Source of the DNA: Candidatus Pacearchaeota archaeon CG10_big_fil_rev_8_21_14_0_10_30_48 | GTDB taxonomy: Archaea; Nanobdellota; Nanobdellia; Pacearchaeales; GW2011-AR1 | Assembly (NCBI GenBank): GCA_002763155.1 | Contig: PFCU01000048.1 | Span: forward strand, 1 to 36,699 | Direction of reading: 5' to 3' | Length of the DNA stretch: 36,699 nt | Shown: positions 1 to 36,699 of the stretch, piece by piece | Numbering within the stretch: the first letter of the stretch is position 1 | How the letters are laid out: each line of letters begins with the position of its first letter | Notes under the pieces: model-generated | Databases searched by the model: none | The model's input: only the letters and a program-made list of their open reading frames with translations | Told to the model about the DNA's origin: nothing | Program-made: the position numbers and the translations under genes

Positions 1-390
1 CTTCCACATAATGAAAATTTTATTCTTACTCCTCAAACTGAAGAAGCTATATTTCTTTTAGGAGAAGCTACTCAAGAGTATTTTAAGAGATTTACAAAAA
101 ACAGACAAATTAGTTTTTATAATGTTAAACAATCAGAAAAAAATCAAACACTAGTTAATTATCTGTGGTTCGGTATTCTCCGTGGTGATCCTTATGTTGG
201 CGCTTGGGGCTGGGGCTTGGTCGACGTTGACAGGTCTTTCGGGGTGTTGGAAACTGTGCCGAAGGAACACGCGCCGGAAGATTTAGAGTCTTATATTTCT
301 AAGTTAAACCAAGAAAGAGATAATCAAATAGCTGAAGTTAACCAAAGGTATGAAACAGCGATGAGAACTTTGAAAGGCGAATTATTATAG
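1..390 (+). CDS. hypothetical protein, C-terminal part (5' end outside window)
   Basis: Frame +1 is open from nt 1 to TAG at 388-390 (...NYLWFGILRGDPYVGAWGWGLVDVDRSFGVLETVPKEHAPEDLESYISKLNQERDNQIAEVNQRYETAMRTLKGELL*). It is absent from the supplied track only because it has no start in the window. No family recognised. Confidence 0.45.
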   Translation, partial: LPHNENFILTPQTEEAIFLLGEATQEYFKRFTKNRQISFYNVKQSEKNQTLVNYLWFGILRGDPYVGAWGWGLVDVDRSFGVLETVPKEHAPEDLESYISKLNQERDNQIAEVNQRYETAMRTLKGELL

Positions 391-447
391 ATAATTATTT
401 AAAGATATTTTATGGTATCCTAGAATGGAAAAAAGAAACTTACCAAA

Positions 448-473
448 ATGTAAATTGCAGGAACAATTTACAT
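448..473. promoter_or_regulatory. perfect 10-bp inverted repeat ATGTAAATTG-N6-CAATTTACAT ending 1 nt before the ATG at 475
   Basis: Read directly. Arms are 448-457 and 464-473, which are exact reverse complements, with spacer CAGGAA. Candidate operator or start-occluding RNA hairpin. Confidence 0.4.
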
Positions 474-474
474 A

Positions 475-741
475 ATGGAAAAAGACATTGGAAAGATACC
501 AAAGAATGCTGAAACAGATATTTTAGTAAGAATTGATGATTTTGGTGGAAAGGTGGGAGTTACAATTAGAGAATTTGTTACAAGTGAGAAATATAAAGGA
601 TTTACAAAAGCTGGAACAAGAATTTCAGCGGAAAATTTTTCTGCTTTCAAAAAACTTATTAATTCAATTGATGAAAAGGAATTGAAATCCGCTAAATCAG
701 AAGTTACGGAAGAATCTTCTGAAGATGTTGAAGATTATTAA
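475..741 (+). CDS. PC4 / transcriptional coactivator p15-like ssDNA-binding protein with acidic tail
   Basis: DILVRIDDFGGKVGVTIREFVTSEKYKGFTKAGTRISAENFSAFKKLINSID follows the PC4 C-terminal domain pattern (..VRDFKGKVLIDIREYW....K.GRKGISL..EQW..L...I..ID). The C-terminal EESSEDVEDY acidic tail is SSB-like. Confidence 0.6.
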   Translation: MEKDIGKIPKNAETDILVRIDDFGGKVGVTIREFVTSEKYKGFTKAGTRISAENFSAFKKLINSIDEKELKSAKSEVTEESSEDVEDY

Positions 742-807
742 GAAGATTTTTAAAGTAGCTATTTATAATTTTTAAGAGGTGATAGCACCTCGGATGCTTA
801 ATTCTGA

Positions 808-1620
808 ATGAATAAAATGAACGAACAACAAGTAAAAGAACGTATTTTGGCTCATCTTAATTGGAATGAGAAAACTACAAGAGAAGAGTTGAGAGGATTG
901 GTAGCAAGTAGTTTGGGAATTGTTGATGGTGGTTCTGGACCAACTTTATTTAATAGATATCAATCTCATCATGGTGGAGATGTAGAAAATATTTTATTAG
1001 CCACAACCTATTTACCATTAAATCACCCAATTAATAAAGAAATTCCTAGACAATATTGGGAATTTCAAGAAGATATTTCAAGATTAAATTTCGGAAAATT
1101 AAGTGAAATAAATTTGAAGAAAAAAGTTGATGAGATTGGAAATGTTTCTCATAATATGGCTCGTGCTCTTTACGAAAGTTATTCTGATACTATTACTCCA
1201 GAAAGAGCAGAATCTTTACGAAGTGCATCTAGAAATATTGTAAATTATGGCGATAACTTTACAGTTAAGGAATTGGAATCCTTATATAATCAAGTAGCTA
1301 TTTCTCTTCATTTAGTGCGTATCTCAGATTATAAAGAATGTGGGTTTAAATTTGCAAAAGAAATATATAATATTGGCCGGAATTGGAAAGAAGATTTTAA
1401 ACATTTTTTCTCGCCTTTAATAATTAATAAATTGGCTCCAGATTATTTTGATACAGCTCTTGAATTTTATATTCAAGCTTATCAAGATTTGGATGGATTA
1501 AATAAGGATTTTTGTTTTGAATCAATTGCAAAGAATTTAAAAAAGACTGATAACAAAATTAATCCGAACAAAATTCCTCAAGGAAAGTTTAGAGAGGGAT
1601 TACAGAAATTGCTTTTGTGA
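808..1620 (+). CDS. hypothetical protein (270 aa)
   Basis: Long ORF in an AT-rich context with a TATA-like stretch upstream. No recognisable domain. Confidence 0.55.
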   Translation: MNKMNEQQVKERILAHLNWNEKTTREELRGLVASSLGIVDGGSGPTLFNRYQSHHGGDVENILLATTYLPLNHPINKEIPRQYWEFQEDISRLNFGKLSEINLKKKVDEIGNVSHNMARALYESYSDTITPERAESLRSASRNIVNYGDNFTVKELESLYNQVAISLHLVRISDYKECGFKFAKEIYNIGRNWKEDFKHFFSPLIINKLAPDYFDTALEFYIQAYQDLDGLNKDFCFESIAKNLKKTDNKINPNKIPQGKFREGLQKLLL

Positions 1621-1666
1621 TTATCTAAATACAAATATTTAAATAATTGTTGACATTATTTATTTT

Positions 1667-1963
1667 ATGGATAATAAAGAAAGATTAATGAAAGAAATAG
1701 AAACTCTTGAAATTAGAGCTAAATTTATTGGGAGAGGTTTTAAAAGTAGAAATTCTTTAACAGGAGAAGATACAAAATCTTATAGTGTTGTTCCAGAAAT
1801 ACTTCAACTTACTGATTCTGTTATTGGAGCTGATGGTTTAGCGATGAATATAGAAGAATGTGCTAGAAGAAGTAGATATAATAGGAATAGTAGTAAGATG
1901 ATTGGTCCAGCACCAAGAAAATATGGTCATCATGGTATTGCTATTCAATATAAAAATGAATAA
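1667..1963 (+). CDS. hypothetical protein (98 aa)
   Basis: ORF with an AT-rich TATA-like upstream region (TTTAAATAATT). No recognisable domain. Confidence 0.45.
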   Translation: MDNKERLMKEIETLEIRAKFIGRGFKSRNSLTGEDTKSYSVVPEILQLTDSVIGADGLAMNIEECARRSRYNRNSSKMIGPAPRKYGHHGIAIQYKNE

Positions 1964-2005
1964 AATTAAATGACCTGTTTCATAAATTATTAATTTTCAA
2001 AAAAT

Positions 2006-2296
2006 TTAATCTAATTCATATTTTTCCATTAATTTTATTGCTTGATGCCATTCTCTTATCGAAGGATAATCCCTATCATTATATGCTTTTTCAAATGAAT
2101 TAACTATTTGTTGTAAATTAGAATCTCTTTCTGTTTCATCAAGTTGATTAAGTTTGTCAAAAAGTTTTCTATAGACATGATTGAATCTTGATTTGATTTC
2201 TTCTCTAGTTCTATTATATCTTATTGAAATATTAATTGTTGCGAATGTTAGACTTCCAATTATAATTAAATTAATTAAATTCTCTTGATTTTCCAT
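2006..2296 (-). CDS. hypothetical small protein with N-terminal hydrophobic helix, last gene of the dph2 operon
   Basis: Its start ATG (2296-2294) shares one nucleotide with the dph2-C stop TAA (2298-2296), a TAATG junction. NLINLIIIGSLTFATINISI looks like a TM segment. Confidence 0.5.
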   Translation of the reverse strand: MENQENLINLIIIGSLTFATINISIRYNRTREEIKSRFNHVYRKLFDKLNQLDETERDSNLQQIVNSFEKAYNDRDYPSIREWHQAIKLMEKYELD

Positions 2297-3036
2297 TATC
2301 CAAATTCCTCCAAAGCCTTTGTTGGATTGAACGCTTCATGTAAATTAATTATTGGTTTATCTGTATTTACAATGTCATCAGTTCCAATTCGAGGACAGGC
2401 AGTGTTAACCCATGATTGAATAAATGTGTAATTTTCTAAATCGTTTAAATCTAATGAATTTCCTATGAAAATATAGGCTTTTTTACCTTCTTTTTCTAAT
2501 TGTTCTTTTAGTTTTTTTGCAGAATTAAAATATTGTTGTCCTGGTTTTATTGTGACTAAAATTCCAATAGTGGTTGAATTAACATACATTTTAAGATTTC
2601 TTTTCATTCGAGTTATTTGATTTTCAATAGAGTCTTTATCTAATTCTTCTATTGAATTTGACATTGGATTGAAAGTTGTAACTGGTTTTATTCTTTGAGT
2701 TTTTGCTTGTGCTAAGAGTAATGCTTTTGGATGAAATAAACCATCTCCGATGTATAAAATTAAATCAGATTCTTCAATTATTGAATTTTCGAAAGAATTT
2801 GAGTAACAATCGCAACCGAGGATTTGGATTTTATCCGAGGTTCTTTTTGCTTTAGTTGTGTTTACTTTAATTTCTAAAATTTCTAATTGATTAATAAATT
2901 CATCTAAATCTGTAAATTGTGTTGAAGCAAAGAGTGCGAGTGATTTTGTTTTGTGTTTTTTTAAATATTCTTTTAACTTTTCTGTTAATTCAATTTTTCC
3001 ATCCCATTTTGCGTCGATAAAAACTAGTTCTGTCAT
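2296..3036 (-). CDS. dph2: 2-(3-amino-3-carboxypropyl)histidine synthase Dph2, C-terminal fragment (domains 2-3)
   Basis: Collinear with Pyrococcus-type Dph2 from about residue 88 onward. QILGCDCYS and NTACPRIG correspond to the 2nd and 3rd 4Fe-4S cysteine ligands, and LYIGDGLFHP to the FIGSGIFHP motif. Confidence 0.85.
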   Translation of the reverse strand: MTELVFIDAKWDGKIELTEKLKEYLKKHKTKSLALFASTQFTDLDEFINQLEILEIKVNTTKAKRTSDKIQILGCDCYSNSFENSIIEESDLILYIGDGLFHPKALLLAQAKTQRIKPVTTFNPMSNSIEELDKDSIENQITRMKRNLKMYVNSTTIGILVTIKPGQQYFNSAKKLKEQLEKEGKKAYIFIGNSLDLNDLENYTFIQSWVNTACPRIGTDDIVNTDKPIINLHEAFNPTKALEEFG

Positions 3037-3037
3037 T

Positions 3038-3343
3038 TTAATGATTCCTTAACTTAACTAAACCTTTTATCATTTTGGCATGTAAGCTGTTCTCATGTTC
3101 ATACCTGTTTTTTTCATCAGATGCAAGAATTTCTCTTAAAATTACTTCTTTAGTTGCAATTGAGGTTTTAATAGTATCTTTACACAATTCTAATTCTACG
3201 TCATATCCCTTAATTTCTCTTTGATATAATTGAATACCATGTTCTAAAATTATTGCTTGTTTGTAACTTTTTAGGAAAGGAGTTTCATATTCTTTAATTG
3301 CCCATTCTCTTATCTCTGTTAATAATTTTTCTCTATCTATCAT
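3038..3343 (-). CDS. hypothetical 101-aa protein inserted between the two dph2 fragments
   Basis: The track starts this ORF at TTG 3361. I prefer ATG 3343-3341, because GGAGG lies 7 nt upstream and the ATG overlaps the dph2-N stop (TAATG). Its stop TAA at 3040-3038 is followed by 1 nt and then the dph2-C ATG. Helical-looking; no similarity to Dph2 or to inteins/homing endonucleases recognised. Confidence 0.55.
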   Translation of the reverse strand: MIDREKLLTEIREWAIKEYETPFLKSYKQAIILEHGIQLYQREIKGYDVELELCKDTIKTSIATKEVILREILASDEKNRYEHENSLHAKMIKGLVKLRNH

Positions 3344-3603
3344 TACCATTCCTCCTTCCAAAATCGGTTATGTCCAAATTGAATCATTAAATCGATTTTT
3401 AGAATGTCTAAGCCAAGAGGTAAATCGCAAGCGCCGAAGCAGTTTCCTAGAAAAATAAATGCTTTTGCTTCAGTGTTTTTTTCAATGTGTTCAATAATTT
3501 CATTGGCTTGGTTTTTTAGACCATCTGGTAATTGAATTAAAACTTGTTTAGATTCGCGAGATTTTATTTCTTCAATTACTTTGGGCAGTTCTAGTTTATA
3601 CAT
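3343..3603 (-). CDS. dph2: Dph2, N-terminal fragment (domain 1)
   Basis: MYKLELPKVIEEIKSRESKQVLIQLPDGLKNQANEI...GNCFGACDLP...MIQFGHNRF matches the Dph2 N-terminus (..KRVLIQSPEGLR...YGACD...LIHLGHSYM), including the first cluster cysteine (GAC). Confidence 0.8.
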   Translation of the reverse strand: MYKLELPKVIEEIKSRESKQVLIQLPDGLKNQANEIIEHIEKNTEAKAFIFLGNCFGACDLPLGLDILKIDLMIQFGHNRFWKEEW

Positions 3604-3673
3604 ATTTCCCTCACTTTTGACAGTTATTTAAAACTTCCGAAATGTTTATTATAGGATTTATTTCAATATTTAT

Positions 3674-4015
3674 ATGGAACGTTATTTAAATGATAAGATT
3701 ATACATGCTGGAGAAATGGGCCTTCAATTTTTGATGGAAGGAATGAAATATAAAGATAATAAAGATTTTAGTTCTGCAACTAGATCTTACGCTGTTTCTT
3801 GGGGCTTTAACTCTTATCAAGAAGATGCAGAGCTTATGGAAGTGTGTGATAAATTAATTGTGTCTTGTGGTGTTGATTCTGAAGACCTTCAATATTTTCA
3901 TGAATATGGAAGAGAAGTAGTAGATTATTGTTTTAATCTCGAGAATCTTGTTAATATTGTTTCTGGAAAACCTTTGGGAAAAAGGTTTAATCCTCCGAAA
4001 GGGATTTTTGATTAA
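3674..4015 (+). CDS. hypothetical protein (113 aa)
   Basis: ORF divergent from the dph2 operon. No domain recognised. Confidence 0.45.
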   Translation: MERYLNDKIIHAGEMGLQFLMEGMKYKDNKDFSSATRSYAVSWGFNSYQEDAELMEVCDKLIVSCGVDSEDLQYFHEYGREVVDYCFNLENLVNIVSGKPLGKRFNPPKGIFD

Positions 4016-4939
4016 TTAAATTCCTAAAATATTCTTCAATTCTTCAAGGGTTTTAGTTTGAGATAATTCTTTTCTTAATTTTGCGGCGCTTTGTTCTCCT
4101 TTTGTGAAAGAAATTGAATGGTTTTTTATTTGTTTAAAATTGACTTTGTGTTTTTTTGCTAATTTTAAATATTCTTTGAATTGATCAATTTTTGGTTTTG
4201 AATCGTATTTTCCTGTTTTTAGATAATCATTTATTTGTTTGAAAATATATGGATTTCCCATTGCTCCGCGAGCAATTAAAATGTAATCTACTCTTGATTC
4301 TTCTAAACGTTTTTTGAAATCTTCTGGAGTGAAAACATCTCCGTTTCCAATGACCGGAATTTTTACTGATTGTTTTACTTGTTTTATTATTTCCCAATCT
4401 GCTTGACCTGAATAGCCTTGTTTTTGTGTTCGGCCGTGAATAGCTATTGCTGAAGCGCCGTTTTTTTCAGCGATTTTGGCAACTTCAATTGCATTAGTGT
4501 TTTTTTCATCAATTCCTTTTCTGATTTTAATTGTAATTGGTTTATTAGTTGCTGAAGATAATTGTTTAACTAACTCTCCGATTTTTTTTGGAGATTTTAA
4601 TAACTCACTTCCTGCGCCTGTTTTGATAACTTTCCAGGCAGGACAGCCACAATTAATATCAATTATGTCGAAACTTTTTTCTAGGAATTTTGTTGCTTGA
4701 ATTAATTCTTCGACATAATTTCCAAATAATTGCACTTGCGATGGAGATTCAGATTTATCTATTGCCAGCATTTCTTTTGTTTTTTTGTCTTTTCTTACTA
4801 AAGCAGCGCTTGAAACAAATTCTGTACAAGTTAGTGCTGCGCCGTATTTTTTACATAGGGCTCTGAAAGCAACGTCGGTAACTCCTGCCATCGGAGAGAG
4901 AATTGCTTTGCCTTTTAGTTTTGGAAATTGTTGTTTCAT
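4016..4939 (-). CDS. dus: tRNA-dihydrouridine synthase (Dus family, FMN TIM barrel)
   Basis: ILSPMAGVTDVAFRALCKKYGAALTCTEFVSS, DINCGCP, IKIR.G, AIHGRT, IGNGDV are canonical Dus motifs. Confidence 0.85.
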   Translation of the reverse strand: MKQQFPKLKGKAILSPMAGVTDVAFRALCKKYGAALTCTEFVSSAALVRKDKKTKEMLAIDKSESPSQVQLFGNYVEELIQATKFLEKSFDIIDINCGCPAWKVIKTGAGSELLKSPKKIGELVKQLSSATNKPITIKIRKGIDEKNTNAIEVAKIAEKNGASAIAIHGRTQKQGYSGQADWEIIKQVKQSVKIPVIGNGDVFTPEDFKKRLEESRVDYILIARGAMGNPYIFKQINDYLKTGKYDSKPKIDQFKEYLKLAKKHKVNFKQIKNHSISFTKGEQSAAKLRKELSQTKTLEELKNILGI

Positions 4940-4989
4940 AATAATTAAAGAATGCGAAGATTTAAATAACTTTTATTAGAGATGATAAA

Positions 4990-5328
4990 ATGGAAAATGT
5001 AAGATTATACTGGACTAATGAAGGAGTCATAGTTACCGATAATAAAAATGATGTTTTGTATAGTGAGAAGCATTCTCCTTGGGCCGGTATTCCTTTGGGT
5101 TCTCATCTTGGAAATGGAAGAATTGGACCTCTAAAAACTGAAAATAATTATCCAATTGAACATCATAAAATGTTTCGTGGTTCTGGAGGATTATGTCATA
5201 ATTTTATAATTGAAGATTTTGAGTTGGTTAGAAGGGGTGATTTTTATGAAGCTTATAAATATTTAATTGAAAATAAACGTGGTTTTCGAGATATTGTCGA
5301 AGCTATTGATTTTATTGAAGAGAAATAG
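4990..5328 (+). CDS. hypothetical protein (112 aa)
   Basis: ORF only. No domain recognised. Confidence 0.45.
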   Translation: MENVRLYWTNEGVIVTDNKNDVLYSEKHSPWAGIPLGSHLGNGRIGPLKTENNYPIEHHKMFRGSGGLCHNFIIEDFELVRRGDFYEAYKYLIENKRGFRDIVEAIDFIEEK

Positions 5329-5362
5329 TCAACTATATAAAATTCAAATAAGTTATTTTTTT

Positions 5363-5740
5363 ATGAGAAAAGAGGATTTTAAGAAAAAACTTTCTTCTGA
5401 AGAATATAATGTCCTTAGAGAAAAAGGAACTGAGAGGCCGTTTAATTCTGAATTGTTGAAAGAGAAACGGAAGGGAAATTTTGTTTGTAAGGCTTGTGGA
5501 AATGTGATTTTTGATTCGAAAACGAAGTTTGATTCTGGAACAGGTTGGCCGAGCTTTTATGATGCTCGAAAAAATAGTGTTAAGATTAAAAATGATTTTT
5601 CTATGGGAATTCCTCGGAAAGAAGTTATTTGTTTAAAATGTGGTTCGCATCTTGGACATGTTTTTGATGATGGTCCGAAAGAAAAAACAGGGAAGAGATA
5701 TTGCATTAATGGTGTTGCGTTAGGGTTTAAGAAAAATTAA
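5363..5740 (+). CDS. msrB: peptide-methionine (R)-S-oxide reductase
   Basis: EKGTERPF, CKACGNVIF, GTGWPSF, CLKCGSHLGHVFDDGP, RYCING. The true start is taken at ATG 5363, because the track ORF begins at a TTG at 5267 that overlaps the upstream gene. Confidence 0.9.
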   Translation: MRKEDFKKKLSSEEYNVLREKGTERPFNSELLKEKRKGNFVCKACGNVIFDSKTKFDSGTGWPSFYDARKNSVKIKNDFSMGIPRKEVICLKCGSHLGHVFDDGPKEKTGKRYCINGVALGFKKN

Positions 5741-6171
5741 TTAGTTTTTGTTTCAACTTGCTCATATAAATCATAAAAATCAGATTGATTAAATCTTCTT
5801 ATTGCCTCTGAAGTAAAAGAATTTCCTAAATCTCCTAAAATTCTATGCGACACTGTTTCAGTTAAACTATCAAAATATTCGTAAGCGTGTTGAATCTGGC
5901 CAGATGTTAATTGTCCTTTTCTTCCGATATTTCTCATAGCCTCTTTAATTCCTTCAACAAATAAAGAAGTATATTCTTCTGGATTAACAGATTCAAATTT
6001 AAAATCTTCAAGTCTTGAAGCAAAATACTCTGCGAAACCGGCATAAATAGGATGATGGTTATTTCTTTGAAATTCTTCTACACTAACTCCTTCAAGAGAA
6101 TGATATCTTATCTCTCTTAATTCATCTATTAATCTTTCTTTTGGTAAGGCTGTTTCGTGATAATTTTCCAT
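5737..6171 (-). CDS. hypothetical protein (144 aa)
   Basis: ORF; ATG 6171 is preferred over the GTG 6240 extension, which overlaps the upstream gene. No domain recognised. Confidence 0.45.
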   Translation of the reverse strand: MENYHETALPKERLIDELREIRYHSLEGVSVEEFQRNNHHPIYAGFAEYFASRLEDFKFESVNPEEYTSLFVEGIKEAMRNIGRKGQLTSGQIQHAYEYFDSLTETVSHRILGDLGNSFTSEAIRRFNQSDFYDLYEQVETKTN

Positions 6172-6214
6172 TGGATAATTATTGGAGAATTCAACTATAT
6201 AAATTTTTAGATAA

Positions 6215-6805
6215 TTAACTAAAACTTTTCCCGCAACCACATTCTTTTGTTGCGTTTGGGTTTAAAAATTTGAAACCAGATTCTTTTAAAGAATCTATAA
6301 AATCAATTGTTGTTCCGCTAAGATATTCCATACTTTCTCTATCGACAGAAATTTCTAAATTATTTTGTTTGAATTTTAGGTCTTCTTTCGGGGCATTTTC
6401 GATAAGTTCTAAATCATAAGTATATCCTGAACAACCGCCTGCTAAGACACTAATTCGTAAGGTATTTTTCTCTTTACCTTCTGATTTAATTATTTCATTA
6501 ATTTTTTTAATGGCTTTATCTGAAAGTTTTAGTGAGAAGTTTTTGATTTCTTTTATTGCTTTCTTTTCTTGTTTTGAGTTTATTGCTTTGTTTAAATCTG
6601 AAACTAATTTATTTAATTCTTTTTCTGAAAATCCGTGACCTAAAACTCCTTGTTCCAAGGTTTCAAATCCAGATGCTCCACAACCAATACAGTGAATTCC
6701 GAATTCCATCATTATTTCTGAAAGCAGGTGTGCTTTTTCAGGATGTTCTGCTAAAATCTCCGCAATTACCATTTCTTTATTTATTATTTGTAATGTTTGT
6801 TTCAT
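6215..6805 (-). CDS. DUF1858 (redox-disulfide CxxC domain) fused to an IscA/HesB-type Fe-S cluster insertion domain
   Basis: N-terminal part: IAEILAEHPEKAHLLSEIMMEFGIHCIGCGASGFETLEQG (DUF1858 pattern). C-terminal part: LRISVLAGGCSGYTYDLEL...NPNATKECGCGKSFS (HesB/IscA signature C-x-GCG). ATG 6805 is preferred over TTG 6817. Confidence 0.75.
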   Translation of the reverse strand: MKQTLQIINKEMVIAEILAEHPEKAHLLSEIMMEFGIHCIGCGASGFETLEQGVLGHGFSEKELNKLVSDLNKAINSKQEKKAIKEIKNFSLKLSDKAIKKINEIIKSEGKEKNTLRISVLAGGCSGYTYDLELIENAPKEDLKFKQNNLEISVDRESMEYLSGTTIDFIDSLKESGFKFLNPNATKECGCGKSFS

Positions 6806-6844
6806 AGAATTATACAATTATTTGAGATTAAAAACTTAACTATT

Positions 6845-7285
6845 CTAATCCCTTAAAATATCTAATAATTTTTCGAGAACAACTGCCCCAGAAAGGTTTG
6901 GTTTTTTAGGTAAAAATACAGGTCTTTCTTCTCCAATTATATTTTTATAAGCTTTATTTAAAGCCGGTTTTAATTCTTCTTTTTCTAATATAGGAATATA
7001 ATCTTCTGTAATCCCAATATGAGAAATAAATTCATAAAGTCTTTTGTTAGAGATTCTTCCAGATTTAAGAGGTTTAGCAAAATCCTTTAATTTAGGAATT
7101 TCCCTTACAATTTCTTTCATTTCATCTGGAGAAAATTTAAAATATTCTTTCCTGACTTTTCCTAAAACATAATCTCTAAATCTTTTTGGAGTTCGATGTT
7201 CTTTTTGAACAATTTCTAATGCATAGGCTCGTAGTTCATCTTCACTAAGCCCATTTCTTGCAGAGGGTATAAAAGATATTCCCAT
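6845..7285 (-). CDS. hypothetical protein (146 aa)
   Basis: ORF co-oriented within the sod-to-IscA array. No domain recognised. Confidence 0.45.
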   Translation of the reverse strand: MGISFIPSARNGLSEDELRAYALEIVQKEHRTPKRFRDYVLGKVRKEYFKFSPDEMKEIVREIPKLKDFAKPLKSGRISNKRLYEFISHIGITEDYIPILEKEELKPALNKAYKNIIGEERPVFLPKKPNLSGAVVLEKLLDILRD

Positions 7286-7334
7286 TATTAACTATGATGT
7301 TTAATTTGATTTAAATAATTATAGATAATATAGA

Positions 7335-7640
7335 TTAATTAGTTCTCGCAATTTGATCTTGATTAATATATTTTTTTATGTTATCCCATATTCGATTGTT
7401 TATTTCTTCCTCAAATAATTTTTCTTCTTCAGTCATCCATGATTCTCCTAAAGCTATAATGAATAAGGCGTAATTTTCATTAAATTTTTGTCCTTTGTCA
7501 ATTTCTATTAAAAGATCAGTTAACCTTCGAATATCTGGTTGAGTGTAACTTCCTTTGATTCCTTCAGCTAATTCTTGAATTTCACTTTCTGAAGAACTAA
7601 TAATTCTAGAATAAATTTCTCGAGGGTTTGAAAGGTTCAT
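7335..7640 (-). CDS. hypothetical protein (101 aa)
   Basis: Starts 1 nt after the SOD stop codon, so it is probably co-transcribed. No domain recognised. Confidence 0.45.
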   Translation of the reverse strand: MNLSNPREIYSRIISSSESEIQELAEGIKGSYTQPDIRRLTDLLIEIDKGQKFNENYALFIIALGESWMTEEEKLFEEEINNRIWDNIKKYINQDQIARTN

Positions 7641-7641
7641 T

Positions 7642-8256
7642 TTAATTTCCTTTAAATAATTCTTCGACTTTTTTCCAATTTATCACCTTGAAAAAAGCAT
7701 TGATATAATCTATTCGTTTGTTTTGGTATTTTAAGTAATAAGCATGTTCCCAAACATCTAAACCTAAAATTGGGATGTTTCCGTCCATAATTGGAGAGTC
7801 TTGGTTTGGAGTTGAAGTTATTTCTAATTTTCTTTTATGATTTTTTATTAACCATGCCCAACCGCTTCCAAATCTCGTTAAAGCTATATTTGAAAATTTT
7901 TCCTTGAATTCTTCGAAAGAACCAAATGTTTTGTTAATTTCTTCAGATAGTTCTCCTTCTGGCTTGTTTTCTTTTCCTTCTGGGTTTGAAATCATTAATT
8001 CCCAGAATAAAGAATGATTTGCGTGACCTCCCCCATTGTTAATTATTGCTGTGCGTTTATCTTCTGGAAAGGAATTAATATTTGATAAAATTTCTTTTAG
8101 GGGTTTATTTTCTAAATCTGTTCTATTTAACGCTGCATTTAATTTGTCAACATAACCTTGATGGTGTTTTGAATGGTGGATTTCCATTGTTTTAGCATCG
8201 ATATAAGGTTCTAAAGCAAAATATTCATAAGGGAGTTTAGGTAATGTAAAAGTCAT
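7642..8256 (-). CDS. sod: Fe/Mn superoxide dismutase
   Basis: [59 protein letters not shown]. Confidence 0.95.
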
Positions 8257-8300
8257 AAATATTATTGATTAATGAGATATTTAAGTTTAACGATGGCGAT

Positions 8301-8552
8301 TTATTTTTTGTAATCTCTGAAATCAACCCAATCTAAAGTTCCATCTTGATTTTCATAACGCACTGCCCAAATTTTTCCTTTTTCAACCCCTTTAGAAGTT
8401 TGAGCTTTATAATTTCCATTCTCATCACCCCTTTGAAGAATTATTCTTATTCTTTCTTAATCAAATATATTTGTAATTGTGCTTGCTGTTTCTATATCTT
8501 TTTTATAACCTATGACTAAAATGTCCCTTGGAGGATTATCTTGTTTTTTCAT
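8301..8552 (-). pseudogene. 83-codon reading frame interrupted by one in-frame TAA (possible decayed gene)
   Basis: Hand translation gives MKKQDNPPRDILVIGYKKDIETASTITNIFD-TAA(8459-8457)-ERIRIILQRGDENGNYKAQTSKGVEKGKIWAVRYENQDGTLDWVDFRDYKK-TAA(8303-8301). The downstream part has no Met or alternative start. It lies in a 480-nt stretch with no called ORF. Confidence 0.3.
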
Positions 8553-8737
8553 ATATTTTCATTAAATTAATTGTATAAAAAGATTATTATGATAAATTAT
8601 TTGAGTTTTATTTCTGAGGAAATTTAATTTTCTGAATACATAGTTTTATATATTAACTTTTTTATTAAATTATATCAAAATTTATTAGATTAAATTGGTT
8701 AGAGGAATATTCGCTATTTCTCAAAGATTATAATAAA

Positions 8738-10222
8738 ATGAATGCATTTGAAAAACTATTAGGTAAAGATAATCCTCTTTATTTGGCTGTTCAAGAACGA
8801 GGATTCGAAACGCCTTCGGAAATTCAAGAAAAATCAATTCCTGAAATTCTTAAGGGTAAAGACGTTATAGCTGGTGCTTCGACTGGAAGTGGGAAGACTT
8901 TGGCGTTCGCAGCAGGTTTAATAAAAAATATTTCTTCTGGAAAGGGTTTACAAGGTCTTGTTTTAACACCAACACGAGAATTAGCAGAACAAGTTTCTAA
9001 AGAATTGAAATTTTTCGCTAAACATAAAGACTTAGATGTTACAGCAGTTTATGGAGGAGTTGGAATTAATCCTCAAATAAAAAAATTAGAAAGTGTAGAA
9101 ATTGTTGTTGCGACTCCTGGAAGATTATTGGATCATATTGAAAGGAATTCTATTGATTTGGCTCGAATAAATACGCTTGTTCTTGACGAAGCAGACAGAA
9201 TGTTGGATATGGGTTTCAGAGACGATGTTAAAAAAATAATTCGTAAATGTCCTACTGAAAGGCAGTTCATGCTTTTCTCGGCGACGATTTCACCAGATGT
9301 TTTACATTTAATTAAAGATCAAATAAAAAATTATGTTGAAATTTCTGCGAAAGATTATGTTGACCCAAAAAAATTGAAACAGATTTATTACGATGTTAGG
9401 GATAATTTGAAATTTTCTTTATTAAAATATTTATTAGAAAAGGAAAAATCTGATTTGGTTATGGTTTTTTGTAATACTCGGAAGAATGTAGATTTTATCG
9501 TAAATAATTTGAGATCTTTAGGTATTGATAGTCTAGCGATTCACGGAGGGATTACTCAAGATAAGCGGAATAAAACTATGTTGGTTTTCCATTCTAAGGA
9601 AGTAAATGTTCTTGTTGCTACAGATGTTGCTGCTCGGGGTTTGCATATCGACGGAGTTAGCCATATTTATAATTATGATATTCCTGACGAGAAAAAAGAG
9701 TATATCCATCGAATTGGTAGAACTGCTCGGGCTGGAAAAGAGGGGATAGTAATAAATTTAATCTCTATGAGAGATTATGAAAATTTTAGTAGATTGCTTC
9801 CTAAAGAATTGGGAATTGTCGAAGAGAAAACTCCTTTTATTGAACAAGTTCAGGTTCGTTGGATTCCAGGAAGAGGGCGAGATTCTGGAAGAGATAAACG
9901 TTTTGGAGTTCGTGATTCTATGAGATATGAAAAAAGAGAAAGAGAAGATGGCACTCGAGATTCTGGAAGAGGAAGAATTCATAGTTCTGTTAGGAAAGAG
10001 GATTATAATTCTCCTAAAAAAAGAAGCAGACAAAAACCTAATCGAAGTGAAGGAAGTAGAAGTTCAGGATATTCAAGAAGTAAACCTTCAACTGATGGTT
10101 TTAGAGAAAAAACCGATAAGTCTGGTTTTAGGGGAAGTCGGGGCGGAAGAACTTCATCAAGAAAAAGTTCAGAAAGTAGCTCTGGTAGAGGATTTAAGAA
10201 AAAATTCTCTAAGAGATATTGA
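8738..10222 (+). CDS. DEAD-box ATP-dependent RNA helicase with about 120-aa Arg/Ser/Gly-rich C-terminal tail
   Basis: F..PS.IQ (Q motif), ASTGSGKT, PTRELA, TPGRL, DEAD, SAT, HRIGRTARAG. The tail reads GRGRDSGRDKRFG...GFRGSRGGRTSSRKSSESSSGRGF. Confidence 0.95.
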   Translation: MNAFEKLLGKDNPLYLAVQERGFETPSEIQEKSIPEILKGKDVIAGASTGSGKTLAFAAGLIKNISSGKGLQGLVLTPTRELAEQVSKELKFFAKHKDLDVTAVYGGVGINPQIKKLESVEIVVATPGRLLDHIERNSIDLARINTLVLDEADRMLDMGFRDDVKKIIRKCPTERQFMLFSATISPDVLHLIKDQIKNYVEISAKDYVDPKKLKQIYYDVRDNLKFSLLKYLLEKEKSDLVMVFCNTRKNVDFIVNNLRSLGIDSLAIHGGITQDKRNKTMLVFHSKEVNVLVATDVAARGLHIDGVSHIYNYDIPDEKKEYIHRIGRTARAGKEGIVINLISMRDYENFSRLLPKELGIVEEKTPFIEQVQVRWIPGRGRDSGRDKRFGVRDSMRYEKREREDGTRDSGRGRIHSSVRKEDYNSPKKRSRQKPNRSEGSRSSGYSRSKPSTDGFREKTDKSGFRGSRGGRTSSRKSSESSSGRGFKKKFSKRY

Positions 10223-11168
10223 TATTAATTCTTTTCTTAGAGATATATTCATAAGCGTAATATGCTGCGGTGCAACCATCTGCGACACCAGTTATTAATT
10301 GTTTGAATTCTTTATCTGTTACATCTCCGGCTGCGAAAACTCCTGCTAAATTTGTTTCAGAAGTTTTATGATTAATTATTATTTCTCCTGCTTTGTTTGT
10401 TTTTACTCCAAGAGACTTTGCTAAATCACTTAAGACGATATGCCCAATTGCAACAAAAATTCCGTCAAGTTTTAATTCTTTGGAATTTTTGTAGGGTTTA
10501 TCTAAAACAATAGAGGTTACAAATTTTTCTCCTTTAACTTGAGTTAAATTTGTATTGTTGATGATTTCTATTTTTTTGTTAGATTTTACTCTTTCAAAAT
10601 TTATGGGTTCAGGGTGAATTTCTTTCCCGCGGTAAATTATGTAAACTTTTTTTGCGTGTTCTGCTAAAACTAACGCATCTTTTGCAGCTGAATCGCTTCC
10701 ACCGATAATTGCAACAATTTTATCTTTGAATAAAGGACCATCACATAAAGCACAATAGTTTACTCCTTTGTTTTCAAGTTTTTTGCTTCCCGGAATATCT
10801 AATCTTTTCCATTTAGTTCCGGTTGCAAACAAAATTGTTTTCCCATTGTAAGTTTCTTTTTCAGTTTTAACTGAGAATTCTGATTTTGATTTTTTAATTT
10901 CTTTTACAAGTTCTTCTTTTATTGTTACTTTATCATATGAGCGCGTATGCGCTTCTATTTTTTCTGCTATTTCTGTTCCGGTTAATTTTATGAATCCAGG
11001 GTAATTTTCTACAAGATTTGTCGTCGTTATAACTCCTCCGATAGGTAATTCAGATCCATGAGAATGTCCAAGAATTAAAGTTTTCAAACCTAAACGCGCG
11101 GAATACATTCCTCCTGCTAAACCCACTCCTCCAGCTCCAATAATTATTAAGTCGTATTCGTTTTTCAT
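10209..11168 (-). CDS. trxB: thioredoxin-disulfide reductase
   Basis: YDLIIIGAGGVGLAGGMYSAR (FAD GxGxxG), redox CALCDG, IIGGSDSAAKDA (NADPH site), AAGDV. Its 3' end overlaps the helicase 3' end by 14 nt (convergent). Confidence 0.9.
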   Translation of the reverse strand: MKNEYDLIIIGAGGVGLAGGMYSARLGLKTLILGHSHGSELPIGGVITTTNLVENYPGFIKLTGTEIAEKIEAHTRSYDKVTIKEELVKEIKKSKSEFSVKTEKETYNGKTILFATGTKWKRLDIPGSKKLENKGVNYCALCDGPLFKDKIVAIIGGSDSAAKDALVLAEHAKKVYIIYRGKEIHPEPINFERVKSNKKIEIINNTNLTQVKGEKFVTSIVLDKPYKNSKELKLDGIFVAIGHIVLSDLAKSLGVKTNKAGEIIINHKTSETNLAGVFAAGDVTDKEFKQLITGVADGCTAAYYAYEYISKKRININIS

Positions 11169-11401
11169 TTTAATCCTAAAGCTTTTTTTAATTCTGATTC
11201 ATTAAATCCTACAACAATTTTTCCATCAATATCAATTACGGGAACTCCCATTTGTCCAGATTTTTTTATCATTTCTTGTGTTGATTTTTTATTTTTAGAA
11301 ACATCAACATCTTTAAAAGATATTTTTTTATCCTTAAGAAAGTCTTTTACTTTTTTACACCAAGGACATGTTGGCGTTGAGTAAACTATTATTTTTGCAA
11401 T
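11165..11401 (-). CDS. glutaredoxin-like (NrdH/YruB-type) small redox protein, CPWC motif, apparent ATT start
   Basis: Not in the supplied track. Hand translation gives IAKIIVYSTPTCPWCKKVKDFLKDKKISFKDVDVSKNKKSTQEMIKKSGQMGVPVIDIDGKIVVGFNESELKKALGLK*. The stop TGA overlaps the trxB ATG (ATGA at 11165-11168). There is an in-frame TAG at 11413-11411 and no ATG/GTG/TTG before the CPWC motif. GAGGT lies 5 nt upstream of ATT 11401-11399. Confidence 0.7.
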   Translation of the reverse strand: MAKIIVYSTPTCPWCKKVKDFLKDKKISFKDVDVSKNKKSTQEMIKKSGQMGVPVIDIDGKIVVGFNESELKKALGLK

Positions 11402-11463
11402 TTTATACCTCTAGATTAATTTATCTAATAGATTATTTAAATTTGCCGGAGACAGAAGAAACT

Positions 11464-11472
11464 TTTATAAAG
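11464..11472 (+). promoter_or_regulatory. archaeal TATA-like box TTTTATAAA (preceded by purine-rich GAAAC)
   Basis: Sits 32 nt upstream of ATG 11504. The same motif class recurs upstream of other genes here. Confidence 0.35.
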
Positions 11473-11503
11473 AGAATTTACTTGAATAAAGTAGGTTAAA
11501 AAG

Positions 11504-11710
11504 ATGGTGAAAGGAGGTATGAAAAAAATGGTTTGGTATGAAAAAACTGCTTTAATTTTAGCGGCTATTGGTGCAATTAACTGGGGTTTAGCTGAATTGA
11601 ATTTCAACATAGTTGATTTAATTCTTGGAAGTATCCCTATTGCAGCTACAATTGCTTACTACGTAATTGCTTTATGTGGTATCTATGCGCTATACAAGGT
11701 CTTTAAATAA
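11504..11710 (+). CDS. DUF378 family small membrane protein
   Basis: LILAAIGAINWGLAELNFNIVDLILGSIP...YYVIALCGIYALY matches the DUF378 pattern (IGAlNWGLvg..fNLV..lfG). The start may instead be ATG 11519 or 11528, downstream of GGAGG at 11512-11516. Confidence 0.7.
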   Translation: MVKGGMKKMVWYEKTALILAAIGAINWGLAELNFNIVDLILGSIPIAATIAYYVIALCGIYALYKVFK

Positions 11711-11720
11711 TTAGTAATAA

Positions 11721-11750
11721 TTTTTTTATTTTCTATTCTTTCTATTTTTT
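11721..11750 (+). terminator. oligo-T tract cluster (T7, T4, T6) after the DUF378 gene
   Basis: TTTTTTTATTTTCTATTCTTTCTATTTTTT begins 11 nt after the stop. Archaeal termination typically uses T-runs. Confidence 0.3.
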
Positions 11751-11820
11751 ATTCAATCAAAGGGATTTAAACGTGTTTCGGTAAATTTAAATAATTCTTT
11801 TATTATCTAATTAAAAGAGT

Positions 11821-12636
11821 GTGAAAATGAAATTGTTTATAGATAGCGCCAAAATTGAAGAAATTGAAGAGGCATATTCTTGGGGAGTTATTGAGGGGGT
11901 TACTACAAATCCTAGTTTAATGAAAAAGGCAGTTTCAGGTAAAGAAAATAATTTAGAAGATTATATTAAAAGAATTTTGAAAGTCGCGGAAAAAACTCCT
12001 GTTTCTTTAGAAGTTACGACAAGTGACTATGATTCCATGGTTAAAGAAGGAAAAACATTATATAAAAAATTTCATAAATTTGGGAATGTTTATATTAAGA
12101 TTCCTGTGAACCCTGCTTTTTGTGATGATAATAGTTGCAAGAGAAATGATTTTGATGGTATACGTGCGATTAGAACTTTAACTAAAGAAAAAATTCCGAT
12201 TAATTGCACTTTAATCTTTAGCCCAGAGCAAGCTTTGCTTGCAGTAAAAGCGGGAGCTAAATTTGTCAGTCCTTTTGTTGGAAGGGAAGATGATTTTATT
12301 CGCGAGAAAGCACATATTAAATTTAAGAAAGATGATTATTTTATTGGAGTTAAATCTAAAAAGAAAAATGATGCTGGAATTTCTTCTGGAATTGATTTAA
12401 TTAAGAAATGTAAAGAGATTATTTTTAAGAATAAACTAAAATCCGAAGTTTTAGCTGCAAGCATTAGAAATCCTCAACAACTGCGAGAAGTTGCGCTTGC
12501 TGGAGCTGATATTGCTACAATTCCATTTGAGGTTTTAAAAAAATTAATTGAACATCCTAAAACAATTGAGGGTATGAAAGATTTTAAGAGAGATATTGTT
12601 TTAGAGTATCAGAAAATTAGTGGGGTAAGGAAATGA
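11821..12636 (+). CDS. tal: transaldolase (type 3B / Fsa-TalC-like) with extra insertions
   Basis: MKLFIDSAKIEEIEEAYSWGVIEGVTTNPSL, VYIKIP (Schiff-base Lys region), INCTLIFS, SPFVGR. The protein is 271 aa versus about 215-220 aa usual. The start is GTG 11821 or ATG 11827. Confidence 0.85.
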   Translation: MKMKLFIDSAKIEEIEEAYSWGVIEGVTTNPSLMKKAVSGKENNLEDYIKRILKVAEKTPVSLEVTTSDYDSMVKEGKTLYKKFHKFGNVYIKIPVNPAFCDDNSCKRNDFDGIRAIRTLTKEKIPINCTLIFSPEQALLAVKAGAKFVSPFVGREDDFIREKAHIKFKKDDYFIGVKSKKKNDAGISSGIDLIKKCKEIIFKNKLKSEVLAASIRNPQQLREVALAGADIATIPFEVLKKLIEHPKTIEGMKDFKRDIVLEYQKISGVRK

Positions 12637-13916
12637 TAAAATTTTCATTTAAAGATTCATTGATTAAGGAAAGAGAGATTAATAAGTTAGCTAAAAAACT
12701 TCGCCCTGAAATTGAAGATATGCAAGAAGCTGAATTAAAAGAATATAACGACGATAGAGCTTCGATAAACTTACCTGATGATTTAGCAAGTTTGAAAAAT
12801 GTAAAAAGAGTAATAAGCGAATGTTTGAAACTTAATCCGGATTATTTAGTGGTTGTTGGAATTGGAGGAAGTAATCTTGGAACAATAGCTATTCAAGAAG
12901 CTGTCCTCGGAAAATTTTACAATCAATTAGATTCTAAGTTAAAAATATTTTATGTTGATACAGTTGACTCAGATTCTTTTGGTGATGTTTTAAGAATTTT
13001 AGAACCTGAACTTAAGAAAGGTAAAAAAGTAATTGTTAATGGGATTAGTAAATCGGGTAAAACAACTGAAACGATTGCAAATTTTGAAATTCTTGTTAAT
13101 TTGATTAGGAAATATGATAAGAATTATGAAAAATATATTGTGGTGACGACGGATAAATTTTCTCCGTTTTGGGATTTGGCTTTGGATAAAGCGTTTAATG
13201 TTTTGGAAATTCCTAGAAAAATTGGAGGACGTTATAGTGTTTTCTCTCCTGTTGGACTTTTTCCTTTAGGAATGTTAGGAATTAATTTAGAAAGATTATT
13301 AAGAGGAGCTAGAGAAATGAAAAAGATTTGTTTGAATGAAAATATTATGAAAAACCCTGCTGCAATGTCTGCTGCAATTGAATATGCAAATTATCACGAT
13401 GGTAAACACATTAGTAATTTATTTTTATTCTCAAGTGATCTAGAATCAATTGGAAAGTGGAATCGTCAACTTTTTGGGGAGTCTTTGGGTAAAAAAAATA
13501 AAGGGATTACGCCGATAACATCTATTGGAACTACAGACCTTCATTCAATGCTTCAACTTTATTTAGGCGGAAAAAATGATAAATTTACAACTTTTGTTTC
13601 TGTGAAAAAAGGAAATACTAAACTCGCTATGCCTAAATTGTCTGAATATGATTTACTTGTCGATGATATTCAAGGGAAAGAATTGGCTGATATTATGGAT
13701 ACGATTCTTCTTGGAGTAAAAGCTTCATATAAGATAAATAAAAGACCATTTATTTCAATTGAAATTCCAAATAAGAAAGCTTTTACAATTGGAGTTTTTC
13801 TACAATATAAAATGATGCAAACAATGTATCTTGGATTTCTTTTAGGAGTTAATTCATTTAATCAACCAGATGTTGAAAAATATAAAGAAGAAACGCGGAG
13901 GATTTTGAGGAGATGA
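12633..13916 (+). CDS. pgi: glucose-6-phosphate isomerase (short bacterial/archaeal PGI type)
   Basis: VVVGIGGSNLG, GISKSGKTTET, IGGRYSVFSPVGL, GTTDLHSMLQLYLGG. ATGA overlap with tal. Confidence 0.9.
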   Translation: MIKFSFKDSLIKEREINKLAKKLRPEIEDMQEAELKEYNDDRASINLPDDLASLKNVKRVISECLKLNPDYLVVVGIGGSNLGTIAIQEAVLGKFYNQLDSKLKIFYVDTVDSDSFGDVLRILEPELKKGKKVIVNGISKSGKTTETIANFEILVNLIRKYDKNYEKYIVVTTDKFSPFWDLALDKAFNVLEIPRKIGGRYSVFSPVGLFPLGMLGINLERLLRGAREMKKICLNENIMKNPAAMSAAIEYANYHDGKHISNLFLFSSDLESIGKWNRQLFGESLGKKNKGITPITSIGTTDLHSMLQLYLGGKNDKFTTFVSVKKGNTKLAMPKLSEYDLLVDDIQGKELADIMDTILLGVKASYKINKRPFISIEIPNKKAFTIGVFLQYKMMQTMYLGFLLGVNSFNQPDVEKYKEETRRILRR

Positions 13917-14980
13917 AACCAAGACTACTTATTGAGCCTAAAGATGTTAAACCAAGTTTTCCAGAGTGGAAAGTTATTAGCACGATAAATCCGGCAGTTA
14001 TTCGTCGTGATGATGGGAAAATTTTGATGTATGTTCGAGTTGCAGAACAAGATAAAAAACATTTGAAGGGGGAGGTTTGTCCTGTGATAACTTCTTATGA
14101 TGGTCTTACAGTTAGTACTGAAAAAGTTTTTGTACATCAATTGAAGAGGAGAAAGAAAGAAATTATTTTTTTGAAAGATGGAACTTGTAGACTGATGCAT
14201 ATCTCTCATTTGCGTAAGGTTTTATTGGATGAATCTGGAATGAATGTTTTAGAGATTGATGATGAACCGACATTTACAGGAATTGCTGGTGAGAGTGATT
14301 ATGGGGTTGAAGATCCGCGGTTTACAAAAATAGGGAAAAAATATTATATGACTTATGTTGGAGTCTCAAAGAATGAAGGAGTTTCGACTTATTTAGCTGA
14401 ATCAGATGATTTGGAAAATTGGAAACGGTTGGGAATTATTTTTAGAGAACAAAATAAAGATGCTTTTCTTTTTCCTGAAAAAATTGATGGGGAATATGTT
14501 GCGTTTAATCGACCTGAGAGTTCATTTCATTTTTCAAAGCCTGGAATTTGGATTTCTTATTCTAAGGATTTAATTTATTGGGGAAGAGATTTGAATATTG
14601 CTCGTCCTCGAGAGGGTTCGACTTGGGAGAATGAGCGAATTGGAGGAGGTGCGCCTCCGATTAAGACTAAAAAAGGTTGGTTGTGTATTTATCACGGCGT
14701 TAAATATATTGATGGTAAACAGACTTACAGTGCTGGCGCGATGCTATTGAATTTGAAACACCCTAAAAGAATTATTGCGCGTTCTTCTCCGAAAAAACCA
14801 TTGTTTGGTCCTAGTGAAAAATTTGAGAAAAAAGGTTATATTAATCAAGTTGTTTTTCCGACAGCCGTGGTTCCGACTTTAGATGGAAAAAGTTTATTAA
14901 TTTATTCTGGAGGAGCTGATAGGGTTGTTTCTGTAAGAAAAATTAAACTTAAAGAAATATTTAATCACTTGAAAGTATGA
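13913..14980 (+). CDS. glycoside hydrolase family 130 protein (beta-mannoside phosphorylase/hydrolase family)
   Basis: NPAVIR, YGVEDPRFTKIGKKYYMTYVG, NKDAFLFPEKIDGEYVAFNRP, WENERIGGGAPPIKTKKGWLCIYHGV, YSAGAMLLNLKHPKR. ATGA overlap with pgi. Confidence 0.85.
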   Translation: MKPRLLIEPKDVKPSFPEWKVISTINPAVIRRDDGKILMYVRVAEQDKKHLKGEVCPVITSYDGLTVSTEKVFVHQLKRRKKEIIFLKDGTCRLMHISHLRKVLLDESGMNVLEIDDEPTFTGIAGESDYGVEDPRFTKIGKKYYMTYVGVSKNEGVSTYLAESDDLENWKRLGIIFREQNKDAFLFPEKIDGEYVAFNRPESSFHFSKPGIWISYSKDLIYWGRDLNIARPREGSTWENERIGGGAPPIKTKKGWLCIYHGVKYIDGKQTYSAGAMLLNLKHPKRIIARSSPKKPLFGPSEKFEKKGYINQVVFPTAVVPTLDGKSLLIYSGGADRVVSVRKIKLKEIFNHLKV

Positions 14981-15711
14981 GTGTTGAAGAACAATTTACA
15001 TTTCTTGAAGTTACTAAAGCAGAAGAAGTAGCAAAGTTGGCTGCTAAAATAGTAGCGAATAATATTAAAGAAAATCCAAAAATTGTTCTCGGATTAGCGA
15101 CTGGAAATACTATGATTTCATTTTATAGAGAATTGGTAAAATATTATAAAAAGGGATTTATTTCTTTTTCGAGGGTTAAAACATTTAATTTAGATGAGTA
15201 TTATGGGTTGGATTCTAAATCGAAAACTAGTTTTAGAAATTTTATGAATAAAAATTTATTTGATAAAGTTGATATTAAAGAAAAAAATATTAATTTTTTA
15301 GATGGGGATGTTAAAAATTTTGAAAAAGAATGTAAACGATATGAAAATAAAATAAAAGAAGTAGGTGGGATTAATTTGCAAATTTTAGGTATAGGAGTTA
15401 ATGGACATATTGGTTTTAATGAGCCAGGCTCTTCTTTTACAAGTGTTACAAGAAAGGTGAAATTATCTCAATCTACGCAAAAAGTAAATGCTAAGGAATT
15501 TAGGGGAAAGGAAATTCCTAAATATGCTTTGACGATGGGGATTAAAACAATTCTTAGTGCAAATAAAACAATTCTTTTAGCAATTGGCGGGGAAAAAGCG
15601 AGAATTATTAAAAAAACTCTCGAAGGAAAAATAACAAAAAAGGTTCCAGCAAGTGTTTTAAGAAAACATAAAAATATTTTAATAATAATTGATTGCAAAG
15701 CAGGCGAGTAA
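14977..15711 (+). CDS. nagB: glucosamine-6-phosphate deaminase
   Basis: VLGLATGNTM, FNLDEYYGL, ILGIGVNGHIGFNEPGS, ALTMGI. ATGA overlap with the GH130 gene. Confidence 0.85.
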   Translation: MSVEEQFTFLEVTKAEEVAKLAAKIVANNIKENPKIVLGLATGNTMISFYRELVKYYKKGFISFSRVKTFNLDEYYGLDSKSKTSFRNFMNKNLFDKVDIKEKNINFLDGDVKNFEKECKRYENKIKEVGGINLQILGIGVNGHIGFNEPGSSFTSVTRKVKLSQSTQKVNAKEFRGKEIPKYALTMGIKTILSANKTILLAIGGEKARIIKKTLEGKITKKVPASVLRKHKNILIIIDCKAGE

Positions 15712-15742
15712 TATTTATAACTTCTATTTATTAATTATTTAA

Positions 15743-16336
15743 ATGAAGAAAGCATTAGTAATTGTTGCACATCCGGACGATGAAACTATTTGGATGGGGG
15801 GCAGTATTTTAAGGAATAAAAATTATGATTGGACGATTTTTTCTTTATGTCGTAAAAGTGATGATGACCGAAGACCCAAATTTGAAAAAGTTTGCAAAGA
15901 ATTAAACGCTAAATTTTTGATGGGAGATTTGGATGATGAAGAATTGAATGATTTAAAAATTGATTATGTTGAAGAATTTATTATTTCTTATTTAAAAAAT
16001 AAAAATTATGATGTGATTTATACCCATGGAGAGAATGGAGAGTATGGGCATAAAAGACATAAAGAGACCCATAATGCAGTTGTTTCTCTTGTGAATAAAA
16101 ATATTTTAAAAACTAGGGAATTAATTTGCTTTTCTTACATTAATAGTAATGAATATGTTCTGGGGTTTGATTTGAAAATTGCAATTCCTAATGAAAACTC
16201 TGAAACGATAATTAATTTAAACCAAGATGAACACAAGAAAAAAATGGAAATTGTTTCAAATATTTATGGATTTGATGAAAACAGTTTTGAAGTTTTATGT
16301 TGTAATAAACAGGAAGCATTTGAAAAAATAAAATGA
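15743..16336 (+). CDS. PIG-L / LmbE family N-acetylglucosaminyl deacetylase
   Basis: ALVIVAHPDDETIWMGG and YTHGENGEYGHKRHKETH (zinc-binding His/Asp pattern of the PIG-L family). Confidence 0.8.
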   Translation: MKKALVIVAHPDDETIWMGGSILRNKNYDWTIFSLCRKSDDDRRPKFEKVCKELNAKFLMGDLDDEELNDLKIDYVEEFIISYLKNKNYDVIYTHGENGEYGHKRHKETHNAVVSLVNKNILKTRELICFSYINSNEYVLGFDLKIAIPNENSETIINLNQDEHKKKMEIVSNIYGFDENSFEVLCCNKQEAFEKIK

Positions 16337-17508
16337 TAGAAGAATTAAAGAACAAACCGCTTAAAATTTTAGTTTTATATCCTCATCCTCCGGAACCGGA
16401 CGGAGTTAGCATGCAAGGGCATTATTTAATTAAGGGTTTGAGAGAGCTTGGAGCAGAGGTTATGCCTTGTGATAGAGCTGATAATTTACAAAAATTGCAT
16501 TCCTATAAGGCGTTTAATCCAGATGTTACAATTGGAATTGGGTATTGGGGAGATTCGCCAGAAGTTCTTTTTAGTCCTATGAATCATGGATTGAAAACAG
16601 TTCCTTGGTTTAATGCAGACGGTTGGGTTGCAAATTATCATGATATCTTGAATAATTTACCATTAATTGTTGCAACAAGTAATTGGGTGAAATCAACTTA
16701 TATGCGAGACGGTGTAAAAGGAGATAATATTTATGTTTGTCCTATTGGTTTTGATTCAGAAACTTTTTATCCAATTTCTAAATCAGATGAAAAAATAAAA
16801 AAATTGCGCGATTTACTTGGAATTAAAGATGATGAAAAAATGATTTTTACAGCGGGTGGAGATGTGACAAGTAAAGGAGCTCAGGAAATGTTTAAGGCTT
16901 TGGCAAAGATCGATAAAGATTTTCCGAATTGGAAATATGTGCTAAAAACTTATGATAGTTCTTCTGCTGAAAATCATGGTGTTGAAGAAGAACAGTTAAT
17001 TGAAGAGTTAGGATTAGATAAGAATAAGATTATTCGGCTTTCTGGTAAATACACTCCAGAATTTATGGCGATGTTGCTTAATGCTTGTGATATTTATGCT
17101 GCGCCTTCACGTCTTGAAGGTTTTGGAATGATTCAGCTTGAAGCGCAGGCTTGCGGGAAACCGGTTATATCAATAAATGTTGGCGGACCGAAAGATGTTA
17201 TTATCCACGAGAAAACAGGATTTTTAGTTGATGTTGCAACTGAAATTAAATTAGATGGCGAGTGGGCATATGATTGGATGGGCTTTGAAGAGAAGCATAT
17301 GATTAATTTTCCGAATCCAAAAACTTTTGCTTATAGGGCAGACATAAATCAACTTGCTGAGTATACTTTAAAATTATTAGTAGATGATTCTCTTAGAGAG
17401 TCTATAGGTCGAGAAGCAACAAAGCACGCTTTAGATAATTTTCATTATAAGGTAACTGCTAAAAAGATGTTGGATTTGATTAAGGGGAATGTTTTGAAAT
17501 TACAATAA
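16333..17508 (+). CDS. glycosyltransferase family 4 (GT-B, retaining)
   Basis: C-terminal EGFGMIQLEAQACGKPVIS...GGPKDVIIHEKTGFLV (E-x7-E type GT4 signature). ATGA overlap with the PIG-L gene. Confidence 0.8.
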   Translation: MIEELKNKPLKILVLYPHPPEPDGVSMQGHYLIKGLRELGAEVMPCDRADNLQKLHSYKAFNPDVTIGIGYWGDSPEVLFSPMNHGLKTVPWFNADGWVANYHDILNNLPLIVATSNWVKSTYMRDGVKGDNIYVCPIGFDSETFYPISKSDEKIKKLRDLLGIKDDEKMIFTAGGDVTSKGAQEMFKALAKIDKDFPNWKYVLKTYDSSSAENHGVEEEQLIEELGLDKNKIIRLSGKYTPEFMAMLLNACDIYAAPSRLEGFGMIQLEAQACGKPVISINVGGPKDVIIHEKTGFLVDVATEIKLDGEWAYDWMGFEEKHMINFPNPKTFAYRADINQLAEYTLKLLVDDSLRESIGREATKHALDNFHYKVTAKKMLDLIKGNVLKLQ

Positions 17509-18597
17509 AACCTTTTTTTCCTTCAAAGATTCATAAGCTAAAATATACATTCCTGCATTCCAGCCTTGTCCTCCGCCACCGCTAGGTTCTCCTGTATGGC
17601 CATTAAGCCATTCGCTGAACATTGGTTTTTTAAGATTTGCTTCTGCAATTTTTTCTAATGCTTTTTCAGCTTCTTTGAATTTCTTTTGTTTTATTAGAGC
17701 TAAAACATAAAATCCTCCGATATATGTCCAAATTCCTGCATTTGAATAGTGATAAGGAGTTGCACCAGCATCATAAAAATAATCATGCCAATCTTTTCCT
17801 TTAGGTTTAATTGCAGGATATAATGTTTTGATTGGATAAGGTTGATCGATTTTATTCTTTTTAATATAGGATAATATTTTTTCAGATTGTTTTTTATCTG
17901 CTAAATCAAAAACTATTGTCATTAAATTACCTAAAGATTCAAACCAATCTCCAATCTCTTTATATTTATTATGGTTTTTCCATCTCCACGAAACATAATA
18001 ATTTCCATTCCAGAGACCGTCATCCTTACTTTTATTTACAACTTCTTTTATTTTTTTTGCTTCTTTTGTTTTTCCTAATAATATTAAAGATTTATAATAA
18101 AGAGCCTCTGTGTTTATTGTATGTCCGTAACGATGAGGAAAAGCATCAAACCAATCAGAAGTTGGTTGTTGTTCTGGCATTAAATCTTCGCCAGTATCTT
18201 GATATGAAATCCACAATTGTGCCTTTTCAATTTGTTTCTTGTATTTTTTTAATAAAGAATTATCTTTGTATCTTTTAGCATAAATGTAATTCCCAATAAT
18301 AAACCACAAAGAGGAATCAATTGATTTGTAATCTACATGGTGTTTTCTTTTAGAAAACTTATCTACTGCATTTGGTATTTGTCCTAAATGACTCTGGTTT
18401 TTTGCTAAAGTTATTATTGATTGTTTGAAAGTGTTTTGGAATTTTTTATCAATAAGACTTGCTCCTAACGAAATAATCATAGAGTCTCTCGCCCAAACAG
18501 CGTCGTAACCAGGATATGCTGCGAAAAACCCATGTTTAGTAGATGTTCTTTTTAAAACTTCTATTGCTTCATCATATGCTTCTTTTGTTTTATTCAT
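17500..18597 (-). CDS. six-hairpin (alpha/alpha)6 glycoside hydrolase, GDE_C / GH100 (neutral invertase)-like
   Basis: GFFAAYPGYDAVWARDSMIISLGASL, PYHYSNAGIWTYIGGFYVLALI, GQGWNAGMY follow the amylo-alpha-1,6-glucosidase / alkaline-neutral invertase pattern. The exact family cannot be assigned by eye. Confidence 0.6.
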   Translation of the reverse strand: MNKTKEAYDEAIEVLKRTSTKHGFFAAYPGYDAVWARDSMIISLGASLIDKKFQNTFKQSIITLAKNQSHLGQIPNAVDKFSKRKHHVDYKSIDSSLWFIIGNYIYAKRYKDNSLLKKYKKQIEKAQLWISYQDTGEDLMPEQQPTSDWFDAFPHRYGHTINTEALYYKSLILLGKTKEAKKIKEVVNKSKDDGLWNGNYYVSWRWKNHNKYKEIGDWFESLGNLMTIVFDLADKKQSEKILSYIKKNKIDQPYPIKTLYPAIKPKGKDWHDYFYDAGATPYHYSNAGIWTYIGGFYVLALIKQKKFKEAEKALEKIAEANLKKPMFSEWLNGHTGEPSGGGGQGWNAGMYILAYESLKEKKVLL

Positions 18598-18602
18598 TTT
18601 AA

Positions 18603-20810
18603 TTAGAGAATTTCATCAACAGTTAGTCTTGCAGTTAAATATGAAAGTGTTGATTCAGCTCCTTGATTTAAATTAATACTGTATTTTCCTAAACCATCAT
18701 GACAGCCACCGGTTTGTTCATTGTAAACAACTTGGTTTAAGGTATTTTTTCCTAAAAACCATTGGAAAGCTGAAAGCATGTGATTTTCATAATTAAGGTC
18801 TTTAGTTATTTTAAATGCAAGAGTTAAAGTTTGTACCATTGAAGCTGCATCTAAAGGTTGTTGATCAAAATAAGTTCTTTTTCCATTTTTTTTATACCAA
18901 CCTGCTTGACCAATTGGAACAAAAATATTATCTTTAAAAGTCACAGATACTAAAAAATCTAAAGTAATTTTTGAAACATCTAAATAATATTTATCTTGAG
19001 TTGCGATATATGCATAAAGTAATGCTTCTGGAATTTTGCTATTTGAATAAGTTAGCTTGTCTTCGAACCACTTCCAATCTTCAGTTTTATTCTTTTCAAA
19101 TAAACTAGTTAATTTATTAGCATATTCTTTAATTATATTTAAAGTTTCATCTGAATAATTCTCTTTATTATAATTATATAATCCAGTTATTGTTAAGGCA
19201 ATTGCTCTTGGAGTTGTGAAATTTTTTGTAATATTAAGTGATTTTAATAATAAATGTCTTGCATTTTCTTTTAATCTTTTAGGTAAGGATTGTATTGAAC
19301 TTAAATATCCTAAAGCATTTATTGCTCGTCCATGAGCTTCTTCACTAAAATATTCTTTGTTAATAGTTTTATCTTTTAAAACAATATTATGAAATTTGCC
19401 TTCGGAATCTTGCACATATTGAATATATTTAAGATAGGTTTCAATTAATTTTAGTGAATTTATACTTCTTGATTTTTTGTATAGTCTTGTTGCAACAATT
19501 AATGCTCTTGCATTATCATCGAGAGTGTAACCTGAATTAAGATCTGGCGTTGTATACTTTGCAAATTGAATCATGCCAAAATCATCTGTTAATCTTCTAA
19601 AATGACTTGTATTAATCCTTGGTAATTGTTCAAAACATATTTCTGGCATTTGGATATATTTTTTTATTGTTTCTCCATAAGAAATTGTCACATTTGGCCA
19701 AGTCATTTGTCTTGTATATGCATATGCGTTTTGTTCTATTTCTTCCATTTTATTTTTATCTGCAAGGGTTTCTAAAATAGCTTTTTCAAAAGATTTTGAA
19801 TTTTTGAATTTATCAATTAATATCCCTCTATCTGCTTTTAGTAAATCTTGGGCATGTAAAAATGGTGTTGAGATGCAAGTTCTTCCACATCCAAGAGCGT
19901 AAGCAAGTGTTCCAGAAGTTATTTGTTCAGGAGTTAGGGTCGGAGAAATGTAAATATCTGTAGCTTTAAGAAATCCGACGATTTCTTTTAGAGTTGTGTA
20001 TTTATTATAAAATTTGACATTATCTTCCAAATGTAGTTCTTTAATTTTTTCTCCGAGCATATTCCTATACTTCTCGCCTTCTCTTCTTCTTATGATTGGA
20101 TGAGTTGCTCCGATAATTATGTAAATTAAATTTGGATATTTTTTAACAACCTTTGGTAAAGAGCGTATAACATATTCATAACCCTTTCCTGAAGAAATCA
20201 TTCCAAATGAAGATAAAATTATTTTATCTTGTAAACCGAAATGTTTTTTTAATCTTTTTTGAGATTCAAAACCAGTTGTAGGAATTCCGTGTTGTATAAT
20301 TCTTATAGGGGTTGTTATCTTATATTTATTTTCTAAAATTTCAACTCCTTTTTGAGTCATTACAATTATTTCATCAACATTTGTAGCGATATCTTTAATG
20401 ATTTGTCTTCTTTTTTCATCGGGTTTGGGTAAAATGCTATGGAAAGTTATAGTTTTTGGTTTTTTTAATATTTTAAGAAATTTTATTATATATTCTCCAT
20501 ATTCCCCTCCAAAAATCCCAAATTCATGTTGTATAGAAACCATTTTTATTGATTTATTCTGATTTATTTTTTCGGCGATTTTTACATAGTCTGATAAAGA
20601 AGTATCACTTAATTGGTAAATAACTTTTTTAGGATAATTATAAATGTTGAGTCCATTATTATTCATGGCTAGAATTTTTGTTTTTGCATATGGATAAAAC
20701 TTTTTATCAATTGCATCTGTAAGGTCTTTTGTGAATGTTGCGATGCCACATTCTCTTGGAGGATATGAACCTACAAATAGGATTATATTTTCATCACTCT
20801 CTTTTTGCAT
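18603..20810 (-). CDS. fusion protein: N-terminal GT4 glycosyltransferase + C-terminal six-hairpin-like domain (735 aa)
   Basis: N-terminal part: ILFVGSYPPRECGIATFTKDL ... GTLAYALGCGRTCISTPF (GT4). C-terminal part, from about aa 400: RRLTDDFGMIQFAKYTTPDLNSGYTLDDNARALIVATRLY ... DQQPLDAASMV ... NQGAESTLSYL, a repeating helical-hairpin pattern. Confidence 0.7.
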   Translation of the reverse strand: MQKESDENIILFVGSYPPRECGIATFTKDLTDAIDKKFYPYAKTKILAMNNNGLNIYNYPKKVIYQLSDTSLSDYVKIAEKINQNKSIKMVSIQHEFGIFGGEYGEYIIKFLKILKKPKTITFHSILPKPDEKRRQIIKDIATNVDEIIVMTQKGVEILENKYKITTPIRIIQHGIPTTGFESQKRLKKHFGLQDKIILSSFGMISSGKGYEYVIRSLPKVVKKYPNLIYIIIGATHPIIRRREGEKYRNMLGEKIKELHLEDNVKFYNKYTTLKEIVGFLKATDIYISPTLTPEQITSGTLAYALGCGRTCISTPFLHAQDLLKADRGILIDKFKNSKSFEKAILETLADKNKMEEIEQNAYAYTRQMTWPNVTISYGETIKKYIQMPEICFEQLPRINTSHFRRLTDDFGMIQFAKYTTPDLNSGYTLDDNARALIVATRLYKKSRSINSLKLIETYLKYIQYVQDSEGKFHNIVLKDKTINKEYFSEEAHGRAINALGYLSSIQSLPKRLKENARHLLLKSLNITKNFTTPRAIALTITGLYNYNKENYSDETLNIIKEYANKLTSLFEKNKTEDWKWFEDKLTYSNSKIPEALLYAYIATQDKYYLDVSKITLDFLVSVTFKDNIFVPIGQAGWYKKNGKRTYFDQQPLDAASMVQTLTLAFKITKDLNYENHMLSAFQWFLGKNTLNQVVYNEQTGGCHDGLGKYSINLNQGAESTLSYLTARLTVDEIL

Positions 20811-20840
20811 GTTGTTATAGAGAGAAAGTTGTTTAAATAT

Positions 20841-21578
20841 TTAACGAAGTTTGGTTAAAAGTGAAGCTCCGATAAGTCCAACGTTGTCTCCAAGCTTTGC
20901 ACGAACTATCGGAATTTTCCTTTTGATTAAATCATTTTTGATTAAAATTTTTCTTATCTCAGAATATATTGATTTTACCGAAGATAAACCTCCTCCAATA
21001 ATAACTATTTCTGGGTCAAGAACATATGAGATATTTAGAATTGCGATTCCTAAATCTTCTCCAATTTGATTATACTTTTTTGATTTTTTGTTTGTTTGAT
21101 ATTTTTTTTCTAACATTTTATTATTTAATATCATATGGCCTGGCTCTCCTGCAAATCCATTTCCATGATATAACTTTCTATCAATCATAATTGCTCCACC
21201 AATTCCTGTGCCTAATGTTAAAAGAAGAAAATCCTTTTTATTTTTTCCATTCCCATAATATAATTCACCAAGACCTGCGCAATTTGCATCATTATCTACA
21301 TAAACTTTAGATTTGTATTTTTTAGAAATAATTTCTCTAATATCTATATTTTTTAAATCAATATTGGGGTTTCCATAAATTTTTCCATCTTTTACAAATC
21401 CGGCTGTTCCAATGCAAATGACTTTTGGTTTTGGGTAAGAATCTATTAAATCAAATAAAGAATTAATTATTTGTTTTTTTGTTTTTGGAGTTGTAATTGT
21501 TTGTTTATTTTTTACTTTTCCATCTGAAACTTCTGCAATTCTTATATTAGTTCCACCAATATCTAAACACAATACCAT
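20841..21578 (-). CDS. ROK-family sugar kinase (short form without the CxCGxxGC zinc motif)
   Basis: LCLDIGGTNIRIA, VDNDANCAGLGE, LTLGTGIGGAI, GEPGHM, IIGGGLS. The usual zinc-binding Cys cluster after GH is replaced by a Lys-rich segment. Confidence 0.75.
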   Translation of the reverse strand: MVLCLDIGGTNIRIAEVSDGKVKNKQTITTPKTKKQIINSLFDLIDSYPKPKVICIGTAGFVKDGKIYGNPNIDLKNIDIREIISKKYKSKVYVDNDANCAGLGELYYGNGKNKKDFLLLTLGTGIGGAIMIDRKLYHGNGFAGEPGHMILNNKMLEKKYQTNKKSKKYNQIGEDLGIAILNISYVLDPEIVIIGGGLSSVKSIYSEIRKILIKNDLIKRKIPIVRAKLGDNVGLIGASLLTKLR

Positions 21579-21646
21579 CTTTTATTATGATAAAGATAAG
21601 TTTTTTAGATTTAAAAAATGTTGTTTGTTGATTTAAGGAGTTATTA

Positions 21647-22396
21647 TTATAATTCTTTTAGAATTTGATCCATTAATTGTCCTGCAGGTAAGACTTTGCC
21701 TTGAAGATTAACATAATAATCTCCTTTCAACCGTGTTTTATCTGCTGTTATTTTAATTTCAGAACCACTGAGTAATTCTTTGTCATTGTAGTTATCTCCT
21801 AATGCTAGAACCTGATTTTTTGATAGTTTAAGTTGTTTGATTAGATTTTTTAGACCGGTTAGTTTTGTTTGAATATTTTTTATGCCAATATCGTAAGATT
21901 CATCGTTCCAGATGCAATAAAGATTTTTTTCTTTTTTCATGAGGTTTTCAATTGAGATTACTCTCTTCGTGCAATGAATTGTTATAATAAATTCTTTGGG
22001 TTCAAATCCTTTGATATTTTTGTTTTTGATTGTTTGTAATTTTGGTAAGACTTTTTTTAGTTTTTCAAAACTGTTGACATTTTGGTAAAATTTTCCTTTA
22101 ATCCATGTTGCGCTTCCATTTTCATAGGTTAGAGAGACAAATTCTAAAATTTCTTGAAACATTTCTTGAAGCATGTACAAACTTCGGCCTGAAGTGATGT
22201 TTATTTTAAATCCTTTTTTGTTTAGTTTTTTTATTTGTTCTATAAGTTCTTCTGGAATTTTTTTTGTTTCAAGAGTTGTTGTGTTTCCAACTTGTTTAAT
22301 TTTTGTTCCTCTTGGAACTAAAACTCCATCTACGTCAAATACTAAGAGTTTGATTTTTTGGATATCTGATTTTTTTAATTCAGTTATAGGTTTCAT
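21647..22396 (-). CDS. HAD-IIB (Cof-type) sugar-phosphate phosphatase
   Basis: LLVFDVDGVLV (motif I DxD), ITSGRS (motif II), K...LGDNYNDKELL (motifs III/IV). Confidence 0.75.
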   Translation of the reverse strand: MKPITELKKSDIQKIKLLVFDVDGVLVPRGTKIKQVGNTTTLETKKIPEELIEQIKKLNKKGFKINITSGRSLYMLQEMFQEILEFVSLTYENGSATWIKGKFYQNVNSFEKLKKVLPKLQTIKNKNIKGFEPKEFIITIHCTKRVISIENLMKKEKNLYCIWNDESYDIGIKNIQTKLTGLKNLIKQLKLSKNQVLALGDNYNDKELLSGSEIKITADKTRLKGDYYVNLQGKVLPAGQLMDQILKEL

Positions 22397-22749
22397 TTTC
22401 TGTTAAAATCATCTTCTAACCGTTTAATGTCTTTTTCATTGAAATTTCCGAACGATATTTCTAGAAATCTTGATGGTTTAGATAAACCCCTTGTTCGATG
22501 TTTAATATTTTTAGGAACAAAGACACTATCTCCTTTTTTTACTAACCAAGTTTTGTTTCCGACAGTAACTTTTGCAGGGTTATCTAAGAAATGCCAGTAT
22601 TCGTTTCGATTTTTGTGAATTTGTAATGAATTTCGTTTTTTTGGATTTATTGTTAGAATTTTCACAGAAGTTTTTTCGTTGAGTGTGAATTGTTCGAACT
22701 CGCCCCATGGACGTTTGTCTACTAGATGATTTTTCAACCTCTTTTTCAT
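22393..22749 (-). CDS. stand-alone type II phosphomannose isomerase cupin domain
   Basis: RPWGEFEQF...VKILTINPKKRNSLQIHKNRNEYWHFL...VTVGNKTWLVKKGDSVFVPKNIKHR...EISFGNFNEKDIKRLEDDFNR matches the C-terminal PMI domain of ManC-type enzymes. ATGA overlap with the HAD gene. Confidence 0.7.
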   Translation of the reverse strand: MKKRLKNHLVDKRPWGEFEQFTLNEKTSVKILTINPKKRNSLQIHKNRNEYWHFLDNPAKVTVGNKTWLVKKGDSVFVPKNIKHRTRGLSKPSRFLEISFGNFNEKDIKRLEDDFNRK

Positions 22750-22762
22750 GATTAGATTAAAT

Positions 22763-22777
22763 TTATATAATATATAA
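22763..22777. promoter_or_regulatory. symmetric TATA element TTATATA-A-TATATAA in a 43-nt divergent intergenic region
   Basis: Perfect 7-bp arms. It sits 14 nt from ATG 22749 (minus operon) and 16 nt from GTG 22793 (fba), consistent with two back-to-back TATA boxes driving leaderless or near-leaderless transcripts. Confidence 0.4.
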
Positions 22778-22792
22778 GTCTTTTTAGAATAG

Positions 22793-23554
22793 GTGATTAA
22801 AATTGTATCTTTGAAAAAAATAACGACTAAGGGGAAGGCAATTTACTTAGCTTATGATCAAGGATTAGAACACGGGCCTGAAACGGATTTTAATGATGTT
22901 AATGTTAACCCCTTGTATATTTTAGATATTGCTAAGAAGGGAAAATTTAATGGTGTTGTTTTTCAAAAAGGAATTGCTGAAGAATATAATAAAGAGATTC
23001 GTAAGTCGAAGGTTCCTTTGATTTTGAAATTAAATGGAAGGACTCGTCTTGTTAAGGGTGATCCGATTTCAGCACAGATTGCAACAGTTAAAGATGCGGT
23101 TAAATTAGGAGCTTCAGCTGTTGGTTTTACAATTTATATTGGAAGCAAGCATGAAGAAGAAATGATTGAAGAATTTTCTAAGATACAAACAGAGGCGCAC
23201 AAGAAAAATCTTCCAGTTATTGCTTGGATTTATCCTCGTGGGGGGAAAGTTAAAAATGATGTTTCTCGAGAAATGATGGCTTATGCAACACGGACTGCTT
23301 TAGAAATTGGTGCAGATATTGTTAAGATAAAATATGGTGGGAAGAAAAAAGATTTGGAATGGGCTGTTAAATCCGCTGGAAGATGTAAAGTTGTTATTGC
23401 TGGCGGTTCAAAAAAATCTGAGAAAGATTTTTTGAAACAGGTTAAAGAAATTAAGGACTCTGGTGCGATTGGTTTGGCGATTGGTAGAAATGTTTGGCAG
23501 TCTAAAGATCCTTTAGGTTTGAGTAAGAAGATTAGGGAGATTGTCGGGAATTAA
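22793..23554 (+). CDS. fba: class I fructose-bisphosphate aldolase, archaeal (DhnA/FbaB) type
   Basis: AYDQGLEHGP, ILKLNG, ADIVKIKY (Schiff-base Lys context), VIAGGSK, GLAIGRNVWQ. GTG start. Confidence 0.8.
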   Translation: MIKIVSLKKITTKGKAIYLAYDQGLEHGPETDFNDVNVNPLYILDIAKKGKFNGVVFQKGIAEEYNKEIRKSKVPLILKLNGRTRLVKGDPISAQIATVKDAVKLGASAVGFTIYIGSKHEEEMIEEFSKIQTEAHKKNLPVIAWIYPRGGKVKNDVSREMMAYATRTALEIGADIVKIKYGGKKKDLEWAVKSAGRCKVVIAGGSKKSEKDFLKQVKEIKDSGAIGLAIGRNVWQSKDPLGLSKKIREIVGN

Positions 23555-23555
23555 A

Positions 23556-23942
23556 TTAAAAACTAAAAATTATCAAACCAACTATTCCTGCGATTAATGC
23601 TCCGAATAAGAAAGCTATAACAATTGCTTGAACTCTTGCATCATTTGATATTAAAGCAAGGGTTGATTTTAAGTTAGTTATTTGTTTTTTCTCCTTTAAT
23701 ATTTGTAAAAAGAAAATAGCTCCAAAAATTATTAACATAATTTCAATTGCCATAAAAGTTCCTTTAATAAAAGAGGCAATAGTTAAGATTAATGAAATTT
23801 TCCAGACAAAGAGAGCGATTAAGAGAGTTATAACATATGTCAAAGGCATTGCTTTAATCGCAGGCCATTTTCGTATAACTAATAGTAAAAGAAGTAATGC
23901 AAAAGGAAGTATTGCTAATAGAGTTAGTAACTGTTCTGCCAT
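23556..23942 (-). pseudogene. N-terminal remnant (128 aa) of an L-lactate permease (LctP family) gene
   Basis: LLAILPF...IRKWPAIKA...ALFVWK...KGTFMAIEIMLIIFGAIFFLQILKEKKQITNLKSTLALISNDARVQAIVIAFLFGALIAG is collinear with the first ~125 aa of LctP/LldP (...ISxDxRLQxLxIxFxFGAFLEGAAGFG). Similarity ends where EGAAGFG is expected. The ORF stops 2 nt from the fba stop, so there is no room for the remaining ~400 aa. Confidence 0.5.
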
Positions 23943-24005
23943 GTCGCCTCGTTATTATTAAGATTAGTAATCTTTAAAACCTTTGCAGTTTATTTAATTG
24001 AGAGA

Positions 24006-24617
24006 ATGATAATCGTAAATACTAAAAATTATCTTGAAGAAAAAGAGTTGAAAAGTTTGATTAAGAAAATTGAGAAAACGAATAAAAATGTGATTGTGGC
24101 TGTTCCTGCGATTTATTTAAAAGAAATTTCTAAAAATACTAAATTAAATATTTATGCCCAACATTTAGATCCGGTTTTATATGAAACGACGACGGGCGCA
24201 GTTATTCCGAAAATGATTAAAAAAATGAATGTTAAAGGTTCTTTAATTAATCATAGTGAATATCAACTTTTATTAGGAGAAATAAAAATAATTGTAGAAC
24301 AATGTAAGAAATACGATTTGAAATCGATTGTTTGCGCTTCGGATTTGAGGGAAGTTAAACAAATAATTAAGTTTAATCCTACGGCAATTGCATTTGAAGA
24401 TCCGAAATTAATTTCTTCTGGAAAATCAATAACAAAGCATAATCCTAAAATGATTAAAAAATTTGTTAAGCTGTTGGAGAAAACAAATATTGTTCCCTTA
24501 TGCGGTGCAGGAATTTCAACTAAGGAAGATATAAAAGCTGCTGAAGATTTAGGTTGTAAAGGCGTGCTTATTGCTTCGGCAGTTGCTAAAAAAGGGAAGG
24601 TTGAAATTTTGAAATGA
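24006..24617 (+). CDS. tpiA: triosephosphate isomerase, short archaeal type
   Basis: IIVNTKNY, SLINHSE (catalytic His), IAFEDPKLISSGKS (catalytic Glu), CGAGIS, GVLIASAV. The 203-aa length is typical of archaeal TIM. Confidence 0.85.
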   Translation: MIIVNTKNYLEEKELKSLIKKIEKTNKNVIVAVPAIYLKEISKNTKLNIYAQHLDPVLYETTTGAVIPKMIKKMNVKGSLINHSEYQLLLGEIKIIVEQCKKYDLKSIVCASDLREVKQIIKFNPTAIAFEDPKLISSGKSITKHNPKMIKKFVKLLEKTNIVPLCGAGISTKEDIKAAEDLGCKGVLIASAVAKKGKVEILK

Positions 24618-25279
24618 AAATAGCTAAAACTAAAAAAGATTTTGAAAGACTCTACGAAGAAAAACATTTTAGGGTTACGATTTTTGGAAGTGCGAGAATT
24701 AAAAAAAATGATCCCAGATATAATGAAATTAAAAAATTAGCTGAAATGATTGCTGAACGAGGAATAGATGTTGTTACGGGCGGAGGCCCAGGAATAATGG
24801 AAGCAGCTAATTTAGGACATCAAGAAGGTAAGAAAAAAAGTCGGGTTGAAACTCATTCAATTGGTCTTGGAATAAAACTTCCTCACGAACAAATGTTTAA
24901 CAGAAGTGTTGGGGAAAGTAAAACCTTTAATCGTTTTTCTAATAGGTTGGATAATTTTATGCTTTTATCGAATATTGTTGTTGTTGCAGAAGGAGGAGTT
25001 GGAACTTTGTTGGAACTTTTTTACACTTGGCAGTTAATGCAGGTAAAACATATTTGTAATGTGCCGATTATTTTATTGGGAGATATGTGGCCAGGATTAT
25101 TGAAATGGTTAGAAGCAAATCCTCTAAAGAAAAAAATGTTTACTAAAGAAGATTTTAATTCGTTGTATCACGCTAAAAACTCTAATGAAGCGATGAAAGT
25201 TATTGATAAAGCTTATGCTGGTTATATTAAAGGTGATCCTAATTTCTGTTTGAATTATAAAAAATATAACTTCAATTAG
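24614..25279 (+). CDS. LOG / TIGR00730 family protein (lysine-decarboxylase-like Rossmann fold)
   Basis: VTIFGSAR, VVTGGGPGIMEAAN, VAEGGVGTLLELF (PGGxGTxxE-type motif). ATGA overlap with tpiA. Confidence 0.8.
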   Translation: MKIAKTKKDFERLYEEKHFRVTIFGSARIKKNDPRYNEIKKLAEMIAERGIDVVTGGGPGIMEAANLGHQEGKKKSRVETHSIGLGIKLPHEQMFNRSVGESKTFNRFSNRLDNFMLLSNIVVVAEGGVGTLLELFYTWQLMQVKHICNVPIILLGDMWPGLLKWLEANPLKKKMFTKEDFNSLYHAKNSNEAMKVIDKAYAGYIKGDPNFCLNYKKYNFN

Positions 25280-25316
25280 TTAAGTTTAAAATATTCTTTT
25301 TCCTTGTTTTAGTAAG

Positions 25317-26210
25317 ATGGTAAACGAAGTAGGTATGATCGGCATTGGGCGAATGGGTTTTGGAATGTCGCAGAGATTATTAAAAAATAAAATTCGTGTT
25401 GTAGGTTATGATCGTTCAAAAGAAAATGTTGATGAAATAAAAAAGAAAGGGGCTGTCCCTGCTTATTCTATTGAAGAGTTAGTCTCAGAATTAAAATCAA
25501 AGAAAAAAGTTGTTTGGTTAATGTTGCCTGCTGGAAAAATAACTACAGATACGATAAAAAAAGTTCTTCCATTATTGAATTCCGGAGACATTATTGTCGA
25601 TGGGGCGAACGATTTTTATAAAAATGCGGAGAAAAACGCGAAGTTATGTAAATCTTATAAAATTAATTTTTTTGATTGTGGAGTTTCTGGAGGAATTCAT
25701 GGTTTGGAAAAGGGTTACCCTTTAATGATTGGTGGAAGTAAAAAAGAGTTTAAACATATTGAACCTTTATGTAAGGCTTTAGCACCTTCAAAGGGTTACG
25801 GCTATTTTGGGGTTGTAGGAAGTGGTTTTTATGTTAAATCAATTCATAATATTATCGAGTATGTTTATTTACAGGGAATTGCCGAGGGAATTGAACTCTT
25901 GGATAAGAAGAAGATTGATTTAGTTAAAGCGACAGAGGTTTGGCAAGAGGCATCTGTGATTAAATCTTGGTTAATTGATTTGACAAATAAAGCTTTGAAA
26001 AGGAAAGATTTTAAGGATATTGAACCTAATATTATGAGTGTGACTATTAAAGAACTTCAAGATACAAAGAAATCGGTGAAAGGTTACTCTCCTGCGTTTG
26101 ATGTTGCAGTTAAGATTAGAAAAGACAAAAGTAATAAATTTGTGTTGGGTAAAAAAACAATTGCTGCGGTTAGAAATGAATTTGGAGGACATAAAGTGAT
26201 GAAAAAATGA
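25317..26210 (+). CDS. gnd: 6-phosphogluconate dehydrogenase, decarboxylating, short (~300 aa, YqeC/Gnd-like) form
   Basis: MIGIGRMGFGMSQRL (NAD(P) GxGxxG), DGANDFY, FDCGVSGGIHGLEKGYPLMIGG, SIHNIIEY. Confidence 0.8.
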   Translation: MVNEVGMIGIGRMGFGMSQRLLKNKIRVVGYDRSKENVDEIKKKGAVPAYSIEELVSELKSKKKVVWLMLPAGKITTDTIKKVLPLLNSGDIIVDGANDFYKNAEKNAKLCKSYKINFFDCGVSGGIHGLEKGYPLMIGGSKKEFKHIEPLCKALAPSKGYGYFGVVGSGFYVKSIHNIIEYVYLQGIAEGIELLDKKKIDLVKATEVWQEASVIKSWLIDLTNKALKRKDFKDIEPNIMSVTIKELQDTKKSVKGYSPAFDVAVKIRKDKSNKFVLGKKTIAAVRNEFGGHKVMKK

Positions 26211-26668
26211 AAATATTAATTGCAAGCGACCACGCAGGATTTGAATTAAAGAAAAAAATAAGAGACTTTTTTAATAAGAATAAAATTATTTACGAAGACC
26301 TTGGGACTTTTGGTGAAGATAAAGAAGATGATTATCCTGATTACGCGTTTAAAGTTGCGGAGAGAGTTGCAAAAGAAAAAAATTCCAGAGGTGTTTTAAT
26401 TTGTGGTTCTGGAACTGGAATGGTTATAGCCGCGAATAAAGTTGTCGGAATTCGGGCGGCTTTAGCTTATGATTCTTATTCTGCAAAAATGGCTGCGCAA
26501 GATAATAATGTGAATGTTTTATGTTTGAGGGGAAGATTTTTTGCTCCTGAAAATGCAAAAAAAATTATTTCTACTTGGATAAAAACTTCATTTTCAAATG
26601 AAATTAGACATAAAAGAAGAATCAAAAAAATAAGTGATTATGAGAAAAATCACAGTGTTTCTAGATAA
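26207..26668 (+). CDS. rpiB: ribose-5-phosphate isomerase B
   Basis: MKILIASDHAGFELK, DYPDYA, GVLICGSGTGMVIAANKVVGIRAAL, NVLCLRGR. ATGA overlap with gnd. Confidence 0.9.
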   Translation: MKILIASDHAGFELKKKIRDFFNKNKIIYEDLGTFGEDKEDDYPDYAFKVAERVAKEKNSRGVLICGSGTGMVIAANKVVGIRAALAYDSYSAKMAAQDNNVNVLCLRGRFFAPENAKKIISTWIKTSFSNEIRHKRRIKKISDYEKNHSVSR

Positions 26669-27042
26669 GACAAACTCTTTTTCATTTCAGGAAGATGTGG
26701 AGAATTTGGAAGATGTTTTTCTAAATAAGATATTAAACATTGAAATACTTCAGTTCTGAAAGGAATATATTCTTTTAATTGTTCTTCATTCAACGATTTC
26801 AATTCTACTTTTAACGCTTTTAAGCATTTATCATTTTCTTCTTGTAATAATTCAAACTCTGTTAATTTATGTAAAATCATCGGATGCATATAATCTCTAG
26901 GAACTTCATCTGAAATAAAAGGAATTCCTTGACGATATGAAATAAAATATCTTGGAGCTGGTTGATCGATATTTCTATCAACAACATCATATTCTCTTTC
27001 TTCTTCTTGGAATTTAATTATTCTTGTTTCTAAAGTTTTCAT
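26650..27042 (-). CDS. hypothetical protein (130 aa)
   Basis: ORF convergent with rpiB (19-nt 3' overlap). No domain recognised. The start region is duplicated (see finding at 27041-27060). Confidence 0.4.
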   Translation of the reverse strand: MKTLETRIIKFQEEEREYDVVDRNIDQPAPRYFISYRQGIPFISDEVPRDYMHPMILHKLTEFELLQEENDKCLKALKVELKSLNEEQLKEYIPFRTEVFQCLISYLEKHLPNSPHLPEMKKSLSYLETL

Positions 27043-27119
27043 AAATTTTCATAAATTTTCTTCTTTTTAAATGTTTAGAAAAAGAAAAAAGTTAAATAAT
27101 CAAGAATCTGTTTAATTAA

Positions 27120-27773
27120 ATGGTAATTAAAATAATTCCTACAATTTTGGCGACATCAAAAAAGCAATTTGATAAACGTTTTGAGAAATTAAGAGATTTT
27201 GCTAAGGAAATTCAAATTGATTTTATGGACGGCCATTTTGTTGATAAGAAGTCAATAAAGTTGAGTGTTGTTCCGACTTTGAAAAATTACGATATAAAAT
27301 TTGAAGCACATATAATGGTGAGAGATCCTAAGAAATGGGTTAAGAGATTAAAGAATAGGGGTTTTTCAAAAGTTATTTTTCATTGGTCTGCAATAAGAGA
27401 TGAAGATGAAGTGAGAAAAGTGATTAATGAAATTCATAAATTAGATATGGAAGCGTTTGTTGCGATTAATCCAGAAGTTAGAGAAGATGAAGTTATTCCG
27501 ATAATGCATGATGCCGACGGGATTTTGATAATGGGTGTGCGTCCGGGTAAAGAAAAACAGGATTTATTATATAAGACTTATTACAAACTTGAAAATCTTA
27601 GAGCGATAAATAAGAAATTAGTTTTACAAGTTGATGGGGGAGTTAATTTAGTTACAGCGAGGGATTTGGTTAAATCGGGGGCAAATATTCTTAATTCTGG
27701 AAGTCTTATTTCAAAAAGTAAGAATCCTGAAGAAAAATATAATGAACTTTTAGATGTTGTTAATGGGCAATAA
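27120..27773 (+). CDS. rpe: ribulose-phosphate 3-epimerase (divergent)
   Basis: IIPTILA, IDFMDGHFV, EAHIMV, VAINPE, IMGVRPG, QVDGGV, SGSLIS follow the Rpe beta-barrel motif order. Confidence 0.7.
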   Translation: MVIKIIPTILATSKKQFDKRFEKLRDFAKEIQIDFMDGHFVDKKSIKLSVVPTLKNYDIKFEAHIMVRDPKKWVKRLKNRGFSKVIFHWSAIRDEDEVRKVINEIHKLDMEAFVAINPEVREDEVIPIMHDADGILIMGVRPGKEKQDLLYKTYYKLENLRAINKKLVLQVDGGVNLVTARDLVKSGANILNSGSLISKSKNPEEKYNELLDVVNGQ

Positions 27774-27785
27774 ACACTCTAAATT

Positions 27786-27800
27786 TTTATAAATAACAAA
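27786..27800 (+). promoter_or_regulatory. TATA-like promoter element TTTATAAATAACAAA
   Basis: The TATA 10-mer (27786-27795) ends 19 nt upstream of ATG 27815. An identical 15-mer occurs at 30671-30685. Confidence 0.4.
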
Positions 27801-27814
27801 TTCATTAAATTGAT

Positions 27815-28153
27815 ATGCTTGGATTGTTCAGAAATCGAGAATGGAAAAATACAAGAGATTTTTTAAGAAGTTATGATTATATAGTTGATTCTACTGGAAC
27901 TATTTTAGACAGAGAATATTCTAAAAAAGAAATAGCTCGCATTAAAAATGAAACTGGAGAAGTATTAATGACTTATGATTCTCATGATATTCCTAGCATT
28001 ATTTTTGCTCAAAAATTGAAAGAAAGTTTAAAATTAAATGGGAGAAATTATCAAGAAAATGAGGGGAAAATAATGAGTTCTATTAACACATTAAAAAGAG
28101 GAGCGGATAAATTTATTGATTTAGCTTCTAAACTAGAGAAGAAGTTGGGTTAG
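27815..28153 (+). CDS. hypothetical protein (112 aa)
   Basis: ORF with a TATA-like element upstream. No domain recognised. Confidence 0.45.
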   Translation: MLGLFRNREWKNTRDFLRSYDYIVDSTGTILDREYSKKEIARIKNETGEVLMTYDSHDIPSIIFAQKLKESLKLNGRNYQENEGKIMSSINTLKRGADKFIDLASKLEKKLG

Positions 28154-28827
28154 AAAGGAATGTCAGTCAATATGTAACTCTTTGAAATTTTATTAACTAG
28201 TTTTGTAGGGCATTGATTTGTTAAGAGATTTTTCCTTTTGAAATTTTTGAAGGCTTTTTGTTTTCCTTCTCCAAAAAATAGTAATAAAGCAACTTGTGAT
28301 TTTTCTAATAGTTTTCTTGAAGCAGACATTCTTTTTTTAGGAGGTTTTGGAGAGTTGTCAAAGACAATAAAATTCTCCTCTTTATTTTTTATTGTTAAAT
28401 TCGGGAAAAGGCCGGCGACATGACTATCTTCTCCCGAGCTTAAAAGAATTATATTGAATTTCCCCCCATACTCTTTTAGTTCACTTTTGTAATTTTCAAT
28501 TGGTTTTGTGTAGTCATAAGGGTGAATATTTCTAGGATTTATTTTTTTTGTTTTTAGTAAATATTCAAATAAAGAATCATTTGCTAGTTTGAAATTACTT
28601 TTATTGTTTTTTATTGGAACTCTGCGTTCATCTATCATAAAGAAATGAATTTTGTTCCAAGAAATTTGTTTGTTCCTTAGGTTTTTTAGTATTGCTGAAA
28701 CACTTGTGCCTCCGACAATACCTAAGACAAGAAATGGTTGTTTGTTTAGCAAGATGGTGATTTCTTTTTCTATGATTTCAGATGCTTGTTTTTCTAGGTT
28801 TTGACGAGGAGCAGTTATTATTTTCAT
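28150..28827 (-). CDS. pgl: 6-phosphogluconolactonase
   Basis: LGIVGGTS, FFMIDERRVP, SSGEDSHVAGLFP (G-x-DGH-x-AS-x-FP type motif), NSPKPP..R.S. Same superfamily as NagB but with the lactonase motif set. Confidence 0.8.
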   Translation of the reverse strand: MKIITAPRQNLEKQASEIIEKEITILLNKQPFLVLGIVGGTSVSAILKNLRNKQISWNKIHFFMIDERRVPIKNNKSNFKLANDSLFEYLLKTKKINPRNIHPYDYTKPIENYKSELKEYGGKFNIILLSSGEDSHVAGLFPNLTIKNKEENFIVFDNSPKPPKKRMSASRKLLEKSQVALLLFFGEGKQKAFKNFKRKNLLTNQCPTKLVNKISKSYILTDIPF

Positions 28828-29072
28828 TTCAACCTAACCTTCAATTTATTTAACCTATTTCTATACTCTTCGATAATTCTTTCATTTAAATCTAAAACAT
28901 CTAATTTTCTTTCAAGAGCAAAAATTAAACTTTTATCAAGTTCTTTAAAATGATATCTTCCCATTTCTAAATTCCCTTCTTCAATATCTTTTTCAAGTTT
29001 TAAAAAATGCTTTTCTATTTCTTCTTTTAAACTTTCAATTCCCTTTTCTAATCTTTTAATTCTTTTAGCCAT
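28824..29072 (-). CDS. hypothetical coiled-coil protein (82 aa)
   Basis: Heptad-like, K/E-rich. The start lies 25 nt inside the upstream NTase gene, and the stop TGA overlaps the pgl ATG (ATGA at 28824-28827). Confidence 0.4.
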   Translation of the reverse strand: MAKRIKRLEKGIESLKEEIEKHFLKLEKDIEEGNLEMGRYHFKELDKSLIFALERKLDVLDLNERIIEEYRNRLNKLKVRLK

Positions 29073-29797
29073 TTTTTTGAAAGCTCGATTAGTTTACAAG
29101 CTTCACTATAAGATAAATCATTTATTTCCTTTCTTTCTCTCTTAACTCTTGAATAAGCAAAATAAGCGTTTTCTCCAATATATTTCAAAAGTTCTTTTTT
29201 TGAAGGAGTTTTATTTCTTAGTAAACATTTAGCGTAATAAATTTCTCTAAGTCTAAGAATAATTGAGTAAATTGTCGCATCTGGCACATTTTTATTTGTA
29301 ATTTTCAAATCTTCTAAAACACTTTCGTTAATTTTTATAACACCTTTAACTTCATCAATAAATTTTTTTAAATTTAGATTAATCTTAGTTTCTCTATATT
29401 TTTCAATAAGTTCTGAATTTAAGATAACTATCGCTTCTCTAAGAGTGGATAATCTATAAATGTTAGACTCTAAATTCCTAGAAAAGTTGTCCTCGGAGAT
29501 CATGTTAATTTCGTAACCCAAATAATCAATTAATTTATTGGTCTTTTTAGTTAAAATTAGGATATCTACATCGCTATCGCTAGATTCTTCATCTCTTGCA
29601 TAACTGCCGATTAAATAAATTCCCTTGACTTCGTTTAGAAGATTTTTTTCCACTAGAAAATTAATTATCTCTTTTGTTATATTTTCAATATTTTTTTCTT
29701 CTAAGGTTACAACTACTCTTTTATTTAGCCATGATCTAGGTAAAAGAACACCTGCAGAAGTACCTACAGCTCTTGTTTTTTTAGTTATAGTTTCCAT
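29048..29797 (-). CDS. three-part protein: AbrB/SpoVT-like N-terminus + minimal (Pol-beta type) nucleotidyltransferase + helical C-terminal domain
   Basis: TRAVGTSAGVLLPRSWLNKRVVVTLEE (swapped-hairpin AbrB/MazE-like pattern). GIYLIGSYARDEESSDSDVDILILT (G-S-x9-D-x-D NTase motif). About 140 aa of helical tail without an obvious R-x4-6-H HEPN motif. Confidence 0.65.
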   Translation of the reverse strand: METITKKTRAVGTSAGVLLPRSWLNKRVVVTLEEKNIENITKEIINFLVEKNLLNEVKGIYLIGSYARDEESSDSDVDILILTKKTNKLIDYLGYEINMISEDNFSRNLESNIYRLSTLREAIVILNSELIEKYRETKINLNLKKFIDEVKGVIKINESVLEDLKITNKNVPDATIYSIILRLREIYYAKCLLRNKTPSKKELLKYIGENAYFAYSRVKRERKEINDLSYSEACKLIELSKKWLKELKD

Positions 29798-29800
29798 ACA

Positions 29801-29820
29801 TTATAATGTATTATAATGTT
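29801..29820. repeat. 10-bp tandem direct repeat (TTATAATGTA x2; minus strand ACATTATAAT x2) just upstream of the NTase ATG
   Basis: Read directly: 29801-29810 TTATAATGTA, then 29811-29820 TTATAATGTT. The repeat begins 3 nt upstream of ATG 29797-29795 on the minus strand. Confidence 0.5.
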
Positions 29821-29831
29821 TTTAAAGTTTT

Positions 29832-30488
29832 TCATTCCCTTTCCTTATCAATAACACACTGGATTGCTCCGAGAAAATCTTTTGCGATGAAAACTTGCTT
29901 AGGATATTTGTTTTTCAAATCTTTTACTTTCTCTAATTCTTCTAAATTCTTTTCGAAAGGCACTAAAATCCCGACACCTTTTGCATTTAATGCAGTCAAT
30001 ATATCACTTTCTCTATCTCCAATAACATAAATATAGGTGTTTTTCTTGTCGAGTTTTTTCTTTGCTAAAGCGTCTTCAATCATTCCAATATTTGGTTTGA
30101 AACAATTACATTCTTTTTGAACATATTTCTTATCAAAATTGTATTCTGGATGTTTTTTTACATAGTCTAAACTTACATGAGGACAAATTATACAACCATC
30201 AAAAAACGCCCCTTTTCGTTTGAATATTAATGCAACCTCCTTACAAACATCATTTGCCCTCTTTAACGTAAGGCGTTTAAAATCTTGAATTGCTACTCCT
30301 GGTTGATTTGAAAGAATAAATCTGCAAATGCAATTTGGAAATGTTTTATCTAAGAGTTTCATTCCTTCGACGATCTTTGGAAGAATTTTCACTTTTGATT
30401 TCCAATAGTTGTCCTTACCTAAAAAATAATGGTCATCATAAATCAAAGTTCCATCTCTATCAACACATAAAAGAATATTATGTTCCAT
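29832..30488 (-). CDS. HAD-IIIA phosphatase, GmhB (D,D-heptose 1,7-bisphosphate phosphatase)/HisB-N-like
   Basis: LLCVDRDGTLI (DxDGT), LSNQPGVA, CPH...CNCFKPN (zinc-site Cys/His + K), VIGDRESDILTA. Confidence 0.7.
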   Translation of the reverse strand: MEHNILLCVDRDGTLIYDDHYFLGKDNYWKSKVKILPKIVEGMKLLDKTFPNCICRFILSNQPGVAIQDFKRLTLKRANDVCKEVALIFKRKGAFFDGCIICPHVSLDYVKKHPEYNFDKKYVQKECNCFKPNIGMIEDALAKKKLDKKNTYIYVIGDRESDILTALNAKGVGILVPFEKNLEELEKVKDLKNKYPKQVFIAKDFLGAIQCVIDKERE

Positions 30489-30670
30489 AAATTATTAGAG
30501 AATTAAGGTTTTTAAAATTGTGGTTGGGTGACCTGTAAAAGATTTTCATTTAAATTCCAATTAAGTATAGTGAGGAAAAAGCCCGAAAATGTAACATTTC
30601 GACGAATACTACGAGAAGAGTTGCGATACGGTATTTAGTTGTATCTTATAAGTGGTAACAGATAGAAAAG

Positions 30671-30685
30671 TTTATAAATAACAAA
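30671..30685 (+). promoter_or_regulatory. TATA-like promoter element TTTATAAATAACAAA preceded by GAAAAG
   Basis: The TATA 10-mer (30671-30680) ends 40 nt upstream of ATG 30721. The 15-mer is identical to 27786-27800. Confidence 0.4.
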
Positions 30686-30720
30686 AGCATTAAATAATTA
30701 TAAAATAAGGTAAAAAGAAA

Positions 30721-31296
30721 ATGACAAACGAACAACGAACACAAAAAATAGAAACTATTATTGGGACAATTGGATTTGCCAATGAAGATGAGTTATCTCT
30801 TCCATATGCTCCAGAAAGTTTCAAAAGATATGAGTTTGATCAAGAATTTAAGGGTAAATTCCTTTATATTCCAACTTCTGAGAGGGAAATTTTTATAGCA
30901 CTAGACGGGAGAATTCAAGGAGAATCTGGCTACGAAATAAGTTTAGAAGCAAGAAAAATTCAACATGAAAGAATAAAAGAATTTCTTACTCATCTGCATT
31001 CAGAAACAGAACAATTAATGCCTTCTGCAGGAGGATACTGTACAATAATCCCTGAAAAAAACTTCTTGGCCTTCTTTGGAACAACAATAAGATATCAAAA
31101 AGGAATTGATGAAATGAAAGATGGACTTGTTGCTAGAGAAATAAATCAAGAATCTGGTGGACTAATACACCGAGTTTTACCTTTGAAAGGTCAAATGGAA
31201 TTAGCAAAAGAAATACAAGAAATATCCCTTGATGAAAATGGAGAACCTTATGTTAAACTTGATTTCTCTGGAAGTGTTAGGAGATTAAAATGTTAA
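30721..31296 (+). CDS. hypothetical protein (191 aa)
   Basis: ORF behind a 232-nt non-coding region. No domain recognised. Confidence 0.5.
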   Translation: MTNEQRTQKIETIIGTIGFANEDELSLPYAPESFKRYEFDQEFKGKFLYIPTSEREIFIALDGRIQGESGYEISLEARKIQHERIKEFLTHLHSETEQLMPSAGGYCTIIPEKNFLAFFGTTIRYQKGIDEMKDGLVAREINQESGGLIHRVLPLKGQMELAKEIQEISLDENGEPYVKLDFSGSVRRLKC

Positions 31297-31366
31297 ATCA
31301 TATTAAATACAAAAGAGTGCCAGCAGAGGGCAGAAAACTACTGCAAATGCAAGGAGGTATGAAAAA

Positions 31367-31855
31367 ATGACAATAAATAAAATACTGTATGTAGATGATA
31401 GTTTTGAAAATGGAATGACTGCCATGACTACAGACCCTAGAATTGATTTTGCTTCAGGTATTCAATTAATAGAAAGACCGCTTCAAGATTATGATTGTAT
31501 AATCACAGATATGCAAATGGAACATGCAGAAAGTGGAATGGAATTAGTTGAAAGAGCATTAAGGGAAGGAAAATTACCTTATGTTGCTACTGGTGGAACT
31601 TATGAACATGGAGGAACTTTTAATAGAGTCAAACTATTCGATTCTGTAGACGTCAAAATATTTGATAAGATGACTAAAACAGACGATAGATTTTGGAGAG
31701 AAGCTCTTGCCTATATAGATCAAAAAGATGGTCAAGTAACACAGATGGCTTTAAGAAAAATAAAAGAAACCTTAGGACTTATTCCAGAAAATCAAATTGA
31801 AATGTTAATGGATTTTTATAGGGCTAATTATAACTTAAAAGAAGAAATAAAATAA
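31367..31855 (+). CDS. hypothetical protein with receiver (CheY-like)-resembling N-terminal half
   Basis: KILYVDDSFENG ... YDCIITDMQMEHAESGMELVERAL ... YVATGG mimics the REC acidic pair, phospho-acceptor Asp and T/S positions. AAGGAGGT lies about 9 nt upstream of the ATG. This is a weak, by-eye call. Confidence 0.4.
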   Translation: MTINKILYVDDSFENGMTAMTTDPRIDFASGIQLIERPLQDYDCIITDMQMEHAESGMELVERALREGKLPYVATGGTYEHGGTFNRVKLFDSVDVKIFDKMTKTDDRFWREALAYIDQKDGQVTQMALRKIKETLGLIPENQIEMLMDFYRANYNLKEEIK

Positions 31856-31864
31856 ATAGTTTAT

Positions 31865-31896
31865 GGCTCCATTTGGAGTCTTTTTTTCTTTTTTTC
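31865..31896 (+). terminator. stem-loop GGCTCC-ATTT-GGAGTC followed by T7-C-T7
   Basis: Begins 10 nt after the stop at 31855. The stem is 6 bp including one G-U pair, followed by TTTTTTTCTTTTTTT. Confidence 0.45.
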
Positions 31897-31954
31897 TATC
31901 TATTTTTAGTATGAATGAACTTTTGATTTTTCAATATAATTCTTAGTTAAGATT

Positions 31955-33775
31955 TCAAATCCCCTCAACACCCTTTACAATCGCGCTAGAATCTATTTTG
32001 TATTTTTTTAGTAACTCCTCTTTTGTTCCAGAATGTGGAATTTCTGATACATAAAGGTGTTTTATTTTTATATTTGTATTTTCCAATTCTTCTGCAAGCA
32101 TTTCTCCGATTCCACCTTCTTGATAATGGTCTTCACTAATTACAATTTTATTTCCGTGTTTTTTTATAAAATCAATTAATTTTTTTGAATTGAAAGGTTT
32201 TATACAATACAAATCCACGACAGCAACATTGAAATTTTTTTTCATTAGATTTTTATGAGCTTCAAGAGATTCATGTAAGGTAATTCCTGCACCAATAATT
32301 ACTCCTTTGTCTTTCTTTGATTCTTTTAATATTTTAAAATCTCCAATAGGAAATTTTTCATTGTTAGCATAAATCACTTGTGTTTTCGGACGAGTTGTTC
32401 TGATGTAAGTTATTCCTTTATTTTTAGAAGCAAGTTTTGTTAATTCTTTTGTTGAAACAGCATCGCTTGGATAAAAGATTGTAGAGTTGGGTAAACTTCT
32501 AAACATTGAAATATCTTCTAAACCCATTTGAGATGCTCCATCTTCACCTATTGAAACACCTGCATGAGAACCACAAATAGTGAAATCTGCCGACGATAAT
32601 GAAGCCATACGAATTTGGTCATGAGCTCGTGTTAAAAATGTTGCAAAAGTTGAAGCAAATGGTTTGAATCCCTTAACACTTAAACCTAATGCAATTCCAA
32701 TTAAATTTTGCTCTGCAATGAATGTTTCAATGAACTGGCGAGGAGTTCTTTTTTTTACTTCTTCACTTCGAGTAGAATTTGAAACTTCAGCGTCTATTGC
32801 AATTATCTTATTATTTAAAATTGCTAAATTTGCTAAGGTTTCTCCATACGCTTCACGAGTTGCAATTTCTTTTCCAAAAGAATAATTCAAAGGTTTTGAA
32901 GATAAGTATTTTATTTTTATTTCATTCATTTTTATTGGTTTTTTTATTTTTATCTTCGGCATTGAAACATGAGGTAATTCATCTAAAGCTTGATGTAAAT
33001 GTCGATTATCCATAACGCGTCCATGCCAGTTTTCTTTATTTTCTAAAAATGAAACTCCTTTTCCCTTGAAAGTTTTTGCAATTATGCAAGTTGGCTTTTG
33101 CGATTTTTTTGAGTTTAATAATGCTTTAATGAGTTGATTAATATTGTGGCCGTCAACAACTAAAGTATTCCATCCAAAACTTTGTATTCTTTTTTTATAT
33201 GTTTTAACGTCGTGGCCTAACATTGTTTGTCCTCTTTGTCCTAAACGATTTGCGTCGATAATTGCACAGAGGTTGTTTAATTTGTAATGAGATGCTAATT
33301 GAAACGCTTCCCAAACACTTCCTTCAGATGTTTCAGAATCTCCCATTAAGACAAATATTCTAAATTTACGCCCTTGTAATTTTGATGCAAAAGCCATTCC
33401 GATTCCGACTGAAAGTCCTTGACCTAAAGAACCAGTTGCAACTTTTATTTGAGAAAGTGATTTTGGCATTGGGTGTCCTTCTAAAGGAGAGTTTAATTTT
33501 CTTAAGTTATTTAGATTATGTTTTATTGCGCCAGAACGATAAAGAGCAGAGTAAAGAATTGGCGATGCGTGACCCTTAGATAAAATAAATTCGTCGTTAT
33601 CTGGGTTTTTTGAATCTTTAATGTCCCAAACCATTTCATGAAAAAATAAACAAGAAAGAATTTCAGCACAAGAAAAACAAGATGTTAAATGGCCACTTCC
33701 AGAATTAGTTGTCATGATTGCTACATCTCTTCGAAGAACATTTGCTATGTCTGAAAGTTGTTTTTTAGTTACCAT
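31955..33775 (-). CDS. tkt: transketolase (single-chain, 606 aa)
   Basis: SGHLTSCFSCAEILS, SKGHASP, GSLGQGLSVGIGMA, GDSETSEGSVWEA (ThDP/Mg site), EQNLIGIA, FLTRAHDQIR. Confidence 0.95.
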   Translation of the reverse strand: MVTKKQLSDIANVLRRDVAIMTTNSGSGHLTSCFSCAEILSCLFFHEMVWDIKDSKNPDNDEFILSKGHASPILYSALYRSGAIKHNLNNLRKLNSPLEGHPMPKSLSQIKVATGSLGQGLSVGIGMAFASKLQGRKFRIFVLMGDSETSEGSVWEAFQLASHYKLNNLCAIIDANRLGQRGQTMLGHDVKTYKKRIQSFGWNTLVVDGHNINQLIKALLNSKKSQKPTCIIAKTFKGKGVSFLENKENWHGRVMDNRHLHQALDELPHVSMPKIKIKKPIKMNEIKIKYLSSKPLNYSFGKEIATREAYGETLANLAILNNKIIAIDAEVSNSTRSEEVKKRTPRQFIETFIAEQNLIGIALGLSVKGFKPFASTFATFLTRAHDQIRMASLSSADFTICGSHAGVSIGEDGASQMGLEDISMFRSLPNSTIFYPSDAVSTKELTKLASKNKGITYIRTTRPKTQVIYANNEKFPIGDFKILKESKKDKGVIIGAGITLHESLEAHKNLMKKNFNVAVVDLYCIKPFNSKKLIDFIKKHGNKIVISEDHYQEGGIGEMLAEELENTNIKIKHLYVSEIPHSGTKEELLKKYKIDSSAIVKGVEGI

Positions 33776-33850
33776 CTCTAATAAGGAATCTTAAGGAATA
33801 TAAAAAGTTATTGATTAAGTTTTTATATTAAGATTGGTTAAAATAAGGAT

Positions 33851-35146
33851 ATGACAAAAGAAGCATTAACCTTTATTATTTTTGGAGGAACAGGCGATTT
33901 AGCTAAGAGGAAGTTGGCTCCTGCGTTTTCAGAGCTTATTCATGAAGGAGTTGTAAAAAAAGGTTCAACTTTAATAGGAATTTCCAGAGAAAATTTAAGT
34001 GATGAGGATTATAAACATTTTTTAATTAAAAGTGTTAAAGATGTAAAGGAGAAGCACCATTTAGAAGAAATTAATATAAAACACTTGAGAATTGATTTTT
34101 CAAAATCGAAAAATATAGAACAACTTTCTGAAGCTTTACCTTCTTGTGAAGTTGAAGGATGTAATCGGGTTTATTATTTGGCGACTAGTTATAAACTATT
34201 TCCTAAAATTCTTGAGGGATTAAAAAAATTTAAATTAATTTCAAAAAAAGATATTTTCAATCGAATTGTTTTTGAGAAACCATTTGGAGAAAATTTAAAA
34301 TCGAGCGATGCTCTTGAAAAAAAAATCCATAAAATTGTTGATGAAAAAAATGTTTTTAGAATTGATCATTATTTAGGTAAAGAATCTGTTCAAAATATCA
34401 TTGCCTTAAAATTTGGAAGTAAAGGATTTCAACATTTAATAGACAACGAACATATAGAACAAATTAATGTAATTATCGATGAGACTTTAGGAGTTGGAAA
34501 TCGTCTTAGTTATTATAATGATTTTGGAGCGATTAAAGATATGATTCAAAATCATTTGTTACAATTATTAGCTTTGTTATTAATGGATAAACCTAAAGAA
34601 CTTATTTCAGAAAAAATTCACGACGAGAAAGTTAAAATATTAAAAGAGATATCCTTTTCAAATGTTGAAAATAGTTTATTAGGCCAGTATAAAAGTTATA
34701 AAGAAGAATTAAAAGAAAGAAAATTAAAAAGAAAGAAAACTGAAACTTTTGCTAAAATTGAGCTGAATTGTAATAATGAAAAATACAAAGGTGTGAAAAT
34801 ATTTTTAAGAACTGGAAAAAAATTGCCTCATAGATATGGTAAAATTATTATTGATTTTAAAAATCCACAAAATAAAATTATTATCAATTTACAACCAAAT
34901 GAAGATATAGAGATTATTATTGATGGTAAAAAACTTGATAAAATAGATCTTTGTCCGGATTGCAAATTTTCTCCTAATTCGCGTGATGCTTATGAAGTTT
35001 TGTTAAAAGAAATAATTAATGATAAAAGAAATTTATTTGTTAGAAGAGACGAAATTCATGAAGCTTGGAGAATTGTTGATGAAATAGTTAGGAAGAAAAA
35101 GGAAATTCCTTTTGTGATTTATGAAGATTGTTCTAATCCCTCATAA
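33851..35146 (+). CDS. zwf: glucose-6-phosphate 1-dehydrogenase
   Basis: IFGGTGDLAKRKLAPAF, YYLATSY, EKPFG, RIDHYLGKE (active-site signature), MIQNHLLQLLAL. Confidence 0.9.
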   Translation: MTKEALTFIIFGGTGDLAKRKLAPAFSELIHEGVVKKGSTLIGISRENLSDEDYKHFLIKSVKDVKEKHHLEEINIKHLRIDFSKSKNIEQLSEALPSCEVEGCNRVYYLATSYKLFPKILEGLKKFKLISKKDIFNRIVFEKPFGENLKSSDALEKKIHKIVDEKNVFRIDHYLGKESVQNIIALKFGSKGFQHLIDNEHIEQINVIIDETLGVGNRLSYYNDFGAIKDMIQNHLLQLLALLLMDKPKELISEKIHDEKVKILKEISFSNVENSLLGQYKSYKEELKERKLKRKKTETFAKIELNCNNEKYKGVKIFLRTGKKLPHRYGKIIIDFKNPQNKIIINLQPNEDIEIIIDGKKLDKIDLCPDCKFSPNSRDAYEVLLKEIINDKRNLFVRRDEIHEAWRIVDEIVRKKKEIPFVIYEDCSNPS

Positions 35147-35615
35147 ATTCTTCAATAATTTCCTTATTTCGTACTTCTGGATGGAATAATATTCCTTGGA
35201 ATGGTTTTGATTTGTGTTTCATTTGATTTTTATTTTTTGAATATGTAAATTCATTTGAGTTTACTAAGTAGTGATGTAAATGATATTCGTTATCGATTAA
35301 TCCTATTTGTTTATTCTTTTGGATTTTTCCGTCGTAAATTAGCCCTAAAATATGCATTCCTCCGCAAATTCCCAGTATTGGTTTGTTGAAATTTTTAATC
35401 CAATTGAAATTATCTATGTGTTTGAGAAATTCATTATCTTTCAAAGAAGTTCCGCAAATAATTATTTTTGAAGCTTTTTCTAAATCATTTTTAGTTATTT
35501 TCTTATAATGTTTTGTTTCGAATTTAATTTTGTTTTTTATTAAAATATCTTCGATAGGTTTTACAAATTCGAAATAGTGGAGTTTTTCGTTGCAGATGTT
35601 TATTATGAGAATCAT
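35133..35615 (-). CDS. class I glutamine amidotransferase-like protein (160 aa)
   Basis: PILGICGGMHILG (nucleophile-elbow Cys) and GILFHPEV (His-Glu of the triad). ATG 35615-35613 overlaps the dph6 stop TGA 35614-35612 (ATGA). The track's TTG 35648 extension is rejected. Confidence 0.7.
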   Translation of the reverse strand: MILIINICNEKLHYFEFVKPIEDILIKNKIKFETKHYKKITKNDLEKASKIIICGTSLKDNEFLKHIDNFNWIKNFNKPILGICGGMHILGLIYDGKIQKNKQIGLIDNEYHLHHYLVNSNEFTYSKNKNQMKHKSKPFQGILFHPEVRNKEIIEEFMRD

Positions 35616-36226
35616 TTTAAAGACAATTCCTTTTTGAACAAAGGACAATTTGTTACAAGAGTTTCAAACTCTCCACCTTCACCGGCAGGATTTATTTTGT
35701 ATTTTTCTTTTAGAGTAATTAATTCTTTAATTAAATTTTTATCAAGCTTTTTTCCGATATGTGAATCATTAAAGCCTTCGGCCGCAACTTTTGTTATGAT
35801 GACTTCAAATTTATTTTTTATTAATTCATTAAGTAATTCAATTTGGTTTTTTTGCCAGAGAGGGTTGAAACATTCAATGTTAAGTTTATCACAAATTTTT
35901 TGGATCCGAGATGCTTGATAGATTGATTCAACTGCTCCGGTAATTATTCCTTCAATTTTGTATTCCTTGATTGCTTTTTTGATTGCTTTTTCTAAATCTT
36001 CTAATTCTATTTCTTTTTCTCCGTTAGTTATTTGAGAAATTATTGGAATATTCATTAGTTTCGCTTGTTCTTTTGTAAGTTCTATTTTTGGGGTGTGAAA
36101 CATATAGCTGTCTTGATTTTTTGATTCAATAGAAATTAAACAGGAAATGGTATATCCTTGTTCTTTTGCCAGAGATGTTGCATAGGTTGAGTCTTTTCCG
36201 CCGGAAAATAATGTTGCTAGTTTCAT
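35612..36226 (-). CDS. dph6: diphthine-ammonia ligase (DUF71 / MJ0570-type PP-loop ATP pyrophosphatase)
   Basis: LFSGGKDSTYA (PP-loop), SYMFHTP, GEKEIELEDL, GAVESIYQASRI, NPLW, AGEGGEFETLVTNCPLFK. Collinear with archaeal MJ0570-family proteins. Confidence 0.85.
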   Translation of the reverse strand: MKLATLFSGGKDSTYATSLAKEQGYTISCLISIESKNQDSYMFHTPKIELTKEQAKLMNIPIISQITNGEKEIELEDLEKAIKKAIKEYKIEGIITGAVESIYQASRIQKICDKLNIECFNPLWQKNQIELLNELIKNKFEVIITKVAAEGFNDSHIGKKLDKNLIKELITLKEKYKINPAGEGGEFETLVTNCPLFKKELSLK

Positions 36227-36374
36227 TTATATTTAAGGAAATTTGGATTTTTAAACCAAACGTTATGTCTAAACCTATTTTTCTAATCTCAACTTTATAA
36301 TTTCTTTGCCATCAATTTTCTTTTTATATAGTTTAGTTATCATAAAACCATTTTTTAGAAAATTAGCAAGAACC

Positions 36375-36456
36375 CCATCCACTTTAGTGGATGGATGAAT
36401 TGCGTCAGTTATTTATTTCTTGAATGATTATAAACAGTGAGCTAAAAAGCTCACTG
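36375..36456 (+). repeat. two perfect hairpins upstream of tnpA (candidate IS200/IS605 left-end structures)
   Basis: Hairpin 1: CCATCCAC-TTTA-GTGGATGG at 36375-36394. Hairpin 2: CAGTGAGCT-AAAA-AGCTCACTG at 36435-36456. These are unusually GC-rich, perfect stems for this AT-rich DNA. Confidence 0.55.
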
Positions 36457-36515
36457 AAATTTTACCCGCGATTGTAAGATTTCTTTCAAATAAATAAACT
36501 TTGCGGGAGGTAAAA

Positions 36516-36699
36516 ATGTATAAACATAGCTGTAGCTCTGTCGGTGCGAATAGAAAACATATTCAATTGACGCCAAAATATCGATATAAAATGATGCGAA
36601 AAGACAAGTTAAAAGTTTTTTGCAAAGTTGCGATAGAAGAGGCATGCAAACGACATAAAATAGAAATTGAAATCATAAAAGTTATGGAAGAGCATGTGC
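36516..36699 (+). CDS. tnpA: IS200/IS605-family Y1 transposase TnpA, N-terminal 61 codons (3' end outside window)
   Basis: MYKHSCSSVGANRKHIQLTPKYRYKMMRKDKLKVFCKVAIEEACKRHKIEIEIIKVMEEHV matches the TnpA pattern (H.v..pKYRrk.l......l...i.e.a.....ei.e.ev..DHVH). The window ends inside the HUH motif. GGGAGG lies 5 nt upstream of the ATG. Confidence 0.7.
   Translation, partial: MYKHSCSSVGANRKHIQLTPKYRYKMMRKDKLKVFCKVAIEEACKRHKIEIEIIKVMEEHV

Follow-up and report, generated by a model that had tools for sequence, protein, structure and literature searches.

The archaeal dph2 gene, encoding 2-(3-amino-3-carboxypropyl)histidine synthase, is present in the window (the whole analysed stretch of DNA, 36,699 nt) as an N-terminal and a C-terminal piece with a 101-codon ORF lodged between them. 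With a probability of about 0.78, the locus represents the known two-gene archaeal Dph2 typical of Pacearchaeota and Woesearchaeota, to which a lineage-specific orphan passenger gene has been added. The embedded ORF is probably no new component of diphthamide synthesis, and it would be dispensable for Dph2 activity.

Layout of the dph2 locus

All four coupled ORFs proposed in the sequence-only reading were found on the minus strand (Table 1), together with the junctions and the Shine-Dalgarno-like motif that it had listed. The N piece runs into the embedded ORF through TAATG (3345-3341), the embedded ORF is followed by the C piece through TAA-A-ATG (3040-3034), and the C piece is joined to ORF4 by another TAATG (2298-2294). 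The GGAGG of the insert (3355-3351) is situated 7 nt 5' of the insert ATG, where it overlaps the 3' end of the N-piece coding sequence. The ATG of the C piece is preceded by AGGA (3049-3046) and the start of ORF4 by its own GGAGG (2311-2307). In the putative leader an A/T-rich TATA-like motif, TTTTAAATAA, was read at about 3634-3625; it is followed by a Shine-Dalgarno-like GAGGG (about 3612-3608) before the N piece starts with its ATG. The T6 run may serve as an oligo-T terminator of the archaeal type at the end of the four genes. The genes for EF-2 and Dph5 were absent from the 36.7-kb window.

Table 1. Features of the dph2 locus in the window
Feature	Position	Strand	Remarks
dph2 N piece, 86 aa	3603-3343	minus	PF01866 and TIGR00322 matches
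Embedded orphan ORF, 101 codons/aa	3343-3038	minus	start ATG at 3343; alternative in-frame ATG at 3349 possible
dph2 C piece, 246 aa	3036-2296	minus	PF01866 and TIGR03682 matches; carries GDGxFHP motif
ORF4, 96 codons/aa, membrane-anchored	2296-2006	minus	no known family
Putative operon leader	3604-3640	minus	predicted from sequence reading only
T6 run	1999-2004	minus	directly after the ORF4 stop, read from sequence

Two pieces of one enzyme and the conservation of the split

Membership of the Dph2 family was judged by PF01866, TIGR00322 and TIGR03682 (arCOG04112). The N piece matched positions 1-57 of PF01866 with 38.5 bits and the C piece positions 73-289 with 125.2 bits (cut-off 33.2), and the scores against the TIGR00322 domain model (cut-off 35) were 73.3 and 124 bits, respectively. 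The whole-protein equivalog TIGR03682 (cut-off 202.8) was missed by the single pieces (N 55.7, C 129.7 bits), as expected since they are fragments; the C piece covers positions 73-292 of the 308 in this model. The C piece has 856 homologues, the best 120 of which are all 238-258 aa long, and the N piece ends with GHNRFWKEEW-stop, typical of the clade.

When concatenated, the two pieces were colinear with the crystallised full-length Dph2 proteins 6q2d (E 4e-31), 6bxm and 3lzc; the alignment with 6q2d extends over residues 1-319, and the N piece is matched to residues 6 to ~89 of 6q2d. The gap at the junction in these alignments was only 1-3 residues. The claim that the pieces cover essentially a whole Dph2 was upheld, and the approximately 7 residues previously counted as missing only appeared so because of the local ends of the HMM matches. 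The cluster cysteines, also predicted to be kept, were all found: GAC59D of the N piece, and LGC75D (concatenate position 161) and AC214PR (position 300) of the C piece are aligned to GACD, LGCN and ACPR, respectively, in P. horikoshii Dph2 (3lzc), whose [4Fe-4S] ligands are Cys-59, Cys-163 and Cys-287 (PMC11048331). Among 82 relatives C59 and C75 were present in every sequence and C214 in 80 (the other two sequences are truncated); the terminal Trp of the N piece was likewise found in 80 of the 82.

In the AF2 model of the concatenate the top 15 PDB matches were all Dph2 (E 4.5e-18 to 2.6e-13), with TM values of 0.59-0.74 to these chains, normalised to the query. Residues 55-90, which include the junction, had pLDDT below 50; the low confidence of the N part is due to the lack of N-piece homologues in the alignment. 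The dN/dS values in comparison to the relative L003 were 0.029 for the N piece and 0.086 for the C piece. N and C together appear to constitute a complete Dph2, both pieces being under strong purifying selection.

The likeness to the single-chain enzymes of P. horikoshii (3LZC/3LZD), Ca. Methanoperedens (6BXM) and M. smithii (6Q2D) extends to colinearity, the three Cys ligands and the predicted fold. Unlike in these proteins, the chain in the window is interrupted near residue 86/87, just past the conserved GH motif, and therefore the cluster would be ligated by two chains. The pieces would be translated as separate polypeptides from one mRNA and then associate non-covalently to restore the normal Dph2 fold. 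The [4Fe-4S] cluster would therefore be shared, with the first Cys ligand provided by the N piece and the second and third by the C piece, and the reassembled Dph2 presumably dimerises like its single-chain counterpart, a dimeric enzyme that uses SAM to transfer the ACP group to the conserved His of EF-2.

The split was followed in 85 loci from MAGs named as Pacearchaeota, Woesearchaeota or Nanoarchaeota (the Pacearchaeota/Woesearchaeota set, C piece 38-98 % identical); 80 of the 551 GTDB loci with a C-piece relative were taken into the comparison. The break point was identical in 85/85 loci, the C piece had its own ATG in each of them, and the halves were always adjacent or nearly so. At abutting loci the gap between N and C ranged from -7 to +79 nt with a varying frame offset, and all three stop codons were used at the junction among the relatives; therefore a programmed frameshift or readthrough joining the two pieces was rejected. 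A Shine-Dalgarno motif always embedded in the N-piece tail was rejected as well, as GGAG or GAGG occurred there in just 45 of the 85 loci. The split is thus old and shared across the clade. The view that this is a natural two-piece Dph2 and not a decaying gene was supported by the low dN/dS, the retained cysteines and the shared break point. The split itself is not new: two-gene Dph1/2 was already published for Pacearchaeota and Woesearchaeota by Narrowe et al. 2018 (PMC6143161), and reviewed for Parv-, Pace-, Woesearch- and Altiarchaeota by Dombrowski et al. 2019 (PMC6349945). The window shares with these cases the enzyme, the lineages and the two adjacent N and C genes and provides a further example of the DPANN two-gene Dph1/2. 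Within the text searched, these papers do not describe where exactly the break lies, the stop/start coupling together with the conserved Trp at the end of the N piece, or the genes lodged between the halves, and no published mention of such embedded genes was found elsewhere in the literature searched.

The DPANN context of genome reduction and split proteins that reassemble is also a point of likeness to Nanoarchaeum equitans. In this archaeon informational genes are split (reverse gyrase, AlaRS and others), with the halves often unlinked in the genome, unlike the dph2 halves, which stay together at every locus compared. These Nanoarchaeum equitans split genes are cited in PMC6349945 too.

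The embedded gene and the variable cargo at the junction

Homologues of the insert formed two clusters only, at 90 and 59 % identity, all from its own lineage, and a profile search of 1.84 billion representative proteins gave no homologue outside its own cluster. The exact protein was encoded on 10 contigs of independent JGI and ENA assemblies with identical layout. The 59 %-identical allele was present in 47 collection blocks, of which 24 contigs were read, corresponding to four distinct places, again with identical layout. The insert keeps this position in three or more diverged alleles, which were found on dozens of contigs.

The AF2 model of the insert was confident (pLDDT 88.9) and predicted a three-helix protein (helices 4-17, 23-44 and 49-99); a Foldseek comparison of this fold with the PDB yielded nothing but MIT-like helical bundles of a generic kind, with a best E-value of 0.76. 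No family above threshold was found in Pfam, NCBIfam, PHROGs, PADLOC or PDB sequence searches. The matches to Ph1570 (18.8 bits, cut-off 27) and LINE-1 ORF1p (E 0.14, noise level) were discarded, as was that to the TscA antitoxin, limited to 22 residues (PF23767, 17.9 bits against 27, E 0.0035; NF047365, 17.4 against 90). A Dph3/Kti11-type electron donor, with its CSL zinc finger and four-Cys site, was also rejected: there is just one Cys in the insert, and Pfam gave no zf-CSL match. In the comparison in which the Dph2 pieces were 97-98 % identical the insert showed 59 % amino acid identity, and its dN/dS was 0.39 versus 0.03-0.09 for the pieces. Since pN was 0.22 against a pS of 0.45, conserved motifs were present and the helical prediction was confident, the insert appears to be a real gene. 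Its GC content (27 %) and GC3 (0.18) are near those of the adjacent genes. No paralogue or duplication of the insert was found in the window; the insert shares an exact repeat of 13 nt ('IREW') with ORF4, which is close to the chance expectation.

Relatives with the same break point mostly do not carry the insert: 78 % of the loci lack this gene. The halves are less than 200 nt apart in 66 of the 85 loci (less than 80 nt in 63 of these), and among these insert-less loci are those of the nearest relatives beyond the genus-level group to which the window belongs. In the next-closest relatives by C piece (69-70 % identity) the halves are 4-50 nt apart. The remaining 19 loci (22 %) have one or two ORFs between the halves, always co-oriented and of at least ten unrelated kinds, e.g. 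LMW phosphatase, NYN, 2H phosphoesterase and orphans. Eight loci have intermediate spacers of 46-153 nt with no convincing ORF. The dph2 pieces are in places separated by other genes over up to 0.8 kb. An insertion hotspot at the dph2 junction was rejected, as ordinary control junctions gain insertions at least as often (SOD/FeS 6/18, Dus/N 13/19, FeS/Dus 4/8). A single family of fast-evolving small helical inserts was rejected too: only L018_i2, L019 and L001_i2 were weak reciprocal best hits (E 0.0075-0.11 among 2,470 ORFs), and the window's insert was not linked to them.

According to the preferred reading, the dph2 junction acts like any intergenic site of these genomes because the halves are independent cistrons. 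In the lineage of the window a small, fast-evolving three-helix orphan gene would have been gained there, exactly between the stop of the N piece and the old 'TAA-A-ATG' at which the C piece begins. This gene would use the GGAGG in the N-piece tail and be co-expressed as a passenger.

Alternatives to a passenger gene

The 101-aa protein, and perhaps ORF4 too, could instead be an accessory subunit or an assembly chaperone, confined to this lineage, that aids association of the fragments or receipt of the cluster, although this is considered unlikely. Co-orientation, tight translational coupling on both sides and purifying selection (dN/dS below 1) are equally expected of such a Dph2 accessory factor, the position is kept in all the diverged alleles, and a well-folded helical bundle, as predicted, is a plausible protein-binding module. 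Against these points, the insert is missing at 66/85 split loci including those nearest relatives, the same slot is filled by unrelated genes in other lineages, and the protein has one Cys, no metal-binding motif and no wider homologues. Its evolution is faster than that of the Dph2 pieces by a factor of about 10. Moreover, the N-piece tail and the C-piece head are the same as in insert-less relatives, and therefore there is no sign of co-adaptation. The suggestion of one or two new accessory subunits was not supported. ORF4 has homologues with 65 % identity in L003-L006; in its sole distant relative, L021 (34 %), the gene lies 2.6 kb downstream of dph2C, unlinked to dph2. ORF4 has an N-terminal hydrophobic helix, a conserved C-terminal S-I/L-x-E-W-x-x-A-K-x-L-M-x-K-Y motif and a dN/dS of about 1.07 versus L003; it appears to be a second small orphan, unrelated to the insert.

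It is decidedly unlikely that the junction is a protected slot of guaranteed expression that captures new lineage-specific genes, possibly arisen de novo by expansion of the junction, with the three-helix orphan possibly recruited to modulate split-Dph2 assembly or EF-2 modification. The ten or more co-oriented cargo families, the ORF-less spacers in eight loci and the native composition of the orphan insert would fit this idea.

A selfish element or its remnant (a free-standing homing endonuclease, an IS fragment or a toxin-antitoxin module) that split or invaded dph2 is very improbable. The location within a conserved gene recalls nrdA/mobE of phage Aeh1, in which an essential enzyme is encoded by two cistrons around another gene and the halves reassemble post-translationally (PMC3045599), and also the fractured genes with split inteins, in which same-strand halves surround a free-standing endonuclease ORF (Dassa et al. 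2009, PMC2677866); the weak TscA-like match points in the same direction. In the phage, however, the intervening mobE encodes a mobile endonuclease, and it was mobE that brought about the split and contributed interaction tails (PMC3045599). In the window the split came before the insert, insert-free loci prevail among the relatives, and no nuclease features were seen in the insert: HNH, GIY-YIG, LAGLIDADG or similar domains were not detected with Pfam, NCBIfam or PHROGs, nor were transposase or intein domains with these, PADLOC or the fold search. The dph2 halves, unlike fractured genes, contain no intein sequence, so trans-splicing is not expected, and the colinearity of N and C with intact Dph2 leaves no space for the halves of a split intein. 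No terminal or direct repeats bracketing the insert were found, there was no further copy in the window or among the 1.84 billion proteins, and GC and GC3 are native. From the sequence-only reading, which had offered a small selfish insertion tolerated by the enzyme, the tolerated insertion remains a fair description and the selfish character does not.

An origin of the arrangement as an artefact (chimeric assembly or a frameshift error in sequencing) or by decay of dph2 to a pseudogene, with an intact copy elsewhere taking its place, is effectively refuted by the 10 independent contigs (and others for the alleles), by the break point common to 85 loci of different assemblies, by dN/dS of 0.03-0.09 with invariant catalytic residues, and by the three kinds of stop codon and varied junction spacings.

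For annotation and completeness estimates in Pace- and Woesearchaeota, both dph2 pieces should be counted together as a single functional marker, a caution already given by Narrowe et al. (PMC6143161); embedded genes make the pieces still easier to overlook. The position of the break is precisely conserved, and a conserved Trp is present at the new C-terminus. The embedded ORF itself matters little and illustrates the high flux of small orphan genes at gene junctions in these reduced genomes. Small ORFs belonging to no family abound between conserved genes across the neighbourhood of the locus in the window.

The two-cistron dph2

In the window Dph2 is complete and selectively maintained. Two cistrons encode it, and a lineage-specific orphan gene (the insert) separates them. 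Four ORFs lie end to end across 3603-2006 on the minus strand, and on reading the window sequence the anatomy and three junction strings claimed in the sequence-only reading were found to be exact in coordinates and sequence. The N and C pieces match PF01866 positions 1-57 and 73-289 with scores above the Pfam cut-offs, and cover positions 2-64 and 73-292, respectively, of the 308 in TIGR03682. Their concatenate is colinear with the full-length crystallised Dph2 of M. smithii (6q2d, E 4e-31), Ca. Methanoperedens (6bxm, E 2e-28) and P. horikoshii (3lzc, E 7e-26); the gap at the N/C junction is just 1-3 residues and the break falls in the loop following the conserved GH motif. All three cluster cysteines are kept, as had been claimed: in the concatenated sequence, C59, C161 and C300 fall on the GACD, LGCN and ACPR motifs of PhDph2, whose ligands are Cys-59, Cys-163 and Cys-287 (PMC11048331).

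In the AF2 model of the concatenate (pLDDT 75.5), residues 55-90 are poorly predicted, since no N-piece homologues were in the alignment. The model's top 15 PDB matches are Dph2 structures only (E 4.5e-18 to 2.6e-13; TM 0.59-0.74, normalised to the query). No second dph2, EF-2 or dph5 was found within the 36.7-kb window.

Features of the window and, with locus prefix, cargo genes between the dph2 halves of related loci
Feature	Position	Strand	Remark
dph2 N piece, 86 aa	3603-3343	minus	one end of Dph2
Insert ORF, 101 aa	3343-3038	minus	
dph2 C piece, 246 aa	3036-2296	minus	other end of Dph2
ORF4, 96 aa	2296-2006	minus	
N piece/insert junction	3345-3341	minus	TAATG
Insert/C piece junction	3040-3034	minus	TAA-A-ATG
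C piece/ORF4 junction	2298-2294	minus	TAATG
Shine-Dalgarno-like GGAGG for insert	3355-3351	minus	inside N-piece tail
Shine-Dalgarno-like AGGA for C piece	3049-3046	minus	inside insert tail
Shine-Dalgarno-like GGAGG for ORF4	2311-2307	minus	inside C-piece tail
SOD	7642-8256	minus	
orf101	7335-7640	minus	family-less
orf146	6845-7285	minus	family-less
DUF1858+HesB Fe-S assembly gene	6215-6817	minus	
orf167	5737-6240	minus	family-less
98-aa ORF	1667-1963	plus	family-less; in 380-nt segment 1624-2005
Sugar/pentose-phosphate set, glycosyltransferases, DEAD-box helicase	11821-17508, 20841-23554, 25317-26210, 28150-28827, 31955-35146		
LMW phosphotyrosine phosphatase/ArsC-like cargo	L001:3272-3694, L009:3014-3418, L014:5583-5999, L017:5582-5998, L020:1793-2209, L023:2000-2431		PF01451, CxxNxGRS motif
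2H phosphoesterase cargo (2'-5' RNA ligase superfamily)	L081:5450-6001		PF13563
NYN-domain protein cargo	L084:5333-6001		PF01936

The break point among relatives

Searching with the C piece yielded 856 proteins. Among the top 120, lengths span 238-258 aa and identities 57-99%, and all are named as Pacearchaeota or Nanoarchaeota MAG proteins. The comparison set comprised 80 species-representative GTDB loci (C-piece identity 38-68%) and a few metagenome contigs, and 85 non-redundant loci hold both pieces. In every one of these a stop codon closes the N piece, and the C piece has a start ATG of its own, placed at the homologous position. Together with dN/dS values of 0.029 (N piece) and 0.086 (C piece) against the genus-level relative L003, this bears out the natural two-piece Dph2 proposed earlier, yet the split itself is already known, since Narrowe et al. 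2018 (PMC6143161) describe a two-gene Dph1/2 in these lineages and Dombrowski et al. 2019 (PMC6349945) list Parv-, Pace-, Woesearch- and Altiarchaeota for it. Modestly new are the precise break point conserved in all loci, the Trp conserved at the C-terminus of the N piece and the assorted genes between the dph2 halves in about a fifth of species.

In loci without an inserted gene the N-C spacing is -7 (ATGGTAA overlap), -1, 0, +1 (TAA-A-ATG) or more, with a maximum of a few tens of nt, and all three stop codons are used. A conserved frameshift or readthrough joining the pieces is therefore excluded, and separate, coupled initiation is argued for. The three cysteines are invariant among the 82 sequences aligned, and the C-terminal residue of the N piece is Trp in 80 of 82 (3348-3343 in the window); full-length Dph2 has Tyr (6q2d), Glu (6bxm) or Leu (3lzc) there. 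In 17 loci the C piece starts (MV...) at an overlapping ATG formed by the end codons ...(A)TGG-TAA. The Trp may be retained for protein reassembly or for start context.

Non-coding N-C spacers of 46-153 nt occur in L058, L032, L033, L038, L042, L046, L083 and L089. The junction motif TAATGGTT is present in three copies at L058:5961-6003, which hints at local duplication as one route of junction growth.

The gene between the halves

In 5.8 billion proteins, a word-indexed search picked up insert relatives in two clusters only (90% and 59% identity); among 1.84 billion representatives, a full HMMER profile search yielded no homologue outside the insert's own cluster. Nothing significant was obtained in Pfam, NCBIfam, PHROGs or PADLOC. 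The predicted structure is three helices (pLDDT 88.9), and none of its structural matches is significant (generic MIT-like bundles, best E 0.76). GC and GC3 of the insert are native; it contains a single cysteine and has neither a paralogue within the window nor bracketing repeats. Compared with L003 it is 59% identical, against 97-98% for the flanking Dph2 pieces, with pN 0.22, pS 0.45, dN/dS 0.39 and several motifs conserved; it is a real, fast-evolving gene.

In three next closest relatives (L087-L089, 69-70% C-piece identity) the halves lie 4-50 nt apart, and one has the junction AAGGAGGAATGG-TGA-A-ATGAC, from which the window differs solely by the insert between the stop and A-ATG. The N-C distance is below 200 nt in 66/85 loci (63 below 80 nt; three of 133-153 nt, holding no convincing ORF), and 19/85 (22%) carry one or two co-oriented ORFs, scattered on an NJ tree of the concatenate. 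This cargo is heterogeneous: phosphatase-like, 2H phosphoesterase and NYN-domain proteins and several mutually unrelated orphans. The PF01451 cargo occurs in six species at three separate tree positions and often takes as its start (MVM...) the ATG lying within the ...GAATGGTAA tail of the N piece; it is not known to have a functional link to diphthamide synthesis. At neighbouring junctions of the conserved SOD-FeS-Dus-dph2 block, used as control, at least 200 nt was inserted in 6/18 (SOD|FeS), 13/19 (Dus|N) and 4/8 (FeS|Dus) loci, ruling out the dph2 junction as an insertion hotspot.

The best explanation (probability roughly 0.78) is a split known enzyme, a two-cistron Dph2 with a lineage-specific orphan passenger. 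A TATA-like element near 3630 and the T6 run at 2004-1999 would bound a single transcript, with translation of all four cistrons coupled, and the insert would exploit the Shine-Dalgarno sequence in the N-piece tail. Since the N and C pieces would reassemble non-covalently, the [4Fe-4S] cluster would have ligands from both chains, Cys59 from one and two cysteines from the other.

That the insert is an accessory subunit of Dph2, as proposed earlier, is unlikely. The insert is confined to its own lineage; the 66 loci do without it, and the N tail and C head are unchanged relative to insert-less relatives. On the comparative data, the insert is not a partner of Dph2. ORF4, the other proposed subunit, is hydrophobic at its N-terminus and bears a conserved motif at its C-terminus; its homologues occur in genus-level relatives and in L021, there 2.6 kb downstream of dph2C, and the downstream neighbours differ in other relatives. 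Judged by this distribution it is not a conserved Dph2 partner. A small selfish insertion is still less probable, every defining feature being absent and the split being older than the insert. An artefact or pseudogene is effectively excluded: the exact insert protein and its 59% allele always lie between dph2 N and C on contigs of independent assemblies, which excludes assembly error, and the low dN/dS of the Dph2 pieces upholds the earlier view that this is not decay. The embedded gene is probably an ordinary orphan passenger.

An exact 13-nt repeat, CCATTCTCTTATC ('IREW', minus strand), is common to ORF4 (2048-2060) and the insert (3302-3314), 'AIK' and 'YE' following soon after in both; it is probably coincidence, because chance alone would be expected to give about 0.3 pairs of this kind here.

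Mosaic divergence and neighbouring genes

Across window positions 300-4100, nucleotide identity to L003 is 89-100% in Dph2C (2285-2985; 96-100% in all but one 100-nt bin), 93-100% in orf270 (808-1620), 81-84% in ORF4, 68-85% in the insert, 85-95% in the N piece and 80-87% in Dus/orf113; dS is about 0.67 (Dus, N, insert), 0.10 (C) and 0.07 (orf270). This gene-by-gene variation suggests recombination tracts, with a possible breakpoint near the insert/C boundary. Orphan genes are divergent islands relative to L003.

Small-gene indels are frequent between close relatives. The segment 1624-2005 is absent from the genus-level relatives L003-L006, where an extra 242-266-aa gene adjoins Dus instead. 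SOD and the Fe-S gene abut in L087-L089; over 5737-8256 of the window (minus strand), conserved genes have tightly packed small ORFs between them, co-oriented and without a family. The sugar set comprises transaldolase, PGI, GH130 phosphorylase, two 6-phosphogluconolactonase-like genes, ROK kinase, DeoC aldolase, 6PGDH-like, transketolase and G6PDH genes; a complement of this kind typifies fermentative Pacearchaeota.

Follow-up and report, generated by a model that had tools for sequence, protein, structure and literature searches.

A cluster of 11 genes in the genome of a Candidatus Pacearchaeota archaeon is a lineage-specific, extended DPANN (Pacearchaeota-type) copy of a widespread, biochemically unstudied module, whose signature gene encodes a fusion of a GT4 glycosyltransferase domain with a six-hairpin toroid. 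With moderate confidence, we propose that the module is cytoplasmic and that it builds and recycles a small glycoside or oligosaccharide of mannose and, in the version described here, glucosamine.

Organization and conservation of the cluster

The cluster lies within a window of 36,699 nucleotides, which is the whole stretch of DNA that was analysed, and forms two convergent operons that overlap by 9 nt at positions 17500-17508 (Table 1). The plus-strand operon opens with tal, and direct reading of this strand reveals 4-nt ATGA overlaps at 12633, 13913, 14977 and 16333. On the minus strand, an ATGA overlap at 22393, seen as TCAT, joins the HAD-IIB and PMI cupin genes. These genes, their family assignments and all five overlaps had been listed in a first-pass annotation, and were confirmed by our ORF, profile and overlap checks. 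Transmembrane segments and hydrophobic N-terminal leaders are absent from all 11 proteins, which from their sequences look cytoplasmic.

Table 1. Genes of the cluster, with positions in the window and supporting profile matches
Gene or product	Position	Strand	Profile match
tal (transaldolase / Fru-6-P aldolase family)	11821-12636	+	PF00923, 187.6 bits
pgi (glucose-6-phosphate isomerase)	12633-13916	+	PF00342, 81 bits; NF010697, 272 bits, below its cut-off
GH130 glycoside phosphorylase (predicted)	13913-14980	+	PF04041, 166 bits (cut-off 26)
nagB (glucosamine-6-phosphate deaminase)	14977-15711	+	TIGR00502, 284.6 bits (cut-off 236.9)
PIG-L/LmbE-family zinc deacetylase, 197 aa	15743-16336	+	PF02585, 53.9 bits
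GT4a, retaining GT-B glycosyltransferase	16333-17508	+	PF00534, 95 bits
GH100-like (alpha/alpha)6 six-hairpin glycosidase, 365 aa	17500-18597	-	PF12899, 66 bits; GDE_C, 55 bits
GT4 + six-hairpin (toroid) fusion, 735 aa	18603-20810	-	PF00534, 60.6 bits
ROK-family sugar kinase, 245 aa	20841-21578	-	PF00480, 159.5 bits
Cof-type HAD-IIB	21647-22396	-	PF08282, 67 bits; TIGR01484, above its cut-off
PMI-type cupin, 118 aa, stand-alone	22393-22749	-	PF01050, 75.9 bits

The genes for GH130, the fusion and GT4a exhibit an identical pattern of presence and absence, occurring in the same seven of 61 related genomes, and the same genes are found together in four fully read relatives and in dozens of independent loci. 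The cluster is inherited as a unit, and the earlier suggestion that it constitutes one functionally linked glycan module is supported. We also surveyed 83 loci from archaea and bacteria around the fusion gene. A GH130 gene is located no more than 10 kb away in 67 of these, and in 47 it is directly upstream on the same strand. The remaining partners are less frequent (GH100-like hydrolase, 35 loci; GT4a, 31; PIG-L, 27; PMI cupin, 15; nagB, 12; ROK kinase, 10), and the combination of GH100-like hydrolase, GT4 and PIG-L accompanies the fusion in about a third of the loci. Relatives of the fusion are present in at least 468 species, including DPANN, Asgard, CPR and other lineages.

The same annotation had described the module as hard-wired to pgi and tal. 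This is correct for the present genome, where the pgi product connects Fru-6-P with Glc-6-P, but the translational coupling of tal, pgi and GH130 is absent from relatives, which have at most tal nearby and pgi elsewhere. A pgi match was obtained in only one of the 83 other loci, and its inclusion in the cluster is a peculiarity of this genome. Some DPANN loci have tal close by, though uncoupled from the module, and the gene is context and not a conserved member.

Predicted mannoside phosphorolysis and a probable mannose-phosphate link

The single GH130 protein of the genome has Teth514_1788, Uhgb_MS, Teth514_1789 and Lin0857 as its closest solved relatives (E 3e-46 to 3e-42), whereas UhgbMP, a Man-GlcNAc enzyme, matches at E 2.5e-30. 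Its nearest characterised enzymes are the beta-1,2-mannoside phosphorylases Lin0857, Uhgb_MS and Teth514_1788 and not Man-beta-1,4-GlcNAc enzymes (161 bits to the beta-1,2 group versus 109 to UhgbMP), the type that the earlier salvage hypothesis had named. In a residue comparison against published data (PMC12814180), R42, E133, D134, K182, R200, R242 and H261 align with R47, E136, D137, K184, R202 and R242 of Uhgb_MS. The catalytic Asp is retained, as are the R and E that act as beta-1,2 determinants in Uhgb_MS, and E133, D134, K182, R200, H261 and Y272 are kept in 74 to 78 of 78 module-linked GH130 proteins. A Glu stands opposite the lid residue R88 of Uhgb_MS, and the aglycone may therefore be something other than mannose. 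An extracellular hydrolase had also been contemplated for this gene; the phosphate-binding Lys, Arg and His are all present, and no signal peptide was found. We classify the protein as a lid-bearing 'type A', GH130_4-like enzyme that, judging by these residues, is a phosphorylase, with the predicted reaction beta-mannoside + Pi <-> alpha-Man-1-P + aglycone.

The lid-less GH130 that is the usual partner of the fusion is absent here, and the sole GH130 is of the type that accompanies nagB and GT4a. Type A genes occur with nagB in eight of 13 loci and type B genes in one of 57, an association confounded by lineage in that type A and nagB are both largely confined to DPANN.

The PMI cupin aligns with the PMI portion at the C terminus of GMP_PMI (TIGR01479, 72 bits), and is of the type II mannose-6-phosphate isomerase family (Man-6-P <-> Fru-6-P). 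It adjoins a mutase or HAD gene in seven of the 15 loci that contain it. The position of HAD-IIB is occupied in eight other clusters by a classical PGM/PMM, and the two have complementary distributions: in eight genomes PMM occurs alone, and solely inside the cluster, and four have the HAD and no PMM anywhere, PF02878 being wholly absent from them. Given that genomes with the HAD lack a classical mutase, HAD-IIB probably provides the Man-1-P/Man-6-P link in place of phosphomannomutase, which explains why none had been recognized in this cluster. Either mutase activity, or hexose-phosphate phosphatase activity in concert with the kinase, could achieve this. Counting against a mutase role, its nearest solved relatives are sugar phosphatases and not eukaryotic PMM, and PF03332 gives no match. 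Two CPR loci carry an operon encoding an RfaE-II-like nucleotidyltransferase, HAD, PMI cupin, GH130 and a GH130 fusion; a third has this operon minus the PMI cupin.

The ROK kinase, which is also found in two related genomes, is short and has no zinc cysteine motif. Over its full length it can be aligned to the profile of polyphosphate-glucose phosphotransferase (99.8 bits, below the cut-off), and it is predicted to act as a hexose 6-kinase on released mannose, glucosamine or glucose.

Predicted enzymes for glucosamine and alpha-linked sugars

The gene order GH130-nagB-PIG-L-GT4 is repeated in five relatives. NagB is predicted to catalyse GlcN-6-P <-> Fru-6-P + NH3, and neither nagA nor glmS was found in the genome, whose completeness is only 86.5%. 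The PIG-L protein conserves the motifs AHPDDE and GxYGHxxH, and would be expected to de-N-acetylate a GlcNAc-glycoside. Its profile matches to solved structures are weak (MshB, 7e-4; PH0499 deacetylase, 7e-3; BshB1, 0.5), and it forms a clade of its own. Thus, the grouping with thiol-type enzymes that had been considered was not observed for the three enzyme types compared (MshB, BshB and chitobiose deacetylase).

GT4a is the partner of PIG-L, the 4-nt overlap of their genes being conserved in 13 of 27 loci, and no other protein of the cluster is as strongly conserved (71-82% identity in relatives). Its E-x7-E motif is intact (E272...E280). The top solved relatives of its profile are the two GlcNAc transferases that are partnered with PIG-L deacetylases, MshA (2.9e-18) and a BshA-type enzyme (2jjm, 3.5e-17), followed by sucrose-P synthase (5.5e-17); the margin between the first and last is small, and therefore the profile does not settle specificity. 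GT4 and PIG-L pairs produce GlcN-glycosides in GPI, mycothiol and bacillithiol synthesis.

The GH100-like gene lies directly downstream of the fusion gene in 26 loci. The model of its product (pLDDT 89.9) most closely resembles the GH100 invertases InvB and InvA (TM 0.74-0.79), followed by GH63 MgH and GDE. Residue E329 falls at the position of the InvA/InvB catalytic Glu, and D151 has the same register to the YGH motif as Asp188/189, making a catalytic pair plausible on the basis of the model. The protein is probably an inverting alpha-glycosidase acting on the alpha-linked product of a GT4 enzyme.

The fusion comprises a GT4 domain (residues 1-395) whose E-x7-E motif is degenerate and a previously unstudied (alpha/alpha)6 toroid (residues 396-735; pLDDT 95.3), whose relatives, fused and free-standing, form 3450 representative clusters. 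The best fold match of the toroid is the uncharacterised YPO2471 (7tem, TM 0.86). AGE-superfamily epimerases are also similar (TM 0.70-0.77), but their catalytic His residues are unconserved in the toroid. Invariant fusion residues are D431, D432, R435, D649, Q650, Q651, D705 and E719.

A proposed build-and-recycle cycle and its alternatives

In the proposed cycle, the fusion and GT4a would attach alpha-linked sugars during the build phase. The sugar transferred by GT4a is probably GlcNAc, and the coupled PIG-L would convert it to GlcN in the manner of the MshA/MshB and BshA/BshB pairs, and GH130 in reverse could add beta-mannose from Man-1-P. Neither donor nor acceptor can be deduced from these sequences. 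For the break phase, the genes are present and the chemistry is what we infer: GH130 would phosphorolyse the beta-mannosidic bond to give alpha-Man-1-P, HAD-IIB would return this to the Man-6-P pool, either by mutase action in one step or by way of free mannose and ROK, and the cupin would convert Man-6-P to Fru-6-P. The GH100-like glycosidase would free the alpha-linked hexosamine or hexose for phosphorylation by ROK, and NagB would turn GlcN-6-P into Fru-6-P and ammonia. NagA would be unneeded because deacetylation has already been done on the glycoside, and in this genome pgi and tal would hand Fru-6-P to central metabolism. As a counterpoint, without GlmS, NagB might run toward GlcN-6-P.

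The closest published relative of the module is a Thermoanaerobacter X-514 cluster containing GH130 genes, a GT4 gene and a gene for a hypothetical protein, which differs in having an ABC importer (PMC4264767). As a further precedent, Leishmania keeps a reserve of beta-1,2-mannan in its cytosol (PMC12814180).

The first-pass annotation had offered phosphorolytic salvage and a storage-sugar or osmolyte cycle as its two hypotheses. Salvage in its broader form, wherein the cell imports an outside or host-derived beta-mannoside bearing GlcNAc or GlcN, splits it with GH130 and the six-hairpin hydrolase, deacetylates it with PIG-L and burns the sugars through ROK, NagB, PMI and HAD, with the GT4 proteins as side activities, transglycosylases or phosphorylases, strikes us as unlikely. 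The catabolic funnel, which leads to Fru-6-P from Man-1-P via Man-6-P and from GlcN via GlcN-6-P, is complete and in one operon with pgi/tal, the missing nagA fits the proposed bypass, type A GH130 accompanies nagB (with the lineage caveat above), and Chiku et al. proposed salvage for the importer-bearing Thermoanaerobacter cluster (PMC4264767). DPANN cells are also host-dependent, and this genus lacks canonical nucleotide-sugar synthesis, making synthesis by GT4 enzymes awkward: PF00483 sugar nucleotidyltransferases are absent from the genome and from three further cluster-bearing genomes of the genus, which leaves the donor source for the two GT4 enzymes unexplained, and the one RfaE-II-like PF01467 gene of the genome is outside the cluster. 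However, the 83 loci share no conserved transporter or secreted glycosidase, a gap already noted, with no transporter family common to more than seven loci and no ABC sugar permease (BPD_transp_1) in the genome. Pure beta-mannosyl-GlcNAc salvage is further disfavoured because two glycosyltransferases are core members, these being the most conserved proteins and one of them the signature fusion, and a 1,2 link to GlcNAc, as the nearest GH130 relatives would imply, is chemically impossible.

We consider it quite improbable that the module makes a glycoconjugate for the envelope or membrane, for example an S-layer glycan or a glycolipid that carries GlcN. GT4a and PIG-L would then resemble PIG-A/PIG-L, GH130 would be a beta-1,2-mannosyltransferase, and the fusion a further transferase, with precursors provided by the kinase, isomerases and HAD. 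Beta-1,2-active GH130 enzymes do exhibit weak transferase activity with GDP-Man (PMC12814180), and the CPR operons, in which the nucleotidyltransferase precedes HAD, PMI and GH130, have the appearance of a route from Fru-6-P to NDP-mannose. The precedents for GT4 and PIG-L pairs also point this way, with the profile matches here being weak, but GT4a lacks the PIGA-specific domain in profile searches. Moreover, NagB, the GH100-like hydrolase and the phosphorylase are degradative enzymes, and no membrane protein, flippase, polyprenyl-phosphate transferase or oligosaccharyltransferase is present in the cluster or conserved alongside it.

A synthesis/turnover cycle in general is the reading we favour over salvage, and this part of the second earlier hypothesis stands. 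Its analogy with the sucrose-phosphate system (GT4, Cof phosphatase and GH100) is unsupported because the HAD accompanies the PMI cupin and GH130 and neither GT4. A strict osmolyte cycle of this kind, with GT4a forming a glycosyl-sugar-phosphate that HAD-IIB dephosphorylates and the GH100-like enzyme hydrolyses, could draw on the near-equal match of GT4a to the sucrose-P synthase Tll1590 and to MshA, on the hydrolase family and on faint SPP/S6PP matches of the HAD. We judge it very improbable, since HAD and GT4a do not co-vary (three versus 31 of the 83 loci), the CPR HAD is found beside GH130 (with the PMI cupin in two of three loci) and without GT4a, the in-situ replacement of the HAD is phosphomannomutase and not another phosphatase, and PIG-L, NagB and GH130 would be left without a role.

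Gene content, distribution and architecture of the cluster

The open reading frames and family assignments put forward in the first-pass annotation all hold. The plus strand carries tal, pgi, GH130, nagB, PIG-L and GT4 genes (the last hereafter GT4a), and the minus strand encodes a PMI-type cupin, a HAD-IIB protein (HAD), a ROK kinase, a 735-aa protein joining a GT4 domain to a six-hairpin (alpha/alpha)6 toroid (the fusion) and a 365-aa six-hairpin protein (the GH100-like protein). The five ATGA overlaps described there are real when read in the sequence, and the two operons are convergent, overlapping by 9 nt. None of the 11 cluster proteins contains a TM segment or leader peptide, and scans of the window for Rfam families and tRNA genes gave no hits. 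The source genome (G000; 0.65 Mb in 56 contigs) is 86.5% complete, and the nearest homologues of the window proteins are labelled Pacearchaeota, Woesearchaeota or Nanoarchaeota.

Coordinates and profile matches of the cluster genes and of related features (L-handles, gene neighbourhoods read around module homologues; C43, a second contig of the same genome)
Feature	Location	Profile match or description
tal	window 11821-12636(+)	
pgi	window 12633-13916(+)	
GH130	window 13913-14980(+)	PF04041, 166.2 bits against a cut-off of 26
nagB	window 14977-15711(+)	TIGR00502, 284.6 bits against a cut-off of 236.9
PIG-L	window 15743-16336(+)	PF02585, 53.9 bits against 28.2
GT4a	window 16333-17508(+)	PF00534, 95.3 bits
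GH100-like protein	window 17500-18597(-)	PF12899, 66.4 bits against 23.6, match limited to the last 136 residues
Fusion	window 18603-20810(-)	GT4 domain: PF00534, 60.6 bits
ROK kinase	window 20841-21578(-)	PF00480, 159.5 bits against 22.9; reaches no sugar-specific equivalog
HAD	window 21647-22396(-)	TIGR01484, 54.6 bits against 41.8
PMI cupin	window 22393-22749(-)	
Redox genes flanking the module	window 10209-11168(-); L018:8489-9678; L020:9356-9922 and 13826-15011	thioredoxin reductase/glutaredoxin/peroxiredoxin genes
Small methyltransferase	L020:112-690	SAM-dependent, ~190 aa, ORF cluster c11
CPR GH130 fusions	L101:9206-11137; L102:9222-11123; L103:10039-11973	633-644 aa; GH130 domain plus ~300 residues without a Pfam hit
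Separate glycan cluster	C43:540-11346 (L105 spans 7116-10493)	
Antisense ORF	window 17916-18278(+)	120 aa, TTG start
Permease-like ORF	window 23556-23942(-)	128 aa; PF02652, 81.9 bits over the first ~120 of 522 positions

Among 61 related genomes, GH130 is present in 8 and the full-length fusion and GT4a in 7 each, these being the same 7 genomes; the four relatives that were read completely also keep the cluster genes together, with rearrangements. Synteny across DPANN and CPR genomes, which the first-pass annotation recommended comparing, extends the module well beyond close relatives. Relatives of the fusion were found in at least 468 species (one genome per species scanned), among them DPANN lineages, Altiarchaeota, Asgard archaea, many Patescibacteria/CPR groups, Omnitrophota and others. 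The module proteins are 45-80% identical across the two domains, in hundreds of species, and the toroid domain is represented by 3450 representative clusters, about half of which are free-standing. The proposed hard-wiring of the module to tal and pgi did not generalize, as this coupling is peculiar to the present genome.

On the basis of neighbourhood counts obtained by clustering the ORFs of 83 fusion loci, the module has three layers: a core of GH130 and fusion, an accessory set of GH100-like protein, GT4a and PIG-L, and a funnel of small-molecule enzymes in DPANN. No transporter, flippase or nucleotidyltransferase family is common to more than 7 of the 83 loci. The window is one of the most complete versions of the module, with all steps from glycoside to Fru-6-P in ~9 kb, and thus offers a compact set for expression and assay.

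Genes in the neighbourhood of the fusion
Neighbouring gene and position	Loci (of 83)
GH130 within 10 kb	67
GH130 directly upstream, same strand	47
GH100-like gene nearby	35
GH100-like gene directly downstream	26
GT4a nearby	31
PIG-L nearby	27
PMI cupin nearby	15
nagB nearby	12
ROK nearby	10
HddA-like GHMP kinase nearby	7
Classical PMM nearby	5
HAD nearby	3

GH130 and the two six-hairpin proteins

The sequence of the window GH130 predicts a beta-1,2-type phosphorylase that acts in the cytoplasm. Among solved structures, it comes closest to the beta-1,2-mannoside phosphorylases Teth514_1788, Uhgb_MS, Teth514_1789 and Lin0857 (E 3e-46 to 3e-42). Residue roles were read from an alignment with Uhgb_MS against the published account of that enzyme (PMC12814180). 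The catalytic Asp D134 and the phosphate-binding K182, R200 and R242 correspond to D137, K184, R202 and R242 of Uhgb_MS, H261 is also kept, and R42 and E133 correspond to R47 and E136 of the +1 subsite, the pair that sets the beta-1,2 specificity of Uhgb_MS (PMC12814180). A Glu directly before the catalytic Asp marks the beta-1,2 state, whereas Man-beta-1,4-GlcNAc phosphorylases have Tyr there (PMC12814180). A long N-terminal lid restricts GH130_4 enzymes to di- and trisaccharides (PMC12814180); the window protein has a lid of ~60 residues, compared with ~48 for the GH130_4 lid loop, and its E83 aligns with lid residue R88 of Uhgb_MS. The conserved catalytic, phosphate-binding and R42-E133 residues, together with the lid, point to a beta-1,2-type phosphorylase, and the choice between phosphorylase and hydrolase posed in the first-pass annotation falls on the phosphorylase side. 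The profile of the beta-1,2-mannosidase BT3780 gave only 58.8 bits.

A Man-beta-1,4-GlcNAc phosphorylase of the UhgbMP/BT1033 type was considered and is not supported, because the protein is closer to the beta-1,2 enzymes (161 bits, versus 108.9 bits and E 2.5e-30 for UhgbMP) and has E133 rather than Tyr. Mannosylglucose phosphorylases are more distant (E ~1e-16). The protein reaches no NCBIfam equivalog cut-off, those of the GH130_4 beta-1,2-mannobiose phosphorylase type included (235 versus 550 bits and 193 versus 450 bits), and the aglycone may be a moiety other than mannose. Lin0857 from Listeria innocua and Uhgb_MS from a human gut metagenome both have a lid region and align with the window GH130 over its full length (E about 4e-46 to 3e-42). 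However, the window enzyme differs in its context, being co-transcribed with nagB, PIG-L and GT4.

The Glu-Asp pair is kept in all 78 module-linked GH130s, and the phosphate-binding residues in nearly all. These proteins fall into a lid-less type (63 copies), which abuts the fusion in 49 cases, and a lid-bearing type (15 copies), which does so in one and instead adjoins GT4a, nagB or the GH100-like gene. The present genome has the lid-bearing type only, and the operon GH130-nagB-PIG-L-GT4a is recurrent in DPANN, such that this GH130 may be linked to the hexosamine part. However, given that lid-bearing GH130s and nagB are both largely confined to DPANN, their association is confounded by lineage. 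Three CPR loci additionally encode long GH130 fusions that directly follow a normal GH130 in an operon of nucleotidyltransferase, HAD, PMI cupin and GH130.

The two six-hairpin domains are not paralogues, as BLASTP found no similarity between them (E 0.67) and their folds point to different clans. The model of the GH100-like protein (pLDDT 89.9) is nearest to GH100 invertases (TM 0.74-0.79), followed by a GH63 mannosylglycerate hydrolase and a debranching-enzyme glucosidase. The catalytic Glu of InvA/InvB is matched by E329, and D151 is placed opposite Asp188/189 by the register of the YGH motif, without significant alignment. This modelled fold and these two residues suggest that the protein is probably an active inverting alpha-glycosidase. 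Its C-terminal 150 aa align with the GH100 alkaline/neutral invertases InvA, InvB and AtCINV1 (E 1e-16); however, it is ~100 aa shorter than these enzymes and 17-21% identical to them, and Arg430 of InvB is not conserved. Genes for sucrose synthesis are absent, which all but excludes sucrose as the substrate. An ORF antisense within this gene is most likely spurious.

The fusion's toroid (model pLDDT 95.3) has its closest fold match in YPO2471, a solved protein of unknown function (TM 0.86), followed by AGE-superfamily epimerases (TM 0.70-0.77). In Bacteroides/Ruminococcus mannan catabolism, a cellobiose 2-epimerase is paired with a GH130 mannosylglucose phosphorylase. The module likewise combines an AGE-fold (alpha/alpha)6 protein with a GH130, and cellobiose 2-epimerases/AGE are the best characterised folds for the toroid after YPO2471. 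However, the module toroid is fused to a GT4 domain. A role as the epimerase partner of GH130 was rejected because the toroid does not conserve the AGE catalytic His pair. Asp, Gln, Glu and Arg make up its invariant polar residues, which include the Asp-Asp pair D431/D432, the Asp-Gln-Gln at 649-651, D705 and E719, and its sole invariant His (H8) lies at the domain N-terminus. In the GT4 domain of the same protein, the E-x7-E motif is replaced at residues about 290-305 by a conserved (E/N)-Q-I-T-S-G-T-L-x-Y, and the residue that normally touches the nucleotide ribose, the second Glu, is missing across 47 homologues.

The GT4a/PIG-L pair and the mannose phosphate step

No protein of the cluster is more strongly conserved than GT4a (71-82% identity in relatives), which has a canonical E-x7-E (E272 and E280). 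Its profile finds MshA and a BshA-type enzyme as top structures, with sucrose-P synthase close behind. MshA and BshA are GlcNAc transferases paired with PIG-L deacetylases, and the module resembles the MshA/MshB and BshA/BshB systems in that its GT4 and PIG-L genes are adjacent and translationally coupled, the 4-nt overlap being kept in 13 of 27 loci. It differs in that its PIG-L belongs to a short 197-aa clade and that there is no cysteine ligase and no link to inositol phosphate or malate. The metal and catalytic motifs of PIG-L enzymes (AHPDD and HxxH) are retained: AHPDDE is found in the window PIG-L and in the family consensus, and all of 28 homologues have H95, H103 and H106. The concern that this protein might group with thiol-type deacetylases was not borne out: it belongs to none of the MshB, BshB and diacetylchitobiose deacetylase subfamilies (22.7 bits for MshB against a cut-off of 224; 15.9 for BshB2 against 195), and its similarity in a profile search of the PDB is marginal (MshB 7e-4, PH0499 7e-3, BshB1 0.5). 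The simplest reading is that GT4a would transfer GlcNAc and PIG-L would then de-N-acetylate the product.

A role for GT4 and PIG-L in making a low-molecular-weight thiol was suggested by neighbouring redox genes and was dropped, because such genes flank the module in just 3 of 84 loci and a Cys ligase is lacking. The three loci are from DPANN, and flanking this infrequent is probably a lineage-level feature of the neighbourhood. In 6 loci, a small methyltransferase gene lies between GH130 and GT4a or beside the fusion, and the glycoside may be methylated in some lineages.

The phosphomannomutase reported missing by the first-pass annotation is indeed absent, with no PGM/PMM domain found genome-wide; the genome also yielded no PF00483 nucleotidyltransferase, glmS, nagA, eukaryote-type PMM or ABC sugar permease. 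In three congeners, a classical PGM/PMM (best match the PMM/PGM equivalog, 433 bits; archaeal GlmM, 367 bits) forms part of the cluster and takes the very position, with the PMI cupin on one side and ROK or the fusion on the other, that HAD has in the window. The same arrangement occurs in five further loci, and the cluster copy is the sole mutase copy in those eight genomes. Conversely, the four genomes with a close HAD orthologue (that of the window, G032, which equals G064, G062 and the CPR genome G061) have no classical mutase. HAD orthologues in CPR share 64-70% identity with that of the window. Three CPR loci were read, and in two of them the operon runs RfaE-II-like nucleotidyltransferase, HAD, PMI cupin, GH130, GH130 fusion; the third has this operon minus the cupin. 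This replacement in situ, the complementary distribution and the CPR context suggest that HAD probably links Man-1-P to the Man-6-P pool, with gene context as the sole ground for a PMM-like role. The swap predicts a new enzyme activity, and this prediction can be put to the test directly.

Judged by sequence, HAD is a Cof-type sugar phosphatase and no known mutase: its profile finds the Cof-type sugar phosphatases GK1056, YbiV, YidA, BT4131 and PfHAD1. For the HAD motifs DxD, S/T-G-R, K and GDxxND, residues D21, D23, S69-G70-R71, K178, D201 and D205 are invariant in 35 homologues. A eukaryote-type PMM, considered because of a motif likeness to PMM2, is not supported by profile searches: PF03332 has no match in the genome at E <= 1, and no PMM appears among the HAD profile matches at E <= 10. 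We consider it about equally likely that HAD is a true mutase or that it is a Man-1-P (or Man-6-P) phosphatase working with the ROK kinase. In other loci, the kinase partner of such a phosphatase would be an HddA-like anomeric kinase.

Five loci (L049, L070, L088, L089 and L100) carry a small GHMP kinase (~280 aa, ORF cluster c10) beside ROK, GH130 or the fusion. These loci have neither PMM nor HAD, and the best match of the kinase is the D-glycero-D-manno-heptose-7-phosphate kinase HddA (124 bits); it is possibly an anomeric mannose(-6-P) kinase. The nucleotide-heptose pathway comprises the GmhA isomerase, HddA/HldE kinase, GmhB HAD phosphatase and HldE/HddC nucleotidyltransferase, and module variants carry the PMI cupin, HddA-like GHMP kinase, HAD and RfaE-II-like nucleotidyltransferase. 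By analogy, this likeness suggests a kinase/phosphatase route between Man-6-P and Man-1-P. However, the module GHMP kinase and HAD alternate between loci rather than acting as partners, and all scores are below equivalog cut-offs.

A proposed cycle, its alternatives and known systems

The gene content amounts to two complete degradative branches to Fru-6-P plus two conserved glycosyltransferases. In the mannose branch, GH130, HAD and PMI would act in turn, with ROK serving for free mannose. In the glucosamine branch, PIG-L would act on the glycoside, followed by the GH100-like hydrolase, ROK and NagB, such that NagA would not be needed. Given these branches, the two glycosyltransferases and the absence of uptake or export machinery, the best fit, which we hold with moderate confidence, is an internal cycle in which the glycoside is built and recycled.

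Salvage of host sugars would account for the degradative branches, and the funnel to Fru-6-P foreseen for phosphorolytic salvage in the first-pass annotation stands. Its substrate, a beta-mannosyl-GlcNAc or -GlcN, does not, since the GH130 is nearest to beta-1,2 enzymes and not to Man-GlcNAc phosphorylase; salvage finds no uptake machinery here, and we consider it unlikely. Envelope glycoconjugate synthesis would employ the two glycosyltransferases but sits poorly with degradative enzymes such as NagB, and seems slightly less likely again. The second earlier proposal, synthesis and turnover of a storage sugar or osmolyte, survives in its general form, but its pairing of HAD with GT4 in the manner of sucrose-P metabolism does not: the exchange of phosphomannomutase and HAD in the same slot, together with the CPR context, argues against it. 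A strict sucrose-P-like osmolyte cycle is therefore highly improbable.

Donor supply for the internal cycle is constrained, as the genus is without canonical nucleotide-sugar synthesis and the genome has one RfaE-II-like gene elsewhere. A module operating wholly without nucleotide sugars was considered, and is weakened by this PF01467 gene near GT9-like and GT2 genes on contig C43. The separate glycan cluster there encodes two GT2-like proteins, a methyltransferase, a GT4, an NAD-epimerase and large membrane proteins, in addition to the 154-aa RfaE-domain-II-like nucleotidyltransferase (the only PF01467 gene of the genome) and a GT9-like heptosyltransferase-type protein. It suggests that this genome, which has no PF00483 enzymes, may use an ADP-sugar route.

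The sole published description of such a neighbourhood is that of Teth514_1785-1796 in Thermoanaerobacter sp. X-514, which includes two GH130s, a Man-1-P guanylyltransferase, a GT4 'alpha-mannosyltransferase', a hypothetical protein, a GH5 and an ABC importer (Chiku et al. 2014, PMC4264767). As in the module, cytoplasmic beta-1,2-mannoside GH130s lie beside a GT4 and a hypothetical protein and are tied to Man-1-P metabolism; unlike the window, that cluster has the importer, GH5 and guanylyltransferase, and its two GH130_6 enzymes are lid-less or short-lidded (PMC4264767). It has no PIG-L, second GT4, GH100-like enzyme, NagB, ROK, PMI cupin or HAD. Literature searches on GH130 in DPANN/Pacearchaeota, on mannosylglucosylglycerate with GH130 and on YPO2471 returned nothing useful. 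Thus, the window is a rich variant of a widespread module that is partly published as a gene list and biochemically uncharacterised.

The mannogen of Leishmania is a cytosolic beta-1,2-mannoside reserve that is built and phosphorolysed by GT108 dual transferase/phosphorylases and buffers central carbon metabolism (PMC12814180; PMC4264767). This cycle is the best functional analogy for the module, its GT108 enzymes being GH130-related five-bladed propellers; however, it relies on GT108 and is without a GT4-toroid protein, PIG-L or hexosamine branch. Mannan is not known from DPANN or CPR organisms. A bolder and rather doubtful proposal is that DPANN, CPR and some Asgard organisms hold a mannogen-like cytoplasmic reserve or solute, a short beta-1,2-mannoside with alpha-glucosamine. 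It would be turned over largely via sugar-1-phosphates instead of canonical nucleotide sugars, by a new GT4-toroid enzyme, a new PIG-L clade, a GH100-like glucosaminidase and a Cof-type HAD in the phosphomannomutase role. Biosynthesis is almost lacking in episymbiotic DPANN and CPR organisms, and a module kept in hundreds of their species must therefore serve a central role, such as carbon storage, stress protection or host-sugar handling. Four of its proteins, the GT4-toroid fusion, the PIG-L clade, the short GH100-like enzyme and HAD, have no characterised close relative.

Beyond the minus-strand operon, the permease-like ORF between genes for a DeoC-family aldolase and tpiA matches the start of the L-lactate permease profile, and looks like a gene remnant or a shortened permease.

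Follow-up and report, generated by a model that had tools for sequence, protein, structure and literature searches.

The most likely product of a dph6 gene and the class I glutamine amidotransferase (GATase) gene that overlaps it is a diphthine amidotransferase of two subunits that hydrolyzes glutamine, a reading to which we assign a probability of roughly 0.75. Judging from the sequences, the final amide nitrogen of diphthamide probably comes from glutamine, and not from free ammonia, in archaea that possess this gene pair. We further consider it likely that a large, previously undescribed family of class I glutaminase subunits, derived from a GuaA-A-like ancestor, makes Dph6 a glutamine-hydrolysing diphthine amidotransferase. 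The two proteins are separate, with translational coupling of their genes, in Nanoarchaeota and Thermoplasmatota, and form one chain in Methanothrix, Micrarchaeota, and Aenigmarchaeota. Almost all archaea and eukaryotes have conserved diphthamide on elongation factor 2 (EF-2), and the least understood part of diphthamide synthesis is its last step. The window (i.e. the whole 36.7-kb stretch of DNA that was analyzed) contains both genes on its minus strand, with the following features:

35612..36226, minus strand: dph6, diphthine--ammonia ligase (PP-loop ATP pyrophosphatase), 204 aa, with matches to PF01902, TIGR03679, and PH1257/PF0828
36188..36205, minus strand: PP-loop motif SGGKDS, Dph6 residues 8-13, invariant in alignments A1, A2, and A4
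35660..35680, minus strand: EGGEFET motif, Dph6 residues 183-189, with G-E-G-G-E-x-E invariant in alignments A2 and A4
35612..35615, minus strand: ATGA overlap of the dph6 stop TGA (35614..35612) and the GATase start ATG (35615..35613), indicating translational coupling
35133..35615, minus strand: class I glutamine amidotransferase of the Dph6-linked family, signature FHPEVRN, 160 aa, with a match to PF00117
35364..35366, minus strand: codon of the catalytic Cys84, within LGICGG, invariant in alignments A3, A4, and A5
35175..35186, minus strand: FHPE with His145 and Glu147 of the triad, invariant in alignments A3 and A5

The minus strand at the junction of the two genes reads AAAATGATTCTC. In the ORF listing the GATase frame can be extended to a TTG at 35648 (171 aa), but the ATG at 35615 is taken as the start because all homologues begin with MIL(I/L)I. 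The initial annotation had described a shared ATGA together with intact catalytic motifs, and both descriptions are accurate: TGA and ATG share these four nucleotides, and no part of the PP-loop, EGGEFET motif, or Cys-His-Glu triad is missing from the window proteins.

The identity of the upstream protein is clear. The window Dph6 matches PF01902 with an E-value of 3e-61, passes the equivalog cut-off of TIGR03679 (Dph6_archaeal) with 270.3 bits against 197.3, and shares ~45% identity (E 1e-50) with PH1257/PF0828, whose structures are solved. It contains both the PP-loop and the C-terminal EGGE(F/L)E(T/S) motif, and is without the last ~18 residues that most relatives have.

The downstream protein passes the gathering threshold of PF00117 (43.2 bits; threshold 22.8) and has the nucleophile Cys in a G-x-C-x-G context as well as the His-x-Glu dyad. 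Its Cys84 and FHPE align with the nucleophile Cys and FHPE of Methanocaldococcus jannaschii GuaA-A, the glutaminase subunit of GMP synthase, and Cys84, His145, and Glu147 are invariant throughout the compact family to which it belongs (alignments A3 and A5). Clustering at 50% identity divides this family into 211 groups, and species-representative genomes contain 574 loci for it. Members of this family share an N-terminal L(H/S)xxEFVxPI motif, CGTSLxD in place of SGGP, and FHPEVRN. The window GATase is ~18-25 aa below the family norm of 174-183 aa, the Cys-to-His region being short of two segments, and the closest relatives of the window protein are similarly shortened (P0001-P0003, 158-159 aa).

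GuaA-A is the nearest known family to this GATase, both by sequence, where PRK00758 was the top match for 15 of 15 members tested and the structures PDB 2lxn/1wl8 were matched, and by fold, where a Foldseek search with the fused homologue P0122 gave TMt values of 0.72-0.76 to Ta0944m, PH1346, and the MJ GATase. Homologues are labelled “GMP synthase” by JGI and Prokka. The protein could accordingly be read as an ordinary GuaA-A whose GuaA-B partner is encoded elsewhere, with its position beside dph6 being functionally meaningless, but we find this quite improbable. Against the equivalog models NF001975/PRK00758 and TIGR00888 the window GATase scores 43 and 40 bits, compared with cut-offs of 198 and 172, and the GATase halves of natural Dph6-GATase fusions reach 58-97 bits against 198. 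Among the 15 members, the best E-value against GuaA-A was 5e-27 and none came near 198 bits, and identity to the solved GuaA-A structures is only ~25-29%. The family was also compared with HisH, PdxT, and TrpG by family-model scores and Foldseek ranks. The motifs described above are the family's own, and in an exhaustive HMMER search the 150 best matches were all either standalone or fused to Dph6, a covalent association found in several lineages. Searches by tblastn with E. coli queries gave no match to the GuaA ATP-pyrophosphatase domain or to GuaB in 1.23 Mb comprising the window and the loci, and purine synthesis is missing from many DPANN genomes (PMC6349945). Firm clustering with GuaA subunit A, an outcome that the initial annotation had named as contrary to its proposal, is not borne out: the scores all lie far under the 198-bit cut-off, the motifs are distinct, and Dph6 is the only fusion partner among the best 150 matches.

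To assess how widely the pairing is conserved, we considered the best 79 of the 574 loci from species-representative genomes, labelled Pacearchaeota, Woesearchaeota, Nanoarchaeota, and Thermoplasmatota. In 71 of these 79 loci, Dph6 is the upstream gene and has the same orientation as the GATase, although the majority of loci belong to a single large clade (Nanoarchaeota sensu GTDB) and the counts are not phylogenetically independent. The gap between the two genes is within 20 nt in 45 of the 71 linked loci, and at least 31 genomes besides this one have the exact 4-nt ATGA overlap. In ~21 loci the genes are 150-4500 nt apart, frequently with other genes between them, and in six of the 79 no Dph6 was found in the available DNA upstream of the GATase (10 kb for one, L077). 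The pair was also present in six independent metagenomic neighborhoods. The concentration of loci in one clade would suit an explanation in which the adjacency is inherited gene order lacking selective meaning, or a chance overlap. This is highly improbable, since the outer upstream neighbors fall into 22 homology clusters across 38 loci and the outer downstream neighbors into 18 across 39; because the outer flanks vary while the pair persists, the pair itself appears to be under selection, as opposed to being carried along by inherited synteny. Retention of the start/stop overlaps, occurrence of the pair in loci labelled Thermoplasmatota, and fusion in unrelated lineages all argue in the same direction. 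Lack of conservation of the adjacency in any related genome, the other contrary outcome named in the initial annotation, is contradicted by 71 of 79 loci and by natural fusions in the same order.

These fusions account for ~58 of the best 120 matches to a concatenated query of the two window proteins. They are found in Methanothrix, Micrarchaeota, and Aenigmarchaeota, always with Dph6 followed by the GATase, and the 415-470 aa proteins contain PF01902, PF28410, and PF00117 in the same order, covering 100% of the concatenated query. The PP-loop, the EGGE motif, the Cys, and the His-Glu are invariant among them (alignments A2 and A4), and the Dph6 halves of six fusions score 262-288 bits against the TIGR03679 cut-off of 197. 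An assembly or gene-calling artefact is unlikely, given that the fusions form ~58 clusters, have linkers within uninterrupted reading frames, and lie on long contigs (up to 3.0 Mb). The fusions are already in databases under the name “diphthine--ammonia ligase”.

In two Methanothrix genomes, a CbiA/AAA_26/GATase_3 gene (CobQ/CbiA/CfbB-like) lies directly before the fusion. Such a neighbor would be in keeping with cooperation of another kind, wherein the GATase serves as a gamma-glutamyl hydrolase/peptidase or regulatory subunit, or the pair amidates some other carboxylate, as of a corrinoid or F430-type cofactor. Further points in its favor are the link of one DUF71 subfamily to B12 salvage (PMC3541065), weak matches of the GATase to Peptidase_C26, and hydrolase-family names at NCBI, where some homologues are entered as “gamma-glutamyl-gamma-aminobutyrate hydrolase family”. 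We nevertheless consider such a role unlikely. Against the B12-type DUF71 model (PAB0415_fam, cut-off 250), the window Dph6 scores 86.6 bits and the fusions 53-73 bits, so the same Dph6 halves that pass the Dph6 equivalog fail the B12-type model. No B12 genes adjoin the pair in the DPANN and Thermoplasmatota loci, and the CbiA-like neighbor was not found at the Micrarchaeota locus or at one further fusion locus. Lastly, the invariant full triad fits synthase-coupled glutamine hydrolysis, which is usual for a GATase joined to a PP-loop enzyme.

A dedicated glutaminase subunit for Dph6, as the initial annotation had proposed, is thus supported by conserved adjacency, by the fusions, and by distinctness from GuaA-A, from which we infer the following chemistry. 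PP-loop adenylation is the established chemistry of the Dph6 family, and Dph6 would first adenylate the diphthine carboxylate on EF-2. The small GATase would then dock on Dph6 and hydrolyze glutamine at Cys84-His145-Glu147, after which it would pass the nascent ammonia to the adenylated intermediate to form diphthamide. The ATGA overlap may allow both subunits to be made together in roughly equal amounts, and the unit would operate as one polypeptide in Methanothrix, Micrarchaeota, and Aenigmarchaeota. In AlphaFold2 predictions, the natural fusion P0122 has a pLDDT of 91.7 and a pTM of 0.91 with uncertainty confined to the linker, which suggests a fixed domain arrangement with confident predicted packing of both domains; its N-terminal half superimposes on PH1257/PF0828 with a TMt of 0.94 (Foldseek). 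When the two window proteins were joined artificially without a linker, the domains folded (pLDDT 88, with the GATase part at ~66-92) but the pTM was only 0.67, so the model lends no support to a complex of this particular pair. The trimming of both window proteins also counts against the proposal, as do the loci in which the two genes lie apart or no upstream Dph6 was found.

A close parallel is the archaeal two-subunit GMP synthase (GuaA-A and GuaA-B; M. jannaschii, P. horikoshii PH1346/PH1347), in which a standalone class I GATase of ~180 aa likewise serves a separate PP-loop adenylating enzyme. There, however, the partner is GuaA-B and the acceptor XMP, whereas here the partner is Dph6 (DUF71) and the putative acceptor diphthine on EF-2. 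Bacterial GuaA has the opposite domain order, the GATase being C-terminal in the Dph6 fusions. In MurT/GatD, PdxS/PdxT, and HisF/HisH, a small class I GATase is encoded beside its synthase partner and works only with that partner. To our knowledge, these synthases have other folds and none uses a PP-loop adenylate on a protein-bound carboxylate. Described Dph6 enzymes (EC 6.3.1.14; yeast Dph6, P. furiosus PF0828, P. horikoshii PH1257) are alike in equivalog assignment and in their PP-loop and EGGE motifs, but have been regarded as dependent on ammonia and, for the archaeal ones, as having a single domain; the coupled or fused glutaminase reported here leads to a predicted EC 6.3.5-type activity.

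Ammonia-supplying modules on Dph6 have precedents. Fusions of AsnB (GAT-II plus an Asn-synthase PP-loop domain) to DUF71 occur in Methanohalophilus, Methanosalsum, and Nanosalinarum, and led to the proposal in 2012 that Dph6 receives glutamine-derived ammonia (de Crecy-Lagard et al. 2012, PMC3541065). As is predicted here, a glutamine amidotransferase is attached to Dph6 to supply NH3; in those proteins, however, it is an unrelated class II (Ntn) glutaminase with a second PP-loop domain, N-terminal and reported from few genomes, whereas the class I module is C-terminal or separate and present at 574 loci. Eukaryotic Dph6 carries C-terminal RidA/YjgF-UK114 domains, proposed ammonia generators that are essential in yeast (PMC3585130). 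These resemble the GATase in being accessory modules C-terminal to the DUF71 domain but differ in fold and chemistry (imine/enamine deaminase versus glutamine hydrolysis). Together, the AsnB/GAT-II fusions and the RidA domains set a precedent for variable ammonia-supplying modules on this enzyme (PMC3541065, PMC3585130). Yeast Dph6, as cited in PMC3585130, is active with ammonium in vitro, and a glutaminase is therefore not chemically required. Full-text literature searches turned up no description of a class I GATase paired with Dph6, and only the 2012 proposal based on AsnB fusions surfaced. The phrase “new enzyme architecture” in the initial annotation is slightly overstated, as the fusions are present in databases and glutamine-derived ammonia had been proposed in 2012 (PMC3541065).

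A glutaminase partner that is both widespread and genetically hard-wired offers a directly testable answer as to the in vivo ammonia source for much of the Archaea. If the proposal is correct, the activity of the pair would be a new one of the EC 6.3.5 type and one of the rare instances in which a glutamine amidotransferase supplies the nitrogen for amidating a protein side chain. The in vivo nitrogen donor for diphthamide would then vary by lineage (GAT-I, GAT-II, RidA, or free NH3). The compact Methanothrix fusions may be well suited to studies of how ammonia is channelled to a protein substrate. At present, members of the new subunit family are wrongly named “GMP synthase”, “HisH”, or “gamma-glutamyl-GABA hydrolase”, which inflates the apparent purine and histidine capacity in metabolic reconstructions of DPANN.

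Rfam and tRNA scans of the window detected no RNA genes, and Dph5 and EF-2 are absent from the 36.7 kb. One further gene of the diphthamide pathway is present:

2296..3036, minus strand: Dph2-like gene (diphthamide synthesis step 1), 246 aa, matching PF01866 with E 5e-36 over profile positions 73-289 of 302

A 107-aa ORF upstream of this gene was considered as the missing N-terminal piece of Dph2 but has no Pfam support even to an E-value of 5. The Dph2-like gene shows that the first step of diphthamide synthesis, at least, is encoded in this organism.

Comparative genomics suggests, with a probability of about 75%, that two genes near one end of the window would together specify a glutamine-hydrolysing diphthine amidotransferase. 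The two genes are:

36226..35612, minus strand: dph6, 204 aa, matching PF01902 (Diphthami_syn_2) at E 3e-61
35615..35133, minus strand: class I glutamine amidotransferase (GATase), 160 aa, matching PF00117 at 43 bits against a cut-off of 22.8

The window Dph6 scores 270 bits on the archaeal Dph6 equivalog TIGR03679 (NCBI), above the cut-off of 197, and the solved Dph6 homologues PH1257 and PF0828 align along its full length (E 1e-50). It is without the final ~18 residues present in most relatives. The initial annotation described translational coupling and intact motifs, and both descriptions hold: the genes are co-directional, the dph6 TGA overlaps the GATase ATG (minus strand ...AAAATGATT...), Dph6 carries the PP-loop SGGKDS and the EGGEFET motif, and the GATase has its catalytic Cys84 (LGICGG), His145 and Glu147 (FHPE). 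An alternative, longer GATase ORF opens at TTG 35648; the ATG is supported by the homologues, all of which begin MIL(I/L)I. The window GATase is ~18-25 residues below the family norm, with two segments missing between Cys and His, and its nearest relatives are equally short (158-159 aa). Its 3' end overlaps convergently by 14 nt (35133-35146) with that of the plus-strand G6PD gene; the two genes are convergent in the related locus L007 as well. The intergenic stretch upstream of dph6 (36370-36460) contains two short perfect hairpins, near 36376-36396 (CCATCCACT-TT-AGTGGATGG) and near 36439-36456 (GTGAGCT-AAAA-AGCTCAC); Rfam and tRNA scans of the whole window returned no match.

Six independent metagenomic neighbourhoods were read around GATase homologues that are 53-63% identical. 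Dph6 lies immediately upstream with a 4-nt overlap in four of them, an 83-aa ORF separates the two genes in another, and three opposite-strand genes do so in the last. The 83-aa ORF (Pfam DUF3977; 5753-6004 in L001-L003, loci of one Pacearchaeota lineage) overlaps both Dph6 and the GATase by 4 nt, so that all three genes stay translationally chained. In L004, the Pacearchaeota locus with three genes inserted within the pair, a 639-aa Cas12f1-like/TnpB protein with RuvC and TNB domains is encoded 2 kb downstream of the GATase (8569-10488).

When one genome for each GTDB species was scanned for the family signature [VTI][LIQ]FHPEVRN, 574 loci encoding a relative emerged. The adjacency, on whose conservation in related genomes the initial annotation had staked its proposal, is retained: by tblastn, 71 of the best 79 loci have a same-strand Dph6 upstream, at ≤20 nt from the GATase in 45, 21-150 nt in 5, 151-1500 nt in 18 and >1500 nt in 3. 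Two further loci could not be assessed at a contig end, and six have no Dph6 within 0.6-10 kb of upstream DNA. The exact ATGA overlap occurs in at least 31 loci and probably in ~13 more, where alignments began one codon in. Submitters mostly labelled the loci Pacearchaeota, Woesearchaeota or Nanoarchaeota, and about ten carry the label Thermoplasmata or Thermoplasmatota. Where the pair is tightly adjacent, clustering by homology sorted the largest ORFs upstream of Dph6 into 22 clusters (38 loci) and the largest downstream of the GATase into 18 (39 loci). The pair has persisted through repeated reshuffling of its flanks, which argues for selection on the linkage, beyond inherited gene order. 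Such shuffling, together with the independent occurrence of fusions, makes it scarcely credible that the adjacency is meaningless synteny. Linkage is not obligatory in every genome, since intact family GATases with the triad and FHPEVRN occur at L077 (10001-10546) and L042 (3198-3722), with no Dph6 found within 10 kb on each side of the former or on the whole 13.5-kb contig of the latter. The Woesearchaeota contig L036 carries the pair twice, ~10 kb apart (199-1391 and 10179-11371), with identical tblastn scores; either a genuine duplication or a repeat in the assembly could account for this.

Natural fusions were sought with a profile from six concatenated Dph6 and GATase pairs, and ~58 of the best 120 matches are single proteins of 415-470 aa carrying PF01902, PF28410 and PF00117. 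These align with the concatenated query over 100% of its length, with 40-46% identity and in Dph6-then-GATase order, on contigs of up to 3.0 Mb, from named sources that include Methanothrix/Methanosaeta, Micrarchaeota, Aenigmarchaeota and 'Euryarchaeota'. Their alignment shows the halves joined by ~20-90 residues of variable, low-complexity linker, with the PP-loop, EGGE motif, GATase Cys and FHPE dyad invariant. In six fusions the Dph6 half was scored on the Dph6 equivalog and reached 262-288 bits. A B12-type DUF71 identity was rejected for these six halves (53-73 bits against a cut-off of 250). In two Methanothrix loci, L093 (6408-9302) and L095 (3501-6317), the fusion lies 75 nt and 3 nt, respectively, downstream of a ~500-aa CbiA/AAA_26/GATase_3 gene resembling cobyric acid synthase, a,c-diamide synthase or CfbB, itself a glutamine amidotransferase. 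This proximity is the main hint that the partnership may be real and yet serve another chemistry or substrate, and one DUF71 subfamily is tied to B12 salvage (PMC3541065). We regard that reading as unlikely, as the Dph6 halves are Dph6-type and the CbiA-like neighbour is missing from the Micrarchaeota locus L096, from L094 and from the six metagenomic neighbourhoods.

Every GATase member tested matches GMP synthase subunit A (GuaA-A) better than any other known family, and the GATase might simply be GuaA-A with a distant partner. That reading is improbable, being contradicted by the fusions, the conserved coupling to Dph6 and the family-level divergence of the GATase. GuaA-A membership was rejected, with the window protein at 43 bits and the fusions at 58-97 bits against a cut-off of 198 (best E-value of the family 5e-27); the M. 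jannaschii and P. horikoshii GuaA-A sequences from the PDB match weakly (E ~1e-6). The family conserves an N-terminal L(H/S)xxEFVxPI and FHPEVRN, and has CGTSLxD where GuaA-A has SGGP. HMMER, run exhaustively against 1.84 billion representatives, returned 211 clusters at E ≤ 1e-30; at E ≤ 1e-10 the number is 618. The top 150 matches are standalone proteins of ~165-220 aa, a few shorter and apparently partial ones, and five fusions in which the GATase follows Dph6 at the C terminus; none of the 150 has a different architecture.

An AlphaFold2 model of the 421-aa fusion P0122, built from an alignment of 58 fusions, has a mean pLDDT of 91.7 and a pTM of 0.91, with only the linker (~residues 231-240) uncertain. 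Because the larger domain is only ~53% of the chain, such a pTM should, judging from the way pTM is computed, require a confident prediction of the relative domain placement. In Foldseek, the N-terminal half matches PH1257/PF0828 (TMt 0.94) and the C-terminal half matches GuaA-A structures (TMt 0.72-0.76, 23-29% identity), then PabA/TrpG, and no solved chain spans both halves. The window pair, modelled as an artificial linkerless concatenation of its two proteins, gave pLDDT 88 and pTM 0.67, which speaks neither for nor against a complex of these shortened versions.

In PP-loop amidoligases, among them GMP synthase, NAD synthetase and asparagine synthetase B, a carboxylate or carbonyl is adenylated and a glutaminase domain or subunit supplies the ammonia. 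Dph6 is itself of the PP-loop type and amidates diphthine via an adenylate (PMC3541065; PMC3585130). In the proposed diphthine amidotransferase, the coupled GATase would hydrolyse glutamine and pass ammonia to Dph6, and the ATGA overlap may couple translation of both subunits. De Crecy-Lagard et al. (2012) described how a few archaea have AsnB (GAT-II + Asn-synthase) fused to DUF71, with glutamine as the proposed NH3 source, and proposed RidA domains for this role in eukaryotes (PMC3541065). The glutaminase of those fusions is GAT-II, whereas the present partner is a class I GATase. The 'new enzyme architecture' of the initial annotation therefore survives in part: no account of Dph6 partnered by a class I GATase turned up in full-text literature searches, but the idea of a glutamine-fed Dph6 dates from 2012 and databases already contain fusions of the present type, generically named. 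The proposed partnership has good comparative-genomic support and is of real interest for the diphthamide, PP-loop amidotransferase and DPANN annotation fields.

The window has a G+C content of 29.7%. Both proteins have their closest homologues in Pacearchaeota, Woesearchaeota and Nanoarchaeota MAGs, and L007, the closest of the long contigs, has the same G6PD-transketolase arrangement downstream. A Dph2-like protein is encoded in the window too, so the organism possesses the diphthamide pathway's first step at least:

2296-3036, minus strand: Dph2-like gene, 246 aa, matching PF01866 at E 5e-36

This gene covers only positions 73-289 of the 302-position profile, and a 107-aa minus-strand ORF (3038-3361) ends one base upstream. 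Dph2 is reported as split into two genes in DPANN archaea (PMC6143161); this ORF is unsupported as the missing N-terminal piece, having no detectable Pfam similarity. Neither guaB nor a guaA-type ATP-pyrophosphatase gene is present in the window. Genes of sugar and pentose-phosphate metabolism are densely packed at 11821-35146, including transaldolase, PGI, GH130, two 6-phosphogluconolactonase-like genes, glycosyltransferases, ROK kinase, DeoC aldolase, TIM, 6PGDH, RpiB, Ru5P epimerase, transketolase and G6PD. The pentose-phosphate set is complete in both its oxidative and its non-oxidative part; according to a review, these pathways are missing from many DPANN genomes (PMC6349945). A 128-aa minus-strand ORF (23556-23942) matches only the first ~120 of 522 positions of L-lactate permease PF02652 (E 6e-23) and is probably a gene fragment or pseudogene.
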